From the IMG/VR virus record IMGVR_UViG_3300014204_007611: 64,000 nt of DNA; one strand, written 5' to 3'. Origin of the DNA: a virus. The position numbers and the translations under genes are program-made. Numbering within the stretch: position 1 is the first letter of the stretch; each line of letters opens with the position of its first letter. Shown in pieces: positions 1 through 64,000 of the stretch. The notes under the pieces were generated by a model. The model was not told the DNA's origin, did no database searches, and saw only the letters and a list, made by a program, of their open reading frames with translations.

Positions 1-420
1 TGGTGTAGAAATTTGATCTTCAACACCCCAAGCTTTTATTCTGACAACCTCACCATCATAATCTCTGACTTGTAAATTTTTAATATTTCTAAATCGGCCT
101 CTATGTGTATAAGTTGCCGTATTATTAGTAATGTTTTCAATACTACACACCGCGTCCTTTGTCAAGATCTTTTGACCGGGCAAAAAACATCCTGCGATAT
201 ATTTTAAGTTTCGCTTCTTGAAAGCGAAGTACATATCAGGGAACGACGCCATATGGCCATGCTCTGTAGCGGCCATCGCCGGAAATCCAGACTTCAAACA
301 TGCGTCGGCGTATTGCTCTGCTGACGGAACACCGTCCAGAGAGCTAAATAAGGAGTGCAGATGTAGATGCACAAATTCCTTCGGACCGGTATATTGAGAT
401 GGTTCGACTTCTTCCGACAT
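1..420 (-). CDS. PHP-domain protein, DNA polymerase III alpha (DnaE)-like N-terminus; partial, ORF continues past window start
   Basis: Own translation of the minus strand from ATG at 418-420: MSEEVEPSQYTGPKEFVHLHLHSLFSSLDGVPS...FPAMAATEHGHMASF...KYIAGCF matches the PHP motifs of Pol III alpha (HxH, D, TxHG, GxE). The frame is open to position 1. Confidence 0.55.
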   Translation of the reverse strand, partial: MSEEVEPSQYTGPKEFVHLHLHSLFSSLDGVPSAEQYADACLKSGFPAMAATEHGHMASFPDMYFAFKKRNLKYIAGCFLPGQKILTKDAVCSIENITNNTATYTHRGRFRNIKNLQVRDYDGEVVRIKAWGVEDQISTP

Positions 421-429
421 AGCTCTTGC

Positions 430-1500
430 TCAAGAAGTTTCTGCGGCAATCAAGCAGCCCTCTGCCACAGCGAATAATGGATCTTTACAACGCTTTACCT
501 TGTTGATGGCGAATGGTGGTTTTTCTTCTTCAAACAACTGTGCCACCATCTCTTCAAATCCAGTTGGGCACGACGTTCCACCGGCCATAAATACGTCAAT
601 CGGTTTGTCGATACGTGCACTTGTTTCGTGATCAACAAAACCCTGCGTGATGCCACGAATGACGTTCTGAATCAAGATGCGATAATGCAAAATGATATCG
701 AGTTCAAGGCGGGACGTGTAATTCTGAGTAAGGTCAATCTTTTCCTTCATCCGGCAGATTGTCGTCGGTGTCTCAGATGATTTCTTACGCGGCGAATCTG
801 GGTCGTAACCGTGACGCTTGGCAACTTCAGAGTCAATCCAGTCGCCAGCACCGACCCAACTAAACGAATAAATCTCATTGCCCCAAAGGACGTAACTGAC
901 CGTCACAGTACCAGCACCCCATGATATGCCAATACCAGTCGCATCTGGCGTCTCTTTGAGTACAAGAGCATGCGATTCCTTGATGGACGTCGTTTTGATC
1001 GTCGATTTGGTCTCATATCCAGAGATAATCAAATTCACGACTTGTTGATGGTAGTCGATATTCATCGGGCGGTTCAACGCGGCGGCTGTCGTGCAATAGC
1101 ACAAATTGATCTCTGGATCAAACTCACCGGCGTCGTGTTCGCACATCGACAACAAACCTTGAACGATACTGGAAAGAACCATCAGTGCAGCCTCATCAGC
1201 AGCAACACCACCTTCAGCCATCGGGCGTAACAAGGTGTCGTTATGGGCATAGGCTAATTCTTCAGCATCCTTTCCCAAGACATAGATGCCGTCTTTCCCA
1301 TCGAGACGAACCCACTTCGCTGGCCGCTTGGTCCCATCGGATCGTAATTTGTTTGGGTCATCAAGCATATTCTCAACGAACTTGCTTGGACGCGGAATCA
1401 AATAATAGCCGTTGATCTCTCGCAGAAATACCAATTTTTTGTTGTTGCGGAACGAAACAACAATATTCTTCGTCCCAATATCAATACCTATCGCGTTCAT
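430..1500 (-). CDS. Actin-like ATPase (ASKHA superfamily, ParM/StbA/Hsp70-like fold)
   Basis: GIDIGTKN phosphate-1 motif directly after an internal ATG at 1500, which is preceded by AGGAGAG at a 6-nt spacing. A C-terminal AGGTS motif is present. The ORF track extends the frame to 1797 through a Pro-rich stretch without a better ribosome-binding site, so the start is ambiguous. Confidence 0.5.
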   Translation of the reverse strand: MNAIGIDIGTKNIVVSFRNNKKLVFLREINGYYLIPRPSKFVENMLDDPNKLRSDGTKRPAKWVRLDGKDGIYVLGKDAEELAYAHNDTLLRPMAEGGVAADEAALMVLSSIVQGLLSMCEHDAGEFDPEINLCYCTTAAALNRPMNIDYHQQVVNLIISGYETKSTIKTTSIKESHALVLKETPDATGIGISWGAGTVTVSYVLWGNEIYSFSWVGAGDWIDSEVAKRHGYDPDSPRKKSSETPTTICRMKEKIDLTQNYTSRLELDIILHYRILIQNVIRGITQGFVDHETSARIDKPIDVFMAGGTSCPTGFEEMVAQLFEEEKPPFAINKVKRCKDPLFAVAEGCLIAAETS

Positions 1501-1573
1501 TTCAGCTCTCCTGATTTCGCAATCATCACCCAATCCAAATACTAAAATCGATTCTTCTAATTCCTCATCGCTA

Positions 1574-1894
1574 TTATTTATCACGTTTTGTGACTTTTGT
1601 TCCAAATCCTCCCTTGGGGATTGGGGGACGTCCAATGGACGGCGCGAGGGCCTGGGGGGCAAGATTTGGCGCGTGGAGAATTGGAGCGGAAACGGACTGC
1701 TCGGAGGCATTAACAACTCTCGTCGTTGAGCCATGCTCTCCGGAATTCGTTCCGGTGGCATCTTTCTGAAGCGGTCTTTCCAGCTTGCTATTAACAAATG
1801 AATCCCTGTCTCGGAAAACTATTATTGCTAATGTCAGCGCGACTGATGCCACAACCAAAGCCAAAACCGCAATCAGTAGTGCCACAACATCCAT
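1574..1894 (-). CDS. Small membrane protein (N-terminal TM helix), hypothetical
   Basis: 106-aa ORF with a hydrophobic N-terminus (VVALLIAVLALVVASVALTLAIIVF). It fits between the upstream GT gene and the actin-like gene if the latter starts at 1500. It is in a different frame from the extended 430..1797 reading, so the two calls are mutually exclusive. Confidence 0.3.
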   Translation of the reverse strand: MDVVALLIAVLALVVASVALTLAIIVFRDRDSFVNSKLERPLQKDATGTNSGEHGSTTRVVNASEQSVSAPILHAPNLAPQALAPSIGRPPIPKGGFGTKVTKRDK

Positions 1895-1899
1895 ATTAA

Positions 1900-3402
1900 C
1901 TACTTCTTGGGTTCGGCTTGCTGGCTGCTCATCATATATTCATATCTTAATAAAGAAATATTCCATTTCTTCAATGCTGGAAGCAGCATGTCATATCCCC
2001 TATTGATGCGAGCTATGTAGTTCTCAGTATCTTTGTTGTCGGGCCAGTATTTCCCCTTATTATATTGCGGAACAAGAGTAGTATGGCTGCGACCATCTGG
2101 CGCAAGTCTCGCATCACACCCGAATAAAGTAATAGACTTCGCACCAAGGAACGCAGCGATGTGGATAGCAGTATGAACGGTTGAAGCGTGATGAAAGAAT
2201 GGCTGATCCTTATTATTCAAACAAGAATCGCTGTCTTGCGGACCCAAATCATAAGTAATGCAATCTGAAAACTTCTCTGGCGGTTCAATCGACGTTCTAC
2301 CAGCACCAGTTTTCAATTTCTTTGGGATAAGTAATTGATTTGGCAAATAACGCTTAGCGTCTATGACGGATTCTGCCGGTTTTAAGTCGTGGAATACAAC
2401 ATAATCGCAATCAAACACCAAAGCATTCCAATTAACACCTATCACCACATCAAAATCGTCGAGAATTCCCTTTGTAACGAGATCGAGAGATGGACCAGCA
2501 CCGAGGACAGCAATACGAGAATTAGCGTGACGATTCTTAAGCATCTCAATCCGCGAAAGATCTGGCAAAAAATTATCAAGAAACCATTGAAATGGTCTTT
2601 TTTGAATGCGATCTCGTATAGCTATGCGCTCAGACAAATCACCGAATTTGATATCTCCTGGTTTTTTACGTATAGCTTGGTAGAAGAATTTTTTGTAATC
2701 TCCGAACCACACTTCTGCTATTCGCGCTTTGTTCTGCTCTAATGTCGTAGTATCAAGATCATAATTGAACTTATTCTTGAACCAATGTGCAACTACAGAG
2801 TCACGAATGATTTCGACAGAGCCGCCAGCCATCCAAGTTCGCAATGAAAACTCGATATTTTCACAGCCCCACTTATACATCCCGGTGTCGAAGCCGCCGA
2901 TCTCTTCCCACCATTGTTTTGTAAAAGCGAAGCAATGACCAGCCAAACAGGGCGTCATATCACTACCATCATCGTTAATCCAGTTGAAGTCGAGATTCCA
3001 TCGCCAGCCGGTCTTGGCATAGGCCGCAGTCGTCTCCATCCAAGTCGGAGCATCAAGACCTCTAGTTAGCGGTACACCGACACAATTATATCTCTCTGTC
3101 AATCTGGTGACAATTGGTAATAGCCAATTGGGTGCAACTTTTACGTGTGCGTCTATCGACACAATAACTGGCGATTTGGCGGCAGCAGCAGCGAGGTTGC
3201 GTGATCTCTGTAGACCCTCACGCATTTGGTTCCGAATGATTCTCACATTCGGCCTGTCTATTGCAATTGGAATTTTACTGCAATCATCAACGACAATGAA
3301 TTCGTCGATCAAGCCAGGCATAGTGTTGGCTATGATTGTGTCGATTGTTTTTTCGGTGTATTCTTCATTTAACACCGACATTATAATTGTTGCAGTTGGC
3401 AT
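1900..3402 (-). CDS. Bifunctional glycosyltransferase: N-terminal GT2 (GT-A, DxD) domain plus C-terminal DUF115/Maf-like domain
   Basis: N-terminus SVLNEEY...EFIVVDDCS is GT2-like. The C-terminus IAVLGAGPSLD...VIGVNWN is a DUF115/MptE-like GxGPS motif. Confidence 0.6.
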   Translation of the reverse strand: MPTATIIMSVLNEEYTEKTIDTIIANTMPGLIDEFIVVDDCSKIPIAIDRPNVRIIRNQMREGLQRSRNLAAAAAKSPVIVSIDAHVKVAPNWLLPIVTRLTERYNCVGVPLTRGLDAPTWMETTAAYAKTGWRWNLDFNWINDDGSDMTPCLAGHCFAFTKQWWEEIGGFDTGMYKWGCENIEFSLRTWMAGGSVEIIRDSVVAHWFKNKFNYDLDTTTLEQNKARIAEVWFGDYKKFFYQAIRKKPGDIKFGDLSERIAIRDRIQKRPFQWFLDNFLPDLSRIEMLKNRHANSRIAVLGAGPSLDLVTKGILDDFDVVIGVNWNALVFDCDYVVFHDLKPAESVIDAKRYLPNQLLIPKKLKTGAGRTSIEPPEKFSDCITYDLGPQDSDSCLNNKDQPFFHHASTVHTAIHIAAFLGAKSITLFGCDARLAPDGRSHTTLVPQYNKGKYWPDNKDTENYIARINRGYDMLLPALKKWNISLLRYEYMMSSQQAEPKK

Positions 3403-3410
3403 ATTAGTCC

Positions 3411-4046
3411 TTATATATCAAGAGTGGTCTCACCGACGATTTGAAACTGAACTCCGCGTTTTCTGATTTCGCTAATTACGGCATTCATTACTGCTCGTTG
3501 GCTGGCAGAAATGCTACCGGGCCTAGGAGTATGATAAAAATAGTGCCTACCGACACTATTAAATCCGCAGCCGTACAATACTATCTTGGTTGCACCCATA
3601 AGATAAGCAAGCTGAACCGCACAACAACTGATAGTACCGCCAAACATCAAATAATTCATATCTGACTTTAGTCTATCGGATTTATACCATCGATACATAA
3701 ACGTCAGATGCGGCTCTACGGGTGGTGGTAGTTTTACACTGCTTTGCTTTGCAGTAATAACAGCCGTGCGTTTGATGTCTTGGAATAGGTCGATTGGATA
3801 TAAGATCTTATCAGGAGCGGCAGTCAATTTAGCAATAACTCTAACTCTAGAGCAGTCAATGTTGAACCAATCGAACGCCGACGACCTAGCATCACCACAC
3901 ATGAAATAATCAAATCTCTTACCAAGCTTGGCAGCACCATTCACACCTATAGAAAGGTGTTGATTTTTAAATTCGATCGCTGTTGGTCCTGAACCAACAA
4001 CAGCTATTGTCTCACCTTTATGGATACCATGTAGCGCTTTAATCAT
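3411..4046 (-). CDS. DUF115/Maf-like putative glycosyltransferase
   Basis: IAVVGSGPTAIEF...SIGVNGAA...FMCGDARS; paralogous to the C-terminal domain of the upstream gene. Confidence 0.45.
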   Translation of the reverse strand: MIKALHGIHKGETIAVVGSGPTAIEFKNQHLSIGVNGAAKLGKRFDYFMCGDARSSAFDWFNIDCSRVRVIAKLTAAPDKILYPIDLFQDIKRTAVITAKQSSVKLPPPVEPHLTFMYRWYKSDRLKSDMNYLMFGGTISCCAVQLAYLMGATKIVLYGCGFNSVGRHYFYHTPRPGSISASQRAVMNAVISEIRKRGVQFQIVGETTLDI

Positions 4047-5905
4047 TATTTTCGTTTTAAAGAAGAAAAAACTTCACTTGTCTCTGTATCCCATTCTCCA
4101 ATATTGCAGAACGATTCCGGCCATAGTACTTTGCCGTCTCTTTCGTCAGGACCTTCATCTAAAAAGCAACCACACACAGCACATCGATTAGCGGTACGTT
4201 GTGTGCATAAAGCACATTTATCTAATCTGGCTTCAATTGTCTCAATTCTGGCTGTTTTGGCTCCAGACAATTTGTGTTTCGCTAATGCCTTTGCATAATT
4301 CCAAATCATCCTAGGCATCGCCGGTAGCTTCTTTTTATCGGCTGGATCACGACTTAATAAAGTATAACCATAATCATCATTTTGATGTTCAACGACTGAC
4401 CATTCAGGATTCTCACGCATCCATTTGCGCATCGCAATAAATAAGCCAGGACCGGAAGGTTCGCCCACTTCGCCATATGCACCAGTTGAACGCAACAGAA
4501 TCCAACGACGTGCTCTCTTGCCGAATTTAGACAATTCAGCGTATAGCCTATCAGCCTGATGTATAGAATGGATGACCAATAAATCAGTTTCATCTATGTC
4601 GGCTAGCATCATCCAATCGACCGCATAATTCGAATAACTCGTACTGCCAGCAATTTCTAATAACTGCTGATGGACTGGCGACGGCTCTGATGTATAGACA
4701 CGCAGCACTTTGGGATGCCCGGCCAACAAAGTGACATCAAACTCTTTCTGTTTGACTAATGCCGTTACATGACTACACTTCGAAGCTAAATCGCGGAAAC
4801 GCGGCATATACTTGCCCATGTTATGTGGGTGCGATTCAGTCCAAGCGAACGCCTCCTCGATTGTATTGCCTATGCGTTGACATCCAGAGCATGGTGCAAA
4901 GATGTGTCCAATGGGGTCTTCAAGAAGATAGTTCCACGCTTTTACGTCGATAGGCTTATCGGTGCCGACAAAATGGTCTTTTATTCCATCTAACGGTAGC
5001 TGCAGCTCTTGATGCCCAATTACATAGTTTCTTATTCTATCCCAATAACTTAATGGATAAGATGCTCCTCTAGGCCGCAGAAATCTGTGTGTCCATCTAA
5101 GAAATGGCAAGTTCAAGCATTTCTTACCTGCTTGTCGATACTTAATGTGAATATAGCCTTCTTCACCACCAAATCCGCGAAACGTTGGATTGAATTTAAG
5201 CCACGCATCTTTTCGGCACGTGAAAAGCCCCATCCCATTTGCTGGTATTTCGAACGGTTGGTCGTAATCGCTAGAGCCAATCGTTTTACATCCAGCGTTA
5301 TAAAATTCTGTTTCGTGGCCGTAGTATGGAATCTTCGGATATTGCAACCCACAGTCCGGGCATCGCTGGTAGGTTTTGTCAAAATCCATTAAATCGTGTG
5401 CTGTGGTATCTTCAGCCGATATCGGTATCGAGAAGTGCCACCCACATTTACAGGACCACGCGCGGCTCCAAATACCCCACATAGCACCTCGCCATGTCAA
5501 ATCGAAATGAGTCGAAATATCATGCAGGTCGTTATAAACAAGCGGGCCAGTGAGCAAATCATTATTATCTGGATTATGCTCATACCAATTTATCAGGCGT
5601 TTGATGGCACCTGGGGCGAGCATGATATGACAATCCATGCAAAGAACGAGTTCAGTTTGTGCTTCGTCGAAAACACGGCCTTTCGCATTTGCAGCGCCAA
5701 CAACATCTTCGTAAGCGATATAGCGAGCTGGCGTTTCTGCAATAAAGGAAGCGACAGCTTTACCATCTGGAGTATTTGGTGAATTATCGACGACTAGAAG
5801 CTCGACATCGCTTAAATCGTGATACATCCTCAACGCTTGGATGGAGAAATAAACCCCATCAAAGTCATTGTAATGGGCCATCCCAATCGTTAGTCTCTTG
5901 ACCAT
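4046..5905 (-). CDS. Glycosyltransferase family 2-like protein with a C-terminal Cys-rich extension
   Basis: LTIGMAHYNDFDGVYFSIQALRMY...VELLVVDNSP is a GT-A fold with a DxD-like VVDNS motif. It overlaps 3411..4046 by an ATGA junction. Confidence 0.55.
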   Translation of the reverse strand: MVKRLTIGMAHYNDFDGVYFSIQALRMYHDLSDVELLVVDNSPNTPDGKAVASFIAETPARYIAYEDVVGAANAKGRVFDEAQTELVLCMDCHIMLAPGAIKRLINWYEHNPDNNDLLTGPLVYNDLHDISTHFDLTWRGAMWGIWSRAWSCKCGWHFSIPISAEDTTAHDLMDFDKTYQRCPDCGLQYPKIPYYGHETEFYNAGCKTIGSSDYDQPFEIPANGMGLFTCRKDAWLKFNPTFRGFGGEEGYIHIKYRQAGKKCLNLPFLRWTHRFLRPRGASYPLSYWDRIRNYVIGHQELQLPLDGIKDHFVGTDKPIDVKAWNYLLEDPIGHIFAPCSGCQRIGNTIEEAFAWTESHPHNMGKYMPRFRDLASKCSHVTALVKQKEFDVTLLAGHPKVLRVYTSEPSPVHQQLLEIAGSTSYSNYAVDWMMLADIDETDLLVIHSIHQADRLYAELSKFGKRARRWILLRSTGAYGEVGEPSGPGLFIAMRKWMRENPEWSVVEHQNDDYGYTLLSRDPADKKKLPAMPRMIWNYAKALAKHKLSGAKTARIETIEARLDKCALCTQRTANRCAVCGCFLDEGPDERDGKVLWPESFCNIGEWDTETSEVFSSLKRK

Positions 5906-5929
5906 GGCGTACCTGTAGTAAATGTATTA

Positions 5930-6667
5930 CTATGTACGCTTAGATACGATCGTAGTTGGGATGAACTCGACCTTCTCAGCAACTCTTAAACGGCGATCCT
6001 CAAAAAATGCCCCAATACGTTCTGTGTAAATAATCGTGTCGCCAAGAATTGTACACTTATAGGCCGGTAAATCATCACATATTACCAATAGCTGCTCGCC
6101 TGTGTCGATGTCGTATAAGAGTGCAAACAACTCTTCGTTATCGTATCGTTGCCCAGATACAATTAGCTTATTTGGCTGCTCAGCACAGTAAGATAAGCTA
6201 TAAACCATTACGTTTGGCATTTCTATAATATCGTCTTTAATAGCTGTTCTTATATGAATTACAGCAGGATTCTCCTTGCTAGGCTCAACAAACACAGTTC
6301 TATCTCTTTGAATAAATCCAGCCGGGGTATCTAATATCGCAACCGGAGCAGATAGGCTCGTAATGTCGGGGCCATCCATTCGGTATAATCTGTAACGAGT
6401 GAAATCGGCACCACCAGCGATGAATGATATATGTAAACCAAACTCGTCTTGCCAAGCACTCGGAGAGCATTCGAGCTTCTGAGTGAATCCAGTTTCCAGG
6501 CGAGTTGATTCTATCCCCTTAACATAATAGATATGCCACGGATCACATCTACAGAATAATAAGATCCTGTCGTCTACTACAGGTACCAAAAATGGCATAT
6601 GCGATCTACCATCAGGCACTCCATTAGGAACTATGACGGCCATACTATCGAACCTCCCTGGTCGCAA
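5930..6667 (-). CDS. Hypothetical protein
   Basis: 245-aa ORF, same strand, immediately downstream of the fibre paralogs. Confidence 0.4.
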   Translation of the reverse strand: MRPGRFDSMAVIVPNGVPDGRSHMPFLVPVVDDRILLFCRCDPWHIYYVKGIESTRLETGFTQKLECSPSAWQDEFGLHISFIAGGADFTRYRLYRMDGPDITSLSAPVAILDTPAGFIQRDRTVFVEPSKENPAVIHIRTAIKDDIIEMPNVMVYSLSYCAEQPNKLIVSGQRYDNEELFALLYDIDTGEQLLVICDDLPAYKCTILGDTIIYTERIGAFFEDRRLRVAEKVEFIPTTIVSKRT

Positions 6668-9222
6668 CCAATCTGCAATGACATAAACCCGTCATAGTTA
6701 TATATTGATGACTGGGTAAATGAATCTGGCAAACCAACCAAATAACCATTGGTAACAGCGCCGTTGCTATATTGTATGTGGTAAGCTGTCTCGATTATAC
6801 GCCAGTAGCCGGTTGCTGGTCCTATTTGTCCTTGATATGGCGTCAGATCCCATGTTCTGTGTGTGGGATTAACAACATAAGTTGCTACTACACGCGGTGT
6901 ACAAGTCGGAGAAGGCGTTGTAGTCGGTTGAGTTGTTGTTGGCGCGTGTGTTGTTGGTGGTGTTTGTGTCGTTGGTGGTGTTTGTGTTGTTGGAGCCGGT
7001 GTTGTACCCGGCTTGCATCTCGTGTAGGCGTAGGCCCCACCACCAGGTATTGGTTCCCTAGGAGTACTACTAGTAGGTTCGGAGCACGAACATCCTGGAG
7101 TGCAAGGATTGGTAACTCTAGACCAAGTGCCACCGCCTGGAGACATATACCATTTGCATTGCCCCGGACAAATAACAGGTGTCGGACCTTGAGTTGTAGG
7201 CCCTTGTGTCGTCGGCGGATGATGAGTTGTCGGTCGTGGTGTCGTCGGCGGATACCACGTTGTTGGTGGCCAGAACGTAGTTGTTGGCGCGGGCGTTGTT
7301 GTTGGAAATGGTGGAAGCGTTGTTGTCGTCGTCGGCTGTGGTCCGATGGTTGGTGCTACTGTTGTAGTCGGGGCAACTGTAGTTGTTGGTCGTGTAGAAG
7401 AGCCAATAGCGCAAGCTAATATTGAATACCCAAGACAACACACAACACCTTCGAGGTTAATATCAATCCCAAATTCAAGTGCTACGTTGCTTGGACCGGT
7501 ATATGTAAATGTTATCGGAGAGCCAATTGTCGAATATTGTTTTCCGCCAGTTATCGCAGAATTATTAGTGCATGCCGCTGACCAAGAAACTGGACATGTG
7601 GTGTCGTCTGGATAATTTGGGCAAGATTCGCTACTAATATATCTCGCTTCATCGCATATTGTGTTAAACTTACTACTAAACGTCATGTTAGCAGTAATAG
7701 AACCGCTATCTGTCCATGGTACATGGACAGTTACATCATAATGCTGTAGTGTGCCATCTATGACACAATCGAAGCCTTGACATGTCGGGTCGTCGGATGA
7801 GTTGGTGTTATAATTTACAGGTAGATTGATGTCTAAATATGTATCTAAATAACTCGGACAATCGCATGGGCAACATATTTCAACTGGTTCCGGCTTAATT
7901 GGTTCAACAACCAAAACAGGACAGCCGCCAGCAACATCATTAACATTAGAACAGAAAAAGAAGTCTTCTTGACAGCATCGCTGTCCAGGGAATTGCGGTT
8001 CAACAATTGCCCATGGATATCGTGAATCACGATTAGTTCCAGAATTTGCCTGTCGCCAAGCAACAATCGACGCCGGTGTAAAATCTTTCCACTTAAATTG
8101 ATTCGACTGGTGTTGTGTCCAGCAAGCCTCAATTGGCGTCCATTCAACAAATTGCAATGTTGGTATATCTATCTGTTTCTCTGCGAACTTGAATCGCGTT
8201 ATAGTCTTACAATCATCGATTGTTGATTTTACCGCTGCCAGTGATAAATCTGCGACAGTGTTCAACGGTGTTGTACTGGTAGTAGTGCAACTATGTAATA
8301 CTGCAAGCTTCGACACACAGTTGTTTGGGAATAGCTTGTCGGAAAAGAAATAGATGTCCGACATCAAGCTATTTGATCTCAACGAAATAACTGCAGTTGT
8401 TGCTTCTACAGTCTCATCTATAAAGCTATTTTCTACGACATCAATAAATCCGCCGCCATCCTTACCGTTTTGTCCCTTGTGGCCTATTTCATTCGCTTTG
8501 TAGTGCCAGGTGTTTCCAGCCCACGAATTTGATATTAATCTTCCAGATATATTAGAAGAAACGATATCGTAATTAAGAAACGAGCCGTCTTCAAGTTCTA
8601 CTTCTGAATAGATAATAGCATAAGGGTCGCCGTTTATCGGTTGCCAAATCGTCAATGAACTCTTATTAGAGCTGTTTTTGAATAGCCTTAAAGAAATAGG
8701 AGTGTCGATAGTCGACGCAGCGGTTGCATTGATTACAAGCGCCGTCCCGTCCAATGTCGCGGCGTGTTTTGTTTCTGATTTGCCGGGAGTACCATCAGGC
8801 CCAGTATTGCCACGTTCGCCAACAAGCCCATCTTTACCAGGGCATTTCAATTGTGATAGCAGTGCCAACAATCTAGAACGGTTGACCTCAATTCGCAAAT
8901 CGTTATTAGATTCCGGCGAAAACGAAACCGTGTGGTTTGACGATTGAAATAAATAATAATAACCAGTTAAATGTGGATAGATTTTCAGAAAGTTAAAACT
9001 CAAGCCATCTTTAGTGGCTTGAGATATCGCGTTAATGCGAGTAAAAATTGTAGGCGACACCAGGCCATCACTGGTTTCCGTTACGACAGAAGCGGCTGCA
9101 AACGTCCCAATACAAGACCAAGTGTTCAGCTTGCTGCTATATTGCCACCGGTCGCCGCTACTGTCAAGGACAATAGTGCCATCCGCTACGTTCGTTCCAT
9201 TACTCAACGCGTGGCAATTCAA
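6631..9222 (-). CDS. Fibre-like structural glycoprotein candidate, with a collagen-like G-X-Y segment and a Pro/Thr-rich mucin-like linker (paralog B)
   Basis: 863 aa. The N-terminal ~140 aa is about 70% identical to the adjacent paralog, with a short collagen-like run GLVGERGNTGPDGTPG and a conserved CCQEDFFFCSNVNDV block. The long TTPAPTT/PTTQGPTT repeat lies near the C-terminus. Confidence 0.6.
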   Translation of the reverse strand: MNCHALSNGTNVADGTIVLDSSGDRWQYSSKLNTWSCIGTFAAASVVTETSDGLVSPTIFTRINAISQATKDGLSFNFLKIYPHLTGYYYLFQSSNHTVSFSPESNNDLRIEVNRSRLLALLSQLKCPGKDGLVGERGNTGPDGTPGKSETKHAATLDGTALVINATAASTIDTPISLRLFKNSSNKSSLTIWQPINGDPYAIIYSEVELEDGSFLNYDIVSSNISGRLISNSWAGNTWHYKANEIGHKGQNGKDGGGFIDVVENSFIDETVEATTAVISLRSNSLMSDIYFFSDKLFPNNCVSKLAVLHSCTTTSTTPLNTVADLSLAAVKSTIDDCKTITRFKFAEKQIDIPTLQFVEWTPIEACWTQHQSNQFKWKDFTPASIVAWRQANSGTNRDSRYPWAIVEPQFPGQRCCQEDFFFCSNVNDVAGGCPVLVVEPIKPEPVEICCPCDCPSYLDTYLDINLPVNYNTNSSDDPTCQGFDCVIDGTLQHYDVTVHVPWTDSGSITANMTFSSKFNTICDEARYISSESCPNYPDDTTCPVSWSAACTNNSAITGGKQYSTIGSPITFTYTGPSNVALEFGIDINLEGVVCCLGYSILACAIGSSTRPTTTVAPTTTVAPTIGPQPTTTTTLPPFPTTTPAPTTTFWPPTTWYPPTTPRPTTHHPPTTQGPTTQGPTPVICPGQCKWYMSPGGGTWSRVTNPCTPGCSCSEPTSSTPREPIPGGGAYAYTRCKPGTTPAPTTQTPPTTQTPPTTHAPTTTQPTTTPSPTCTPRVVATYVVNPTHRTWDLTPYQGQIGPATGYWRIIETAYHIQYSNGAVTNGYLVGLPDSFTQSSIYNYDGFMSLQIGCDQGGSIVWPS
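6890..7400. repeat. Degenerate tandem repeats encoding the Pro/Thr linker of the second fibre paralog
   Basis: Repeated GTTGTTGG(T/C)G(G/C) units; they generate shadow ORFs on both strands. Confidence 0.55.
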
Positions 9223-9233
9223 CGCTCATCTCC

Positions 9234-11813
9234 TTAAAGATATTCATGAACCACCGGGTATCCGGCACCCGATTCTGGATAATATGTGCCTGGATTTGTT
9301 ATGCTGTATCCAGCAGTCGGTTGCTTCCATGCGCTAGATCCCAATGACGCACCAATGCTATAATATCCACTAGTGCTACACCAAATGGTATAAGAGCCAT
9401 CAGTTCTAACAGCATACACTCTGCCATTATAATCGCCAGCTGCTAGATAATCGCCAGTACAATCCGGCTGCACAGAGCTGCCTCCTGTAACATAATAATC
9501 CGGTGCAGTTGGCGATGGCGACAGTGAATGTGATGGCGACAGTGAATGTGATGGCGACAGTGAATGTGATGGCGAATGCGATGGTGACAGCAGCGATGGT
9601 GATGGCGATGGCGAATCTGACGGTGAAGCCGAAAGTGGCGACAAAGAAATCGATAACAATGACGGAGATATCGACAATGGCGATTGCGATGGCGTAGGAG
9701 ATATTGATGGTGATGGCGACGGCGAATTACTCAAACTCAACGATGCCGATGGCGACAATGATTCAGATGGAGACGGTGAAGGCGACAATGATTCAGATGG
9801 AGATGGTGATACCGATACCGATGGTGATGGTGACAATGAAACCGATGGCGACAAACTGATCGATGGCGACAATGAAGTCGAAGTTGATAATGATGGTGAT
9901 GGCGAAGGCGATACACTTAGCATGATTTCAGCGGCACTAGTCTCACCAGCAGCAGATACTGGGTCAAGTGCGCTAACTGATACTGTTATCCTGTATCCTA
10001 AACAGCAGTTCAATCTTAATGTATTGATCTCTGCATTAGTGACTATCGTCCCAGACGTACCACTAAAATAAAAAGTGATAATTCCAATATTTGTCAAAGG
10101 CTGACGGCTATCGCCAGATTGGCGTGATATCGTGGTCGTCGCAACCGTTTTATCAGTAACCGCCCATCCTATAGGACAACTTGACTGGCTTACCGCAACA
10201 CGCGGGTCGAATGTAAATCCAGGTATCGTACTTTCTTGAGATTGGTATATCTCTCGCGCATCGTCACATATCGAATCGTATTCCAATCTCCAAGTGACTT
10301 CCACCACTATTGGTGATGTTGTTGATATATTGACAGTTGCATTATATTCATGCAGTCCGCCATTTATACTACAAACAGCAACCTGTGAAGATGTATTGCC
10401 GATAGCCGTTAAATTGACATCCTCAAACTCATATCCACCCTCTAATAAAAATGATATCGGGCAGTCGCAGTTGCAACCATAAGTCGAGCCAGCTGGAGTC
10501 TGGATACTATCAACAATTCCAATCGGGCAAGCTCCGGTTACATCATTAACATTAGAACAGAAAAAGAAATCTTCTTGGCAGCATAGTTGGCCTGGGTCCG
10601 CCTCTTCAACTATCGACCATGGATAGCCTGGGTTAGATGCCATGCTCTCGTTGGCTTTTTGCCAAGGCATCATCCCAGAATCAACCTTTGTGTAATCTGG
10701 CCACATCAACCTAGAAGCAGCAAGATGTCTTTGTCGCAAACACGTGCCAGTAGGAGTCCAATCGCTAAACACCAATTTCGGAATTTCAGCTACAACAGGG
10801 TTTATATTGTACCTAGTTATGCTTTTACAACTATCGGTTGAAACCTGTAATGCGGCATATGTGTCGGTTATCGATGTCGTTGTAGTAGCACAAATATGGC
10901 TAACAGCCAGTTTTGATACACAATTTGTTTTGAATAGCTCTGACGATAAATAATTTATCGAATTCAAGCCGTCACCTTGACGCATCAAGATTATAGCTGC
11001 GTTCGACATTAAATTACTATCATTTACAGCATCTGACACGACACTTATGAAGCCGTGCCCGTCTTCACCAACAGGGCCTCTCTTACCCATTTGTAAAGCT
11101 TTATAGTGCCATGTCAGCGTACTCCATTGTTGGCTGGCTATCTGCCCAGATAAACGTCCATCAGCATATTCCAAAAATGTCGAGGCAGTATCAATTATTA
11201 TCGAAGACGACACTACCTCGAATTCAGATCCGACAATTTTTATTACGACTGAAGGAGTAGAAGAATAACTAGAAAACAATCTTAAAGATATTGGCGTGCC
11301 GAGTGAATCATCAACAGCTACATCAATCGACATTCTTGAATCGGATATAGAAGCTGGATACTTCTTTTCCGATTCACCAGGAGAGCCATGTGTCCCTGTA
11401 TCTCCTTGCTCACCGATAAGCCCCTGCTCGCCTGGACATCTAAGTTGTGATAGTAGTGCAAGTAATCGCGGCCTATTGACCTCAATCCTTAAATCATTGA
11501 TCGATTCTGGCTCAAATGTCAGAGTGTGATTTGAGGACTGGAATAAATAATAATAGCCAGATAAGTGAGGGTATATCTTTAGGAAATCGAATGTCAGACC
11601 GTTTTTAATCGCTGACGATATCGCATTTATACGAGTGAAGATGGACGGAGAAACCAATCCGTCTTTAGTGTCGGTAACGACTGGCGAGTCATCGATGGTT
11701 CCGATATTCATCCAGGAATTCAACTGGATGTTATATCTCCAAATTGATCCATAGACATCACAGACCTCCATACCATCTGTCGGCGTTTTCGGTAGGCGTG
11801 TGATGTTTGACAT
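9234..11813 (-). CDS. Fibre-like structural glycoprotein candidate, with a collagen-like segment and a Ser/Pro-rich linker (paralog A)
   Basis: 859 aa. The N-terminus and central Cys-rich blocks are shared with 6631..9222 (GEQGLIGEQGDTGTHGSPG; CCQEDFFFCSNVNDV). The linker is SPSPSxSLSPS repeats, encoded by the tandem DNA repeats around 9490-9960. Confidence 0.6.
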   Translation of the reverse strand: MSNITRLPKTPTDGMEVCDVYGSIWRYNIQLNSWMNIGTIDDSPVVTDTKDGLVSPSIFTRINAISSAIKNGLTFDFLKIYPHLSGYYYLFQSSNHTLTFEPESINDLRIEVNRPRLLALLSQLRCPGEQGLIGEQGDTGTHGSPGESEKKYPASISDSRMSIDVAVDDSLGTPISLRLFSSYSSTPSVVIKIVGSEFEVVSSSIIIDTASTFLEYADGRLSGQIASQQWSTLTWHYKALQMGKRGPVGEDGHGFISVVSDAVNDSNLMSNAAIILMRQGDGLNSINYLSSELFKTNCVSKLAVSHICATTTTSITDTYAALQVSTDSCKSITRYNINPVVAEIPKLVFSDWTPTGTCLRQRHLAASRLMWPDYTKVDSGMMPWQKANESMASNPGYPWSIVEEADPGQLCCQEDFFFCSNVNDVTGACPIGIVDSIQTPAGSTYGCNCDCPISFLLEGGYEFEDVNLTAIGNTSSQVAVCSINGGLHEYNATVNISTTSPIVVEVTWRLEYDSICDDAREIYQSQESTIPGFTFDPRVAVSQSSCPIGWAVTDKTVATTTISRQSGDSRQPLTNIGIITFYFSGTSGTIVTNAEINTLRLNCCLGYRITVSVSALDPVSAAGETSAAEIMLSVSPSPSPSLSTSTSLSPSISLSPSVSLSPSPSVSVSPSPSESLSPSPSPSESLSPSASLSLSNSPSPSPSISPTPSQSPLSISPSLLSISLSPLSASPSDSPSPSPSLLSPSHSPSHSLSPSHSLSPSHSLSPSPTAPDYYVTGGSSVQPDCTGDYLAAGDYNGRVYAVRTDGSYTIWCSTSGYYSIGASLGSSAWKQPTAGYSITNPGTYYPESGAGYPVVHEYL
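9490..9960. repeat. Tandem nucleotide repeats encoding the Ser/Pro linker of the fibre paralog
   Basis: GTGAATGTGATGGCGACA repeats three times, followed by multiple GATGGCGA(C/T)(A/G) variants. Confidence 0.6.
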
Positions 11814-11818
11814 ATTGA

Positions 11819-12064
11819 TTAATCATCCGACGATATCGCGTCCAATAACTCGCTAGGATCATAGTCGACCAGAGGGACTACTTTGTCGGTGCCTTCTTCA
11901 TGTTCGACCTCTGCGGCGCAATGAACACACAAGACCGTATCGGGAACGGCCTTCAATCGCTCCTTTGGTATTTTTCGCCCGCACTGTTCGCAGACCACAG
12001 CATCTTCAATCTTAGCCTTTCCAAGTTTGTTATTTTTCATACTACCTCCATGGTGTGAATACAT
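11819..12064 (-). CDS. DksA/TraR-family C4 zinc-finger protein
   Basis: CEQCGRKIPKERLKAVPDTVLCVHC is the classic DksA/TraR CxxC-x17-CxxC finger. Confidence 0.55.
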   Translation of the reverse strand: MYSHHGGSMKNNKLGKAKIEDAVVCEQCGRKIPKERLKAVPDTVLCVHCAAEVEHEEGTDKVVPLVDYDPSELLDAISSDD

Positions 12065-12093
12065 TACTTACGAAGTCATTCAAAACTAAATAC

Positions 12094-12717
12094 ATGGGTA
12101 CCTGCAATATCAAGTTTGAACAGAAATTATCATCCGCTCTATTACTATGTGAATCTATATCAGGTAGGGATATAATTTCTGCTATAAATAAACAACGCCA
12201 ATCCAAACGTCTGAATCCTGTCAACCACAATAGCAAGATAGATATCGCTGCCAAGATACAAGCCAAACAAATGGCTATGACAGGGCAATTCAAACACACC
12301 TTACATGGCGTTAAATATCCAAACCTTGATGATAGAATGCGGGCTTCTGGTTACGCCTATTACAAAGCAGGAGAGGTGCTATTCACAGGAAACGAAGGTC
12401 CAGATGCAATAGTTAATCTGTGGATGGGATCAAAGCCGCACAAAGAAGCGATATTGCATCCAGATGTCAAAGAAATAGGTATATCTATAGAATATTCTCC
12501 TAGCCGCGAGCCATATGTCTGCGCAGTATTATGTGCTCCGTTTGGAGAAAGCCAAGAGATGGCGGCAGAAATTGCTAATAAAATCGTCAGTATAGCTAAA
12601 GAGCAGGGTACTATCGCAGCAAAAAGAATACTCAACGATATAGCACAATCTAAGGCAATGCAATGGGTGATTAGATCACCACAAGTACAAAGAGTTATTG
12701 CTGCTCTGAGGCGATAA
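12094..12717 (+). CDS. CAP/SCP (YkwD-like) domain protein, likely secreted or lipoprotein
   Basis: NLWMGSKPHKEAILHPDVKEIGIS matches the CAP signature WMNSxGHRxNIL...IG, and GYAYYKAGE matches the YkwD GYSY..GEN block. ATG at 12094; the track's 12055 GTG start overlaps the upstream divergent gene. Confidence 0.5.
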   Translation: MGTCNIKFEQKLSSALLLCESISGRDIISAINKQRQSKRLNPVNHNSKIDIAAKIQAKQMAMTGQFKHTLHGVKYPNLDDRMRASGYAYYKAGEVLFTGNEGPDAIVNLWMGSKPHKEAILHPDVKEIGISIEYSPSREPYVCAVLCAPFGESQEMAAEIANKIVSIAKEQGTIAAKRILNDIAQSKAMQWVIRSPQVQRVIAALRR

Positions 12718-13555
12718 ATGGCAACTCTTTGCAAACGAAACCAGCAGCACCTTTATGTCCGCCGCCGCCAAACGATTTAGCAATCGTCGAAACATCTACT
12801 GTCTCTGAATACAAACTGACGGTAAATTGACGCCCGTCGTATATGAATGCTATGCAGACGGGGTATTCCTTAGCCTTCTCGCCGAAGCCCTGTGAACCGA
12901 AGCGATAAGCGTTGAGGGCATAGGCTTTTTGCCCACCTATCACGGTTTCGAACCCGAAAGACTTGCATATTTCGCCGCAATAATTATCACGGTAGAATAT
13001 GCACACTATTCCCTCATTTCTGATTTTGTCCCAGAGATTTTGTTCTTTGAGTAGTGTGTGCCATATTCCGCATTCTGGATCTTGGACACATAACTTCAGA
13101 CCCTCGTAGAACGCTAAGCATTCTTCCTTGCGTGTCATTCTCCAAGCATCATAATCGCCAAGAAGCGTCAACCAGTATGGCATAGGTTCCTTCGGGAAGA
13201 AGAATTTCCATGTCAGTTCTGCACCGCAAAGCCCCTTATCGGTGAAATCGCGAGCGCCAGCAATATCACAACCATAGTCGTATTCCTTTGCTGTTTTATG
13301 GTGATCGCACCAGATTACGCCCATTTTCGTCGCAGCCATAATCTTCTTCATCTCTTCCGGCTTAAACGAAAAATCAACAATGACCACAGTATCATTTGGG
13401 TCGATAAGTCCAAGCGGCGTTTCTGCCTTATAATCCATCTCAACTGCTTTGAAGCATGAGTGCTCCATTGGCGGCTGAGATACAGAATCATACCAACGCT
13501 TGACGATAGCAGCGGCACAACGCCCATCGGCGTCGTTGTGGTGGAAGACTATCAT
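12695..13555 (-). CDS. DHH/DHHA1 family phosphoesterase (NrnA/RecJ-like)
   Basis: VFHHNDADG (DHH motif I), WCDHHKT (DHH motif III) and a C-terminal GGGHKGAAGF (DHHA1). Confidence 0.7.
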   Translation of the reverse strand: MIVFHHNDADGRCAAAIVKRWYDSVSQPPMEHSCFKAVEMDYKAETPLGLIDPNDTVVIVDFSFKPEEMKKIMAATKMGVIWCDHHKTAKEYDYGCDIAGARDFTDKGLCGAELTWKFFFPKEPMPYWLTLLGDYDAWRMTRKEECLAFYEGLKLCVQDPECGIWHTLLKEQNLWDKIRNEGIVCIFYRDNYCGEICKSFGFETVIGGQKAYALNAYRFGSQGFGEKAKEYPVCIAFIYDGRQFTVSLYSETVDVSTIAKSFGGGGHKGAAGFVCKELPFIASEQQ

Positions 13556-13563
13556 ATTCTACC

Positions 13564-13938
13564 TTAATAAGATGAAATGGAGTCGCCAGCTTCAATAAAC
13601 TTGGCCATCTCCTCGGGCGTTGCGTGTTTAGTACAGAACCGGCGATGATTGAATATGCCAGGCTCATTTTTAGTGCACCCAGTCATCGTCGCCGGTTCAT
13701 TGCAACCTTCAGATTCGCATTTTTCCTTTGGCCACTCCTGCGTAATCGGAGTAAATTCGATGCCTTGGATTAGATACAACCGCCAATGCTCGCGAGCCTC
13801 TTGTTCCGTCGTATGGCCTGGGCAATCAGACGCGCATAGTCCAACAGGCCATATTCGATCATCATTTCGACACGTATAATGGAATAAGCCAGTAGGTTTG
13901 CCATCTTTGGTAAGCTCCCGTGGTTGGTAGTAATTCAT
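13564..13938 (-). CDS. Cys-rich hypothetical protein
   Basis: 124-aa ORF with multiple Cys/His residues, lying between the DHH and helicase genes. Confidence 0.4.
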   Translation of the reverse strand: MNYYQPRELTKDGKPTGLFHYTCRNDDRIWPVGLCASDCPGHTTEQEAREHWRLYLIQGIEFTPITQEWPKEKCESEGCNEPATMTGCTKNEPGIFNHRRFCTKHATPEEMAKFIEAGDSISSY

Positions 13939-13946
13939 ATCAGCAC

Positions 13947-15716
13947 CTAGAATGGAATATCATCATCCTCTGTAGGTTTGGATCGGATCGCTTGGATTTC
14001 CGATTTGAACTTCTCACCATAATCGACAGCATCTTTGAACCACGACGGAATCATACTGGCGGCTTCGATCATAAATCTGTGAAAAACTTCGTCGAGGACG
14101 TAAGTGTGTGCCCAATCAGTTTCGCTTCTGATGCTTCTGCCGCTCGACTGGATAAGCTTCAATGCCGTGAGCCATGTGTAATAACGTTGATCAATCTCCA
14201 TTCTGCGTTCAAGTTGTTTGTTATCCTTGAAATTAGGCCATGGCACTTTGCAAATCAACTGAATCCTACTCAAATCGCCACGTAAATCTAAACCCTCATG
14301 TAAAGCTGGTGCAATAATGATAGTATTTGCACTACTGTCGTGCTTTCGCAACATATCTTCTTTTGTTGCGAAACGTTTCTGATATAAAAACCTATGGCGA
14401 TGACGCGACTTTTCCATCAAGTAGTCGGCGATTGCGAAGTTGTGAGTATGGACGATACCACGGTCGTCCTCGTACCTATCAAGAATTTGGTCTACTTTCG
14501 CAACAAGCTTTGGTGCCCATTCTTTCATTTTGGCTGGGCCACCAACAATCTTAGCAGCACTATCAACGACTATTGGGCGATTCTCGACCGGGAATCTATT
14601 CTTCATCCGATAGGCAGCAACCTGGTTTCTGGGTATGCCTAAAGAGTAGCAGAAGATATCAACATCAAGTATCGTAGCACTCATCATTAACACATGAGAG
14701 CCGTTATTGAACATCAATTGATGCGATTTTGAGTGAACAAAGATAGGCTTCAATGTGACCGATCGATAAGCGTAGTGCTTCTGCCCTTGTCCTTGCTCTA
14801 CGACCTTGAATTCTGCAACCCAATCTTCATCTTCTTCGATACTGGCATAGAAGGCACTTAACTTGCGGACCAACCCTTCGTATTCATCGGCTGTTTCTGT
14901 GTCTTCTGCTTCTTCCGCCATCTCGGCAATAGCCTGCACCTTCGCAAGGATGTCGTTTTCCTTAAACGACATATAATATTCCTGCGGAAGCTCGTATTCT
15001 TCAAGTTTATAACCAAGCTTTTGAAGTCGCTTATCGTCGATGGTTATAGATATGAAATCAAGCAGCTGTGGCTCTGCTTGATGTGCTTCGTCGATGATCA
15101 AAAGATCGCGTGTTGAAAATCTTTGTGCAATCGCTCTTTGGTATAGGAAACTGCTGTAGTTCATGATCGCCACTTTAGCAGCCATCGTATTAGCGATCTG
15201 CTTGTAGTACGGACACGAACTATGATACATCGTGTTAAATGCCTTCTCGGCAGCCGATTCACCATCCGCTGGCACATACGGGAAGCACATTTTACAACGG
15301 CGGGCTTTGTCTTTCTTGCGACAATAACCTTTATCACAAGTTGGCGGTGCTGTCAGAAGTCTGTCCAAGTCCTTTTGGAACATGGCCTTCCTCTGTACAG
15401 CATTCCTACCAAAATTCTCATAAAAAGTGCAGTTATAGGCTGATCGCCCCTTGAGATCGACAACTTCACCGCTGCCGAAGTCATTCATAATCTGCGTCTG
15501 CAAAACCTTCTGTACAGTCAAGTAATAACTAGACTCGAAGAATTTCGCGATAGCCATTCCGATGGCTGATTTACCTGCACCTGTCGGTGCTTCAAGAACG
15601 ACGTACTTCTTGCCAGATGCAAATGCATTGAGTATGAACTCAATGCATTCACGCTGACCTTCTCTGAAGACATCGAATGGGAAATATTCCGGTATTTTGC
15701 TTAGATCGAATTCCAT
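13947..15716 (-). CDS. Rad3/XPD/DinG-like superfamily-2 DNA helicase with an Fe-S cluster domain
   Basis: Walker A LEAPTGAGKS, DEAH box IIDEAH, and a four-Cys insertion (NCTF...CRKK...CKMC...SCPYY) typical of XPD/DinG Fe-S helicases. Confidence 0.7.
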   Translation of the reverse strand: MEFDLSKIPEYFPFDVFREGQRECIEFILNAFASGKKYVVLEAPTGAGKSAIGMAIAKFFESSYYLTVQKVLQTQIMNDFGSGEVVDLKGRSAYNCTFYENFGRNAVQRKAMFQKDLDRLLTAPPTCDKGYCRKKDKARRCKMCFPYVPADGESAAEKAFNTMYHSSCPYYKQIANTMAAKVAIMNYSSFLYQRAIAQRFSTRDLLIIDEAHQAEPQLLDFISITIDDKRLQKLGYKLEEYELPQEYYMSFKENDILAKVQAIAEMAEEAEDTETADEYEGLVRKLSAFYASIEEDEDWVAEFKVVEQGQGQKHYAYRSVTLKPIFVHSKSHQLMFNNGSHVLMMSATILDVDIFCYSLGIPRNQVAAYRMKNRFPVENRPIVVDSAAKIVGGPAKMKEWAPKLVAKVDQILDRYEDDRGIVHTHNFAIADYLMEKSRHRHRFLYQKRFATKEDMLRKHDSSANTIIIAPALHEGLDLRGDLSRIQLICKVPWPNFKDNKQLERRMEIDQRYYTWLTALKLIQSSGRSIRSETDWAHTYVLDEVFHRFMIEAASMIPSWFKDAVDYGEKFKSEIQAIRSKPTEDDDIPF

Positions 15717-15719
15717 GTA

Positions 15720-15989
15720 TTATGAAATACTATCAGAATTACGCATATGATTGTCAGATTCTACAGCTTTAGTCCATTTCACCCACAAGTCCTTTATCGA
15801 TTCCAAGTATTTCAATGGCAGCTTAATTTCGCCATTTCTTTCTAACATCGAAAAAGTACCAAATTTAACTAATTCTGTGGTATCTATGTCATGAAAAGAA
15901 TGAGCCCAGTCACAGAATTGCAGCCAAGCCGACTTATCTGTGTTTGGGTCAACGGAATCAAGAGCACGCTGTAGATTCTCATTAAGCAT
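15720..15989 (-). CDS. Hypothetical protein
   Basis: 89-aa ORF directly downstream of the helicase on the same strand. Confidence 0.35.
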   Translation of the reverse strand: MLNENLQRALDSVDPNTDKSAWLQFCDWAHSFHDIDTTELVKFGTFSMLERNGEIKLPLKYLESIKDLWVKWTKAVESDNHMRNSDSIS

Positions 15990-16013
15990 AAATCACCTCT
16001 TAAGAAATTTGAC

Positions 16014-17117
16014 ATGACGAAGATAGCAATAGTCGCGGACGTTCATTTGGGATATTCTGGACGCAGCAATGATATCCTCTGGGCTTTGCGGACTGTCAGG
16101 AATTATTGCCAGAATAATGATATCGATACTGTGGTTGTTCTCGGCGACCTGTTTCATGACAGGCAGCACCTCTCTATAGAAATACTGTGTGGTGCTTATG
16201 ATTTTTTCAGAGAAACAAAATTCGGCTACAACCAACAGTGGATTGCATTCCCTGGTAATCACGATATGTTCTTGAAGCATAGCTGGAATATCAATAGTAT
16301 CAGGCCGCTTGGCGAGTTGCTGACAATCGTTGATACCGTTAAGGTACTTGAAATAGATGATAGAAGGTATTGGGTCTTACCGTTCGTCTATTCAGAGTCA
16401 GCATATATGCGGATATTGCAACGAATTGAAAAGCAGTCGAGCAAAGAAGATGTCTTACTCACGCATGTTGGCGTCAATAATGCAATCCAAAATATCTGTT
16501 TCTTACTGCAACGCTGGTCAATGGTGACGTTCATTCAAAGCAAGTTTGACCGTGTATATGCTGGGCATTTTCACCTATGCCAACAAGTTGGTGATAACTT
16601 GTGGTATCCAGGTAGCCTATTACCATACAAATTCGATGAGGGCGATCATGACCACGGTTTTTTCGTTTTCGACCAAGACAAAAACGAGCACGAGTTCATC
16701 AATATCCTAGAACAAGGACGATTATTACAACCAAACATCGAGCCACCTCCGCAATATTGCACCTTCACTGTCGATTTATTAGATCAGAAGACAGAAGCCC
16801 AAGTTCGCGGTAATGTGATTAGGATTGCAACCGACAGAGATTATACGCCGAATGAATATCAAGAGATACGTGATCGCTTTACTGAGATGGGTGCAAAGAA
16901 GATTACTTTCATCAACCTTTCAGAAGACGACACACCGCACGACCAGTTAGCCGAACTTGAACCAATTAAGATAGAAGATCTGTTCGCAAAATGGTTTGAC
17001 CAAGACCTGCGTGGCGCTAAAGACCTACGACGCAATCTTGCGATCAGATTAAATCGAGAAATCGTTGACGAAGGCAATGAAATATACGCCAAGAGAGCAG
17101 ATCCGGATGCTATATGA
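16014..17117 (+). CDS. Mre11/SbcD-like DNA repair exonuclease (calcineurin-like metallophosphoesterase; T4 gp47 analog)
   Basis: IAIVADVHLG, VVVLGDLFHD, GNHD, HVGV and GHFH are all five metallophosphoesterase motifs. Confidence 0.75.
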   Translation: MTKIAIVADVHLGYSGRSNDILWALRTVRNYCQNNDIDTVVVLGDLFHDRQHLSIEILCGAYDFFRETKFGYNQQWIAFPGNHDMFLKHSWNINSIRPLGELLTIVDTVKVLEIDDRRYWVLPFVYSESAYMRILQRIEKQSSKEDVLLTHVGVNNAIQNICFLLQRWSMVTFIQSKFDRVYAGHFHLCQQVGDNLWYPGSLLPYKFDEGDHDHGFFVFDQDKNEHEFINILEQGRLLQPNIEPPPQYCTFTVDLLDQKTEAQVRGNVIRIATDRDYTPNEYQEIRDRFTEMGAKKITFINLSEDDTPHDQLAELEPIKIEDLFAKWFDQDLRGAKDLRRNLAIRLNREIVDEGNEIYAKRADPDAI

Positions 17118-17350
17118 AATCATCAGGAAGCTTAAGATTTCAAACATCATATCTTGGAACAATTGAAATTCCACTATTAGTGGTGCGAGAGTATAAAATC
17201 AGCTATTGCGATTTTAATAGTCTGAGCCATGCCGAAAGAGACGAGCAGCGTGGTCGTGTGGAATTAAACGACGGGACTGTTTTATATTCTACTACTAATG
17301 AGATAGAAGTCAAACCAAAATGCCGCAAGAAGAATTGGCGACACTGTTAG
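17114..17350 (+). CDS. Hypothetical small protein
   Basis: 78-aa ORF joined to sbcD by an ATGA overlap. Confidence 0.3.
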   Translation: MKSSGSLRFQTSYLGTIEIPLLVVREYKISYCDFNSLSHAERDEQRGRVELNDGTVLYSTTNEIEVKPKCRKKNWRHC

Positions 17351-19077
17351 CTCTTCTTTTTGCTTGGTTTCTTAATAACAACACTCTCTTCCGCCACAAT
17401 TGGTGCATATTTGCGGAAGCATAGTAGATTGTTAATAAACCAGCCCATGTGCGGGCCTTGCAAACAATATTCTATGCACTTGGAATGCAAAGCATCATCA
17501 TAGACCATACCAAGTGCTTCGAACTTCTCACGCCAGTATTGCTTCGGTCGGCAGTTAATATGCCCGACACCACCCTGACCAGGACGTGCCGCTGTCCATA
17601 GCAAAATGCCCCCTGGTAAGATGCAATCATAGACTTGTTTTGTGACTTGATCAGAATACTGCGGATCGATGTGTTCTGCTACTTCTAAACAAATCGCGAG
17701 CTGCTTCTGGAGTTTACCGTCTAATTTCAAAAGGTCTTCAACAAATAAACCCTCTTCATCGGCGATACGTGGATCGATGTCGATACCTATGCACTTAATG
17801 CCTATATCTGTCATCGCATAGGTGTATGTCCCAGGTCCGCATCCGATGTCGATCACATCTTTCGGATCGATAGCTTCCTTGATCCAAGTAGCTAATCGTT
17901 TTGCAAATGGCTCTTCTTCTTTTGCTACTTGTGCATAATCGATCTTCTCTTCAACAGTTGGGTAGAACTTCTTGTTGAATCCTAATTCAGTGCGACCGGG
18001 CTTAGGCTCGTACCATCCCTTCTTGCCATAAATGTCGAGGATAGAGTCAAAAAACTCCTCGTACATCGCAGCAACCCGCTCCATCGAGAAGTTGTTGAGT
18101 GCCCAAGCACGACAAACATGTGGATCGATTTTGTCGAGGTTCTTCACAGCCCACACAAACTGCTCAAATGTGTGACAACGATATCCAGTAATCCCGTGCA
18201 GGTTGTTCTCAGTGAAAGCACCCCAATCGGAAGTAATAGTAGGTGTCCCAGAAAACAAGCATTCAACTTGAACGCCACCGAAAGGCTCGTTGTATTGGCT
18301 TGCAAGAATAAGACCTTTAGCGCGAGACATCAGCTTCTTACGTGTCTCAATATCAGCGTAACCAACAAATTCAACTGACGGGTCTTTTGATAGTTCATAA
18401 TCACCCATCTGACCGGCGACCTTGAGCTTTATGCCCGCAGCCTTTGCGACTTGCTCGGCGATGTGAATGCCCTTCCCAACATAAACTCGACCGCAAAAAA
18501 GCAGATAGTCGTCTTTCTCTGCCGAGAATTCGAATTCATCCGGATTGAAATAATTCGGTATGACGACATCATAATTATTTTGGATACATGAGCCAACAGA
18601 TTGAAGACCATAATAGGCATGATAAATCGCATATGATTCGAAAATCTTATACTTCGCCCAATGCCCTCCAGCATAACCAATGCCAGGTTCGACACAGATC
18701 AAGTCTGGGTGTGCATCACATATGACTCTATGCCCAGCACCCCAGAAAGGCAGGATGAAATCGTTCTTTTGTTTGCGTTTACTGATCTCCGCGATCGCAT
18801 TCGCATTGAATGTCGTATAGGCATGATCTCCGGTGTCGAACTTGAAGAAGTGTTTCCTCCAATCATGATCGCCATAAGCTTTCTTCCAGTCAGCGTCGGT
18901 GAGCACTGGCACATGCTCTGAACATTGCAAGTCTGAAGCTTCATGCCCGTAGTGAATGACAGTATGGCCACGATCTGTCATCATCTTAGCGAATTTGACG
19001 ACTTTCTGTGTATAAGCGCAGGCCACAAATTCTTTTGATGAAACTGTATGTTGAAGCCCCAATACATGAAATCGCAT
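17347..19077 (-). CDS. Bifunctional glycosyltransferase (GT4/GT-B) plus class I SAM-dependent methyltransferase
   Basis: The N-terminal half has EPFGGVQVECLFSGTPTITSDWGAF, a GT-B EX7E-type motif. The C-terminal half has VIDIGCGPGTYT (MTase motif I) and GIDID. Confidence 0.6.
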   Translation of the reverse strand: MRFHVLGLQHTVSSKEFVACAYTQKVVKFAKMMTDRGHTVIHYGHEASDLQCSEHVPVLTDADWKKAYGDHDWRKHFFKFDTGDHAYTTFNANAIAEISKRKQKNDFILPFWGAGHRVICDAHPDLICVEPGIGYAGGHWAKYKIFESYAIYHAYYGLQSVGSCIQNNYDVVIPNYFNPDEFEFSAEKDDYLLFCGRVYVGKGIHIAEQVAKAAGIKLKVAGQMGDYELSKDPSVEFVGYADIETRKKLMSRAKGLILASQYNEPFGGVQVECLFSGTPTITSDWGAFTENNLHGITGYRCHTFEQFVWAVKNLDKIDPHVCRAWALNNFSMERVAAMYEEFFDSILDIYGKKGWYEPKPGRTELGFNKKFYPTVEEKIDYAQVAKEEEPFAKRLATWIKEAIDPKDVIDIGCGPGTYTYAMTDIGIKCIGIDIDPRIADEEGLFVEDLLKLDGKLQKQLAICLEVAEHIDPQYSDQVTKQVYDCILPGGILLWTAARPGQGGVGHINCRPKQYWREKFEALGMVYDDALHSKCIEYCLQGPHMGWFINNLLCFRKYAPIVAEESVVIKKPSKKKS

Positions 19078-19113
19078 GGTTGTCTCCGGGTTTATTCCTT
19101 AAATACGTCTAAT

Positions 19114-20712
19114 TTAGCACTGTTTCAACGTATTCAGGTAATTCTTAATATCACCATTTGGCATTTCTACTCTATTGAACAGGTCTGGTTGGGTAACGCT
19201 CAATATCGTGTAAAATGCTTCTTCTGTTCCCATGTAGCCGTTTTCAACAGCCCAATTGACTTCGGTATAGAACAATGATGTCATCTGCTGGATTTGTTCT
19301 TTGGTTCCACCAAAGAGCGTGGCTCGGCACACATAATTAGGGTTTCTGGTACAACGACCAATCATGCCATTTATGTTGTAGCCGTGTATTTCTGCGTTTG
19401 TGTAATAAGCATAGGATGTAAGGAAGAATCGGTTCTTTGGTATTCTCGTAAAATAAAATTGATTCAAGTCACCATCGATATGATAACTACTGCAGATACC
19501 AGAGTCAACCCAATAGAAGTAACTGCTATTATTAGATCGCGAAGCTTCATCAAGCATGTGTTGCTTCGCCAGTGTGAGCGGAATATAATGACGCGAACCT
19601 ATTACGCTATCCTTCATCCAGGCTGACTGGTTGATCCACGAGTATGTAGATGTGACCTTCTGTACACCGTCAAAATAACCGGCACGTTCAATATCTGACA
19701 CATCAAACTTACGCAGATCCAATTCACCTCCTCCGCGAAGCTGCCGCATTTGGTCGAAATACTTCTCGTCGCAGAACAGCACCAATCGGTGTCTAGTGCT
19801 TAGGAGTTTCTTAACACCTTCGAGATAATGCGTTTCGAAGCTCCTATCGCTACGGTTGAGATCGACCATAGCAGACACTACCGTAATATCGTACGGGTGC
19901 CGATAGTCCTTATCTAAGAAACGATAGTTGAGTTGCGGGAATATTCTGTCATGTTTTAATTCATTCGGATAATAATCGTCTGGTGTCTTCGAATCGTCTG
20001 GTCTCTTACCAGCCATAGCACTACAATGATCGCCAAGATGGGCACAATACTGACCATCAAGGAAAACAGCCTTGAAACCTATCGCCAGAAATTTCCTATC
20101 AATATTCCATTCAGCGTGCCACTTTTCGACACGACCGAGTAAAATAAGATCATCACGGCGCTTGAGATTCGGGCTACCAACCCAACCATACCAAGCTAAA
20201 TGATAATCGGTTATACGCCATGGCTTCTTCCAGTAGAATGACACCTGCGAGCCGTCGTCTGTCTTGAATCTCACAATCTCTTTATCATAGCTGTCGATAC
20301 CTTGCCACTCGAATGTTCGCCACGAGATATCGACAACACCGACATTGCGATATTTCTGCAGAATTTTCTTTGAATCATTCAGATAACCAGTTCGAGAGAA
20401 TTCCCAGTCATCCTCAAGGTAGAAAATATATTCAGTGTCACAATATGACACCATGAAATCCATAGCCCACCATTGGCTGCGATTGTGCGGGAAACAGATG
20501 ACGTCACAATAGCTGCCGTATTCTTCCACCAATTTCTCAAAAACGCCATCTACGGCACTGTCGTCGACTATGACAGTCTTGGTCGTATAGTCCTTTGTAT
20601 CTGCAAAGGACTTCATAGTCTTCCTTAAAATATCTAATCTGTTGCAGCTTAATACGAATGTTGTGATATCTGATTCTGGCTGATCGACTGAATGGATTTT
20701 AACTTTACTCAT
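19114..20712 (-). CDS. Putative glycosyltransferase (GT-A-like N-terminus) with a large C-terminal domain
   Basis: TTFVLSCNRLDILRKTMKSF...TVIVDDSA at the N-terminus resembles a GT2 DxD region; the remainder is unknown. Confidence 0.45.
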   Translation of the reverse strand: MSKVKIHSVDQPESDITTFVLSCNRLDILRKTMKSFADTKDYTTKTVIVDDSAVDGVFEKLVEEYGSYCDVICFPHNRSQWWAMDFMVSYCDTEYIFYLEDDWEFSRTGYLNDSKKILQKYRNVGVVDISWRTFEWQGIDSYDKEIVRFKTDDGSQVSFYWKKPWRITDYHLAWYGWVGSPNLKRRDDLILLGRVEKWHAEWNIDRKFLAIGFKAVFLDGQYCAHLGDHCSAMAGKRPDDSKTPDDYYPNELKHDRIFPQLNYRFLDKDYRHPYDITVVSAMVDLNRSDRSFETHYLEGVKKLLSTRHRLVLFCDEKYFDQMRQLRGGGELDLRKFDVSDIERAGYFDGVQKVTSTYSWINQSAWMKDSVIGSRHYIPLTLAKQHMLDEASRSNNSSYFYWVDSGICSSYHIDGDLNQFYFTRIPKNRFFLTSYAYYTNAEIHGYNINGMIGRCTRNPNYVCRATLFGGTKEQIQQMTSLFYTEVNWAVENGYMGTEEAFYTILSVTQPDLFNRVEMPNGDIKNYLNTLKQC

Positions 20713-21046
20713 GCTTTTCCTTTGTAGTTTCTTCGTTCGGGATAATACTGAAACCCTTCAAACAAGCGTATTGTCCCTTGGGAGCTTGATCGAATACTGC
20801 TGCGATAGCTCCCCATCCTTTTTTGGGACCATCGTCATAATTTCCACACAAGCCATTGAGCAGCCCTAATAGACCTACATGGCAACCACCATGTTGTGCT
20901 GAAACCTGACATGTAGGATGGTCGGCAAGAGCTTCATTACATGGGATTCTATTCGCAATCAGAGCCCCAATACATGGTCTATCGAGTTCGGCTAATTCGT
21001 TTAGATAAGCAACAATACGGTTAGCCAATTCAAGATCGACAGCCAT
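20705..21046 (-). CDS. Hypothetical protein
   Basis: ATG at 21046 preceded by AGGAGA at a 6-nt spacing; the track start at 21079 lies inside an upstream palindrome. Confidence 0.4.
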   Translation of the reverse strand: MAVDLELANRIVAYLNELAELDRPCIGALIANRIPCNEALADHPTCQVSAQHGGCHVGLLGLLNGLCGNYDDGPKKGWGAIAAVFDQAPKGQYACLKGFSIIPNEETTKEKHE

Positions 21047-21111
21047 AATCATTCTCCTAGACCAGTATGTTATATACATACTGGCTATACCGAGAGAATA
21101 ATCAAAAGAAC

Positions 21112-21366
21112 CTAAGGCGTGGCCGACTCACCAAGAAAAGCTTGATAATGGTCTTTAGCCATATCAAAATAATGTAGCGGGATTGCCGTACCCTGTTCTA
21201 ACTGCTCGGCCATCTGTCTTAGGTAAGTGATGGTCGAGTTTAGGGCCTGCTGCTTCGTCATCTGCCCAAACCCTGGGACAGTGACAGGTGGTGATTCATT
21301 GACGTCCTCAGAAATCATCCTAGAAAGTTCGTCAATGTCGTCACTTGATAAACTCATCATTCCCAT
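21112..21366 (-). CDS. Hypothetical protein
   Basis: 84-aa ORF in the same-strand gene array. Confidence 0.35.
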   Translation of the reverse strand: MGMMSLSSDDIDELSRMISEDVNESPPVTVPGFGQMTKQQALNSTITYLRQMAEQLEQGTAIPLHYFDMAKDHYQAFLGESATP

Positions 21367-21477
21367 AATGCACCTATAACGTTGTTAATATATCTTTTAC
21401 AGCAATGCGATTGAGAGGAGTACGACGTGCTTATTATTCGATATCAGACGACCAATATGGTGTGATTGTCTTCACAT

Positions 21478-22029
21478 CTACGTTGACGGTTTTTGAACCG
21501 CCCAAGAAGGCCAATCCTTGGGATATTCTTGCGTTAAAAACAGCGTAAGATTTCTTTCCACAACAAACTTGTCAACATCTGGCTTGACGTTTGACCATTG
21601 GGTATAAGCATAGTCATGCCCACACAACCAACCACCATTCCTTATCTTCGGCCACCAAGCCGCTATATCTTCAGCAGCTTTTGTGTGGTCGGCGTCAATG
21701 TAGACTTTATCTAATGTCTCATCAGCAAATCGCTGGGCCGCGATAGTAGAAAACTCTTTAATGATATGTACGCGATCATCGCCAGCGAATCTATCAACTG
21801 CCAGCTTGTAATTTCTGTCATGGTCCGCCTTTGCAGACGAATCTTTTTGTTGCCAGACTGTCCCAGGTTGGTCTTGCCACGAATCAATAAGATAGAGTTT
21901 GTTGGGTCGATTACCAGCTAAAATAGTAAGCGAGAAATCGCCACGTAGAACACCAACCTCAACGAATACACCGCCACGGGGCAATGAGTAAACCAAACTG
22001 ACACGATTTCTTAGGTTGAGATTCATCAC
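21478..22029 (-). CDS. SAM-dependent O-methyltransferase, TylF/MycF (Methyltransf_24)-like
   Basis: VGVLRGDFS...LYLIDSW...VYIDADHT...NGGWLCGHDY is the macrocin-O-methyltransferase family pattern. Confidence 0.55.
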   Translation of the reverse strand: MMNLNLRNRVSLVYSLPRGGVFVEVGVLRGDFSLTILAGNRPNKLYLIDSWQDQPGTVWQQKDSSAKADHDRNYKLAVDRFAGDDRVHIIKEFSTIAAQRFADETLDKVYIDADHTKAAEDIAAWWPKIRNGGWLCGHDYAYTQWSNVKPDVDKFVVERNLTLFLTQEYPKDWPSWAVQKPST

Positions 22030-22074
22030 GATTACATCAAAGGGATGATAAAGTCGTCCGCGATTTTATGTACT

Positions 22075-22623
22075 TCATTGAGCATGAGAAGTAATAAACT
22101 CTTCGGATAGCATCCGACGCTTATGCTCGACAGACAAAACATTTGGGAAAGCACGAATTAGAAAAGGGTTGTGAACGGCCGCGATAACCTGATGTTGTGT
22201 CGCCTTCAATTTAGCGGCGATCTTACCGATTGACCTAATGCTCAAAGCCATGTCGGGCTCGTCTAAGATGAAGCACTTCCGTGTGTCATCCTGCTCGTCT
22301 AAAACATCAAATAAAGCAAGAACACAGTTACCATGTGATTGGTAACGCATATACACATCAGCCGCGAACTTGACGTATCCTCGTGTCCTTGGATTATCAC
22401 GTTCGAAGTCGAATAGCCGCAGTTCGACCGTGCCATCACACTTGATGTCAACTAACTTCTTGAAATCCGGCTCGTTGTATATTGATGTCCGGAACAACGA
22501 TAGAAGAGAGCTTTTCCCTGTCCCTTGGTCTCCGACCAACAGATTCACACCGGGTTCGAATTCGAATAAATCGCCTTCTTTGAAACACCGCCAATCTGTT
22601 TTGAATTGTATCGATTCAATCAT
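22075..22623 (-). CDS. Compact ABC/RecF-like P-loop ATPase
   Basis: Walker A GDQGTGKSS, Walker B/D-loop FILDEPDMALS, H-loop AAVHNP. ATG at 22623; the track's GTG start at 22665 lies inside a terminator hairpin. Confidence 0.5.
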   Translation of the reverse strand: MIESIQFKTDWRCFKEGDLFEFEPGVNLLVGDQGTGKSSLLSLFRTSIYNEPDFKKLVDIKCDGTVELRLFDFERDNPRTRGYVKFAADVYMRYQSHGNCVLALFDVLDEQDDTRKCFILDEPDMALSIRSIGKIAAKLKATQHQVIAAVHNPFLIRAFPNVLSVEHKRRMLSEEFITSHAQ

Positions 22624-22640
22624 AATATACCTAAAAAAGT

Positions 22641-22671
22641 GCCCCAGTGGACATATCCGGTCCACCGGGGC
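22641..22671 (-). terminator. Rho-independent terminator
   Basis: GCCCCAGTGGAC-atatccg-GTCCACCGGGGC hairpin (11 bp with one A.C mismatch), followed on the minus strand by a TTTTTT tract at 22634-22639 immediately before the ATG of the ATPase gene. Confidence 0.55.
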
Positions 22672-22906
22672 TGGGTAATTGTATTACTACAATTTGCACC
22701 GAATTACAGAGGCCAACTTTTCCGTTTAACCACGACCCTTGAGTTTTATACCCATGCGTAATGCGATTATACGACGACCGCAGTTAGTATTCTGCCCGCA
22801 AGAGCGGTCGGCCTGAGTTGCACAGGCATACATGGTTGGTTTTGGTCGAGGACTCGATTTGGTCTCCGGTGCGATGCTGAACTTGTAGCGGTAATCTGAA
22901 CCTGGG

Positions 22907-22997
22907 TGAGCTAAAACTTGCCTCTGCCACTGGGCTATCCCCGCGTGTTCTCTTCGCAAGTGCGGGGACCAGGACTCGAACCTGGGCTTTTGGGTTT
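22907..22997 (-). tRNA. tRNA-derived locus in non-canonical order: an intact T-arm plus acceptor 3' strand module lies upstream of an acceptor 5' strand, D-arm and anticodon-arm module. It is a possible permuted or split tRNA, a tRNA remnant, or an attachment-site relic.
   Basis: Minus strand reads AAACC-CAAAAGC-CCAGG-TTCGAGT-CCTGG-TCCCCGC-A, then CTTGCGAAGAGAACAC, then GCGGGGA-TA-GCC-CAGTGGCAGA-GGC-A-AGTTT-TAGCTCA, followed by a degenerate copy of the T-arm, CCCAGGTTCAGATTACCGC. The acceptor halves are perfectly complementary. I could not fold a canonical contiguous cloverleaf. Confidence 0.3.
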
Positions 22998-23060
22998 CGG
23001 CTCATGAACTTGAATCTGAGATTGAGACTACGCTACTTTAACAACCCGTGGCCAATCAGG

Positions 23061-23798
23061 TCAGGGTGTATCGAAAACGTAGCCAAGGAAATTCTTGGCC
23101 ACTGAAACGTCTTTCACTTCAACGCTGTTCGCTTCGCCCCTCGCAGTTCGAACTGCCTCTTGGAGCTTGACGATGCGAGCAAGCATTGCACGACGGTCGG
23201 CGTCGGGAATACCGCCAGAGTACTTGATCGTCGACCAATAACCAACCGGGACGTCTTCCATCCAGGTCTCGACTTGGGCGGGGTGCTTGTCGGTGGCGTC
23301 GTACTTCACGTTGTTGCGCGGCACCTTCTTGGTCCGAATCGATTCGGACGCTTCTGTCGCATAGTCGCCGCTGTCGCCGTTCTTCGACCACTTCTCAGCC
23401 GGATCGAGAACCGGGAACTTCGCGACGAAGGTGTGCAAGTCGGTGAGTTGCTTTTCGAGGAACAACAAGTGGGTCGCCGGGACTTGGTTGATGATAGTCT
23501 TGCCATCAACAATCACGTCGGCGAAGGCCGTTGTGTTCGCGACGTCCTGGGTGGCGACGATATCGATAACGTCGGTCAGAATGGTTCTGGCCCGTTCGAT
23601 CGATTCCGAAACGCGGATCTGAACCAGCTTCGCCTCCGAAGGTAGCTTCTCACCTTCGTCGTTGATTGGCCGGTAATTCCGTGCGATGCCGTTGAGCAGG
23701 TCGGTCTTCTGATGCAATTTGTGCAGTTCGGTTAAACCCGATACTGCTCGCGCCTTCTTGCCGTCAGCAAGCGCGATAATCTGGTGTAACTTGGGCAT
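23061..23798 (-). CDS. Hypothetical protein
   Basis: 245-aa ORF directly upstream of the tRNA-like locus in transcription order. Confidence 0.45.
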   Translation of the reverse strand: MPKLHQIIALADGKKARAVSGLTELHKLHQKTDLLNGIARNYRPINDEGEKLPSEAKLVQIRVSESIERARTILTDVIDIVATQDVANTTAFADVIVDGKTIINQVPATHLLFLEKQLTDLHTFVAKFPVLDPAEKWSKNGDSGDYATEASESIRTKKVPRNNVKYDATDKHPAQVETWMEDVPVGYWSTIKYSGGIPDADRRAMLARIVKLQEAVRTARGEANSVEVKDVSVAKNFLGYVFDTP

Positions 23799-23860
23799 TG
23801 ATTATCTCCAACAGTGAAACTGAAATTGATGGCACGTTATAGCACGAGGACCGCGATTGA

Positions 23861-24238
23861 TTAACTTCGGCGATAAGATGCTGAAGGAGCATCCGAGCGA
23901 GGACCGCCTGGACCTTCACTTTTAGATACGGCCACATCCTCCTGGTCGACCCATGGCTCTGCGATACCGATACCAACGACTTCAAGTTGGACAGTATCAA
24001 TCCAACATCCATCAACAAGCTTGCCGTCCTTGTCGACCGGTGGCTTGACTAGCCATTGGACGCACCCGTTGATATATTTCGTGTAGCCGGTAATAATTCC
24101 ACGCAGACCAGTAACCTTGTCCTTGACTTCTACGCCCAGTCTGATTTGTTCTTCGGCCATGATTTCCCTTCGTAGTTGCTCTGATATTGCTAGTGAACGG
24201 TTGTAATAGAAAGATGTTGGTGGTAGTCGTAGTTTCAT
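23861..24238 (-). CDS. Hypothetical protein
   Basis: ATG at 24238 with GAGGGA upstream; the track's longer version starts at a TTG inside the terminator stem. Confidence 0.4.
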   Translation of the reverse strand: MKLRLPPTSFYYNRSLAISEQLRREIMAEEQIRLGVEVKDKVTGLRGIITGYTKYINGCVQWLVKPPVDKDGKLVDGCWIDTVQLEVVGIGIAEPWVDQEDVAVSKSEGPGGPRSDAPSASYRRS

Positions 24239-24245
24239 AATAAAT

Positions 24246-24274
24246 CCCTCACCACCCAAATTGGGTGGTGAGGG
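24246..24274 (-). terminator. Rho-independent terminator for the CAP-domain gene
   Basis: Perfect 14-nt inverted repeat CCCTCACCACCCAA / TTGGGTGGTGAGGG, followed on the minus strand by ATTTATTAT. A second 7-bp palindrome, CGAGTAA-ttat-TTACTCG at 24279-24296, overlaps the stop codon. Confidence 0.55.
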
Positions 24275-24289
24275 CGAACGAGTAATTAT

Positions 24290-24766
24290 TTACTCGAATT
24301 GTTGGCACCAGAATGGTGCCCCACTCGGAGAGGCATATCCAGTAAACCCAGCCTTAGTATAGCCAGGATTGAGAATATTCGCTCGATGTCCAGAGCTGCT
24401 CATCCAAGCTGCTACAACGTCATCGACGTCGGCTTGGCCCATTGCAATATTCTCACAGCGATTTGCGCAATGAATCATCGAGTGTTGGTTTGCCATCCAA
24501 CCACAATGTTGTCTCGCTTTATGGAGGACCACGATGTCGAGAACCAAAGCTCGCAGGCCATACTTCTCACGGATAGCGTTGATGGCGTTGAGCAATTTGT
24601 GCTCATGCTCATATACTGGCGACTTATCAACAGGTGCGTTCAGTGAAGCAGTAGTACTACCGCTGCCTGAACCACCGCGATGGAAAAGACGACCACCACG
24701 AGCGAACGCTGTATTGGCAGACAATGCCACGATTACACAGATACACAGGACCCATTTCATAGTCAA
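24290..24766 (-). CDS. Secreted CAP/SCP/PR-1 (YkwD-like) domain protein with a signal peptide
   Basis: N-terminal MKWVLCICVIVALSANTAFA signal peptide. AWMSSSGHRANILNPGYTKAGFTGY and HCGWMANQH are CAP motifs, and GENIAMGQ matches the YkwD consensus. Confidence 0.6.
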   Translation of the reverse strand: MTMKWVLCICVIVALSANTAFARGGRLFHRGGSGSGSTTASLNAPVDKSPVYEHEHKLLNAINAIREKYGLRALVLDIVVLHKARQHCGWMANQHSMIHCANRCENIAMGQADVDDVVAAWMSSSGHRANILNPGYTKAGFTGYASPSGAPFWCQQFE

Positions 24767-24798
24767 CTCCTTTTTGATGGTAACAGAAAACGACTGGC

Positions 24799-25266
24799 TT
24801 AAATGCCGGTGACTCGTTGATATTGTGGCTCTACCGGACTATCAGTAGAACCGAATCCCTTACTACCACGCTCGGTCTCATCGAGGGTGCTTACTTCAAT
24901 GATGGATACTTCCGGAACTGGCAATACCAAACCTTGGATTATCTTGTCGCCCGGTTTAATAAATTGAGTGTCTTCGCTCAGATTGACAAGACAAACTAAC
25001 CATTCACCACGGTAGGTGCAGTCTATCACACCAGCGAGCCGGTGAATATTCTTCTTCGCACCCATTCCAGATCTGTCGAACAAAACAACACAGTACCCTT
25101 CTTCAATTGCTGCGGCCAATCCAGTATGAAAAATATGGCATTCACCCGGCGTAAGCTGAACGTAGTCGACTGTCGTGATATCGATACCAGCCTCTAGTGC
25201 TCCAGCCTTAGCAGGAATCTCGGCGTCAGATCGCAATTTCTGGAATTTTATCTGCATACTGGTCAA
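24799..25266 (-). CDS. dut: dUTP diphosphatase (dUTPase)
   Basis: GIDITT..., RSGMGAKK, GVIDCTYRGE and C-terminal KGFGSTD correspond to dUTPase motifs 1-5. Confidence 0.75.
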   Translation of the reverse strand: MTSMQIKFQKLRSDAEIPAKAGALEAGIDITTVDYVQLTPGECHIFHTGLAAAIEEGYCVVLFDRSGMGAKKNIHRLAGVIDCTYRGEWLVCLVNLSEDTQFIKPGDKIIQGLVLPVPEVSIIEVSTLDETERGSKGFGSTDSPVEPQYQRVTGI

Positions 25267-25332
25267 ATACGTCTGTGGTGATAGCCGAAATTGGAGCAGA
25301 ACGTAAAATTACAGTCAAGGTATTATAGAATT

Positions 25333-25515
25333 ATGACTACAAAATCCTGTGAAGATTGCGGCGAAATAATTCCGGTTGAACGTCTTGAAGTCCTACCGAA
25401 CACTAAATACTGCGTTAAGTGTGCAGCTAATCATCCTCTACCGACACCAGATCCCAACATCTTATGTGCTAAAGCAAGTCTTAGTTCTCAGAATGGGTTT
25501 AGCCCCAAAGACTAA
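25333..25515 (+). CDS. DksA/TraR-family C4 zinc-finger protein
   Basis: MTTKSCEDCGEIIPVERLEVLPNTKYCVKCAA. ATG at 25333; the track's 25291 start is a TTG. Confidence 0.5.
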   Translation: MTTKSCEDCGEIIPVERLEVLPNTKYCVKCAANHPLPTPDPNILCAKASLSSQNGFSPKD

Positions 25516-25819
25516 TCGCAGCAAATTTCGATGAGTAGATAGCCGTATTTGAGATATCGAGACACCGACACTTATGATCGCAGCCCTTTTTAGGGTTAGA
25601 TCGCCCAGTCACAATTCTCACATTCTCAACACATCACATAAAAGAACCACAAAAGACTAAAAGAACCACAAAAGACACTCACCTGACATAAAGAATAAAA
25701 GAACCAAAAAAGAAATTCTCATTGTCCTCTTGGGTCGCAGCCGCGTTAGACGTCTTCCTCTACGATCAGCCGGTTAGACCACTCTGACCTCATTCTTCAA
25801 TTGACACATCTGTCGCAGT

Positions 25820-25850
25820 CACTCCCCGGTGCGTTTAGTGCCGGGGAGTG
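25820..25850 (+). other. Perfect 10-bp stem-loop in an intergenic region
   Basis: CACTCCCCGG-tgcgtttagtg-CCGGGGAGTG, followed by ATAGACTTTCTC. Confidence 0.4.
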
Positions 25851-26111
25851 ATAGACTTTCTCAAGTGTATTCAGTGTCTACATAAGTGCGGCTCCCTGGA
25901 TGGAGCAACTAAAGAAGAATGATGTGCCCACTTTAGACGAGACGGCCTGAAAGCCGTAAAAAGGGCAATCTGCACCTGCTGGATTCGTCAACACCAGAGA
26001 CGGTTGTAGTGCCAGGATGGCAGCCAAACAGCCACAGCAGGCCAAGCGTGATGCAAGGATGGCCAGAGGTCCTCCAGGATTTTTCGTTCGGCCTGGAGGG
26101 AGAGGAGGCGA

Positions 26112-26134
26112 GGGAAGGGGGTTTGGGGGTTGGG
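26112..26134 (+). other. G-quadruplex-forming motif downstream of a 9-bp hairpin
   Basis: GGGaaGGGGGtttGGGGGttGGG gives four G3+ runs with loops of 2-3 nt. It is preceded by the TCCTCCAGG-13 nt-CCTGGAGGG hairpin at 26070-26100. Confidence 0.4.
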
Positions 26135-26465
26135 TGTGGAAGAGAAGGAAGCTTACCTTTCAGGCTAACATTCACTAACTTCTTTTATCATGATTATCTT
26201 CCAGATTTCTGATCATTGGAAGTCTCTTGATAAGCGAGCGGTTGTAGCGGCGCAGCCGCAAAAACCGCTCAGCAAATAAACGAGTAAGGGAATGCGCAGC
26301 ATTCCCGAACAAGTAAAATCTGCTGACAATAATCATACATCCAAATAAAAAAGAAAACTGTACAAAGCTAAAGTTGTACTTATACTTCTTTTCAAATATC
26401 TGCTATCAGTATATAACTAACAGAACTACCGTCAGGTACCTCTTGTTTACTACTGCTGGACTGTA

Positions 26466-27455
26466 ATGAAAATCGCAAAAGTTATCGACCAATATGGCTG
26501 GGCGTACTATTTTCTAGACAAAGAGCAGCAACGGTATTCAAAACACAACATTTCAATATTTAGACATAATGAAGTAGTTTTAGACGGTCTTGATGCAGTT
26601 TATATTCACGGACCTGATATCTCTCCAGAAGCTCTTGAACTCTGTCATAGAGCTAAAAGCAAGGGTGTGAAAGTTATCGGCGGTCATGCCGGTCCTGTTG
26701 TTAACTTACAACCATATCCATACCTTGATCTTGCAGTAGGGATTTCACCACAGACATTTAAGTTCTGCAAAGAACACTATAAGTGTCCTACTATATTCCT
26801 GCCTGAAGGAATAGATACTGAATTCTTTATACCGATGAAACGAGACCAGCCTATATCAACTTGGTCTAGGGGCAGATGGCGACCATCAAACGAGAAATTA
26901 CCAATTCCGTCACTAGTAAAACGCAGTGGCAGATATGTTAACAACTTAATAGTTGGTTGGGCTGGAAGACGTGATAACGTCAAGAGAATGCATTTATTAG
27001 AACGCCTTGATTTCAAAATAGAAATACAATCACAGCACGGAAGACAATTTTTTGTTGAGAGATCTCTTGACCACATGCTGCGGTTTTACAATGCTATCGA
27101 TGTACTAGTTATGACTAGCTTAAGTGAATGTATGCCGCGAGTTGTATTAGAGGCTTGTTCATGTGGTATCCCTGTCGTTTGCACTGATGTCGGGTCTATT
27201 CGTATGATTCTCGACCCTGATTGGATCGTACCTGTTAACCCAGAGAAGACAGTAGTAGAAGAGATGAATAAGCGCCTGCATTCACTAGAGAACAAAGACT
27301 TGAGAAGTAAAGTCGGTTTCGATAATAGACAGAGAATTGAAAAGACGTTGAGTTGGAAAGTTTTATGTCCTTATTGGGATGCCGCTATGATAGCGGCGGT
27401 CGAGGGGAACGTAAGTAGTATCAACACCATCAACCGTCATTTTGGAATGATATGA
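26466..27455 (+). CDS. Glycosyltransferase family 4/1 (GT-B)
   Basis: MTSLSECMPRVVLEACSCGIPVVCTDVGSIRMIL matches the EX7E-type GT4 C-terminal motif. Confidence 0.6.
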   Translation: MKIAKVIDQYGWAYYFLDKEQQRYSKHNISIFRHNEVVLDGLDAVYIHGPDISPEALELCHRAKSKGVKVIGGHAGPVVNLQPYPYLDLAVGISPQTFKFCKEHYKCPTIFLPEGIDTEFFIPMKRDQPISTWSRGRWRPSNEKLPIPSLVKRSGRYVNNLIVGWAGRRDNVKRMHLLERLDFKIEIQSQHGRQFFVERSLDHMLRFYNAIDVLVMTSLSECMPRVVLEACSCGIPVVCTDVGSIRMILDPDWIVPVNPEKTVVEEMNKRLHSLENKDLRSKVGFDNRQRIEKTLSWKVLCPYWDAAMIAAVEGNVSSINTINRHFGMI

Positions 27456-29095
27456 AAGACTTAACAAAACAGGTCACTGCATTCGTTATTAGTTCCGGGA
27501 CGAACCCTAACTTTCAGCTATGCTTGGATGCATTAAAGACACAGACTGTTAAGGTGACTGTCGATATTGTTAAAGATTATAGTCCAATGTCTGTCGCTTT
27601 TCAACAGATGCTAGTACGGTGCAAGACACCATACTATGTCGAAGTTGATGAAGACATGATACTAAACCCAGATTCCATCGAGAAGATGTACGATGCAATT
27701 AAATCAGAGCAAGATCCTAAGTGCTCGATGATTGCTTATAGATTGCTTGATGTTCATATCGACTTCGTGATTTACGGTATCAAGATATACAAGTTCGATA
27801 TATTCAAAAAATATCCGTACGATCTCAGCCATATGTCGTGTGAGGTAGAACAGCTTGAAAGAATGAAAGCTGATGGTTATACTTACAAACTCAACGAGGA
27901 TGTTGTAGGGAAACATTCACCGTTATGGAATAATGAACTCATATTTGAGAGATATTTGAACTTGATGGAGAAGTTCAAGGAGTTTGGTTATGTTTGGCTT
28001 GAGAGTCTACCAAAGAAATTATTCGAGATTTTCAAGAAGGAACCGACAGAAGTCAACTTGTTCGCATTACTCGGCGCTTACACTAGTGTTGTTAGCGACA
28101 CTAGACTGCAGCTTGGAGAAAAGAATTTCACCGCAAAACGCCCGGAATACCACAGAATGCAGAGTTTTTTGGAACAGCCGACATCGGCGACTCTCTACGT
28201 TACGAACAAATGCAATCTTAAATGTAACTTCTGTTGGCGGCAGCATAAAGAGTTAGAAGATTTCCCAGATATGACGGCTGGCGTTATTGATGACCTGTTA
28301 TTTAGGTTCCCATCTATCCAGTCATTATGTGTTTGCGGGTTTGGAGAGCCGTTTTTATGTGAAAATTTCATATCGATAATGCAGTATATCAAGGCACCAA
28401 CATCAACTTTCCATTCATATGGTAAGAATTTATTTGTTGGGTTAATTACAAATGGGACGCTTGCAGCTGAACGGCTACCCTGGCTACGAGATGCTGGATG
28501 TTTACCTGATTATTTATCTGTGAGTCTTAATGCGTCAAACGCCGCCGAATACAAACGGACCACTGGCTATGATCTTTTTGAGCAGGCGCTGGCTGGTGTT
28601 CGTACTAGTGTCAGTTTAGGTGTTCAGACTTATCTGTCGCGTGTATGCGATAAAAACAATTTGTCAGATATAGCAGAATTTCTCGCATTAGCTAAGTCAT
28701 TGGGTGTTCAAGGCGTTCATCTACATAATATACTTCCACACTTCGATGATAATGAGAACAAACAGTTCTGGGATCTCGTCTTAACAAAAAATGATCAAGT
28801 CTTAATCGATGCAATTAAGACTTTACCAGACGCCGATATTGTCCTGCGATATCCAGTACTTATAGCCAAAGATGAAGTTAGAAGAAATTGTTTGTTCCCG
28901 TGGAAGACGATCGGTATTAACGGGAACAGATCAATTACGATTTGCAACAGTGTGTCACCACCAAGGAAAGAAAACGGCACAATTACCGATAGCATCATCT
29001 GGCAAAGCGAATATTGTCAGAAGTTTCGTGAAATGAAAGCAGGCGAACAGTGCGAAGCCTGTAAAAAATGCTTCCGCAATTGGCAGTACGACTAA
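27452..29095 (+). CDS. Fusion protein: N-terminal glycosyltransferase-like domain plus C-terminal radical SAM domain with a SPASM-like Cys cluster
   Basis: YVTNKCNLKCNFCW is the CX3CX2C radical-SAM motif. The C-terminal CNSVSPP...CEACKKCF cluster is SPASM-like. Confidence 0.55.
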   Translation: MKDLTKQVTAFVISSGTNPNFQLCLDALKTQTVKVTVDIVKDYSPMSVAFQQMLVRCKTPYYVEVDEDMILNPDSIEKMYDAIKSEQDPKCSMIAYRLLDVHIDFVIYGIKIYKFDIFKKYPYDLSHMSCEVEQLERMKADGYTYKLNEDVVGKHSPLWNNELIFERYLNLMEKFKEFGYVWLESLPKKLFEIFKKEPTEVNLFALLGAYTSVVSDTRLQLGEKNFTAKRPEYHRMQSFLEQPTSATLYVTNKCNLKCNFCWRQHKELEDFPDMTAGVIDDLLFRFPSIQSLCVCGFGEPFLCENFISIMQYIKAPTSTFHSYGKNLFVGLITNGTLAAERLPWLRDAGCLPDYLSVSLNASNAAEYKRTTGYDLFEQALAGVRTSVSLGVQTYLSRVCDKNNLSDIAEFLALAKSLGVQGVHLHNILPHFDDNENKQFWDLVLTKNDQVLIDAIKTLPDADIVLRYPVLIAKDEVRRNCLFPWKTIGINGNRSITICNSVSPPRKENGTITDSIIWQSEYCQKFREMKAGEQCEACKKCFRNWQYD

Positions 29096-29098
29096 ATT

Positions 29099-29764
29099 AT
29101 GACAGAGAAGTTCCAACCATTGGTTATAGTTGACGGCAAACAAAAATGGGCTCACGTCTCAATTCCGAAATGTGCATGTAGCTCTATTAGACGTGCTCTG
29201 GAGAAGCATTTTAAGTTAAAACCAGTTGAAAAATATGAGATGGTCCATAGCCGGAAATGGCCGCATGTAGAATCGATGAATTGGATTTCTGAGCTTGATG
29301 ACGACTGGTATACATGGGCTATTGTCCGCAATCCTTTTGATCGGCTTGTATCAGTTTGGCAAGAAAAATGCTGTACATCGGCGGCGAGACCAAATCTTGG
29401 ACCACAGCTGCAACGTTTAGTTGGCCAGCCTTTTGATGTATTTTGCAGGACGGTGTGTGCTATTATACAAGAACCACCAGAAGCAGATATACATCTTGGT
29501 TGGTATGTCCGAGGGATTGATACACATATAGCACCGATGTCGCATTTTCTACTTCATGATGGAAAATGCGTAGCCAAAGTCATACGAGAGATGCATGAGG
29601 TAGACTCTTTTTGGTCAGGTCTACAAAAACGGTTTGGTTTTCCGGACTTAGGACATCTCAATATTAGCGTCCATAAACCGCCAGATTGTTATTATACACC
29701 AGAGCTACGACGCCTCGTTGAAGATGCTTACAGTGATGATTTACGCCTCTGGTGGAGTAAATGA
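29099..29764 (+). CDS. Sulfotransferase (Sulfotransfer_2/carbohydrate sulfotransferase-like)
   Basis: IPKCACSSIRRAL resembles the 5'-PSB loop PKxGxT, and IVRNPFDRLVS resembles the 3'-PB motif RDPxxR..S. Confidence 0.5.
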   Translation: MTEKFQPLVIVDGKQKWAHVSIPKCACSSIRRALEKHFKLKPVEKYEMVHSRKWPHVESMNWISELDDDWYTWAIVRNPFDRLVSVWQEKCCTSAARPNLGPQLQRLVGQPFDVFCRTVCAIIQEPPEADIHLGWYVRGIDTHIAPMSHFLLHDGKCVAKVIREMHEVDSFWSGLQKRFGFPDLGHLNISVHKPPDCYYTPELRRLVEDAYSDDLRLWWSK

Positions 29765-30792
29765 TGCAGTATAAAGTTGTCAATCTTGGAGACGATCCGT
29801 GGAGCAGAGACCTTAAATATGAGTTAGTTAATTTACCACATTACAAAACAGCCAAACAGTGGATGCGAAATATCGACATCCCAATGGTTGAAACAGAATA
29901 TTTTCAATGGCTAGAATCACAATTAGTGGAAAACGGCAGCGTATGGAATGGACTATTAAGTAATAGAAAAGACATCATCAGACAATATCACAATTTTAAA
30001 CATCTATTCGAAATAGCTCCAAATTTCGTAGAAGAACAGCCAACAACACAAAAAATCGATGGTGTGTCTTACTATTATGGTCCAATTTGCGTGAAGATCA
30101 GAGGCAGTGGAGAAATCAGGATTTGGGATGGTATGCACAGGACATCGATCTTGCTTGCCACCAACCATCCAATTCGATTTACTATTTGTGAGCGTGAAGA
30201 TGGATGGCTTAACTTATTGAATAGCTTGAAAACATTATATCCAACGATGATGTATCAAGCTATCCCACATCCAGACTTCGCAGATTGGGCGTGCTGCGAT
30301 TATAGTATAAAAGAGCAGCAAATATCTAATGTCGTAATGGATAACGGCATCAAATCAATACTTGACCTTGGAAGCTGCCACGGTCATGTGCTTTATAGTT
30401 TAAGGGGTATCCTGCAGTCAGCCACAGGTGTCGAATACGATCCAGTTAGATATCGCGTCTTGAAGTTGTTATTCGACAAGCTAGGGTTTGAATCATATAA
30501 CGCTAACATTTTTGATGTCGTAAACAAAACAACTAAGCACTTCGACTGTGTTTTCGCGTTGGCGGTGTTCCATCATTTTACTAGAGAAAACACTATCGAA
30601 AAATTCAATACCCTATTAGATCGAATCAGCAGCATATCAGATATGCTGCTCTACGAATTACCGGAACCGGGCGAAGAGCAGCATGCGTGGATGTACCACG
30701 ACATAGATATGCATGCGATCATTCAGTCAAGATATAGAAACAGCACAGTCATACCGATACAAAATAGGAAGATGTTGTTGCTGCAGAATTAA
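29761..30792 (+). CDS. Class I SAM-dependent methyltransferase
   Basis: ILDLGSCHGHVLYSL is MTase motif I; VFALAVFHH is a motif II-like block. Confidence 0.5.
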   Translation: MMQYKVVNLGDDPWSRDLKYELVNLPHYKTAKQWMRNIDIPMVETEYFQWLESQLVENGSVWNGLLSNRKDIIRQYHNFKHLFEIAPNFVEEQPTTQKIDGVSYYYGPICVKIRGSGEIRIWDGMHRTSILLATNHPIRFTICEREDGWLNLLNSLKTLYPTMMYQAIPHPDFADWACCDYSIKEQQISNVVMDNGIKSILDLGSCHGHVLYSLRGILQSATGVEYDPVRYRVLKLLFDKLGFESYNANIFDVVNKTTKHFDCVFALAVFHHFTRENTIEKFNTLLDRISSISDMLLYELPEPGEEQHAWMYHDIDMHAIIQSRYRNSTVIPIQNRKMLLLQN

Positions 30793-30794
30793 CC

Positions 30795-31700
30795 ATGCCT
30801 AAACCATATAGTCTTTGCATTTTGAGTTTGAAGAACCCTAATAGTCTCAATGAGTCTAGAAGCTCAGTGCATATGGTGACATGGGCATTATGGAACGAAT
30901 TCTCCAAGATGCAGCATGTCACGCTAGAATTCCAAAGTATTTATGAGCCTTTGGTTGAAATATCGCCCGATTTTGTTTTATTCCATGCCTGCTTTGGCGA
31001 ACTTGAATTTGGTAGATTGGCGGAACTACGAAAACGCGCGAAATATAAAACAATGTCATTTATGGAGCTGCCACTATCAAAAGAGTACGTCGATTATTGC
31101 TTCATATATCTGCCGCAAACGACTTTTCAACATTGCGAGGAAATATCACTACCATGCCTGTCATCAGCACTAAATGAACATATCTCAACTAAAGTGCCCG
31201 GTAGTATCCTATTAGACCACATGTGGCCTCCATATCATAGGACACAAAAAGAGTGGAGTCAATATTTATATGAGTGGCTGTCTTCTTATCGAAAACATGC
31301 AAAATGCTCGATATCACAGTTACGTAGAGGTGGGTGCGAATCGATAGAGAAATTTCCGCCTTGGGTCACCCCGATACCAGAAAAACCATATACTGAATAT
31401 TTAGATGCCACTGCGCATTTTGAGACTTACATCTTAACACATCCAGGCAGTTACGAACACAGCGTTATTGATATGGCATATCGAGGCACACGTGTGCTTG
31501 TGCCTGTAATGCACGGACAGCCATTTATTCCGAAGTCAACAATAGAGCGATTAAATCTACAAACTTTTACTAGTAGATTAGATCTGTTGGCTTTATTAAG
31601 AGCACCAACTCAAGTTAAGCATAATCGTCAGTCATTTACTGATGCTGCTGAGATTGCATTGCGAATCGACAATTACTGTCAGAAAACCTTGGAGGCTTAA
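30795..31700 (+). CDS. Hypothetical protein within the glycan-tailoring operon
   Basis: 301-aa ORF, same strand, tightly packed between two methyltransferase genes. Confidence 0.4.
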   Translation: MPKPYSLCILSLKNPNSLNESRSSVHMVTWALWNEFSKMQHVTLEFQSIYEPLVEISPDFVLFHACFGELEFGRLAELRKRAKYKTMSFMELPLSKEYVDYCFIYLPQTTFQHCEEISLPCLSSALNEHISTKVPGSILLDHMWPPYHRTQKEWSQYLYEWLSSYRKHAKCSISQLRRGGCESIEKFPPWVTPIPEKPYTEYLDATAHFETYILTHPGSYEHSVIDMAYRGTRVLVPVMHGQPFIPKSTIERLNLQTFTSRLDLLALLRAPTQVKHNRQSFTDAAEIALRIDNYCQKTLEA

Positions 31701-31701
31701 C

Positions 31702-32328
31702 ATGGATATTGCTGCCGACATCACAAAATTTAGTGATATGACCGATATTGAAAATTTCGGATCTGAATATCTAGGATATCCAGCACAACAAACCCATTTA
31801 GCTTATCAGGTATTTGCCGATTTTCTCGAAGCAATCAAACCAAGTAGGATACTTGAAATCGGTACAGGTGGTGGCGGCTTCACCAACTTCCTATTCACCG
31901 TGACAACTGAACTTGGTTTAGGCTGTCAGCTTATATCATATGACATCTGCGAACGACCGTCATATTCCGATCTCAGGGTCAAAGGAGTCGACATACAAAT
32001 ACAAAATGTTTTTGATGTCGACGATTGCAAACAACATATCAAAGACTTCATCAAACAAGACGGCACTACTCTTGTTCTGTGCGATGGTGGAAACAAAAAG
32101 AATGAATTCGTAATATTGTCCGCTGTAATCAAGCCAGGGGATTATATTATGGCACACGATTACTGCGAAAATTCAGATAAGTTCTATTGTGATATGTTCA
32201 AAAAGAGATGGAATTGGTATGAAATCTGCGACAAGGATATAGAGCAAGCATGCAACGATAATCATCTAATCCCTCACAATAAAGACGCTTTTGATAACGT
32301 AGCATGGGTCTGTAGGACCCGTGTTTGA
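31702..32328 (+). CDS. CmcI/rhamnosyl-O-methyltransferase-like SAM methyltransferase
   Basis: ILEIGTGGGGFTNFL...LCDGGNKKNEF. ATG at 31702 directly after the previous stop. Confidence 0.5.
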   Translation: MDIAADITKFSDMTDIENFGSEYLGYPAQQTHLAYQVFADFLEAIKPSRILEIGTGGGGFTNFLFTVTTELGLGCQLISYDICERPSYSDLRVKGVDIQIQNVFDVDDCKQHIKDFIKQDGTTLVLCDGGNKKNEFVILSAVIKPGDYIMAHDYCENSDKFYCDMFKKRWNWYEICDKDIEQACNDNHLIPHNKDAFDNVAWVCRTRV

Positions 32329-32353
32329 TAGATGGGTTTCCTCAGTTTTTTCG

Positions 32354-32369
32354 TACGGTCGCGACCGTA
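32354..32369 (+). promoter_or_regulatory. Perfect 16-nt palindrome, a candidate operator or weak terminator
   Basis: TACGGTCGCGACCGTA, preceded by a T6 tract, lying between the methyltransferase gene and the sbcC-like gene. Confidence 0.3.
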
Positions 32370-32406
32370 TTAATAAAATGAGACATCGAAACCCAGGTAT
32401 AAGAAA

Positions 32407-34590
32407 ATGATCGACCTAGAATCAGTCAATATCGAGAACTTCATCAGTTGGGGTCCGTATAATTCGACGCTCAAATTGGCTGGTATGGAGCAGTGCTTCA
32501 TAGTTGGCAATGTTCTAGATAGGGACGACGCATACGGTAAATCGAACGGCTCCGGTAAAAGTTCCATGATGCAGGCTATATTATGGTGCCTGTCTGGAAA
32601 AACGGTCTATAATCAAAATCCGGGCGATAAGATTCTTAATTGGTTTTCTTCCGGTAATGCCAAGGTCGGCCTAAGATTCAAAAATGGCGATGAATTAACT
32701 CGTATTAGAACTCGCCAAGGTGATACTGAGCTCCTATTTAGACGCGGCACACAAGAAATAATCAACTGCACCCTCTCAACCACTGGGAACCAACAAAGAT
32801 TACTAGATAAAGAATTAAAATTCGATTACAGCCTATTCTGTGGATCTGTTTTCTTTTCTCAATATCGACAGCCGTGGCTTGCTATGCAAGACCAGGCAAG
32901 ACGACAAGCTTTTGAACGCATCATGGGCATAGACCGTTTATCAATCTATGCCGAAGTTGCGAAAGACAAATACGACAGAGCATTAGCCGAGCAAGAGAAG
33001 AGAAAAACAAAAATAGCCGGTTTCCAATCAACCATAACCACACTTATGCAGCAGTTTGAGACTGCCCAAAGCTCGTCATCAACATTCGAATCAAGTCGCA
33101 ATGAACGGCGTGCCGCCAAAATAAAGCTGGCAAAAGAATATGAAGAAAAAGCAGCTAAATGTGTCTTGATTGATACTATTGCATTAGCAAAAAAATGGAC
33201 CATAGTCGATAAGATTAACGCTAAGATATCGGAAATTCAGTCACAGATCACAGCCGCAGATACTGGCATAACTAGTGCAGAGACTACGAGGCTAAATACT
33301 ATCATGCGTCTGCGTCAAGAAGCGCAGACAGCAAAAGATGTGGCGTCACAATCGTCGGACACTGAGGAAGAATCAATCCAAGATACGTGTGACGCCGCCA
33401 CCAAGGTCAAACAGAGTGAAATCGATGCTCTGAATAAACAGATATTGGCTATTCAGAGTAAAAAAGCCATACAAGATGGAGTGATAAGCTCGCAAAATGC
33501 AATCATCAAGAGGTGGGAAGATAAAGCGGGCAAGATATGCGTTGAATGCGAACGAGAGCTTCCGCAAGATTATGCAAACAGCAAAATCGATGGTCCTAAG
33601 TCTGTAAAAGCTACCGCAGAACATGAGATTCTAAAACTGCAAAAAGACATAGGTGCCCTCGAAGCCAAAATAGCTAAAATCAACAAACAAATCGAAAAAC
33701 TCGAATCACAGGCAGAAGCCGATATAGCGGCGGCTTCTGCAAAATCGGTGGCCGCAATAGCTGCCATCGACAAACAACTAGAAACATCAATAAGTGATGC
33801 TAATACACTCGCAGCTTCTGCGAAAGCTGATCTACAAGTCAAAAAGAAACAACTTGAACATCTGACCGTAGCAACTAAGAAGAAACTTGAAATAACAAAA
33901 CCAGAGATAACTGTCAATGAAGCGAATGCTACAAATTCGCAACGAGATACACTATTAGGGTCGATGCGTCAAGCTCTGAAGGATGCCGAGGATATCACCG
34001 CCGAAAAGAACACCCATACCAAATCGATTATTGAACTTGGGCAAGAAATCAAGAAGAATGAGGATCAAGTCAAGGCTGAGCAGAAAGACCTGGCCACATA
34101 TGATATCATTCTTACACATCTGTTGTATATACAAAAGGCTTATAGCGATCGTCGAAAGATTAAGAGCTATTTGATCAGCCGTCATCAACCATACTTCAAT
34201 TCAAGATTACATCATTACCTTGATCTATTTAGCCTAGATATCAAAGTGTCGTTGACTGATTCGTTGGGAATCGAGAGCAACCTTTGGGGCTATGACTTTC
34301 AGAGTGGCGGGGAACGTGGCAGAACCGATCTAGCTTTTATGTTCGCCGTATTCGACCTGCATCAAGGTATCCATGGTCCGCAGTGTAATATTTTGGTGCT
34401 AGACGAACCGGAAAAAGCTCTTGATGAATCTGGCCGCCAGATGCTCATAAGCGTAATCAAAGATGATTTGGCAACTAGATTCGAATCCATTTTTATCATC
34501 TCGCATAGCGATTGCTTCCACGACGTCTTTCCACACCAGATTACTGTTGAAAGAACCGATAGGTTCTCGCACATCACCGACATCAGATAA
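32407..34590 (+). CDS. SbcC/Rad50-like SMC-family ATPase (T4 gp46 analog)
   Basis: Walker A GKSNGSGKSS at the N-terminus, a long coiled-coil middle, a QSGGERG signature and a LVLDEPEKALD Walker B/D-loop at the C-terminus. Confidence 0.7.
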   Translation: MIDLESVNIENFISWGPYNSTLKLAGMEQCFIVGNVLDRDDAYGKSNGSGKSSMMQAILWCLSGKTVYNQNPGDKILNWFSSGNAKVGLRFKNGDELTRIRTRQGDTELLFRRGTQEIINCTLSTTGNQQRLLDKELKFDYSLFCGSVFFSQYRQPWLAMQDQARRQAFERIMGIDRLSIYAEVAKDKYDRALAEQEKRKTKIAGFQSTITTLMQQFETAQSSSSTFESSRNERRAAKIKLAKEYEEKAAKCVLIDTIALAKKWTIVDKINAKISEIQSQITAADTGITSAETTRLNTIMRLRQEAQTAKDVASQSSDTEEESIQDTCDAATKVKQSEIDALNKQILAIQSKKAIQDGVISSQNAIIKRWEDKAGKICVECERELPQDYANSKIDGPKSVKATAEHEILKLQKDIGALEAKIAKINKQIEKLESQAEADIAAASAKSVAAIAAIDKQLETSISDANTLAASAKADLQVKKKQLEHLTVATKKKLEITKPEITVNEANATNSQRDTLLGSMRQALKDAEDITAEKNTHTKSIIELGQEIKKNEDQVKAEQKDLATYDIILTHLLYIQKAYSDRRKIKSYLISRHQPYFNSRLHHYLDLFSLDIKVSLTDSLGIESNLWGYDFQSGGERGRTDLAFMFAVFDLHQGIHGPQCNILVLDEPEKALDESGRQMLISVIKDDLATRFESIFIISHSDCFHDVFPHQITVERTDRFSHITDIR

Positions 34591-34606
34591 TAGGAGCGTT
34601 TGAATA

Positions 34607-35791
34607 ATGGATAGCTCAGATGGCCAATCGGCGTTGGTCGCCGAGCCGCCGAGTTCTAAAACACAAAATTTTCGCGAGCGTTATTTTCCAGATATAACCG
34701 ACGAGGATTGGGACGACTGGCGATGGCAGTTAAATAACAGGTATACGACTAAAGAACAGCTAGAATCCGTCATCGACCTCAGCAGCAAAGAGAGCATGGC
34801 AATGGTGAAACTCCATTGCCTCGGAAGATTAGCAATCAACATAACGCCATATTACCTCAGTCTAATCTCACCGACCGATCCGAACCATCCACTTCGACGA
34901 ACTGTTATCCCGACTTTAGACGAATTCTATACGTCAGTCGAAGAGGCAACCGACCCTCTAGCTGAAGACAAAGACACCCCAGTTCCGAAGCTTGTGCACC
35001 GATATAAGGATAGAGCACTCCTTTTAGTAGCTGGACAATGTGCTAGCTACTGCCGATATTGTACGAGATCAAGACTAGTTTGCGTCCAAAACGCAAAACC
35101 GGCTACGCAGCCGCAACTAAATGCCGCAATTGCGTATATCAGACAAAATACCAATATCAGAGATGTCATTGTATCTGGCGGCGACCCGCTATTGTTTGCA
35201 GATGGAGACTCAATTAGAGGCGGCAAACTCGATTCGATTTTATATGAATTGCGGCATATCAAACATGTAGAAATCATCAGAATCGGCACCAAAGTACCGG
35301 TAGTGTTGCCACAACGAATCACACTGAAGTTATGTAAGACACTGAAGAAATATCACCCATTATTTATGAGCGTCCATTTTACACACCCAGATGAACTGAC
35401 ACCGGAATGTGTAAAAGCTTGTACGATGTTGGCTGATGCAGGAATTCCGTTGGGATCACAGACGGTATTACTATCTGGCATTAATGATAATATCGAAACG
35501 ATGAAATCATTAATGCATAAACTGTTGATGGCGCGTGTCAGACCATATTACCTCTACCAGTGCGACCCGGTTGTAGGAACCGCCCACTTCAGAACTCCTA
35601 TCTCAAAAGGTATAGAAATTATCGAAGGTCTGCGAGGACATACCTCGGGATACGCAATTCCAACATTTGTAGTCGACGGACCGGGCGGTCGCGGAAAGAT
35701 ACCATTGCAACCAAATTATGTGATAGGCCAAGATGAGAATGGCACTACTCTCCGCAACTTCTGCGGAGAGATCTGTCATTATCCTGGATAA
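34607..35791 (+). CDS. KamA-family radical SAM aminomutase (lysine 2,3-aminomutase/EpmB-like)
   Basis: CASYCRYCTRS is the KamA CxxxCxxC motif, in the KamA-family context ITPYYLSLISP. The gene has a TAGGAG ribosome-binding site. Confidence 0.7.
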   Translation: MDSSDGQSALVAEPPSSKTQNFRERYFPDITDEDWDDWRWQLNNRYTTKEQLESVIDLSSKESMAMVKLHCLGRLAINITPYYLSLISPTDPNHPLRRTVIPTLDEFYTSVEEATDPLAEDKDTPVPKLVHRYKDRALLLVAGQCASYCRYCTRSRLVCVQNAKPATQPQLNAAIAYIRQNTNIRDVIVSGGDPLLFADGDSIRGGKLDSILYELRHIKHVEIIRIGTKVPVVLPQRITLKLCKTLKKYHPLFMSVHFTHPDELTPECVKACTMLADAGIPLGSQTVLLSGINDNIETMKSLMHKLLMARVRPYYLYQCDPVVGTAHFRTPISKGIEIIEGLRGHTSGYAIPTFVVDGPGGRGKIPLQPNYVIGQDENGTTLRNFCGEICHYPG

Positions 35792-35801
35792 AATATAAAT
35801 T

Positions 35802-36332
35802 ATGGATCGCTTTGCAGACAAACTACGCACTGCCCTGAATAACGATGTTGCCGAAAGGCTTCTAGTTCGTTATTTCGCTAGCAAGGGATTTGATAAGACA
35901 AAGCTCGATCAACAACTCTACCCACCACTCATCCAAGATATGCAGTTTGCAATATCTGAGATGTCTGATAAAATAGAAGTTGTCCCGCATGTCAGGAATA
36001 TCGATCCTCTCGGCGACACAGCAAGATTAGGGTGGAATTTGTTCGTCCTCGGCAATCAGCGATGCTATCTTGGCGAGACATTTCATATGGGGTTGAAGCG
36101 ACTTACTCTTCAACTTCAGCACGGACAGATCTTAGCTGAAGATCAGTCTGCTACACGGCAGACAACGCCGCGACGAATAATCAAGTTTATAGCACGAGTT
36201 TTCGAGCAGCATGAGGAGGGTTATATCAACCTTACTCCTCGAATCATCCCGTTGCCCTATCAGCATCCGAGAGCTTCTGGTCTTGGAATGGCTCAACAGT
36301 TCTGGAGTAAGCCTGGCGGGCCGAAGTGGTAA
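35802..36332 (+). CDS. Hypothetical protein, co-directional with the KamA-like gene
   Basis: 176-aa ORF starting 11 nt after the KamA stop. Confidence 0.4.
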   Translation: MDRFADKLRTALNNDVAERLLVRYFASKGFDKTKLDQQLYPPLIQDMQFAISEMSDKIEVVPHVRNIDPLGDTARLGWNLFVLGNQRCYLGETFHMGLKRLTLQLQHGQILAEDQSATRQTTPRRIIKFIARVFEQHEEGYINLTPRIIPLPYQHPRASGLGMAQQFWSKPGGPKW

Positions 36333-37679
36333 TCAATCGGTCCCGACAGCCACACCATGTGCGATCAGCTGTAACCCTATAGTCTGCTGATATTGTTTGA
36401 TGTCCTTGGATGTGCATCCAAGGAATTTCGCCATCCGATTGTTGTGCGGAATTCCTTGATTCACTTTTGGCGTATCTGGGTACTGCTTGACGAAATCTTG
36501 GTAGATTGGTCCAGTACCAGATAGCAATTGAAAGACTGCTTGGCAATGTCCATCTGGTAAGCAGTCTTGCACGTGAGCAATGATCTCACGTACTTCAACG
36601 GCGGCTGTGCTGTCTTCGAGCATGTGTTGATCCTCTAGTTGTGATATAACATCTATCGAATCACCATCATCATCTCGGTGCCCGACAACATTATTCACAA
36701 TTTGAACTTCTGAATTGACAGATGCGGAAAATTCGGTATACGGTGCCTGTCCCTGCATGTCACGAATGACGATATAATTGGGACTGATGACAACCTCTCC
36801 ACCGAGAGATACAAGGCGTTCCCTGATTTCCCAGAACCGTGGGTAGAAGTCAGTTGGTGATAATAGCATCGGATCGCATGCGATAGCATAGCAAGCGTCG
36901 TCAATTGGAAAGGATGGATTACGTTCTGGGACTCCATGATAGACGTGAAAGGCTTTGAGATCAGCCAGTAATAGATTAATAGCGTCAGCAGCAGTTTTGT
37001 CGGTCGGGCCAAATAGACCTACCGTTCGCTTCTGATGTTTGGTTATCGGATTTTCAAGCAGAATCTGCCTGAAATAATTCCAAATGAAAGACCCGAAGAA
37101 CTTTTTCAGTTGCTCCGGGTCATTGAGGATTCGCTCTGGATCTTCGACCTTTGGTGCTCCGTGGGTCGCGACAATTGGGCTCTTTATTATCGGCGGGCGT
37201 TTATTCTCACGTTCCATCCGATCCACTAAGAACAGATATTCGTCTTGCGACAGCGAGGCACCTTCTTGGAAAACGCTGTCGCCTGGGTCAGATATCAGGC
37301 AAGAGCCGCAGGAAGGACAGAAATCAAAGCGGCGGTTGAATGGAGTAATTCGATTGCTCTGGCTAACAAATGAAGTATTATGACACAAAGAGCATTCGAA
37401 ACTATAATCGGTATGATAGAGGAGGTGGACAAGGCCGCGCCAGACTGCTATTCTGAATTCTTCCTGTGCCGCATTGATGTTGTCGTGGTAATCGGCAGCT
37501 ATTGTTGATCCAAGCTGATAAATAAATTCTTGCCGGTGTCCAGCGAGCACTTCATGCTCTCCGACAGTAACCATTAACTCCTCAATTCTGGCTTGCTGCT
37601 CCTCGGTCAGGCCCCGCATCGTCACGTTGGCGAGCGAGCCGCGTAAGAAGACTTCCGATAATTGTCTTACTTTGGACAT
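36333..37679 (-). CDS. Hypothetical protein with Cys clusters
   Basis: 448-aa ORF, divergent from the gp55-like gene; FECSLCHN...CPSCGSC cysteine motifs. Confidence 0.45.
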   Translation of the reverse strand: MSKVRQLSEVFLRGSLANVTMRGLTEEQQARIEELMVTVGEHEVLAGHRQEFIYQLGSTIAADYHDNINAAQEEFRIAVWRGLVHLLYHTDYSFECSLCHNTSFVSQSNRITPFNRRFDFCPSCGSCLISDPGDSVFQEGASLSQDEYLFLVDRMERENKRPPIIKSPIVATHGAPKVEDPERILNDPEQLKKFFGSFIWNYFRQILLENPITKHQKRTVGLFGPTDKTAADAINLLLADLKAFHVYHGVPERNPSFPIDDACYAIACDPMLLSPTDFYPRFWEIRERLVSLGGEVVISPNYIVIRDMQGQAPYTEFSASVNSEVQIVNNVVGHRDDDGDSIDVISQLEDQHMLEDSTAAVEVREIIAHVQDCLPDGHCQAVFQLLSGTGPIYQDFVKQYPDTPKVNQGIPHNNRMAKFLGCTSKDIKQYQQTIGLQLIAHGVAVGTD

Positions 37680-37726
37680 ACAAACATTCCTTCGCGTGTA
37701 TTAGAAAAATAGAAAGGGACTTCTTG

Positions 37727-38371
37727 ATGGCGAAATACTGCGACACACAAATACTAGAACGAAATTGGTTCGAATGGCTCGTTTCTAGTAATACCCCAAG
37801 CATTGAACAACTGCGCGTCAAAGGTGTGCTTTGGACTCTCATAATAGGTATGCTACCGGATAGTGAAATACAGGACCCTTGTTGTGAAACGCGACTGCAT
37901 TATATCATTCCTGGGAACATCCATTTTTGTACTATGGGCGATAAGATTACTTGGATGTTGCCAAGTAATCTTACCATAGAGCAAGCAAAAGAACAAGGAT
38001 ATTATTGCGAACAGTCGACGACCGCAAGTTGGCAAGCCATGCTGCAGGACATCGCGAAGATGTGCCAAGGCGTAGCTAGCAAATTCAACCAGCAATCTGC
38101 AGAAGAGACAAACAACCTTGCCAGCGATGCACTCGTTCAAGTCATTAGCAAAATTGCTCGTGGCAAGCTCAAGTACACTCCGGGAAGGGCTCCCGTTTTC
38201 AATCTGTTGACTACAACAATCCATCGTTGTATCTATAGTATTCTCAGTAAGGACACTAGGCAGAGAAAGAATTTCACTGCCTTTGCCGATAACCTCGTGA
38301 TTGAAGATACCGGCGCGGTGCGAGCCTATAGTAGAACACGCCTTGGCTCTCGTGTCAAGATCGATCGCTAA
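37727..38371 (+). CDS. Late-transcription sigma factor, T4 gp55-like
   Basis: The central block ALVQVISKIARGKLKYTPGRAPVFNLLTTTIHRCIYSILSKDTRQRKN aligns by pattern with the T4 gp55 core ([37 protein letters not shown]); this similarity is from memory and was not searched. Confidence 0.45.
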   Translation: MAKYCDTQILERNWFEWLVSSNTPSIEQLRVKGVLWTLIIGMLPDSEIQDPCCETRLHYIIPGNIHFCTMGDKITWMLPSNLTIEQAKEQGYYCEQSTTASWQAMLQDIAKMCQGVASKFNQQSAEETNNLASDALVQVISKIARGKLKYTPGRAPVFNLLTTTIHRCIYSILSKDTRQRKNFTAFADNLVIEDTGAVRAYSRTRLGSRVKIDR

Positions 38372-38406
38372 AATTCTTTTCGGTCGTTGTCGGAAAATAT
38401 TATCTT

Positions 38407-39354
38407 ATGATTTTAAATTTAAGAGTCCGACCGATTAGCAATAACGTCAAGCGTGAAATTGTGCTTCCCAAGGCCGCTAGGCCAGTCATGCGACCGCAGC
38501 AATCTGTGACGAAGGCATTGCGGGCTGTTATGAGGCCGCAGCCAATTGCAGTAGCACAGCCAATTCAACAGCCAAATCGACGGCCGCCTGTAATGCCTAA
38601 GAGGGGTGTGGCAGCAAAACAAGCGCCAGGGAAAGTCAATAAGCCGACAACTAAGGTCATCACACGTGACCCGCCTGAGGCGAGCACCAGAAAATTACGC
38701 GAGCTACACAATTCATGCATAGGACGAGTGCTGGCGATTATCGCCAATGGTCCTAGTGTGCTAGAAGTCGACACAACAAGATTGCTCCTAAATCCACGTG
38801 TTGATATTATGTCGATAAACAAGCCAGACACACGCATCTGGCCAACCAAGTATTGGCTATTCTGTGATATTTCGCAATTAAAGCGACATAATGATTTATG
38901 GTCGAGATATAATGGACTCATATTCAACTCGACGATGATTCAAGAGGTACGACCAGGCACAATATTTATCAAGAATATTCCTGGCTTTGGATTTAGCACC
39001 GATTTGGCGAGCGGTTTTCACATTGGGAGATCGAGTGTTTATGCAGCTATGCAGGTAGCGTTATGGCTTGGATATGATAAGATATATATTTTCGGTATTG
39101 ATATGGGGGCGGTGACAGTCGATGGTAAGGAGATGTTGCATTTCTATGGAGTCAACCAAGATTGCACACCTGACAGCCGAAAAAAGAGATTCACTGAAGA
39201 AGCGAAATATTATGATGATGCGAGTAGATCACTACCGCCAGAAACAAGAAAGAAATTCTACTTCTGTAGCTCATATAACAAATTCGATTTCGTAAACAGA
39301 TTCAACAAATTAGACCATCACGAAGCCATAGATATAGTTTGCAATGATGTGTAG
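38407..39354 (+). CDS. DUF115/Maf-like putative glycosyltransferase with a Pro-rich repeated N-terminus
   Basis: LAIIANGPSVLEV...IMSINKPD...IFGIDMG. The N-terminus has RPVMRPQ / RAVMRPQ repeats. Confidence 0.5.
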   Translation: MILNLRVRPISNNVKREIVLPKAARPVMRPQQSVTKALRAVMRPQPIAVAQPIQQPNRRPPVMPKRGVAAKQAPGKVNKPTTKVITRDPPEASTRKLRELHNSCIGRVLAIIANGPSVLEVDTTRLLLNPRVDIMSINKPDTRIWPTKYWLFCDISQLKRHNDLWSRYNGLIFNSTMIQEVRPGTIFIKNIPGFGFSTDLASGFHIGRSSVYAAMQVALWLGYDKIYIFGIDMGAVTVDGKEMLHFYGVNQDCTPDSRKKRFTEEAKYYDDASRSLPPETRKKFYFCSSYNKFDFVNRFNKLDHHEAIDIVCNDV

Positions 39355-39361
39355 ATAACTT

Positions 39362-39991
39362 ATGCTAACCCAAGCAATCACATGCCCGTACTGCAGTTCA
39401 GAGTTTTCAGCAGCTGTATGGGTTGACGGCAAATGCGAGAAATGCGGTGGGAATTATTATTGGTCGATGGAATCCAATACCAGTCTCACCGATAGCTGGC
39501 ATGTTATCTCTTGGGATAGAGATAGATCGATCTATGTTGCCACAACGTTGGCAAATTGGAAACGGGCCAGAGCATTTATTGACTTCTTCAAGAGTCTAAA
39601 AATCCCGATAGCGTTCGATTGGACGATATGGGGAGAAGAAATCGCTGCTGGTAAAACGCCGAGAGATATCGACCCCGATTCATTGCAACAGAAGGCGTTG
39701 CGTGAATATGATGGTGTATCGACAGCATCATATGTCCTCGTAATAGTACCTACTGGTCGCGGCACGAATTTCGAATACGGCGTTGCCTTCCAACGACTTA
39801 ATGACGTCAATCCACCAGCTATTACGATTTTGGACGAAACAGAACCAATAGAACCTGTAAGTTTTCATTATTTGCCTGGTGTCAATAGAGTGAAACACGT
39901 TAGGAATGCTATAAAAGATATTCTGAAACACTTTGATATCGACATCAAAGATACAAATGTCGATTTAATCGCCTGCGGTTTAGGGAGATAA
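39362..39991 (+). CDS. Zinc-ribbon plus nucleoside 2-deoxyribosyltransferase-like (PF05014-type Rossmann) protein
   Basis: N-terminal CPYC...CEKC. VLVIVPTGRGTNFEYGVAF resembles the GT.fE.GyA motif of the deoxyribosyltransferase/DNPH1 family. Confidence 0.35.
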   Translation: MLTQAITCPYCSSEFSAAVWVDGKCEKCGGNYYWSMESNTSLTDSWHVISWDRDRSIYVATTLANWKRARAFIDFFKSLKIPIAFDWTIWGEEIAAGKTPRDIDPDSLQQKALREYDGVSTASYVLVIVPTGRGTNFEYGVAFQRLNDVNPPAITILDETEPIEPVSFHYLPGVNRVKHVRNAIKDILKHFDIDIKDTNVDLIACGLGR

Positions 39992-39993
39992 CA

Positions 39994-40185
39994 ATGCTTG
40001 ACCAGAACAAAATGCCATCGAAGCCGGTAGTGCCGGAAGGTACGAAGCAGCAGAAGACATTTGCTGGTCCTCATGGTGGCGGTACCGCTTACAACCAATT
40101 GGCGGTTGGCACTAACTTCGCTGTCCATAATCCAATTCCGGGACATACCCAGAAGCAGAACGTTGAAATCAAGAAGCCGAAGTGA
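39994..40185 (+). CDS. Hypothetical small protein
   Basis: 63-aa ORF in a tightly coupled array. Confidence 0.3.
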   Translation: MLDQNKMPSKPVVPEGTKQQKTFAGPHGGGTAYNQLAVGTNFAVHNPIPGHTQKQNVEIKKPK

Positions 40186-40367
40186 TGCCAGATGAGCTCT
40201 ATTTTGTGACGTGGTGCGATCCGGCCAAGTATAATATCGGACCGGAGCAGGAATATAAATGGTTCTCTGAATTAACTAATGCGGAAGCTTTCGCATACCG
40301 CAAAGAGAAAACAGACCATTGTGAACATGTTTTGGTAATCCACTACCAAAGAGTGCAGAGCAAATGA
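40182..40367 (+). CDS. Hypothetical small protein
   Basis: ATGA overlap with the upstream ORF. Confidence 0.3.
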   Translation: MMPDELYFVTWCDPAKYNIGPEQEYKWFSELTNAEAFAYRKEKTDHCEHVLVIHYQRVQSK

Positions 40368-40368
40368 T

Positions 40369-40722
40369 ATGGCGCTTGTCGATGAACTATTCGCTGTTCG
40401 CGATCAAATAGCAGCATCGGCGCAGGCAGTCTATGACGAATGGACCCAAGATGAAGAAGGGTTAGACGAGCAATATGGTGGTGGCGGTATTTGCGATGAA
40501 GTGCAGAGAGCCATGGCAGACGTGATATCAAATATTGAGTGCGAGCTAGAAGATGGTGGTTGGGAAGGCGACGATCACGCCAATCTAATCGTATCAAGAG
40601 ATAACGAACGATATCTTGTCGACATACCTGCACAGACTTACGAGTCTGGTGGCGGGATGAATTGGAGAAAGATACCCGATGTCGTTATTACTCCGAATGA
40701 CGTAATTATTGTTGCTATTTAA
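40369..40722 (+). CDS. Acidic hypothetical protein
   Basis: 117 aa, Asp/Glu-rich. Confidence 0.35.
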   Translation: MALVDELFAVRDQIAASAQAVYDEWTQDEEGLDEQYGGGGICDEVQRAMADVISNIECELEDGGWEGDDHANLIVSRDNERYLVDIPAQTYESGGGMNWRKIPDVVITPNDVIIVAI

Positions 40723-40736
40723 TATTTCTTATATCT

Positions 40737-41501
40737 GTGTTAGTACTGTTTTCTAGTAGTTGTTATGTATTTGAAAATAACAACATTCTAAAAACCGGAC
40801 ACAGAAAAATGCTATATTACATAAGCCAAAAACTCGAACTGGATATAATGCAGGCAAGTGAGCTGGGCGAGGCTATGGAACTTGCTCACGTTTACAAAAT
40901 GGGTGCGATAGTCGTTCACCCAGATCTTGTTGCCGACGCATCAATGCAGCGTGTCAAAAGGCAGGCATCATATAAAATCCTGACCACAGTCGACTGGCCA
41001 AAAGGCGACAAAACTGGGGTCAGCAAATTCCACACGATGTCAATTCATTCTTTGTCATGTGACGGTTTCGAGATTGCACTTGGAACTAAATCGCCTGGCG
41101 AGACAAAAGCAGAGACGCTGGCGATTACTGCGTTTATCAGACAGCATCTCCCGCGAGTACAGGAGATCAGATTTGTTCTTGGTTGCCTATCTAGAGAACA
41201 ATCCGATATCAACAATCTATGTATGGCGATCAAAGAGATACCGGCTCCGAATTTATTGCGCACTGATATCAATCTGCGATGTGCTCAAGCAAAGGCCAAT
41301 ATATCTGCACATAATGTATCTTTAGCAGCAATACAAGCGTGTATCAACAGGCCAATTAAGCTGTGCGGTAACATCAACTCCGCAAAAATTATAGCCTCAT
41401 GTAAGGCACATAGATATGGTGTCAGTCTCAAGCAAGCCCAAACAATCATTAAGGAGCTTCGAGACAACCCTTTAAAGATCGAAAAGATCTTTAAGAGTTA
41501 G
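40737..41501 (+). CDS. Hypothetical protein (possible TIM-barrel enzyme)
   Basis: 254-aa ORF; an alternative ATG lies at 40809. The weak resemblance to a DeoC-type aldolase is not convincing. Confidence 0.35.
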   Translation: MLVLFSSSCYVFENNNILKTGHRKMLYYISQKLELDIMQASELGEAMELAHVYKMGAIVVHPDLVADASMQRVKRQASYKILTTVDWPKGDKTGVSKFHTMSIHSLSCDGFEIALGTKSPGETKAETLAITAFIRQHLPRVQEIRFVLGCLSREQSDINNLCMAIKEIPAPNLLRTDINLRCAQAKANISAHNVSLAAIQACINRPIKLCGNINSAKIIASCKAHRYGVSLKQAQTIIKELRDNPLKIEKIFKS

Positions 41502-41513
41502 AAAGGTCATCAA

Positions 41514-41717
41514 ATGACCGCTAGCGCCATCAAAATTGGGATGTTGGTGCGCATTTATAACCAAGAGCATATCTGGCACAATGAAATAGGAATTGTTCGC
41601 GTGGTTGGGCCTATATTTAGCAGGATCGAGCTACTAGGAAAACTAACACATATACCCAATCATTGGTTAGTGGAGGTTGATGAAGGGCAACCAAACGTCA
41701 AGGGGAACATAAAATGA
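41514..41717 (+). CDS. Hypothetical small protein
   Basis: 67-aa ORF with an ATGA junction to the next gene. Confidence 0.3.
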   Translation: MTASAIKIGMLVRIYNQEHIWHNEIGIVRVVGPIFSRIELLGKLTHIPNHWLVEVDEGQPNVKGNIK

Positions 41718-42055
41718 TAGAATTCGACATCATTGATGAGCTTGGAGACAACGCCGAATTGCTGACAAAATCTGATCGATGGCTTGCGGTGCTGGAGGCT
41801 AAGCTTGGTCAGAGTCTGACAATTCTTTTACATGATCTCGAACAAGTCCAAACAGCGATCAGAATTAAGCAACGTCTGCAGCAGAATAATCGGGTAGCAG
41901 TTAAGCGATCTATAAATCGCGGTGGAATCTCAGATGAGGTAATCGAAATTTTGCCACTTCCTAGAGCAGTCAAGGTTGCTAATAAAACCAATCATAGCGA
42001 TCAGATAAATGTTTGGGCTGCTGATGGATATGACGTCCAAGCAGTACTGGTCTGA
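41714..42055 (+). CDS. Hypothetical protein
   Basis: 113-aa ORF. Confidence 0.3.
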   Translation: MIEFDIIDELGDNAELLTKSDRWLAVLEAKLGQSLTILLHDLEQVQTAIRIKQRLQQNNRVAVKRSINRGGISDEVIEILPLPRAVKVANKTNHSDQINVWAADGYDVQAVLV

Positions 42056-42096
42056 TCTATCGCATTCGCGCTGCTGCGTATGTATGTAAAGGTTGG

Positions 42097-43380
42097 ATGC
42101 CTTTCGACAAAATCAACGCAGAGGAATATATGTCAGCCAATTATCCAAATCGCAGAACTACCAAAACATATCCATTCACACCAGGCAAAAGTGGCGAGAT
42201 GGTGGTCGTGACGACCGACGGTGGCGCTGGATCATCAGGCAAGGGATCTCTTAATTCTTGGTTAGCTGACAAATACGATTTCCATCTAGCGACCAACAAT
42301 TGGATGACGAACGCTGGCCATTATACGGAACTTGACGACGGCACACGGATACTGGTCCAGCACATTCCGTCAGCATTCATCAACAAGAACACGCGACTCT
42401 ACATCAACGCCGGTGCTGCGATCGATCTGAAAACGTTGTTCAGCGAAGTAGCAAACCTCGAATCGCTCGGCTTCCAGATTCGCGAAAGATTGATCATCCA
42501 TCCGCTAGCCAACGTAATAACTGAAGAGAACAAGCAATATGAGCGTGAAACCATCAAGACTGGTAGCACGTTCAAGGGATGTGGTGCGGCTATCGCAGCA
42601 AAGGCTATGCGACTACCACAGCAAAAACTGGCGAGAGACTACGAGGAACTCCGCGAGTTCTGCACAATCGCCGATTTAACGATGGAGTTGAATCACGGCA
42701 TAGCCAAATATGGCATGCGAGTTCTTGTTGAAGGTTCGCAAGGCGTCGATCTTGACCTCAACTTCGCCGAATACCCATATTGCACCTCGCGGCAAACGCA
42801 CCCGACACAACTTGTAGCAGATGCTGGTCTTCCTGGTAGAGCAATCACAAATGTCGTCATCAATTTACGCACCAATCCGATACGCATTAGCAACGAGTCG
42901 GCTGCAACCGGTGAGCAATGCTACACCGGCAATTACTGGGAAGCAAGAGAAATCGGGTGGGAAGCTGTAGCGAAGCAGGCCGGATATGATAACTTCGATG
43001 AGTTCGTCGAAGAATACAGATATGCAATGATGACGTCCGTCACCAAGAAGGTCAGACGCATCTTCGAATTCCCGACCGAAAGGGCGAAATATGTGAACGC
43101 TCTGGCTGGCGGTCTGCTCAGAGACGGCCGCGTTCTCTATAGCCTCAACTTCATCAATTTCGTTGACAGAACCGTCAAAGGCAAGACGACATACGAAGAA
43201 GTCTTCACGCCAAAGGTTGTTAATTGGTTGCGGATGCATTTGCAGCCGGTGCTCGAAAATAATGGCACGTATGTTGCCAGTGTGAACGAAAGCTGCGATG
43301 ACTTGTCTGATATGTCGCAATTCTTCGGATTGCATTGGGTCAGAACTGGACCGAAGCACAGCCAAATAGTCGAGTTATGA
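42097..43380 (+). CDS. Adenylosuccinate synthetase (PurA) family enzyme; a divergent phage homolog that could be PurZ-like
   Basis: The protein is colinear with E. coli PurA: a GAGSSGKGS P-loop where PurA has GDEGKGK (the catalytic Asp is replaced by Ser), TNAGHY for GHNAGH, TIKTGSTFKGCGAAIA for IGTTGRGIGPAYE, VEGSQGVDLDLNFAEYPYCTS for [21 protein letters not shown], and KKVRRIFEF for GRRRRTGWLD. Confidence 0.65.
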   Translation: MPFDKINAEEYMSANYPNRRTTKTYPFTPGKSGEMVVVTTDGGAGSSGKGSLNSWLADKYDFHLATNNWMTNAGHYTELDDGTRILVQHIPSAFINKNTRLYINAGAAIDLKTLFSEVANLESLGFQIRERLIIHPLANVITEENKQYERETIKTGSTFKGCGAAIAAKAMRLPQQKLARDYEELREFCTIADLTMELNHGIAKYGMRVLVEGSQGVDLDLNFAEYPYCTSRQTHPTQLVADAGLPGRAITNVVINLRTNPIRISNESAATGEQCYTGNYWEAREIGWEAVAKQAGYDNFDEFVEEYRYAMMTSVTKKVRRIFEFPTERAKYVNALAGGLLRDGRVLYSLNFINFVDRTVKGKTTYEEVFTPKVVNWLRMHLQPVLENNGTYVASVNESCDDLSDMSQFFGLHWVRTGPKHSQIVEL

Positions 43381-44186
43381 ACGTAAAGCTGGCAGTTTAT
43401 ACTGATGAAGTATTCGACGACCCTGATAAGGCTTGTGAGCTATTAGCCACAAAGAAGATCACTGGTGTTTGCTTACGCCGTGGCTGGTGTCGAGAAATCT
43501 ACAATATGCCAGATAATGCCATCAGTATTCTAGGTGGCATACTGTCGAAGCACGGCTTATTGCCAGTTCTTTTGCATACTGAAATCGGTTGTGTCAATCC
43601 GAGTCAATTGGCTGCAGAAGAACCAAAACTTGTTAGAGCGATGCAGATATGCAAATACTTGAAATGTAAAGCCGTTCGAATTGGCATCGGAACGATGTCG
43701 GCGAAGGATGATAGCGAATCGATCCAGAAGTGGTTAACTACTATTTCTGGGCTCAGTATATCGTACGATGTTCAGTTGTTATTCGAGCCAGAGACAAATT
43801 CTTATTATAATCAAGCAGCGGCAATAGCTATATTACTGAACAAGTTTAGACGTTTAAATCTGCTATTCGACCCGGCGATGTTAGTGATGCGTACCAAAAA
43901 CAACCCTTTTGTAAAGTTTTGGTCGCTGTTGAAATCGCGAATCACGTTCGTCGACATCCACGATTTCAAAACCGGCGATGCAGCTAAACCAGCTGGGTTT
44001 GGCGATGCGCAGTTAGATGTTTTGGTAGCTGACGCTTTAGCATCAAACTTCTCTGGTTGGTTTTGTTTAGAGCCGGGCCTTGGAAGGCGATATGGTGATG
44101 CGACAACCAAAGATCAAACATTCTTACGTGCTTTCGACGCATTCGAGGCATTACTTCAAAGAATACAATTACCAAAAATACTTTGA
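43377..44186 (+). CDS. Xylose-isomerase-like TIM-barrel (sugar phosphate isomerase/epimerase family) protein
   Basis: 270 aa. ATGA overlap with the PurA-like stop. The fold assignment is by pattern only. Confidence 0.4.
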   Translation: MNVKLAVYTDEVFDDPDKACELLATKKITGVCLRRGWCREIYNMPDNAISILGGILSKHGLLPVLLHTEIGCVNPSQLAAEEPKLVRAMQICKYLKCKAVRIGIGTMSAKDDSESIQKWLTTISGLSISYDVQLLFEPETNSYYNQAAAIAILLNKFRRLNLLFDPAMLVMRTKNNPFVKFWSLLKSRITFVDIHDFKTGDAAKPAGFGDAQLDVLVADALASNFSGWFCLEPGLGRRYGDATTKDQTFLRAFDAFEALLQRIQLPKIL

Positions 44187-44205
44187 AGCTGGGAGAAATA
44201 AAACA

Positions 44206-44421
44206 ATGGCCATCAACATTTCAGAAGCTCTCGTTCAGATGCGTAAAGCCGGTCCAAAGGGTATCAGGACGATGCCTATGCCTGGGCAGGATATCAATTC
44301 AGGTGCATACAAAATCGAAATTTCACGCGGCGGGATGTGGGAATGCATACTTGAAGGATTGCCGAGAGCAACAGCCGAAAGCTTGATTAGTCAGGCAACG
44401 AGCAGGGTGATAATGGAGTAG
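44206..44421 (+). CDS. Hypothetical small protein
   Basis: ATG at 44206 preceded by GGAGA; the track's longer ORF starts inside the previous gene. Confidence 0.35.
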   Translation: MAINISEALVQMRKAGPKGIRTMPMPGQDINSGAYKIEISRGGMWECILEGLPRATAESLISQATSRVIME

Positions 44422-44436
44422 CGGCGTGTTTTTACT

Positions 44437-44811
44437 ATGACCAGCTTATTAGATACGAGATTGGTTTGGCTACGCGAAAAGCTGGCCAAGAATACGAATA
44501 TTCCAAACTGCGTAGCTGAACTAATTGGCGTCTACGACCCAATATCTAGAGTTATAACGATATCACTAGTTTTAACTATCGATGGTACCGAGTATAGAGT
44601 TATCAGGTGCCATAAGCCTGTCGTACTGCGGCAGACAAACGATGAGATAACAGAGCTGCGCAATCTACATCGTAATATGATTGCTCATATGGCAAAGACA
44701 TATGGCGATGTTGAATGGCCAGTCATAGTTAATAAATTCTTGAAGTGGTCTACGAACCCGACACATCGGGCTGTGATGCGACGGTGGGTTCCTGAGGCGT
44801 GTCGATCATAA
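44437..44811 (+). CDS. Hypothetical protein
   Basis: 124-aa ORF. Confidence 0.35.
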   Translation: MTSLLDTRLVWLREKLAKNTNIPNCVAELIGVYDPISRVITISLVLTIDGTEYRVIRCHKPVVLRQTNDEITELRNLHRNMIAHMAKTYGDVEWPVIVNKFLKWSTNPTHRAVMRRWVPEACRS

Positions 44812-45451
44812 TTCCGAAGAACTTGTGACCATCATCGCCTCTATTGTAGCTGCAATGATAGACCTCTCCAAATTTGGCACCAGTCTCCACAGCTTTATGT
44901 CTGGTGGGTGCTTTTATCCCTAACCACAACCTGCAGGTAACAAGCCCTAACGGGTCGAGTTTGCCATCTTCTAGGTTGATGCTCACATTCGATTTTAGTT
45001 CGACGCTTACCTCGAAGAAGCCATGCTCTTTGCATTTCCGATACCAGAATAGACTACCTGCGTCTTCGTAGCCATCTTTTTCGAACTCGCTCGCCCGCCC
45101 TTTTTTGGCGACATATTTCGAACCGCACTGACTGCACCATACGTTCTGGTGTGTCATATACGATTTACACCTATCGCAAATGTAGTAGGTGTATATTTCT
45201 TCGTTTCTCGAATTGGGACGATAGAACGCCACCGCCACTAACTGTTTTTTCCTTTCTTGCGACAATCCTCGCTCTTCGCCAGAGTCATATGCACTGGCGA
45301 CACGCCCGTATTTTGAACAAAGATCTGTCGCCTCTTCTTTGGACGTCGCTGTCACAGCCAGCTCGACCATAAAAGTGCCTCTCAAACCCAACGACTCTAT
45401 ATTAGCGTCCTTCAGACGAACGACGACAGTATATTCAGTATATTGAGACAT
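44750..45451 (-). CDS. Hypothetical protein with a zinc-ribbon
   Basis: 233-aa ORF; CDRCKSY...CSQCGSKY Cys pairs. Confidence 0.4.
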   Translation of the reverse strand: MSQYTEYTVVVRLKDANIESLGLRGTFMVELAVTATSKEEATDLCSKYGRVASAYDSGEERGLSQERKKQLVAVAFYRPNSRNEEIYTYYICDRCKSYMTHQNVWCSQCGSKYVAKKGRASEFEKDGYEDAGSLFWYRKCKEHGFFEVSVELKSNVSINLEDGKLDPLGLVTCRLWLGIKAPTRHKAVETGAKFGEVYHCSYNRGDDGHKFFGIMIDTPQEPTVASQPDVSGS

Positions 45452-45534
45452 AGTTGCTCCTGTATTCTCTGTAGTTATAGCACGACAGACAGCTACAGTT
45501 AACTAGAATACAGGGCTTGGCTCAGTAGAGCATG

Positions 45535-45798
45535 TTACCACTTCTGAGCGTTCTTAGCAAAGACCGCTTGCTTCTTTGTCGCCTTTGAGGCTTTGCCACC
45601 CGGCTTCAAGACCTGATTGGCGTAGCCAGCGACACTCTTCCCAGCCTTATCTGCTTTAGCCGTGAATTTGCCCCTATTGGCCTTCTTGATAGTGCCAGTC
45701 TTCTTTTCTGACACTACTGGCACTTGATTAATGGTTATCTTCGGCTGTGCAGCAGCTCCGATAAATCCAGAGCCAAGTAAAACTGTTGGATGATTCAT
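45535..45798 (-). CDS. Lys-rich basic small protein, possibly DNA-binding
   Basis: 87 aa, rich in K and A (KATKKQAVFAKNAQKW). Confidence 0.35.
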   Translation of the reverse strand: MNHPTVLLGSGFIGAAAQPKITINQVPVVSEKKTGTIKKANRGKFTAKADKAGKSVAGYANQVLKPGGKASKATKKQAVFAKNAQKW

Positions 45799-45800
45799 AA

Positions 45801-46739
45801 TTAGACCTTCTGACCGGGTTTCAAAACAGGTTTGCCATACTGCCGCTTAAATTCGTCGAAGTCTGTTGGGTACGGTCTCGATGGCATTTTGTTGAATTGG
45901 ATTTTGAGCCCCATCCGCTTAGCCTTATTGCGTATTTTCTGGACCCAATATCCTGGGGTTTTATCTTTGTTCGCCAGTTTACTAGCGTCACGCATGCACT
46001 TATTGATGAACATAGCTATTTCATATTTCTGCGTGAGCGGTGTAGATGGTATTGGTGGTTGTTTGTTAGAATCTCTTAGCTTACGATCAACACTAATCGT
46101 ATCAATTTGTTGCGACAAGATTGAAATGGCAATTGTAGCAATCCTAGCATTATTGTTAGCGCGAATCATCTGTGCGCCTCTCATAACACGTTTCTTCGGG
46201 TCGAGCATATCAAGCCCAACCGAGATCTTGTCGAATATATCCTCAGAATATGCGTGCGTACGTCGTCTTTTCTTTGGCTTTGGTGCTTCGCTACCGAAAA
46301 GAATATTAAATAGCCTTTCGACTTTTTGATTATCTTGGCCAGTCCGCTGTGCATAATAAGCGGCAAGCCTGTCCTCTAAATCCTCCGTATCCCTATTAAT
46401 CATCGGCGTAACCTTCGCTTTGATTTTAGCGACGATTGCGGCACGCTCTCTAGGAGTTGTCTTGTTGCCGTGCTTCTTATCAACGGCAGCCGCCGCAGAT
46501 TGCCACCACTCATCTGCTTCTGGGGAGTCGTCGAGTAGGGATACTTCCAAGTCTCTGGCTGCGTTGATATAATTTTTCAAACCTAGTTGTTGCACCACTT
46601 TATCACGTGCAGCGATGTAGGTCTGGATTTTGGAGACGCTGGTAGCTATTAGGTCAGATAACAACCCCTCTATGATGAGGTACTGACGATCAAGTTCCAA
46701 TGATTCGTCGAGGCGGTTAATATTTTCCAATTTCATCAA
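45801..46739 (-). CDS. Hypothetical protein
   Basis: 312-aa ORF, same strand as the basic protein. Confidence 0.4.
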   Translation of the reverse strand: MMKLENINRLDESLELDRQYLIIEGLLSDLIATSVSKIQTYIAARDKVVQQLGLKNYINAARDLEVSLLDDSPEADEWWQSAAAAVDKKHGNKTTPRERAAIVAKIKAKVTPMINRDTEDLEDRLAAYYAQRTGQDNQKVERLFNILFGSEAPKPKKRRRTHAYSEDIFDKISVGLDMLDPKKRVMRGAQMIRANNNARIATIAISILSQQIDTISVDRKLRDSNKQPPIPSTPLTQKYEIAMFINKCMRDASKLANKDKTPGYWVQKIRNKAKRMGLKIQFNKMPSRPYPTDFDEFKRQYGKPVLKPGQKV

Positions 46740-47156
46740 ACACCTACCACTATATTAGGGAATGCTGCCATATACAAAGGTAATGGGTTGTCGCACAACC
46801 GTTTCTGTGATAAAATTTGGCAACGACGTATTTCATAATTATGGCATCGAGATTGCTCAAAGTTCCGTTCTTCGTTATTGCATACAGCGCGAAAAAGCTG
46901 TTTGCTATTGATGATTCTAAAGGCAGTAGTACGCTTCCGATTTTCACAGAGGCCGAAGCTGCAGAATTATACAGGAGGTATTTTGCAAGGAAGTTCAAGC
47001 TGAAGTTGCAAGTATTCGTTGTTGATAAGACGGAAAATGCCCTAAATCTGATCGAATGTGCAAGCCTAGCTTGCCCTTCCTTACAGAACGCGACCATCAA
47101 TCCATTCTTACCATCACCAAATATTACGCAACCGCCGTTAAGACCGATACAAAAGA

Positions 47157-47309
47157 TTATTGCGTCTCTTCGAAGTCAGTGTCGAAAGGGGCGTAGTCAT
47201 CAGAGTCCTCATAAGAAATAGGAATCCTCGGCACAGGATGTGACTGGTCGAGAGGTCCGTCATCGAGCGGAACCTCTTCCTCCTCCACGTTGTTGGGATT
47301 AGAATCCAT
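47157..47309 (-). CDS. Small acidic protein (50 aa), not in the ORF track because it is shorter than 60 aa
   Basis: Own translation: MDSNPNNVEEEEVPLDDGPLDQSHPVPRIPISYEDSDDYAPFDTDFEETQ. The ATG at 47307-47309 is preceded by TAAGGAG at an 8-nt spacing. Confidence 0.4.
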   Translation of the reverse strand: MDSNPNNVEEEEVPLDDGPLDQSHPVPRIPISYEDSDDYAPFDTDFEETQ

Positions 47310-47592
47310 GTCAGGTACTCCTTATCCGCCGTATCCGCCGAATATTCCGGTGGTCAATAATGTCGGTGGGTTTAGGCGAACATGCCTGGTCATAGATTTA
47401 TGTACTGCCGAGCCACTGACACCAGTAGAAGTTGCACAAATTGAAGACCAGATTGGGCTTGTACTTGCGAAGATCAAAGTCATACACCGTTCTGATATAG
47501 CAAATTCCAGCAGGTTCACAAAGCCACTGAGGGTCGCCTTACAATTGGAATAATCCTATAGTATTTTAACACAGTTGCACGGAAAGGATAAC

Positions 47593-48273
47593 ATGCAAGT
47601 ACGATTAATGACGTCAGAGGGAGGAGTTTCGAGCGAGCTTTACGAGATTGTCGGACCCGCAGATAGGAAGAATTGCATTTATGTATCTGATAAAGATGGA
47701 AAGCAATTGCGAGTCCACAAAGAAAGGTTGCTCCCAGCAGATGCACTTGGCAAATTGGTTGCCGTCGACCATGGTGGCAAACTCAAAGTTTCCTGCCCGG
47801 TCTGCTCAAGGATAATAGTAGCCGAGAAGGGCTTCGCCGAATGTCCCGTACATGGTAAACTACAAATAACAAGTCATGAACACCTAAACAATCCGGGCGA
47901 TGACACGTCCGCAACACAACAGGAAAAACACATGTCCAAAACAGATGCAACCACAATGGTCGATTTCGCGGTTGTCGCGACATACGGTGTTGAACTCTGG
48001 ACCAAGCAACAGCTCAAGTTCAGCGATCCGCGCACGGACGTGCAATCGCACGTTCTACTCGCCGACAATCCCGCTCGCAAACTGTGCTTCAATACCTACA
48101 ATGGAGCGCTCGGCAAGAAGAAATCGAACACCGAGGAAACCTTCCTTTCCCAACTGCAAGCCTTCAAGGATGGTGTTGCAGTGGCACCATCCGGCACATC
48201 GGTCTACCCGTTGAAGGGTACTCTGGACGATGCTCGCAAGCGTCTAGAAAAGACCGGCTATACGAAGAAGTAA
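47593..48273 (+). CDS. Hypothetical protein
   Basis: ATG at 47593 preceded by GGAAAGGA; the track's TTG start is at 47575. Confidence 0.4.
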   Translation: MQVRLMTSEGGVSSELYEIVGPADRKNCIYVSDKDGKQLRVHKERLLPADALGKLVAVDHGGKLKVSCPVCSRIIVAEKGFAECPVHGKLQITSHEHLNNPGDDTSATQQEKHMSKTDATTMVDFAVVATYGVELWTKQQLKFSDPRTDVQSHVLLADNPARKLCFNTYNGALGKKKSNTEETFLSQLQAFKDGVAVAPSGTSVYPLKGTLDDARKRLEKTGYTKK

Positions 48274-48326
48274 GCAGTATTACGCTGCTTAGCTATAGTC
48301 AGTAACGTAACAAAGGATTGTTCGCT

Positions 48327-48503
48327 ATGTTAGTATTATCTCGCAAGAAGAACGAGAGCATCGTTATCAACGACGACATCACCATTGTTGTTGTTGAAAT
48401 CCGTGGAGACAAGGTGCGTCTTGGAGTCGAGGCTCCAAAGGAAGTGCCAGTGCATCGCAGAGAAGTTTTTGATGCGATTCATCGGAATAACTCAGCGACA
48501 TGA
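48327..48503 (+). CDS. csrA: CsrA/RsmA-family carbon storage regulator homolog
   Basis: MLVLSRKKNESIVINDDITIVVVEIRGDKVRLGVEAPKEVPVHRREVF is colinear with E. coli CsrA ([48 protein letters not shown]). ATG at 48327 with an AAAGGA ribosome-binding site. Confidence 0.75.
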   Translation: MLVLSRKKNESIVINDDITIVVVEIRGDKVRLGVEAPKEVPVHRREVFDAIHRNNSAT

Positions 48504-48877
48504 TAGACGAAAACGTCATAAAACGTCGTATCGCTGCGCGTGGAAAAGCACGCACCATCATCCCGCTCATTACCGAAGAAGCTGCTGCTATCGATTCGGA
48601 TGTGCTTGAAGCATTCTGGGACGAATTGAGGAAATCTATACCTCAACAGGCACCAATCATCTCAGATCAACCCATGACTGATGAACAGGCTCGGGTATTT
48701 GGGTTCACTGAGATGCCATACGGTGAATTCAAAGGACAGCCTGTGAATAGTGTGCCCTTTAACAGGCTTGAATGGTACGCCGATTCGAAATTTCAAAAGC
48801 TTCTTGTTCGATATCTCAATAGCCCAAACATTCAACGCGAAAGAGATACAGGCGAAGGTATCATGCCATGGGAATGA
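48500..48877 (+). CDS. Hypothetical protein
   Basis: ATGA overlap with csrA. Confidence 0.35.
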   Translation: MIDENVIKRRIAARGKARTIIPLITEEAAAIDSDVLEAFWDELRKSIPQQAPIISDQPMTDEQARVFGFTEMPYGEFKGQPVNSVPFNRLEWYADSKFQKLLVRYLNSPNIQRERDTGEGIMPWE

Positions 48878-49071
48878 TAATGCCCGATTCTCCAGCGCGG
48901 CCACCAGACGTAAATGATGAGCAATGGCAAAAATTTATGAGCGAGTACCATATCACAGTATTGGTGCCGCTTGAAGTACACCTTCGCGAACGCGCTAGAT
49001 TGGTGAAAATTATTCTTGTAATGTTAATTCCGTCAGCCGCCATCATTATAGCAGCGTGGTGCGGATTATAA
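48868..49071 (+). CDS. Hypothetical small membrane protein
   Basis: 67 aa with a hydrophobic C-terminus. Confidence 0.3.
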   Translation: MGMIMPDSPARPPDVNDEQWQKFMSEYHITVLVPLEVHLRERARLVKIILVMLIPSAAIIIAAWCGL

Positions 49072-49659
49072 CGCTCTTCGCCAATTCTCCCATACAAACT
49101 CATAATCATAAGTCAAATAGTGAGTTTGACTCAAGCGATCTCTAATCGCTTGCCGCCTTGCTTCTGCATGTGGCGTAAACTGATGAAATTGTACTTGTAA
49201 ATCTCTGACTATATTGATACTACCAGTATTGATCATATGATCTAATAAGTCATATTCAGCGCCTTCGATATTCATTTTCACTAGCCGTATCTGTGGCAGT
49301 GCTTGTTCACGAATTACATCATCAATCGAAATAATTCGTATCTTCTCCTGCTGCCCGCTTTGTGACAGAATACTCGAAGCATCACCATTCACCGTGATAT
49401 TGCAAACTGTCGTTACTGGGCCGATGCCAGCACGATAAACATATGCACCAGTACCAGCTAAAGCCTTAGTTGTCATGGCGTAATATTCTGCGACTGGTTC
49501 GAACGCTATGATTCTGCAATGGTAACGATCATATATCTGGCGGCTCCAAACACCATGATATGCGCCGCAGTCGAAAACAACATCACTAATATTGATGCGA
49601 TAATCTAATCTCAAAGTCTCATCGCCATGATCAGCAAACCAACGGTCAAAATCAGGCAT
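49066..49659 (-). CDS. FkbM-family SAM methyltransferase
   Basis: VFDCGAYHGVWS...IIAFEP is the Methyltransf_21 pattern. Confidence 0.55.
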   Translation of the reverse strand: MPDFDRWFADHGDETLRLDYRINISDVVFDCGAYHGVWSRQIYDRYHCRIIAFEPVAEYYAMTTKALAGTGAYVYRAGIGPVTTVCNITVNGDASSILSQSGQQEKIRIISIDDVIREQALPQIRLVKMNIEGAEYDLLDHMINTGSINIVRDLQVQFHQFTPHAEARRQAIRDRLSQTHYLTYDYEFVWENWRRAL

Positions 49660-49660
49660 T

Positions 49661-50395
49661 TTAGTCCCTCAGTCGTAAGTCTGTGATATTCATTCCACAG
49701 TTGCGTGCATCTACCATTCTTGGCCAGTTGCCTTCAATAAATTCGACATCATGCATGCCTGTGCGATCCTCGACGAGTGGGCTTAATATACGTCCATTGC
49801 TTAAAGTAGCAGCCCACCAGCTAAACGACGAATTCGCACGCAATATTACATTAGCGTTCATCAATGACACAAAATCGTCAATAAATGGCATGCCCATATC
49901 TATCAAATCCTGAGCTTGTTGGCGGCTTCCTTCTTGAATCCATGTAATATCAGTAGGATTCAAATCGAATTTCTTACAAGCTTCAACATATGAATTTTCG
50001 CTAATTAGACAATAAATATTGCTGAGCCCAACATAATCGCCTCTACGTATATGTGCGGCTATCAGATAACGAGTCGTAAATCTGCGTTGCCATTCGTCTT
50101 TAAGACGAAACCAAGCTTTTAATCTCGACCGCGACATGAGATTTATAGCGGCTTGCGATTGAAAATACCCGCTCAAAATAATGTTAGTTCTTCCAGTCGG
50201 GATCTCATCGAATCCCGTGTGCGGTAAGTCGTAGTCAAGTGGAGGGTCTGAGATTTCGAAAATCCGCTGGCCTATCCATCCAGGAGTCAATAGCATAGCA
50301 TTCTGTGATTCGGCATAAGCACGAGCAAATGCATATTGAAAAAGTTGATTGCCAAAGCCACCAACAAACGACACGCCGACGACTTTTCGAGTCAT
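49661..50395 (-). CDS. Glycosyltransferase family 11 (alpha-1,2-fucosyltransferase-like)
   Basis: GGFGNQLFQYAFARA (GT11 motif), AAHIRRGDY (HxRRxD motif I) and SSFSWWAA (motif IV). Confidence 0.7.
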   Translation of the reverse strand: MTRKVVGVSFVGGFGNQLFQYAFARAYAESQNAMLLTPGWIGQRIFEISDPPLDYDLPHTGFDEIPTGRTNIILSGYFQSQAAINLMSRSRLKAWFRLKDEWQRRFTTRYLIAAHIRRGDYVGLSNIYCLISENSYVEACKKFDLNPTDITWIQEGSRQQAQDLIDMGMPFIDDFVSLMNANVILRANSSFSWWAATLSNGRILSPLVEDRTGMHDVEFIEGNWPRMVDARNCGMNITDLRLRD

Positions 50396-51084
50396 TATCG
50401 CCTACCAGCAAGTACCTGGTCGATATTTTGTCTCAACGGAAAGTTGCTTGGACATCCAAGTATATCTGACATACCAGCTGCCTGGTTGAACAGCATAGGA
50501 TATATACCGTATGCTTTTATCTTATTAAAATATCTAGCATATACTACGTCGACCGGGATGCCAGCACCAACATGTGACTCAACGTGTGCAATCAAACCAT
50601 CCAGACATTTTCTATTCACTGCATAGGCATGTGTTGTTAATGCGTCGTTCAATAGTAACATGTTGGACGCCACAAATTGTGGTGGTTCAGTGACAGCAGC
50701 GGGGTCAAGATTGTATCCTAAATATAGCATATCCCAATCTGGACGAATTTGTCTTTTGCCGATTCGCCAGCTGAATTGCCAATCGGAATAAAGTTCAGCA
50801 TCATCTTCAAGAATGAGAATATTACTAACATCGGCATCGCGTGCGCTCCGAAGCATAGCTAAGTGCGATTCATAGCACCCTATCCATCCAGGTTGTTTAT
50901 AAATCGCTGGGAATCGCGTAGCCTTTGTTACGCCAGCTAGATGAAGCTGTTTTTGAATACTGGCCCATCTATCTGGGCGTTTATCCAAATTTAGGATGTA
51001 GATATGGTCGAAAAAGTTCTGCATACTTTCAACCGATTCCTGATGCCATGATCGACACACTTTCTGCCAAGCCAAAATTTCCAT
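50395..51084 (-). CDS. Glycosyltransferase family 25-like (LPS/LOS beta-1,4-galactosyltransferase family)
   Basis: FDHIYILNLDKRPDRW is the GT25 N-terminal signature. Confidence 0.6.
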   Translation of the reverse strand: MEILAWQKVCRSWHQESVESMQNFFDHIYILNLDKRPDRWASIQKQLHLAGVTKATRFPAIYKQPGWIGCYESHLAMLRSARDADVSNILILEDDAELYSDWQFSWRIGKRQIRPDWDMLYLGYNLDPAAVTEPPQFVASNMLLLNDALTTHAYAVNRKCLDGLIAHVESHVGAGIPVDVVYARYFNKIKAYGIYPMLFNQAAGMSDILGCPSNFPLRQNIDQVLAGRR

Positions 51085-51650
51085 TAATAGTTACCGCCTA
51101 CACCATATCAAGCCACCTGGGTGATTATTATAAACGGTGTGTGGCAAGATTGGTACGTAGCTGTATTAAATTCGATCTGCCACATCTAGTCGTACCATTA
51201 GAGCAGCAAGGTGGCTGGGATGCTGGGTGTGCCACGAAAATTGTGGTACTTCAGCAACTATTAAAACAACTAAACCGACCATTATTGTGGCTCGACGCAG
51301 ATGCTGAGATATTTGCCTATCCGAGCATATTTGAAACAATCAACTGCGAAATGGCGTTGGCGTCTGTTTGTGGCCATTGGCTAACCGGAACGCTATATTT
51401 TCGACCTAGTGCTCTGCCATTTATTGAAAACTGGAAGCAGCGAACTGGAGTAGATGTTGACGAGGTAGCATTAGTAAAATTATATACTTCGTCGCCGAGT
51501 AATTATCGCCCGAAGATGGTGATGCTACCAGATGCTTATAATGTCGCAATCCATACCGCGTCAGATCTTAGTAATGTTGTAATCGGACACCATATGCGAC
51601 CAGATGTAGCGCCGAGTCGTGGTGTTCAAGCTAATCCTATACCAGACTAA
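51048..51650 (+). CDS. Nucleotide-diphospho-sugar transferase-like protein
   Basis: LLWLDADAEIF is a DxD-containing GT-A pattern. The start is uncertain: ATG at 51048 overlaps the divergent GT25 start by 37 nt. Confidence 0.4.
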   Translation: MIDTLSAKPKFPLIVTAYTISSHLGDYYKRCVARLVRSCIKFDLPHLVVPLEQQGGWDAGCATKIVVLQQLLKQLNRPLLWLDADAEIFAYPSIFETINCEMALASVCGHWLTGTLYFRPSALPFIENWKQRTGVDVDEVALVKLYTSSPSNYRPKMVMLPDAYNVAIHTASDLSNVVIGHHMRPDVAPSRGVQANPIPD

Positions 51651-51973
51651 TTGCTTATCTGTTTCCAATACGCCACTGGAATAGGAGTGGTCTCAACGAC
51701 CACCTTTCGCATAAGCAGGTTAGAAGCGGTATTGTAATAGTACGAATTCCGATATGTAGCGGCATCTGGCTCAAAAGGAGTCATTTCTACTACGTGCCCG
51801 CCAGCCATCTCAATACCAAGACGATTTGGATTTCCAGCGACAGTTATACTACCGCGACGGGCCATAATGTCTTCTAAAAACGCGTTCACAGTATTAAGTG
51901 GTTCTAAGCTACCACTAGAAGCTAGCAATGTGGCGGTTGGAACGATTGACGGTGATGGTGAGGGCGATGCCAT
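51647..51973 (-). CDS. Hypothetical protein
   Basis: 108-aa ORF. Confidence 0.3.
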   Translation of the reverse strand: MASPSPSPSIVPTATLLASSGSLEPLNTVNAFLEDIMARRGSITVAGNPNRLGIEMAGGHVVEMTPFEPDAATYRNSYYYNTASNLLMRKVVVETTPIPVAYWKQISN

Positions 51974-52026
51974 ATTATCTCCAATTCATCATTTTATCTT
52001 TTGTTAAAATATATCATATAGGAGAC

Positions 52027-52755
52027 ATGACCTTGAATAATCCGAAATCGATTGCATCTCTGATTTCTAACTCAGCTGACGTGTCTCCAGAGCAGCTGCT
52101 TCGTGAGTTTATATCTCACAATGAAAATATCTACTACGAATCATTTCGTGCTTTTTGTAGCAGGAATGGTATAACTATCAACCACAATGAATTTATCGAC
52201 TTATTAGCTGCAGACCGGTCATATACTTTTCACGAATACTCCGATGAAACTGGTCGATATTGGACCCCCACCATATCTGAAGGATATGTATCTAATGTCC
52301 TACCTGGCGACTGGGACGATTTCGGTGATGATCAAATCGAGGGCATAACAAAGCCAGCCTTTGGCGATAGTGCACAACAGCAGCCAATGGATTTTGAGCC
52401 GTTGTGCAACGATCAAATCGATTTAGATGAACCAATACAAGACGCTGAAGATAGCGAAATAATTGAGCCAGAAGAGGAACCAGATCCTCCCGACTTCGAC
52501 GTCCGTCAACGTCACCGTCCTAGCAGAGATGTAAAAGAACTTGAAGGCGGTGTCGGGCTATATGAAGCTAACAACTGCGGCCCGTTAATGCCGAGACTAT
52601 ACGGCCTAGTTGATTCATGGCAGAATGGTGCGATAGATCATCCAACATTCGAACAAGAGTTGCGTAATATATCAGCAGAGCCGACACTTAAGAATAGCAA
52701 CATCGATCCGTGGGCGATGGTCCAAAAAATTTTAGCGATAAGAAGTGCTTCGTGA
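52027..52755 (+). CDS. Acidic hypothetical protein
   Basis: ATG at 52027 preceded by AGGAGA; an Asp/Glu-rich central region. Confidence 0.45.
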   Translation: MTLNNPKSIASLISNSADVSPEQLLREFISHNENIYYESFRAFCSRNGITINHNEFIDLLAADRSYTFHEYSDETGRYWTPTISEGYVSNVLPGDWDDFGDDQIEGITKPAFGDSAQQQPMDFEPLCNDQIDLDEPIQDAEDSEIIEPEEEPDPPDFDVRQRHRPSRDVKELEGGVGLYEANNCGPLMPRLYGLVDSWQNGAIDHPTFEQELRNISAEPTLKNSNIDPWAMVQKILAIRSAS

Positions 52756-53562
52756 TTATTTCTTATTGATATCTTTAATATCTTGTCGGTGTCGCTCTTC
52801 AGCACGCTCAAGCCGACCTTCTAAGGCATGTAGTTCTTCAGTTATCATTTCTTGCTTCGCTGTTAAACGAGCGTCAACCTCGGCACCCTTTGTTGCGTGT
52901 TCCAATCTCCAAGCGCGAAAATCCTTAAGGATCTCTTGAACTTTGCTGATGTAATCATCAGCATTTTTACTAGTTGCTGCTATTTTGGAGTCGGTCGTTT
53001 GTTGCATCAACGCCATTTCTCGCTGTAGCGTCGTATCAAGCTTAGTCAAATGGCCGCTGGTTTCCGTTGCAAATGCGTCCTGCTTTCCCTTTTCATATTG
53101 AGCGGAAAACATCCGCTCGGTAATAACGGCTGTGTCGTTCTGCAAGCGGTTCACGTTGGCTGCCTGACCACTAAACAGCATACCGACAACAGCACCGGCC
53201 ATACCTAAAACTGTGAGGCCCATAGCAACAAAGGCGAAAATGCTCTGCCATTGCGGCTTCGCAGATGTAGTCAGTCGATCAGTAACAGACTCAATTTGGG
53301 CGGAAAACCCCTCTCTCATTCTAGTGAGAGTTTCGCCAATCATCTCCCTGAAGCTTCCCATTTCCTTTCCCATCATATTGATGTTCTGGGAAACTTCTTG
53401 GATATCTCTAGTCAGAGATTCAACAACGCCCTCTAATCGTCCAACACGTGTGTCCATTCTATGATCAGGCTCTGGCGATGGTGCGTGTTTCTCCGGGAAA
53501 ACAATATCCTTGAATGGACAATCGTCGTGCTTGCTCGAAGGTGCCATGTATATACCCCACAT
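52756..53562 (-). CDS. Coiled-coil membrane protein
   Basis: Central TM helix IFAFVAMGLTVLGMAGAVVGMLF flanked by heptad-like coiled coils. Confidence 0.45.
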   Translation of the reverse strand: MWGIYMAPSSKHDDCPFKDIVFPEKHAPSPEPDHRMDTRVGRLEGVVESLTRDIQEVSQNINMMGKEMGSFREMIGETLTRMREGFSAQIESVTDRLTTSAKPQWQSIFAFVAMGLTVLGMAGAVVGMLFSGQAANVNRLQNDTAVITERMFSAQYEKGKQDAFATETSGHLTKLDTTLQREMALMQQTTDSKIAATSKNADDYISKVQEILKDFRAWRLEHATKGAEVDARLTAKQEMITEELHALEGRLERAEERHRQDIKDINKK

Positions 53563-53628
53563 CCTGAAGATTTAACGTTTTGTGCGTCTGTGGATTACCA
53601 CATATAAAGTTTAATTTTGAGGTATATG

Positions 53629-53652
53629 GAATGATTCAGAATAGAATCATTT
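53629..53652 (-). promoter_or_regulatory. 9-bp inverted repeat overlapping the stop codon of 53647..53910
   Basis: GAATGATTC-agaata-GAATCATTC. Confidence 0.3.
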
Positions 53653-53910
53653 CAGCATACTGCTAATTTCTTCGAACCGGAATGGTTCAGACGACCGGAA
53701 TCGGTCATTAGAGATGGAGGCAACTACTTTCGCATTGTGTAATAATGCATCCTTAGAAGATATTGGTCGCTCTATTTGAATTTCGCAGTACAAACTCCAA
53801 TGCCTGAACCCATCGGATGTATCGTATAGGTTATCAGGTACAATTATCCCAGCAGCCCTTGCGTAATCAACCAAACTCTCTCGGTGTTGAATCGATGGTT
53901 GCTCTCTCAT
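53647..53910 (-). CDS. Hypothetical protein
   Basis: 87-aa ORF. Confidence 0.35.
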   Translation of the reverse strand: MREQPSIQHRESLVDYARAAGIIVPDNLYDTSDGFRHWSLYCEIQIERPISSKDALLHNAKVVASISNDRFRSSEPFRFEEISSMLK

Positions 53911-53914
53911 TTTA

Positions 53915-54364
53915 CTACCCGCTCAGTAAGTCGATTGCCACCAATAACTGTTCTGGCCCCTGGATATACCATTCATTTTCAACAATCAAAATCGCCAAGT
54001 CTTCTATGTCACGCGAAGTGGCGATCACAAAGCCTGTCTTCGATTTCAGAGTCCAATCGATATTTTCTTTGAACGTTCCGAAGATACCAGATAACTCATT
54101 GCAAGTGCAAACTTCAACTTCGCTTCCTGGCGGAACACGGCCAAGATTTCGTTTGATCACCCAAAACTTCGTATTGGAGCGAACGAGGATTCTATCTGCT
54201 GGTTTGCGATGTAATTCGCATTTCCAACATAACATAGAACCATCTGGCAACTTGCGTAGCTTGCTACTGCAACGCGGGCAAAGTGTTACCTCTGGTTTGC
54301 CGCAATTGACTTCGAAACTTAATGAGGTCGTTTCCACAGCCGCACCTGCTATACATATTGACAT
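53915..54364 (-). CDS. Hypothetical zinc-ribbon protein
   Basis: CPRC-x13-CWKC. ATG at 54364 with AAAGGG upstream; the track extends it to 54430. It overlaps the next ORF in another frame. Confidence 0.35.
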   Translation of the reverse strand: MSICIAGAAVETTSLSFEVNCGKPEVTLCPRCSSKLRKLPDGSMLCWKCELHRKPADRILVRSNTKFWVIKRNLGRVPPGSEVEVCTCNELSGIFGTFKENIDWTLKSKTGFVIATSRDIEDLAILIVENEWYIQGPEQLLVAIDLLSG

Positions 54365-54533
54365 ATAAGTACCCTTTACATTGCGGGCACTGATCCATAT
54401 AACGACCTTTATAGTCGTAAATATGCACACCGTTAATCACTCGGAAAAACACATGCCCGCATTCAGAACATGTCGCCCTGCCGGTTGGCATCGAGTAATC
54501 GCAATTAGGACATATCTTGTATCCCGCTGGCAT
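54264..54533 (-). CDS. Double zinc-ribbon small protein
   Basis: CPNC-x10-CSEC and CPQC-x10-CGC; overlaps 53915..54364 by about 100 nt. Confidence 0.35.
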   Translation of the reverse strand: MPAGYKICPNCDYSMPTGRATCSECGHVFFRVINGVHIYDYKGRYMDQCPQCKGYLYVNMYSRCGCGNDLIKFRSQLRQTRGNTLPALQ

Positions 54534-54819
54534 TCTCTGATTCGCTTTCTTTGATTTCCAATTCGCTCTTCTTCGGTCCTCTCTCGACCATGTAGGCGAA
54601 TGGAGCCTCTCCCTTAACTGGTGGCGTATAGACCTTGACTTGTTCTGGCGGTCGGCGTTTTTTCGCCAGAATCTCGCCCCTCTTCTTGCACCGGTCCAAA
54701 TACGCCTGCTTCTCTGGCGTAACAGGCTGCTCGGTTTTCGATGCCTTCAAAACCTTATATGCCAAGGCTTCATCCTTCGTCTGTGCTTTTTTGTTTTGCC
54801 GTGATTTCTTGCTGCTCAT
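54505..54819 (-). CDS. Lys-rich basic protein
   Basis: 104 aa, highly basic N-terminus (MSSKKSRQNKKAQTK). Confidence 0.35.
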   Translation of the reverse strand: MSSKKSRQNKKAQTKDEALAYKVLKASKTEQPVTPEKQAYLDRCKKRGEILAKKRRPPEQVKVYTPPVKGEAPFAYMVERGPKKSELEIKESESENASGIQDMS

Positions 54820-55729
54820 CGTAATCCTGAATTGTTGAAACTTTTGATACTAACTCCCGATGAACGATACATCCTTTCCTGTGTCGAATGATCGGTATCG
54901 TTCTACCTTTACCAGTCCAATACAGAGCGAATGGGCTATCTCCACGAATGTGAGGAATTACTTCGATTTTTCTACCGATATTCCAACCACGTTTACCACG
55001 CCTGATTGCTCTATCGATTACCGCTTGCGTTGGATTTGCTTCGTATTTCGCCTTATCCTTGTCGAGTACGTCTGGCTCAATGATCGTCGGATCGTTCTCA
55101 AGAAGGCAGATAGTGCAAACTAGACGAATAATGCCAGTGTGAATGCTTTCTGGCATTATCACACCTAGCTTCGAAGATGGGTCATGCTGAAGCATGTCGC
55201 TTGCCGCTTCAACAGTCAGCCCATTCTTAACTGGCACATTGATGTAGGAGGCGATTGTGAGGTCTTTGATAGTCGGATCGGATGATGGATCGCTTATCCC
55301 GTACGTCTCACCAAAATCGACCCAGATAGATATCCCATCGTAGAATTCGCCCTTAGTAGTGAGAGTCACTGGGCCACACAAGACGGAACGAACGTTATAA
55401 TGCCTGTCGCCGTAGTCAAACGACAGCTTGTGGTCGACTTTCGGAAAATGAATAGCAAATACTCGCAATCCGGTTGGAATCCGAATCAAGCCGGTGTCAA
55501 CCTCTAGATTCAGCTTCAACAACATCGGGATTATCGACGGATAGACGCGATAATAAGGGCACTTGTCTGTTTCCCAAGCCCTCTCTATGATCTGTTGCCG
55601 GTATGTCGCCTTATCGGCGGACATAATGGACGAACGCATCGTCTCGGTATAGAATTCCTTCATATCCCTTTTGACGGGCGTTATCGAATTCACTAGTAGT
55701 CTGCTTGTTCGATATTGCCAGAAGTCCAT
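54770..55729 (-). CDS. Hypothetical protein
   Basis: 319-aa ORF; first gene of a minus-strand array leaving a divergent intergenic region. Confidence 0.45.
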   Translation of the reverse strand: MDFWQYRTSRLLVNSITPVKRDMKEFYTETMRSSIMSADKATYRQQIIERAWETDKCPYYRVYPSIIPMLLKLNLEVDTGLIRIPTGLRVFAIHFPKVDHKLSFDYGDRHYNVRSVLCGPVTLTTKGEFYDGISIWVDFGETYGISDPSSDPTIKDLTIASYINVPVKNGLTVEAASDMLQHDPSSKLGVIMPESIHTGIIRLVCTICLLENDPTIIEPDVLDKDKAKYEANPTQAVIDRAIRRGKRGWNIGRKIEVIPHIRGDSPFALYWTGKGRTIPIIRHRKGCIVHRELVSKVSTIQDYDEQQEITAKQKSTDEG

Positions 55730-55780
55730 AGTTTTCTCCTTCTAATTATAGCACAAATTAAAGAATCAATTAATTCGGAC

Positions 55781-55788
55781 TATAAATA
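55781..55788 (+). promoter_or_regulatory. Candidate T4-type late promoter element
   Basis: Exact TATAAATA in the divergent intergenic region 55730-55895, upstream of the plus-strand gene array that begins at 55896. Confidence 0.3.
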
Positions 55789-55895
55789 GCCAACAATGAT
55801 GTATTTAAGCCTTCGGAGACGCGCCGACCTATTTTCCTTGCTTTCCTTCGCACGATTTGCTACAGAGAGGCGTCGGAAGCCGGAGGCGCAAGGAA

Positions 55896-56183
55896 ATGCA
55901 GAAAAACGTGGAGAGAAGCATGCAATCATTCAGTAATTCGGAATTCATGAAATGGGCGAACGATAAGAAATTGATCTTCGTCTCACAGATCTGCTGGCCA
56001 GACGCCACAAAACTATTACCCCCTGACGAGGTGGCTGTTAAGATTCCGGCCAATACAACTTCGCACGTCAATCTTTACACGAATGCGAAGAAGGAAATAT
56101 TCTTGTCCGTCTGTATCGTTCCAGACGACAGAACGACCGATCCCCTCATCTTGGTGTTCAAGCAGCTACCTAGTCTTAAATAA
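55896..56183 (+). CDS. Hypothetical protein
   Basis: ATG at 55896 with an AAGGAA ribosome-binding site. Confidence 0.35.
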   Translation: MQKNVERSMQSFSNSEFMKWANDKKLIFVSQICWPDATKLLPPDEVAVKIPANTTSHVNLYTNAKKEIFLSVCIVPDDRTTDPLILVFKQLPSLK

Positions 56184-56202
56184 TCACACAAAGGAATGTG
56201 CT

Positions 56203-56385
56203 ATGGCCGATGCCGAAAAGTATCGCGAAACAGCCGACAAAATCATGGCCGAATTGGAGTATATCACCAAATGCCATGGCCTTCTCGATAGCATTAATCT
56301 GCCGCCTGGAGCCGGGGCGACAAGGGCAGAACAACTCTACCACAGAATATCCGACTACATTGATCTACGGCGAGATATAACCTGA
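56203..56385 (+). CDS. Hypothetical small protein
   Basis: ATG at 56203 with AAGGAA upstream. Confidence 0.35.
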   Translation: MADAEKYRETADKIMAELEYITKCHGLLDSINLPPGAGATRAEQLYHRISDYIDLRRDIT

Positions 56386-56573
56386 TGTGGTTGGTTGCCG
56401 AGAAAACATTATCGTATCGCAAAGAGGAGATTCGTCGAAAATGGGCGAGATCCAATAAAGTGAGTGATATGAGCATATTCGAGTTCGGTCAGTTTCTTAT
56501 CGCGCTTGACAAAGTGCAGACCAAAAAAGAACTCGAAGAATTAAAAGCCAGATGGAACACCACTGGAAAATAA
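56385..56573 (+). CDS. Hypothetical small protein
   Basis: 62-aa ORF. Confidence 0.3.
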   Translation: MWLVAEKTLSYRKEEIRRKWARSNKVSDMSIFEFGQFLIALDKVQTKKELEELKARWNTTGK

Positions 56574-56737
56574 GAGTATTTCAACAGAAATACTGGCCTC
56601 CATTTTTGCCCTTTTGTGCGATAGCAGAACGCACCGAGCCGGGTAAGAGATGGATTGTCAACGCCGAAGGCAAGACACCTGAAGAAGCCGAGAATAATCT
56701 ACGTGCTCGCTTGAGGGATATTGATTGCCGCAAGTAG
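56552..56737 (+). CDS. Hypothetical small protein
   Basis: 61-aa ORF. Confidence 0.3.
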   Translation: MEHHWKIRVFQQKYWPPFLPFCAIAERTEPGKRWIVNAEGKTPEEAENNLRARLRDIDCRK

Positions 56738-56789
56738 CTGTGTTTCAATGAAACTTTAGTCAGTAACCATTTATTTCGGAGGGTTTACC

Positions 56790-57029
56790 ATGTTAATGAA
56801 ATTGCTGCCAAAAGTGACTGACGAACTCGACGACGACATCGATATCGACGACGATGAGTGTGAAGACGAAGATGACGACTACGATGATGACGACGAGTGC
56901 GACGACGACGAGTGCGACGACGAAGACGAAGATGACGAAGATTGGGACGACGACGATGAAGACGACTGGGATGAAGATGACGATGACGACTGGATGGATG
57001 ACGACGACCTCGATGAGGAGGATGAGTAA
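56790..57029 (+). CDS. Extremely acidic Asp/Glu-rich protein, a candidate DNA mimic
   Basis: 79 aa, more than 70% D/E, with Cys and Trp interspersed (DDDECDDDECDDEDEDDEDWDDDDEDDWDEDDDDDW). Confidence 0.5.
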   Translation: MLMKLLPKVTDELDDDIDIDDDECEDEDDDYDDDDECDDDECDDEDEDDEDWDDDDEDDWDEDDDDDWMDDDDLDEEDE

Positions 57030-57038
57030 GTCAACACG

Positions 57039-57305
57039 ATGACTTATCATCAATGCGAATTAGAACATCGTAGCGACGGTCGCAGAGAGGTCGCGTGGAT
57101 TCCGTCTAAGTTCGCCGAAGTTGGTCTCGTCATTCGTCTTAAAAAGGCAGACGGCAGTTGGGATGATGGGTGGCTCGTTAGAGCCACCCATTCAGAGAAA
57201 ACAGTTTCTGAGGTTGGCGAAATGTATAACCTCGTAAAACGTCATCGCAGATTCTCCGATCTACCGCAAGGAACGTTCAAGATCGAACCAGGAGCCCAAA
57301 AATGA
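57039..57305 (+). CDS. Hypothetical protein
   Basis: 88-aa ORF. Confidence 0.35.
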   Translation: MTYHQCELEHRSDGRREVAWIPSKFAEVGLVIRLKKADGSWDDGWLVRATHSEKTVSEVGEMYNLVKRHRRFSDLPQGTFKIEPGAQK

Positions 57306-57550
57306 AGCGATGGCAAGAAGAACGCCACATAATGCAACGCCAAGCGAAAGTCTGGGTTGCATCTCTCCATAGAACTGACGAGTTCAGTGGAGAGTTTCTT
57401 AAACCGCTTGGTAAATTTCGAAAGAGGCGACCGTGTGCATGTGGGCACACGAAATGTCGTATGTGCCATCCTGATAAGGTCGATGGACGTAAACCTTATA
57501 AGGTGGTCGTCAATGATATTAGTGTGAAAGAGCAGATCGCCGAATTATGA
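57302..57550 (+). CDS. Hypothetical protein
   Basis: ATGA overlap with the upstream ORF. Confidence 0.35.
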   Translation: MKRWQEERHIMQRQAKVWVASLHRTDEFSGEFLKPLGKFRKRRPCACGHTKCRMCHPDKVDGRKPYKVVVNDISVKEQIAEL

Positions 57551-57669
57551 GAAAATTGTGGCGTATCTGGGCAAAAGCACTGGGCGAGAAGGCTGGTACG
57601 ACCGACTTTGAAGCTGACGTAATCGCGGCGGTTAGAACAACAATCGTGATGCTCTACATTATCACGAAT

Positions 57670-57918
57670 CTATGCATAGTGGCTGGCATTCTTCGGCACT
57701 GGAATGACTGTCCCTGACCCTTTAGACGGTGACGGTCTCAACCTATCCATTTCCGCTTTATCTGGCCATCCCGGTGGTTTTGAGAACCCATCACCACCAC
57801 AATCTGGACAGGTGATCGTCCGCCAGAAAGCCCACCATGGAGCATTTGGGTCTCTTACACGCCCGGCTCCAGGTTTATGAAATGTATAGCCGCAAGTTCT
57901 ACAGTAATTGTATCCCAT
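57670..57918 (-). CDS. Small zinc-finger protein
   Basis: CRTCGY...CPDCGGDG. Confidence 0.4.
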   Translation of the reverse strand: MGYNYCRTCGYTFHKPGAGRVRDPNAPWWAFWRTITCPDCGGDGFSKPPGWPDKAEMDRLRPSPSKGSGTVIPVPKNASHYA

Positions 57919-57938
57919 GGAGCTTCAAATACTGAAGC

Positions 57939-58682
57939 TTATCGTCTGCTGGCGAGATATTCTGAAATCTGCTTCGCCAATTGCTTTTGATAAGTCTCGG
58001 CTGTGAATGCACCCTTTGGAGTGCTCTGCCGAACTGAGCGATTCAGCGGTTTCAGCTTACCTTCACAAATGTGGAGAATTGCACCGGTAACAGACGGTTC
58101 AGCGACTGCATCCCAAGTAACAAAACGATAGCCCTCGGTGACATAGTATGTCTCTTGACCACCTTGATCGCGAACGTCCATGTCGCCAATGCCGCGTGAA
58201 GAAATCCCAATGCGACCACGCTTGAGAAGCGTCTTCAACTGCTGGCCGTATGGGAGTTCGTCGATAATCTCGGCTTCACCATAAACGTTCTTGCCTTCCA
58301 TCCATATCTTGGTCAGAAGGTGAGAAATTCGTTCAAGGTGTATCTTGGCATCGGCTGGATGATCAAATTCACCCCAAACAGATCGGTTGGCCAAGTCTTC
58401 TTGAATCGCTTCGACAGCTTCCCTTACTACTGGTCGCGGATAGATGCGGCCATTAGCATTCAAGTCGTCTGCGACCTGGAAAATGCCGGTAACACGGGTG
58501 ATCGGTGCGCCACCAAGGACGCCTTCACCAATTACTTGTTTGGTGTCGAGAACCTTCAGCGGCCAGACATCCTGGAGCAATTGGGTGCCCTCAGGAAGAA
58601 ATCCGGTTTGTGCTGTAAGACCACGGTTAAAACTGACTTTCGGATTATACCGACCGGATTGCTGCGTTCTTGTCATCAACAT
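57939..58682 (-). CDS. Prohead core protease (T4 gp21/peptidase U9-like)
   Basis: RIYPRPVVREAV, WGEFDHPADAKIHL, RGRIGISSRGIGD and EGYRFVTWDAV are colinear with recalled T4 gp21 blocks (RLYPKRVLEKAV, LGELNHPPRANVD, GVSSRGLGS, EGYRIVNEGFKLTVGVDAV). Confidence 0.55.
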   Translation of the reverse strand: MLMTRTQQSGRYNPKVSFNRGLTAQTGFLPEGTQLLQDVWPLKVLDTKQVIGEGVLGGAPITRVTGIFQVADDLNANGRIYPRPVVREAVEAIQEDLANRSVWGEFDHPADAKIHLERISHLLTKIWMEGKNVYGEAEIIDELPYGQQLKTLLKRGRIGISSRGIGDMDVRDQGGQETYYVTEGYRFVTWDAVAEPSVTGAILHICEGKLKPLNRSVRQSTPKGAFTAETYQKQLAKQISEYLASRR

Positions 58683-58823
58683 ATAGATACTCCCTGTTAC
58701 AACCTATCTTTGCTGGGAATATCTACGCAAACGGGCGGTCCTGACAACAAGACCGCCCGTTCGGAGGTTTCGGAAGAACCTGACAACTACTCTCGCAATT
58801 ATTCGCAGTCTCTTTGGTTTTTG

Positions 58824-60110
58824 CTACTGAGGAGCCGGGGTGGGTGCTGGCATCTTTGTAGCTTTAGGAGTCATATCGAGTGATAAATCTCTGGCAGCCT
58901 TAGCTGTGAGCAGGCTAATCAGGTCGATTGCGCCACCACCAGCTTGGCCATTATTACCACCCATTACGACTGATGGCACCCAAGCACCCTGATGCTGGGC
59001 AATGGCATCAGCAAAGTACTTGTTGACTGTGGTGTAAGCTTCGAGCTTCTTTTCCAATGCACCGTCAGCTTCCATCACAAGCTTGCGACGGGCGGCTTCA
59101 CCTTCACCACGGAGAGTTTCAGCAAGCTTGAATTGGGCGGCAGCTTTCGCGTCCAATTCGGCAACAGCGAGCTTTTGTGCCCCTAAAGTTTCGGCGACTT
59201 TCTTCTCTTGTTCCGCCTTTGTCACTTCCTTGGCCATAATGGTTTTCTGTTCCCATTCAGCCTTGGCGGCGTCAGCTTCACCTTGCTTAACCGTAGTTAA
59301 AGCTCTCTGCTCAGCTTCCTTAGAATTAGCCATGGCAATCTGGACTTGCATCGTGGCCTTCTGTTGTTGACTGATCTGCTCTTCAACTTGTGGGTCGTAC
59401 TTGACTTCGTTAATCGAGAGATTGAAAGCTTTCACACCGAATTCAGACAGAGGAGATGTTTCGGCACGTTTTGGCTTGCCGTCTTTATCAACCACGAGAG
59501 AAACCAGCGCGACTGTCTTTTCAGCACCGGTAATCGGGTCTTTGGTTTTCTCTTGGGTAGTCTTTGTCAGACAGATGCCATTCTGAATCTGATCTTCGAT
59601 CAAATAGAGAAGCTCGTTACGTCTTGAGGCGTAAGACTCTTGGCTACTCATGAGCGGACCGCTCATGTAAATCGACTTCTCGATAATAGTTCTGACTAGC
59701 TGCTGCTCAAGAGCGAGCTGGCTACCAAACTTCGTATGAATATCAGTCAACTTGTCGTCGGCGAGCGGGATTTCCCAAGAAATCCCGCCGGATATTGTTG
59801 CGTGCCCACCGTCATTAAATCGAATCTTAATTGATTCATCAGCGGTCTTGCCTTGATCGGTTTTTGCACTGAACCAAAGTTGGCTACGTTTTTGGTACTT
59901 CGTGACCTTACCAAATCCTTGCCATTTCACACCTGGCTGAGTATACCACGCCAGATTTCCGCTAACCGGGCTTTGGATCACCATAACCGACCCAGCATCG
60001 AGGTTCTCAAACAAACTACCAATCGATGTCAGCATCGCTACTAACACGATACCAGCTAACACTAACGCAACAATTTGTTTGTTAGTCATCACTCTCGTCC
60101 TCACTTTCAA
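58824..60110 (-). CDS. SPFH/band-7 (prohibitin/HflK-like) membrane protein with a C-terminal coiled coil
   Basis: N-terminal TM helix, SPFH core, and Ala/Glu/Lys-rich coiled coil (AEQRALTTVKQGEADAAKAEWEQK...). Confidence 0.55.
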   Translation of the reverse strand: MKVRTRVMTNKQIVALVLAGIVLVAMLTSIGSLFENLDAGSVMVIQSPVSGNLAWYTQPGVKWQGFGKVTKYQKRSQLWFSAKTDQGKTADESIKIRFNDGGHATISGGISWEIPLADDKLTDIHTKFGSQLALEQQLVRTIIEKSIYMSGPLMSSQESYASRRNELLYLIEDQIQNGICLTKTTQEKTKDPITGAEKTVALVSLVVDKDGKPKRAETSPLSEFGVKAFNLSINEVKYDPQVEEQISQQQKATMQVQIAMANSKEAEQRALTTVKQGEADAAKAEWEQKTIMAKEVTKAEQEKKVAETLGAQKLAVAELDAKAAAQFKLAETLRGEGEAARRKLVMEADGALEKKLEAYTTVNKYFADAIAQHQGAWVPSVVMGGNNGQAGGGAIDLISLLTAKAARDLSLDMTPKATKMPAPTPAPQ

Positions 60111-60330
60111 TTTTTTGAACGGTTTTCTTCAGCTTCTTGAGTTTACGCTTGGTCGTCGCCATGCCGACTTCTTCTTTGGCTTCGGCAACCTCTTCATTGA
60201 GCCTATTCAGCTTCTTTCGAAATATCGGGAATAGTTTCTCTCCTTTCCATAGAGGGATAAATATTTGAGTTGCGAACACCAACAATATCAGAGCAGATAT
60301 AAGCAGCTCTGCTATCTCAAGGAAGACCAT
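60082..60330 (-). CDS. Small membrane protein
   Basis: 82 aa with an N-terminal TM helix. Confidence 0.3.
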   Translation of the reverse strand: MVFLEIAELLISALILLVFATQIFIPLWKGEKLFPIFRKKLNRLNEEVAEAKEEVGMATTKRKLKKLKKTVQKIESEDESDD

Positions 60331-60608
60331 AGTAATTCTCCATCATCTTGTTTTTGTTTCTGTGGCAGACTAGTTATAAATACTACGTCTTCTTTAGCTT
60401 GCATTTCTGCTAAGGCTTTGGCCTTTTTAACATCAGAAGCGGCAGTATTATAACTCTCCGGCCATTCATTGACGATTTTGACAGTACATCGCTTAGTGTT
60501 ATCCGTTAAAGCAGCACATATCTTCCTGGCTTGCTCGTCGAGTTCATACCCGCTTAGATAGCAGGTCATTATTTCGTCTATGCCGGTGAGGAGCAGAATA
60601 TTTGACAT
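60312..60608 (-). CDS. Hypothetical protein
   Basis: 98-aa ORF. Confidence 0.3.
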   Translation of the reverse strand: MSNILLLTGIDEIMTCYLSGYELDEQARKICAALTDNTKRCTVKIVNEWPESYNTAASDVKKAKALAEMQAKEDVVFITSLPQKQKQDDGELLWSSLR

Positions 60609-60656
60609 AAATTATATGATTCAAATACATGCTATGCGGGTATTTGATAGGAAACC

Positions 60657-60854
60657 ATGAGCAACACTACCAATACTTGGACGCCAGAATTCGAGAAAAT
60701 GTGGCGATGTAGGCTAATCGAGATAGATAATGAGAAGCAGCCTTTTAGAGAATTTATCTGCCTAATTGTAGAAACAGAGATCCTAGAAGCATTTAAAATG
60801 GCTCTTGCCGAGATTGATAGGCTACGACAAGATATTCCACTTACCGGTAAATAA
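60657..60854 (+). CDS. Hypothetical small protein
   Basis: 65-aa ORF upstream of the radical SAM gene. Confidence 0.3.
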   Translation: MSNTTNTWTPEFEKMWRCRLIEIDNEKQPFREFICLIVETEILEAFKMALAEIDRLRQDIPLTGK

Positions 60855-60856
60855 TC

Positions 60857-61090
60857 TTATGTCTTCGTTGTGGTCGTTGTCGTTGATGTCGGAGTGAATC
60901 GAGCAATCAAATCCTTGATAAATGTTACAAGGATAGGTATAATCGACACAACCCAGGCGGCTGACAGACCAAAAGCCTTGAGTGCATTCCTAATTGGTTG
61001 ATTCGGATTCGACGCTTTCGATGTCGCATAAAAAGGGCACGCGGAAGAAATCCACCCGCCAACATACATCGCAATTAGAATCTTCAACAT
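60857..61090 (-). CDS. Small membrane protein
   Basis: 77 aa with two hydrophobic segments. Confidence 0.3.
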   Translation of the reverse strand: MLKILIAMYVGGWISSACPFYATSKASNPNQPIRNALKAFGLSAAWVVSIIPILVTFIKDLIARFTPTSTTTTTTKT

Positions 61091-61132
61091 GATGGTGTCT
61101 CCTTTTCCTTTTTATTTTTCATCGGCGAAAGT

Positions 61133-61957
61133 ATGTATGCTGGTAATATTATGGCTAAATTTCCACCAGTTGTACGAATCGAAACCACTAACGCGTGCAA
61201 TGCTCATTGCACCATGTGCCCGCATAATAGTATGCAACGCCCCATACATATTATGCCAAACGATCTATTCGAGAAGATAATCGACGAATGCTCTCGAAAT
61301 AAATTATCAGAGATACATCTGCATAACTTTGGCGAGCCTCTGCTTGATGCCAATTTAGAAGACAGGATCAGATTGGTAAAACAAAAGTGCCGAGTTTATA
61401 CGAAAATTTTCACCAACGGGTCCCTGCTCACTTCAGATAGAGCACAAAGGCTATTAGATAGCGGAATAGACGAAATCAAGATAAGCGTAGATGGTTCGAC
61501 ACCAGAACAGTTTGAAGCAACAAGACGGCCTCTTAAATGGTTAGAGGTTGAAGAGAATATCAAAGGTCTAATAAAAACACGCGATTCTTTAAAATCGAGA
61601 ACACGCATTTACGTAACATGCTGCACTAACCACAGCGCCACCTCACTTATACATTTCCCTGTTGAATTTGCACTTGGGCCAAAACACAACTGGGGTGGGC
61701 AGCATGGAAATAAAACTGACGGTAAATTCATAAAATGCAATCGCCTATGGCGAACATTTACGATATTAGTAGATGGTAGAGTCGCCCAGTGTCATGCGGA
61801 CGTCCACGGCGAGCATTGCCTTGGTAACGTTTATCAGCAGACAATCGAAGAGGTCTGGAATAGCATAGAATACAATGCCGTCAGAAACTGCCATATTAAA
61901 TCGCAGCAATCGAAGCTTGGGTTGTGTGCTAGCTGCTCGCAGTGTAGAAAGCATTAG
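61133..61957 (+). CDS. Radical SAM enzyme with a SPASM/twitch-like C-terminal Cys cluster
   Basis: ETTNACNAHCTMCP is the CX3CX2C motif; the C-terminal CNRLW...CHADVHGEHCLGN...CASCSQC cluster is SPASM-like. Confidence 0.55.
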   Translation: MYAGNIMAKFPPVVRIETTNACNAHCTMCPHNSMQRPIHIMPNDLFEKIIDECSRNKLSEIHLHNFGEPLLDANLEDRIRLVKQKCRVYTKIFTNGSLLTSDRAQRLLDSGIDEIKISVDGSTPEQFEATRRPLKWLEVEENIKGLIKTRDSLKSRTRIYVTCCTNHSATSLIHFPVEFALGPKHNWGGQHGNKTDGKFIKCNRLWRTFTILVDGRVAQCHADVHGEHCLGNVYQQTIEEVWNSIEYNAVRNCHIKSQQSKLGLCASCSQCRKH

Positions 61958-62856
61958 AGATATTTAGTCATAACAACCGATCGACCATCCCAATTCTGAT
62001 TAAGACCTTCGAATCCGAACTTACTATCTAATATACGTGCTAATCGCGAGTTAATAACAAACGCTGTGACAACCTGGCAATCTGACTCTGCAGCAAATCG
62101 TATTACACTCTCTATCAACCGCAAACCAACACGTTGATATCCTTGCCATTGCGGGTCGACAGCAACATCAAAATCTAGTGTCTGGTAAAATTCACCATCA
62201 TACTCATCCTCATAGGTCGCGGTAAAGACGCCACCAATAACCGTATCTCCGACACGCGCAATAAGATGCACGTCTTTGTTTCGATTCGGCCTTATGCCAG
62301 TCTTCTTTGCTATTTGAAAAACATCTTCTGCCGCTTCCCAGTCTTCTTCTGGGTCTATATAACCGATTTGTAATTCATCGTTGGCAGTAATCTTCCTGCC
62401 AGCAACCGCCTCTATTCGCAATCTATCTGCAGAGAGTCTGAAATTGTCCTGCTTAAATTCCGGATGCTTCTCTCTCATTCCGCTCTGTCGATCAGCAGCA
62501 AAATGTTTAATGCTATTATGCCGTTTGGCGATTTGAGCAAGTAATTGTCTCAAATTGGCATAACCTGGTATTCGTTCTTCATTGTTATGCCTGTTCGGGC
62601 CTTTTCCAATCCAATCAATCCAAGCGATGCCAGACCTATCGTTGATAATCAGTTCGACCTTGACCGTGAGCCCGATCTTAAAGCCGCGTTCATTGGTCGA
62701 TTCTAAAAAAGCGAGATAAGTAACGAATTCGATCCTGTCGCCCTTCTTGGCCCCAATTTCGCTATTTAGATATGTATTATTGGGCGATATCTCCTCATAC
62801 GAGTCGATAACGTCAAGGTCCCAGTTAGCAGATTCAGAGAGTAATTGGAGACGCAT
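61954..62856 (-). CDS. Hypothetical protein with a C-terminal GNAT-like acetyltransferase region
   Basis: QGYQRVGLRLIESVIRF resembles GNAT motif A; this is a weak assignment. Confidence 0.35.
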   Translation of the reverse strand: MRLQLLSESANWDLDVIDSYEEISPNNTYLNSEIGAKKGDRIEFVTYLAFLESTNERGFKIGLTVKVELIINDRSGIAWIDWIGKGPNRHNNEERIPGYANLRQLLAQIAKRHNSIKHFAADRQSGMREKHPEFKQDNFRLSADRLRIEAVAGRKITANDELQIGYIDPEEDWEAAEDVFQIAKKTGIRPNRNKDVHLIARVGDTVIGGVFTATYEDEYDGEFYQTLDFDVAVDPQWQGYQRVGLRLIESVIRFAAESDCQVVTAFVINSRLARILDSKFGFEGLNQNWDGRSVVMTKYL

Positions 62857-62859
62857 GCA

Positions 62860-63129
62860 CTATATTTGAGGAGTGTGCATTTCTTCCCAGAGTTTTATAA
62901 TAACGTCACCATGGCACGGCTTGGGATAGCACCAGCAACCGAGAACGGTGTCCTCTGGAAGGTCTCTGATGAGTTCTAGAAGGCTAGGGTTGTTCCTAGC
63001 GTACGCCTCATATTTCTCAATAACTTCTTCTCTGGTCCCGTCAGCGCCGATAGCGAAAGGATTACCAAAGGATGACGGCCTGCCGATGTACTCTGTATAG
63101 CTCGTCTTCTTACAATGGACTACTCGCAT
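62860..63129 (-). CDS. Hypothetical protein
   Basis: 89-aa ORF. Confidence 0.3.
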   Translation of the reverse strand: MRVVHCKKTSYTEYIGRPSSFGNPFAIGADGTREEVIEKYEAYARNNPSLLELIRDLPEDTVLGCWCYPKPCHGDVIIKLWEEMHTPQI

Positions 63130-63557
63130 AATGCCGGTTTCAGCAACTCTTCTAATTCTTTTCCTCGCACAAAAACCGACTCAGCCCAACTACACCCGCG
63201 TGTGCTTTGTCGTCTGGCTGATATTTTTGGTAGGTCTTTATCTTGTAGCCTTTTATATAACCAATATAGACCTTTCATACCATCAATAGTATAGATGTTT
63301 CGACCAACATATGTCACACTAGTGCGATAAGCGACCGGCAGAGTAGCCACTCGCTCTCTATCAGTCTTTCTTTTTTCGGCAGCTATACCTCTCAATTTTT
63401 CAATTTCCCTTGCTGCATCAAACATCAGCCCATACAATACGCACGATTCGCAAACATATCCAACAGATAGATCACACTTGCATTCGCATCCGGATTGAAA
63501 ATGCCGTGCGAACGACCGTAAATCTTCAGGAAGCTCCTCTGTTTTGCTACCGATCAT
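63120..63557 (-). CDS. Hypothetical protein
   Basis: 145-aa ORF. Confidence 0.3.
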   Translation of the reverse strand: MIGSKTEELPEDLRSFARHFQSGCECKCDLSVGYVCESCVLYGLMFDAAREIEKLRGIAAEKRKTDRERVATLPVAYRTSVTYVGRNIYTIDGMKGLYWLYKRLQDKDLPKISARRQSTRGCSWAESVFVRGKELEELLKPALCE

Positions 63558-63969
63558 GAGGCGGAACGAATGGTTTGAGCTGTCCTACTGCTATTCTTGA
63601 CATAGCAAATCCGTTTGCCAACGCTTTCAAAACTTCTTCGGCATCGCCGTCAGTCAATGTCCAATTCTTCAAAGACAATTCAGAACGAGACGGTTCAACT
63701 GATTCCGGATCAAGCGCTATTGGGTTTTTAGCTCTGCATCCAGGGCACACTATACGTGCCGGTTTCTTTGTAATACCATCAGCTTCAACGATACCACCTT
63801 CAAGCAGAAGCTGATCACATCCGTCACATTTAGGGCATGCTCTCTCGGCAAAACCAAGAAGCATTTCAAATGCGACAACTGTTTCATCGATGAATCGTGA
63901 TTCTTCGGTAGGTGCCCAATGCTGGCCCTCTTCGTGCCCCCATCGACAATCACAAGCTGGTTCAAGCAT
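63547..63969 (-). CDS. Hypothetical Cys-rich protein
   Basis: 140-aa ORF with CPKCDGCD and CPGC pairs. Confidence 0.3.
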   Translation of the reverse strand: MLEPACDCRWGHEEGQHWAPTEESRFIDETVVAFEMLLGFAERACPKCDGCDQLLLEGGIVEADGITKKPARIVCPGCRAKNPIALDPESVEPSRSELSLKNWTLTDGDAEEVLKALANGFAMSRIAVGQLKPFVPPHDR

Positions 63970-64000
63970 ACCGCATTGTGTGCACGTATGCTTTGCATCA

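Follow-up and report, generated by a model that had tools for sequence, protein, structure and literature searches.

The 64,000-nucleotide stretch of DNA analysed here, from a large uncultured phage (IMG/VR record IMGVR_UViG_3300014204_007611, hereafter the window), encodes an enzyme of the adenylosuccinate synthetase family that we interpret, with a probability of roughly 0.6, as a PurZ-type enzyme from a third, so far uncharacterised lineage whose members occur mostly in large and jumbo phages. Through this PurZ-like enzyme, the DNA chemistry of 2-aminoadenine (Z) probably extends to very large phages. The gene sits in a conserved cassette of seven genes (38407-44186, plus strand), listed here with the dUTPase gene of the window:

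38407..39354, plus strand: first cassette gene, 315 aa, with a basic N-terminus followed by a 'GNGPS'-type domain
39362..39991, plus strand: zinc ribbon plus nucleoside-2-deoxyribosyltransferase (NDT/Rcl)-fold protein, by predicted fold
40809..41501, plus strand: deoxyribose-phosphate-aldolase (DERA)-fold protein, by predicted fold; maximal open reading frame (ORF) from 40737
41514..41717, plus strand: conserved small ORF, 67 aa, co-occurring with the PurZ-like gene
41714..42055, plus strand: conserved small ORF, 113 aa, with homologs directly upstream of the PurZ-like gene in other loci
42097..43380, plus strand: PurZ-like Ser-type enzyme of the adenylosuccinate synthetase family (PF00709, NF038379, phiVC8 PurZ, residue pattern)
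43377..44186, plus strand: xylose-isomerase-like TIM barrel (AP_endonuc_2; PF01261, 8.5e-10)
24799..25266, minus strand: canonical dUTPase (PF00692, 8.5e-20; NF001862, 114.3 bits against a cut-off of 103)

The original prediction described a PurA-family protein of 427 aa at 42097-43380, and an ORF of this family is indeed present (Pfam PF00709, E=1.4e-26). The 427 aa are its maximal extent from an ATG; the gene call of the source assembly (P0001) starts the protein at Met12 (position 42130, 416 aa), which is the probable true start. As judged from sequence, the protein is homologous to adenylosuccinate synthetase far beyond chance; PHROG 1211 matches it with E=9.9e-47, and its best match among PDB sequences is phiVC8 PurZ (6FKO/6FM0; E=9e-29 over query residues 33-326). 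The colinearity with adenylosuccinate synthetase that had been claimed is essentially right, the C-terminal LNFINF aligning to LNFCNY of phiVC8, and the protein has some 30 extra residues at its N-terminus as well as lineage-specific insertions. Among 18,950 NCBIfam HMMs the top model is PurZ (NF038379, 176.9 bits), 29 bits above the archaeal PurA model NF003295 (147.8 bits), while the bacterial PurA model TIGR00184 gives 107 bits against a cut-off of 395 bits. The score does not reach the curated NF038379 cut-off of 300 bits; as a control, the PurZ of a classical DpoZ-PurZ-MazZ-DatZ cluster (locus L031) scores 266.7 bits, likewise below this cut-off. In pairwise comparison the archaeal PurA of Pyrococcus horikoshii (2e-28) is about as close as phiVC8 PurZ. 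A megablast search with 14 kb around the gene returned no match among 50,697 phage records.

The replacement of the catalytic Asp13 by Ser, on which the prediction had been built, is borne out by the alignment. More specifically, S46 of the P-loop (D41-G-G-A-G-S46-S-G-K-G-S) aligns with D13 of Escherichia coli PurA and with S14 of phiVC8 PurZ. Ser occupies this position in 92 of 94 clade members, the remaining two having gaps, and in 260 of the 266 nearest public homologs. Diagnostic PurZ residues have been defined previously (PMC8342488; bioRxiv 10.1101/2025.10.22.683976), the substrate contacts unique to PurZ being S23/T273/Q308 in S-2L and S14/T262/N297 in phiVC8 (PMC8342488). Inspection of the specificity residues, as had been suggested, found Thr313, Lys318, Phe352, Asn354 and Phe355 to be PurZ-like: T262 corresponds to T313 and N297 to N354, the latter occupying the position of the GTP-specifying D333 of PurA, as in phiVC8 PurZ; K318 is K267 of phiVC8, where PurA has R303; and the residues that stack on adenine in the ATP site are F352 (F295; the likewise GTP-specifying K331 in PurA) and F355 (a conservative Tyr to Phe change at Y298). 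The segment TSVTKKVRR parallels TTVTKKVRR of phiVC8, and H41, N38, Q224, T129, R143 and R305 are retained. Across the clade, both the PurZ-type and the retained residues are invariant or nearly so. Three features set the protein apart: the aromatic residue of the guanine pocket at position 12 (F12/Y21), which is Trp, Phe or Tyr in PurA, PurZ and PurZ0, is Ala44 here and also Ala in 90 of 94 members of the clade (the deeper members P0089 and P0095, the latter from locus L009, differ); the S273 position is Glu; and clade-specific insertions adjoin the nucleotide loop.

The protein belongs to its own metagenomic clade of 103 members (bootstrap 100, neighbour-joining trees), whose close relatives are encoded on viral contigs of 234-388 kb. 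Phylogeny had been put forward as a check on the PurZ assignment. In trees that comprised no archaeal Asp-type PurA, the clade nests among Ser-type sequences and stands apart from characterised PurZ and PurZ0, with deep bootstraps below 40. Close relatives encode an Asp-type PurA paralog in addition, and the Ser-type enzyme is therefore no redundant copy of PurA; the same paralog is expected by synteny in this phage. Elsewhere among the relatives, the PurZ-like gene of clade member L009 (P0095) lies within 7 kb of a YfbR/HD gene with the 'RW-x-I' signature of DatZ and of a PurB-like lyase gene. A search with this HD protein produced only short, irrelevant matches. L030 and L033 likewise have PurB-like genes close to their PurZ-like genes; in L046 (P0075) the gene is part of a dNTP module with NrdD, ThyA, dCMP deaminase, dUTPase_2 and a UDG-PolA fusion; and sister-group proteins are fused to MutT-like NUDIX domains.

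Several cassette genes recur with the PurZ-like gene. The TIM-barrel gene reported at 43377 is confirmed, and it begins with an ATG that shares bases with the stop codon of the PurZ-like gene (ATGA, in the junction GTTATGA); by its sequence layout it is translationally coupled to the PurZ-like gene. It lies with the PurZ-like gene at 9 of 28 loci (in L042 it is called at 11248-12057), and a profile search with it against PDB sequences gave no meaningful match. The 67-aa ORF shares 11 of 28 loci with the PurZ-like gene, the rearranged L007 and L015 among them, and homologs of the 113-aa ORF lie immediately 5' of the PurZ-like gene in L011-L014, L016, L022, L023 and L027; the former has no Pfam match and the latter no Pfam, NCBIfam or PHROG match. 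The first gene is conserved in L011-L014, L016, L022 and L023, and its product has a weak WaaZ-like match (TIGR04437, 3.7e-05) far below the cut-off. In L022, L023 and L027 this cassette surrounds a gene of another PurZ lineage, which has a WGSC P-loop and scores 223 bits against the PurZ model; the shared placement suggests that the two lineages are functionally equivalent there. The cassette is unlike any described Z cluster, and our literature search found no description of it.

The deoxyribosyltransferase-like neighbour noted at 39362 is real at the level of predicted fold, and the protein is possibly a dNMP N-glycosidase or transferase. It matters because two enzymes of the NDT family, a group marked by a Tyr/Asp(Asn)/Glu catalytic triad, namely DmtZ and NDT-M2, have been tied to Z-phages (PMC12884076; bioRxiv 10.1101/2025.10.22.683976). 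No homology to DmtZ was detected by sequence, and hhalign of the NDT-fold family against the DmtZ-DutZ fusion of phage Herb was not significant. The comparison of the DERA-fold family with E. coli DeoC was likewise not significant, and neither family profile had a meaningful match among PDB sequences; both assignments derive from predicted folds only. In the DERA-fold protein the Schiff-base lysine (Lys167) is apparently replaced by an invariant Arg151, so that ORF 40809-41501 seems to lack the combination of fold with Schiff-base Lys167, Lys201 and Asp102 by which a DERA would be recognised. We considered a route for dAMP disposal, in which the NDT-fold protein would free deoxyribose 5-phosphate and the DERA-fold protein cleave it; this idea is weakened by the apparent Lys167-to-Arg replacement.

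The Z-pathway partners were reported as missing from the window, and no DatZ, MazZ or DpoZ homolog was found in the 64 kb, nor in the window with its flanks of about 18 kb (about 82 kb in all). More broadly, when DatZ, MazZ, DpoZ, DmtZ-DutZ and PurB-like sequences served as tblastn and phmmer queries, no match appeared in the window, the flanks or a further 20 kb or so from relatives, which together amount to roughly between a quarter and a third of a genome of ~270-390 kb. The same sequence holds no PurB-like gene. With no DatZ, MazZ, DpoZ or PurB-like gene found, no mechanism of dATP exclusion is visible. The window contains no tRNAs. The dUTPase that had been mentioned as lying elsewhere is located at 24799-25266 on the minus strand, 17 kb from the cassette and not part of it. 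The dUTPase matches the DutZ half of the Herb fusion weakly (2.5e-07); a DutZ identity has no support, as the protein passes the cut-off of the canonical dUTPase equivalog. The genome also keeps Tmk. The polymerase of this phage is of a split DnaE type, and we know of no documented use of Z by DnaE-type polymerases.

Compared with the PurZ of phiVC8 and S-2L (6FM0/6FKO, 7ODX; NF038379), the query shares the fold, the Ser in place of the catalytic Asp, the C-T-S and TVTKKxRR motifs and an ATP-type donor site; T262, K267, R269/R270, F295 and N297 of phiVC8 are kept and the Y298 position is aromatic. Identity is about 29-31%, and the query is some 60-80 aa longer through its N-terminal extension and insertions, has Ala for Phe/Tyr at position 12 and Glu for S273, and lacks adjacent DatZ, MazZ and DpoZ. 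Its genome is that of a jumbo phage with a DnaE-type polymerase, whereas the phiVC8/S-2L type are sipho- or podoviruses of 40-70 kb with PolA or PrimPol. The PurZ0 of actinophages (Arthrobacter phage Herb/Wayne type; 7VF6) is Ser-type and of the same superfamily, and is paired with the NDT-family DmtZ much as the query cassette holds an NDT-fold gene. Its P-loop, however, reads GGQ(F/Y)GSEAKG against AGSSGKG in the query, and at the D333 position it retains the GTP-type Asp, where the query has N354. PurZ0 genomes carry DutZ, DmtZ, DUF5664 and DpoZ-1 (PMC12884076), none of which is detectable in the query region. The archaeal short-type PurA (P. horikoshii, 2D7U/5K7X; NF003295), the proposed ancestor of PurZ (PMC8342488), is of a similar length class but has Asp at the catalytic position, where the query combines Ser with PurZ-type donor-site residues. 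The nearest protein from a cultured phage is the 'purA' product of Bacillus phage vB_BpsS-140 (MH884512; 37% identity over 81% of the query), a 55 kb siphovirus. It is Ser-type like the query (P-loop VGSEGKG), falls outside the 103-member clade and occurs by itself, DatZ, MazZ and PolA being absent from the annotation; a literature search found no Z data for this phage.

Taken together, Ser46, the contacts unique to PurZ, the Asn at the D333 position and the top rank of the PurZ HMM support the proposed PurZ-like candidate, and the score below the PurZ cut-off, the separate deep clade, the Ala at position 12 and the absence of DatZ, MazZ and DpoZ from ~82 kb justify the tentative wording in which it was put forward. 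By analogy with characterised PurZ, we infer dGMP as substrate, N6-succino-2-amino-2'-deoxyadenylate (dSMP) as product, and whatever Z the DNA may contain. As in the solved PurZ structures, ATP would phosphorylate O6 of dGMP, Ser46, standing in for the general-base Asp of PurA, would leave space for the 2-amino group, and aspartate would displace the phosphate to give dSMP. From dSMP, an adenylosuccinate lyase of the host (some relatives encode their own) and nucleotide kinases would lead to dZTP, which would then be built into the phage DNA. The enzyme would work here with no DatZ, MazZ or DpoZ nearby, the NDT-fold protein of the cassette possibly acting as a DmtZ-like dAMP glycosidase or transferase, and the phage would replicate with its DnaE-type polymerase.

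It is also conceivable, if rather unlikely, that the enzyme derives from PurZ and applies the same O6-phosphorylation and amine-displacement chemistry to a different 6-oxopurine (deoxy)nucleotide, with dIMP, dXMP or an N2- or C2-modified guanine nucleotide as candidates; with its NDT-fold, DERA-fold and TIM-barrel partners it would then feed a purine modification other than plain 2-aminoadenine. The Ala at position 12 in the ~90 closest members, the Glu at S273, the insertions beside the nucleotide loop and the score under the curated PurZ cut-off would fit such a change, as would a conserved seven-gene cassette that differs from described Z clusters, the failure to see DatZ, MazZ and DpoZ, and the Lys to Arg replacement in the DERA-fold protein, which suggests new chemistry on a pentose phosphate. 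However, the residues known to contact dGMP at its 2-amino group, aspartate and ATP are all PurZ-like, and the side chain at position 12 need not alter specificity because the S-2L pocket is lined by the backbone of residue 21 (PMC8342488); PurB-like and DatZ-like genes stand beside the PurZ-like gene of L009, and conservation of the cassette could be mere synteny among related jumbo phages. Along similar lines, we tentatively envisage that a module for purine remodelling operates in these jumbo phages without any need for DatZ, MazZ or DpoZ and leads either to Z-DNA through a DnaE-type polymerase or to an undescribed purine base, though we think this unlikely. Its parts would be the Ser-type PurZ-like enzyme with a base pocket enlarged by Ala12, an NDT-fold glycosidase or transferase, a DERA-derived protein without the Schiff-base lysine, the coupled TIM barrel resembling sugar-phosphate isomerases, and the two small proteins.

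A working PurZ might instead give partial or conditional Z, or act as a dGMP/dATP sink for pool manipulation, in a genome that is not fully substituted. We consider this improbable, and it is a variant of the preferred reading that does not contradict it. No dATPase or Z-selective polymerase was found in the ~100 kb examined of the lineage, canonical dUTPase and Tmk are kept, S-2L PurZ is itself capable of dATPase activity, and in E. coli the S-2L triad converts a significant part, not all, of the DNA adenine (PMC8342488); on the other hand, that ~100 kb is a minor part of the genome, and the NDT-fold protein could remove dAMP as DmtZ does (PMC12884076). Least probable, and very unlikely in our view, is an auxiliary metabolic PurA that tolerates Ser and converts IMP to adenylosuccinate, boosting AMP/ATP during infection. 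Relatives are labelled 'adenylosuccinate synthase' by Pfam and several databases, the closeness of P. horikoshii PurA in pairwise comparison points the same way, and the archaeal PurA model gives sister-group proteins and the vB_BpsS-140 protein slightly higher scores than the PurZ model does. Yet Asp13 is conserved in 99% of E. coli PurA clade sequences (PMC12884076), at odds with the near-invariant Ser here; D333 and K331 are exchanged for the PurZ-type N354 and F352 and R303 for Lys; the TIGR00184 score is far under its cut-off; close relatives already have their separate Asp-type paralog; and the gene contexts are deoxynucleotide modules.

The Z-genomes characterised in the literature we consulted are those of small sipho- and podoviruses, in which PurZ is accompanied either by DatZ, MazZ and DpoZ or by DutZ and DmtZ. 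If the clade described here makes dZ nucleotides, the Z trait would reach phages with genomes of 230-390 kb, Z-DNA would be copied by a family-C (DnaE-type) replicase, and dATP would be excluded by other means, perhaps by an independently recruited NDT-fold enzyme; such recruitment, if true, would be another case of 'functional convergence' (PMC12884076). The results also carry a warning for annotation, as about 100 public proteins labelled 'adenylosuccinate synthase' or 'hypothetical' are Ser-type and are missed at the cut-off of the PurZ HMM. Should the enzyme have acquired a new substrate instead, this would point towards a DNA base that has not yet been described.

The PurZ-like open reading frame (the query) lies on the + strand at 42097..43380 and encodes 427 aa counted from the first ATG; the gene call of the source assembly starts at Met12 (42130, 416 aa), and most relatives start at about query residue 21-25. 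Its homology to adenylosuccinate synthetase, claimed in the original prediction, is established by matches to PF00709 (Pfam, E=1.4e-26) and to PHROG 1211, '2-aminooxy adenylosuccinate synthetase' (E=9.9e-47). The nearest solved structures are those of phiVC8 PurZ (6FKO/6FM0, 9e-29, residues 33-326), followed by P. horikoshii PurA (2e-28), the PurZ0-type 7VF6 (3e-26) and S-2L PurZ (7ODX, 1e-20), with E. coli PurA a much weaker match (3e-11). The predicted Ser-type P-loop is present as well: it reads D41-G-G-A-G-S46-S-G-K-G, and S46 aligns opposite E. coli D13 and phiVC8 S14. The best-scoring NCBIfam model is that for PurZ (176.9 bits); the archaeal PurA model (NF003295) reaches 147.8 and bacterial purA 107.1. 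The PurZ score is below the curated cut-off of 300 bits, which is strict: the PurZ of L031, a locus with the textbook DpoZ-PurZ-MazZ-DatZ cluster, gets just 266.7 bits.

In characterized PurZ, Asp13 is replaced by Ser, residues S23, T273 and Q308 of S-2L are PurZ-unique substrate contacts, PurA R303 is substituted and a Val presses against C2' (PMC8342488). The 2-amino group is accommodated by F12, S14 and T262, and ATP is stacked by F295 and Y298 (bioRxiv 10.1101/2025.10.22.683976). All 147 phage PurZ and PurZ0 sequences examined carry the Ser, and the PurA Asp is 99% conserved (PMC12884076). Inspection of the substrate-specificity residues, as the original prediction had advised, found the query to be PurZ-type at positions that include D13, G298, R303, K331 and D333.

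Diagnostic residues in a 274-sequence alignment (E. coli PurA numbering unless stated)
D13: query S46, PurZ-type
G298: query T313, equal to phiVC8 T262
T300, T301: query V315, T316, same as PurZ
R303: query K318, equal to phiVC8 K267
K331: query F352, equal to phiVC8 F295
D333: query N354, equal to phiVC8 N297
V334: query F355, phiVC8 Y298
V-T-S motif: query C229-T230-S231, same as PurZ
N38, H41, T129, R143, Q224, R305: common catalytic residues, kept in query

Since the PurZ0 of Herb retains Asp at the D333 position, the donor site of the query is PurZ-type and not PurZ0-type. The query nevertheless departs from PurZ at the F12 position (Y21 in S-2L), which is Ala44, at the S273 position, which is Glu, and by insertions, for example of about 18 aa between W252 and T262.

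Searching 5.8 billion proteins by word index retrieved 721 homologs; about 95 of them, at 48-100% identity, are mostly unnamed or labelled 'adenylosuccinate synthase' and sit on contigs no longer than 214 kb. HMMER, run exhaustively over 1.84 billion representatives, yielded 1,291 matches at E<=1e-10. The catalytic position is Ser in 260 of the 266 nearest sequences and Asp in one metagenomic homolog (P0202) and the E. coli reference, and 145 of the 266 share the query-type Ala at position 12. The phylogeny proposed in the original prediction was built as neighbor-joining trees (Kimura distances, 100-200 bootstraps): the query falls inside a 103-sequence clade with 100% support, outside which lie canonical PurZ (phiVC8, Bm1, PMBT28, S-2L, L031/L032) and PurZ0 (Herb), and the deep branch order has bootstraps below 40. 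IMG/VR relatives at 81-93% identity reside on contigs of 234, 269, 364 and 388 kb, indicating that the query lineage is that of a jumbo phage. The closest protein from a cultured phage is 'purA' of Bacillus phage vB_BpsS-140 (37% identity), and no DNA-level relative was found among 50,697 phage records. For vB_BpsS-140 and the AGSC-type sister-group proteins the archaeal PurA model scores slightly above the PurZ model, whereas for the query and its homolog P0095 the PurZ model is favored by about 30-36 bits. Some PurZ-like relatives or sister-group members contain an intein (LAGLIDADG plus Hint), and others are fusions with a GNAT domain or with a MutT-like NUDIX domain at the N-terminus; the PurZ-like examples are P0097 (747 aa), P0105/P0109-P0114 (~510 aa), P0117 (502 aa) and that of locus L047. 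The NUDIX fusion is surrounded by two further NUDIX genes, His_Phos_1, HAD and DHFR.

The genes flanking the PurZ-like gene keep the same order in the four close relatives and in L016, a locus whose PurZ-like protein is 62% identical.

Cassette genes in the window
38407-39354: weak WaaZ-like match
39362-39991 (+): NDT-fold
40809-41501 (+): DERA-fold
41514-41717 and 41714-42055: two small ORFs
42097-43380 (+): PurZ-like gene
43377-44186: PF01261 TIM barrel, as originally predicted, its ATG overlapping the PurZ-like stop codon

The same order occurs in L022, L023 and L027, whose PurZ-like protein represents another lineage: its P-loop reads WGSCGKG, F295 and Y298 are canonical, and the L022 protein scores 223 bits against the PurZ model. 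In the rearranged L007 and L015 the PurZ-like gene is still found with the DERA-fold gene and ORF 41514, which brings the count to 11 of 28 loci. No significant sequence match was obtained for the NDT-fold or the DERA-fold protein. The DERA-fold family has 56 homologs, nearly all from large-phage contigs. With E. coli DeoC included in the alignment, D102 and K201 correspond to the invariant E88 and K184, and the Schiff-base K167 is tentatively, at low identity, opposite an invariant Arg151; K65 (in a WPKG loop) and K73 are new invariant lysines. NDT-family enzymes were recently tied to Z phages (PMC12884076; bioRxiv 10.1101/2025.10.22.683976): DmtZ acts on dAMP as a hydrolase and passes deoxyribose 5-phosphate on to the Z base (PMC12884076), and NDT-M2 prefers dA (bioRxiv 10.1101/2025.10.22.683976). 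The NDT-fold protein has no detectable homology to DmtZ and, if it has a DmtZ-like role, would have been independently recruited.

The window occupies positions ~9,551-73,550 of its 104,990 bp source contig (ENA ERZ27247350 k141_1430509). It encodes a T4-type prohead core protease (PF03420), a DNA helicase, SbcD, an SMC/SbcC-like ATPase, a DHH phosphoesterase, many glycosyltransferases, three radical-SAM enzymes, a sulfotransferase, several methyltransferases, CsrA and, confirming an earlier claim, a canonical dUTPase (24799-25266). Upstream of the window lies a DnaE-type (family C) Pol III alpha replicative polymerase split into two genes (L044:12983-15619 and 16512-19313), the first with a faint LAGLIDADG (intein-like) match between two PHP segments; a volactin-family gene adjoins them. 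Downstream are dTMP kinase, an MgsA-type ATPase and small ORFs, with a weak ART-PolyVal (ADP-ribosyltransferase) match beside the dTMP kinase (L043:6845-7249).

Further genes observed in the window and relatives
12055-12717 (+), 24290-24766 (-) and L048:13698-14096 (a close-relative contig): CAP/SCP (cysteine-rich secretory protein family) domain proteins
23061-23798 (-): DUF7873, very strong full-length match (E=1.4e-95)
26466-35791, 49066-50395, 61133-62856: dense glycan and small-molecule tailoring genes (GT1, two radical-SAM/SPASM, sulfotransferase, several SAM methyltransferases, GNAT, lysine-2,3-aminomutase-like radical SAM with LAM_C at 2.9e-23, FkbM methyltransferase, GT11)
48318-48503: CsrA (carbon storage regulator) homolog, PF02599 on a precomputed gene call (MLVLSRKKNESIVI...), kept in 4/4 close relatives
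57939-58682 (-) and 58824-60110 (-): T4-type prohead core protease (Peptidase_S77) and adjoining SPFH/Band-7 protein
L048:17010-18047: J-domain-like N-terminus (HPDRF) with a protein-kinase domain (PF00069, 1.1e-08), kept in three relatives

Consistent with the original prediction for the window, concordant Pfam, NCBIfam and PHROG scans and tblastn/phmmer searches with reference proteins found no DatZ (HD/YfbR), MazZ (MazG/DUF550), DpoZ (PolA), DmtZ/DutZ or PurB-like gene in the window, its flanks and ~20 kb more of the relatives' syntenic sequence, together a quarter to a third of the genome. Within the 103-member clade, L009 (a 213 kb contig carrying P0095, 48% identical to the query) has a YfbR/HD gene ~5.5 kb downstream of its PurZ-like gene; its sequence 'RWCIVQ' is the W20/I22 signature of S-2L DatZ, seen only on dZ contigs in the metaGPA study. 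It also has a PurB-like lyase ~7 kb upstream (best model TIGR00928, 179.7 bits, under its cut-off). PurB-like genes likewise lie near the PurZ-like genes of L030 and L033, and this proximity points to a succinyl-purine product. The gene of L046 (P0075, 59% identical) sits among NrdD/NrdG, ThyA, dCMP deaminase, dUTPase_2, a Tmk-like kinase and a UDG-PolA fusion; in L007 a kinase-dCMP-deaminase fusion is directly upstream, and neighbors in other lineages include ThyX, a PD-(D/E)XK nuclease and UvsW helicase.

Homology, the pattern of diagnostic residues, the structure of the clade and the gene contexts are demonstrated here; the substrate, the product and the DNA content of the query phage are inferred. 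We consider it probable (roughly 60%) that the query represents a third deep lineage of PurZ-type enzymes and makes dSMP (N6-succino-2-amino-2'-deoxyadenylate) from dGMP. The O6 of dGMP would be activated using ATP, aspartate would then give dSMP, and host or phage PurB plus kinases would finish dZTP synthesis. An altered substrate or product is unlikely; it is supported by Ala44 and the insertions, by a cassette that is unique and by the lack of Z accessories. Distinctly improbable is a working PurZ that serves partial incorporation or pool manipulation, the genome not being fully Z-substituted.

That the query is an ordinary auxiliary PurA gene is very unlikely. In three of the four closest relatives, the Ser-type gene co-resides with a further PF00709 gene downstream (165 bits; P-loop GFGDE(A/G/C)KG).

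Second PurA-family paralog in close-relative contigs
L048:19142-20347
L050: ~19190-20372
L052:10001-11185

This paralog shares 29% identity with E. coli PurA (97 bits, phmmer) and 18% with the query. It retains D13, K16, H41, Q224, T239, R305 and the GTP-type Asp D333, and is altered at the IMP-contact positions N38 (Q), T129 (C), R143 (Y or H) and V273 (H), also at T300 and T301. By synteny it is predicted ~15-16 kb past the 3' end of the window on the source contig. The presence of two PurA-family paralogs in one genome speaks against the Ser-type enzyme being simply a PurA.

The survey of Tong et al. 2023 may already include the clade of the query. PurZ homologs have been used to predict >2,000 Z-viruses (PMC13128860), so a metagenomic phage that carries a PurZ-like gene is no surprise in itself. 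Our literature search found no paper tying PurZ to jumbo phages, DnaE or a DERA-like partner. New relative to the literature found are the jumbo-phage host genomes for a PurZ-like gene, the DnaE-type replicase alongside it, the lack of any known set of accessory genes, the conserved NDT-fold/DERA-fold/TIM-barrel cassette, the Ala12 signature and the co-resident Asp-type paralog.

Follow-up and report, generated by a model that had tools for sequence, protein, structure and literature searches.

Why should a phage carry a gene for the bacterial post-transcriptional regulator CsrA, and on what would its product act? CsrA is an interleaved homodimer, with RNA pockets formed between β1 of one subunit and β5 of the other. 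These pockets bind GGA motifs, usually occluding the Shine-Dalgarno sequence. The gene considered here lies in a 64,000-nucleotide stretch of DNA (the window) from the IMG/VR virus record IMGVR_UViG_3300014204_007611, with its ribosome-binding site just upstream:

48313-48317, + strand: Shine-Dalgarno sequence AAGGA, 9 nt before the csrA ATG, within ACAAAGGAUUGU
48327-48503, + strand: csrA, an intact open reading frame of 58 aa that ends at T58 and is followed by a TGA stop

The translated product, MLVLSRKKNESIVINDDITIVVVEIRGDKVRLGVEAPKEVPVHRREVFDAIHRNNSAT (58 aa), spans the full CsrA core, from β1 to β5 and the start of the helix. It matched the Pfam family CsrA (PF02599) with 92 bits against a gathering score of 27 bits (E = 2.3e-26, model positions 1-52 of 53). 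It also scored above the cut-offs of two NCBIfam equivalogs, NF002469 (87.5 bits, cut-off 73) and TIGR00202 (85.6 bits, cut-off 70.1), and matched phrog_9500, 'CsrA-like regulator' (E = 4.3e-21, positions 1-56 of 65). In a search of solved structures the best PDB matches were all CsrA, RsmA or RsmE (E ~1e-14), colinear and free of gaps. The first-pass annotation had read the protein as colinear with CsrA, had pointed to a GVxxPxxV stretch and had given the gene its own ribosome-binding site. The profile search against PF02599 that it had suggested as a check bears out the first point, the stretch is GVEAPKEV at residues 33-40, and the AAGGA provides the site. That translation begins at the ATG of 48327 follows from the MLVLSRK N-terminus common to all homologues and from the AAGGA at a distance of 9 nt; an in-frame TTG further upstream, at 48318, directly abuts the GGA of AAGGA.

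The residues that bind GGA (L2, L4, R6, K7, V40, V42, R44 and V47) are all kept, as judged from gap-free alignments to E. coli CsrA (1Y00), RsmA, RsmE and Geobacillus CsrA. The positions compared (L2, L4, R6, R/K7, V40, V42, R44 and I/V47) are those we take to have emerged from the alanine scan of the E. coli protein, in which Mercante in 2006 reportedly mapped the residues needed for RNA binding. Residue 7 is Arg in E. coli and Lys in Bacillus. R44 has been described as essential (PMC7829508, PMC7366521). Judged on its sequence, the phage gene at 48327-48503 is a bona fide CsrA-family gene.

The phage protein shares its fold and GGA-binding residues with E. coli CsrA and Pseudomonas RsmA and RsmE and resembles them in being short (theirs is a length of 61 aa, with no FliW-type tail), but is only ~43% identical to them. 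With the FliW-regulated CsrA proteins of Bacillus/Geobacillus, Campylobacter and Helicobacter it shares the MLVLSRK N-terminus, K7, I51 and N55, although it lacks their C-terminal extension beyond residue 58. Its best PDB match is of this kind: 5DMB, the Geobacillus CsrA from a CsrA-FliW complex, at ~47% identity.

The surroundings of csrA are those of a phage. The window encodes a T4-type prohead protease (phrog_207, 1e-43; Pfam Peptidase_S77), a phage-type DNA helicase (phrog_2488, 7e-100) and an SbcC-like nuclease subunit, together with many glycosyltransferases, radical-SAM enzymes and long runs of small ORFs that match no family. The genes that matter most for the argument are:

42097-43380, + strand: PurZ-like adenylosuccinate synthetase (phrog_1211, '2-aminooxy adenylosuccinate synthetase', 1e-46; partial Pfam Adenylsucc_synt match)
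47593-48273, + strand: up232, 226 aa from the called ATG, directly upstream of csrA
48500-48877, + strand: down125, 125 aa, mostly helical, with an ATGA overlap with csrA (ACATGATAG)
48868-49071, + strand: down67, 67 aa, the last small ORF of the string, overlapping down125 by 10 nt

The order PurZ, AP endonuclease, three ORFs, up232, csrA, down125, down67, methyltransferase, GT11 and GT25 (~10 genes) recurs in four IMG/VR viral contigs, of 234 kb (L017), 269 kb (L022), 364 kb (L040) and 388 kb (L003). Because these syntenic relatives are viral contigs of such size, the window is probably a fragment of a jumbo-phage lineage. The PurZ-like gene is 81-93% identical in the same four contigs, and for this reason the lineage may replace adenine by 2-aminoadenine in its DNA (a Z-genome). 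An exact match to the CsrA protein was found on the 104,990-bp ENA metagenome contig ERZ27247350 k141_1430509, of which the window is the part from ~9.5 to 73.5 kb, and another on a 4.3-kb JGI contig. Megablast of the 16 kb around csrA against 50,697 GenBank phages gave no match, so no deposited genome is a close relative of the phage. The first-pass annotation had called the gene phage-encoded, and the prohead protease, PurZ-like gene and helicase, with the synteny, uphold that label.

Several other genes of the window deserve mention in their own right. A 455-aa ORF at 430-1797 (− strand) matched Pfam Volactin (PF25216; E = 5e-42, 145 bits, cut-off 35), presumably a family of actin-like proteins first reported from archaea; a cytoskeletal protein of this kind, in what is probably a jumbo phage, merits a separate look. 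Glycosyltransferases (GT2, GT11, GT25 and phrog_3408), methyltransferases and a sulfotransferase-like ORF are unusually many (1900-5905, 17347-20712, 26466-31700 and 49066-51650), and radical-SAM/SPASM enzymes are encoded at 27452-29095 and 61133-61957. This complement suggests an extensive capacity for modifying glycans, or DNA or virions. An SPFH/Band-7 protein (phrog_11908, 1e-54) is encoded immediately beside the prohead protease (58824-60110 and 57939-58682, both − strand). One Pirellulales chromosomal locus (L083) likewise has a Band_7 gene, ~2 kb downstream of its csrA, which is probably a coincidence. The − strand further carries genes for a DHH/DHHA1 phosphoesterase (12695-13555), a DUF7873 protein (23061-23798; E = 1e-95), a CAP/cysteine-rich secretory family protein (24290-24766) and a dUTPase (24799-25266).

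From which bacteria does this CsrA come? On alignment, many Planctomycetota MAGs (P0001, P0012 and P0089, and loci L088, L097 and L099) proved to have a chromosomal CsrA that matches residues 1-54 of the phage protein with 100% identity, and the two proteins therefore share fold, dimer interface and RNA-binding residues. From this identity we infer that the phage protein, too, would form the interleaved homodimer. The top matches among 5.8 billion proteins were 72-80 aa long, and those with names came from Thermoguttaceae, Pirellulales and Planctomycetaceae MAGs. When GTDB was scanned with one genome for each species, 534 relatives came up, of which the best 80 were almost all from Planctomycetota. 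On the strength of the identical core and of these 80 genome matches, the most likely host belongs to the Planctomycetota, of the Pirellulales/Thermoguttaceae type. The CsrA core is near-invariant across Planctomycetota, judging from the sequences compared, and hence the identity cannot name a particular host.

This affiliation changes the model for what the protein might do. The first-pass annotation had taken gamma-proteobacterial CsrA/RsmA as its reference, whereas the closest relatives are Planctomycetota CsrA proteins, identical over residues 1-54. Planctomycetes are among the FliW-type phyla rather than those of the BarA-UvrY/CsrB type (Zere et al. 2015, PMC4682653), and a BarA-UvrY/sRNA system, unlike in E. 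coli and Pseudomonas, is not expected in the host lineage of the phage (PMC4682653). The suggestion that the phage protein sequesters CsrB or RsmY RNAs loses its footing on this account, and no CsrB/Rsm-type RNA was found in the window. That it rewires carbon metabolism was likewise a guess centred on E. coli and Pseudomonas and is a poor fit to a planctomycete host.

Seven near-identical planctomycete-type csrA genes were found on contigs binned into Patescibacteria/CPR MAGs (loci L098, L110, L124, L130, L131, L146 and L151), labelled Peribacteraceae, Staskawiczbacteria, Peregrinibacteria, Saccharibacteria and Nealsonbacteria. GC is low at two of the seven loci (0.36 and 0.40), and in one the CsrA is short, at 59 aa. 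Mis-binned phage or planctomycete contigs are a possible source of these genes, as is horizontal transfer.

An identical core of 54 residues raises the question of whether csrA belongs to the phage at all: it could be a bacterial gene, on a contig that is misclassified or chimeric (as metagenomic assemblies can be), or else a passenger that was picked up lately and plays no part. Some CsrA-bearing 'viral' contigs in IMG/VR may be bacterial. The DNA argues otherwise. Although they encode the same core, the phage and host genes are only 73-81% identical in nucleotide sequence, with synonymous sites saturated. The GC3 of the phage csrA (0.48) is close to the mean of the window ORFs (0.44), whereas that of host csrA genes is 0.54-0.74, and DNA flanking the host genes has ~59% GC as against 44% in the window. 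Against its closest phage relative, L003, csrA showed 16 nucleotide differences in 15 codons within codons 1-54, all of them synonymous (dN/dS ~0.014 over these codons). Five independent contigs, moreover, have the genes in the same order, and in each of them csrA is flanked by the same phage genes. The 80 bacterial csrA loci have a conserved neighbourhood of their own, consisting of the nuo operon and a NuoI-like ferredoxin, and none of these loci shares a neighbour with the window. Taken with these observations, the bacterial-gene explanation is so improbable that we set it aside.

Saturated synonymous sites, a phage-like GC3 and differences from L003 that are all synonymous mark csrA as a long-resident phage gene and not a recent capture. 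Between these two phages the neighbouring genes show only 84-89% protein identity, which makes csrA the most constrained gene of the block. On these sequence comparisons, strong purifying selection keeps the phage CsrA identical to the host protein, and such selection argues that the gene is used.

How does this CsrA relate to those already known from phages? Homologues of CsrA were reported in 30 of 2517 phage genomes (Sobrero & Valverde 2020), and a survey of GenBank and IMG/VR v3 found that phage CsrA correlates with CsrA-bearing hosts (Campa et al. 2021). The latter study documented homologues on phages, plasmids and ICEs, one plasmid copy being functionally interchangeable with a chromosomal one, and proposed host manipulation and anti-CRISPR roles for phage RsmA homologues. 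At least 34 phage records in GenBank carry a CsrA annotation; most are of Vibrio phages, and all of the annotated proteins, the nearest included, are less than 60% identical to the CsrA of the window. In IMG/VR, at least 230 stretches encode close relatives of it. The known examples (PHROG 9500; Vibrio phages 219E41.x/431E4x, Providencia PSTCR8lys, Pseudomonas F116 and Burkholderia DC1) are likewise host-like CsrA/RsmA proteins on phages, proposed to manipulate post-transcriptional control in the host. The protein of the window differs from them in falling within the planctomycete (FliW-type) branch, in belonging to a 234-388-kb PurZ lineage and in being identical to the core of its presumed host. 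We found no description in the literature of a planctomycete-type CsrA in jumbo or PurZ phages. A phage-encoded CsrA is thus not the novelty that the first-pass annotation had implied, since PHROG 9500, the GenBank annotations and the surveys of 2020 and 2021 precede it. What the present case adds is the host lead, the evidence of long-term purifying selection on exact mimicry and a pattern of tail loss.

The phage protein ends after NNSAT, at 58 aa, whereas the Planctomycetota host proteins (70-75 aa) run on into a variable, low-complexity tail of ~17-20 aa. With every CsrA ORF extended to its stop, copies from IMG/VR viral contigs (L003-L082, n = 80) had a median length of 63 aa (interquartile range 60-69), as against 73 aa (70-75) for copies from bacterial genomes (L084-L163, n = 80). 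The viral copies were significantly shorter (Mann-Whitney p = 2.7e-9). Asn54 is present in 58/80 bacterial copies versus 11/80 viral ones.

Long CsrA tails have been linked in the literature to regulation by the protein antagonist FliW. In C. jejuni, CsrA 1-60 keeps FliW binding and 1-55 loses it (PMC7829508); in H. pylori, 1-63 keeps it and both 1-58 and 1-54 lose it (PMC11905337). The extension beyond residue ~60-63 that is needed for FliW binding elsewhere is absent from the phage protein. Since truncation to ~58 residues abolishes FliW binding in two species, the phage CsrA might escape FliW. By analogy with these species, the CsrA of this lineage could be antagonist-proof: the core stays identical to that of the host, the tail that FliW would require is shed, and the infected cell could not switch the protein off. 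The loss of the conserved Asn54 from most viral copies may be part of the same pattern, and the protein encoded by up232 may join the module. We regard this proposal as tentative and rather doubtful. It is weakened because the five syntenic phages have CsrA proteins of anything between 58 and 76 aa, because I51 and N55, the FliW-contact residues of the helix, are present in the phage protein, and because host tails are themselves poorly conserved. Residues I/V51 and N55 are critical for FliW binding in other species (PMC7829508). FliW was not matched by any of the ~45 window ORFs scanned, nor did clustering of the ORFs around the 80 bacterial csrA genes place it beside a host csrA. That the hosts may encode FliW is a statement made in the literature at the level of the phylum (PMC4682653).

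The same residues bear on a different proposal, in which the phage protein is a decoy or a dominant negative that titrates FliW or an RNA sponge, or poisons the CsrA dimers of the host. Retention of I51 and N55 would suit a trap for FliW, and the identical dimer interface makes heterodimers likely. Such heterodimers, with all RNA-binding residues intact, are expected to be active and not poisoned, the 58-aa length is that of the truncation that abolishes FliW binding in H. pylori, and no sponge RNA is known for Planctomycetota. We consider a decoy very improbable.

The genes around csrA bear on yet another proposal, that of control of genes of the phage itself. The four genes from up232 to down67 are co-directional and tightly spaced, and on this basis they probably form one transcription unit. 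The downstream ORF noted at first pass as coupled to csrA is down125, which starts inside the csrA stop codon with a 4-nt ATGA overlap; its only family match was a borderline one, to Pfam QSregVF_b, and a fold search gave none. The next ORF, down67, is conserved in L003 and L040, and where it ends the convergent methyltransferase and glycosyltransferase genes of the − strand begin. In the product of up232 an SH3/Tudor/KOW-like barrel at the N-terminus is accompanied by a CPxC...CPxHG zinc ribbon and by a C-terminal domain in which the motif RKLCFNTYNGALGKK is invariant; the protein matched nothing in Pfam, PHROG or NCBIfam. It is a lineage-restricted protein: its family comprises only 26 clusters among 5.8 billion proteins, all on phage-like contigs. 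A homologue lies directly 5′ of csrA in eight viral loci (the window, L003, L017, L022, L040, L039, L009 and L015), in three of which it shares only ~30% identity with up232. As the adjacency persists even at this divergence, up232 is a possible functional partner of the phage CsrA.

Between the two genes lies a further element:

48271-48291, + strand: 8-bp hairpin overlapping the stop codon of up232

It is kept in L003 with two compensatory changes from G-C to A-U. The + strand has no run of T after it, and for this reason the hairpin probably acts in RNA stability or attenuation between up232 and csrA rather than as a clean terminator. Apart from this hairpin, the fold of the csrA leader (48268-48345) showed no significant structure (z = −0.9). 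The AAGGA/CAAGGAU leader is conserved in the four syntenic relatives, where it reads GACAAGGAUGGU or GACAAGGAUUGU; in the window, ACAAAGGAUUGU resembles what we take to be the high-affinity SELEX consensus for CsrA. The leader is therefore a possible autoregulatory site. Because the leaders of host csrA genes have a similar AAGGA, it is plausible and not specific evidence for autoregulation. GGA-containing Shine-Dalgarno sequences are ubiquitous in the phage and its hosts, so that motif counts discriminate nothing.

Divergent from this operon is a small and very acidic 50-aa ORF (MDSNPNNVEEEEVPLDDGPLDQSHPVPRIPISYEDSDDYAPFDTDFEETQ; 47157-47309, − strand) with a strong TAAGGAG ribosome-binding site, called as a gene on the source contig. 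Nucleic-acid mimicry by its product is conceivable.

Does the phage encode an RNA that its CsrA would bind, or that would sequester CsrA? Rfam returned no family, and no Csr/Rsm sRNA, for the whole window at the gathering score, none for the GGA-dense gap described below at E <= 1, and none for four related loci. A sliding count of GGA gave two dense spots, at 47151-47400 (− strand) and 25951-26170 (+ strand). As a sponge RNA the first was rejected, its density being explained by the ribosome-binding site and coding sequence of the acidic 50-aa ORF. So was the second, which folds no better than shuffled sequences (z = −0.94) and is kept in only one other phage; scans of viral and metagenome sequences added just one duplicate. 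It lies within the following region:

25517-26465: non-coding gap of 950 nt, with a TraR/DksA zinc-finger ORF (25333-25515) on one side and a glycosyltransferase gene on the other

The block at 25951-26170 has 10 GGA per 200 nt, where the mean of the window is 2.1, and contains a UGCC-AGGAU-GGCA hairpin, a CAAGGAUGG site, an 8-bp CCUCCAGG/CCUGGAGG hairpin and a purine tract. Positions 25891-26041 are 79% conserved in one related phage, L166, where two hairpins show compensatory changes. The element may be an RNA that CsrA binds, or it may have nothing to do with CsrA and be a regulatory or origin region. At the equivalent position three other relatives (L164:2600-2900, L165:2620-2920 and L167:2240-2330) have a different conserved non-coding element, ...CGACGGGAAAAGCGGGGCCGGUAUAUCCGGAACAGGACCCGC..., which looks structured and has no Rfam family at the gathering score; the closest relative has a different element in place of the GGA-dense block. 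The gap also holds direct repeats AAAAGAACCACAAAAGAC (two copies, with a third that is degenerate) and a G+C-rich hairpin of 10 bp, CACTCCCCGG...CCGGGGAGTG, at 25641-25680 and 25822-25852, which may be origin- or terminator-like features.

These findings allow a weighing of the proposal that phage CsrA mainly controls the genes of the phage itself, as a temporal repressor or activator of translation with a logic like that of T4 RegA. In its favour are a leader in which a near-consensus CsrA site spans the Shine-Dalgarno sequence, the place of csrA in a conserved operon with two or three phage-specific genes, and a GGA-dense block that has a hairpin with AGGAU in its loop and that one relative has kept in part. 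However, the AAGGA leader is not specific to the phage, and the block is no stabler than shuffles, matches nothing in Rfam and is absent from the closest relative. The RNA-binding core, moreover, has stayed identical to that of the host and has not drifted towards a phage-specific specificity. We therefore judge control of phage genes unlikely as the main role.

The reading that we prefer, and hold to be reasonably probable, is that csrA encodes a functional CsrA-family RNA-binding protein of a large, probably jumbo, PurZ-carrying phage, most likely with a Planctomycetota host. During infection the phage protein would add to the CsrA pool of the cell and, given the identical interface, would probably form mixed dimers with host subunits. 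With the GGA-binding residues kept, it would bind GGA motifs in and around the Shine-Dalgarno regions of host mRNAs, and possibly phage mRNAs as well, its own leader included. A 'high-CsrA' translational state favouring phage production would thereby be imposed. By analogy with FliW-type bacteria, such a state would classically entail repression of flagellin and associated programmes; flagellin mRNA is the conserved CsrA target there (PMC7829508, PMC7366521, PMC11905337). The least certain step, again by analogy, is that the 58-aa protein may act free of the host antagonist FliW.

A special case of such host reprogramming would be the suppression of host defence. In Serratia, RsmA binds cas mRNAs and represses three types of CRISPR-Cas, and the same role has been proposed for phage homologues (Campa et al. 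2021). A scan of the window showed nothing that ties csrA to defence, and we rate an anti-CRISPR-Cas function as a quite unlikely purpose of this gene.

CsrA acts as a master switch at the post-transcriptional level, and a phage with an exact copy of the core of its host's CsrA is a clear case of regulatory mimicry. Phages that carry CsrA to manipulate their hosts are already in the literature, and the finding extends that picture and does not change it. To our knowledge, few phages are known for Planctomycetota, and the 54-residue identity offers, for this lineage of very large, uncultured phages with a PurZ gene, a lead to a host in the phylum. The shortening of the viral CsrA tail, set beside the Helicobacter and Campylobacter truncations, yields a concrete and cheaply testable hypothesis, that phage CsrA may escape antagonism by FliW.
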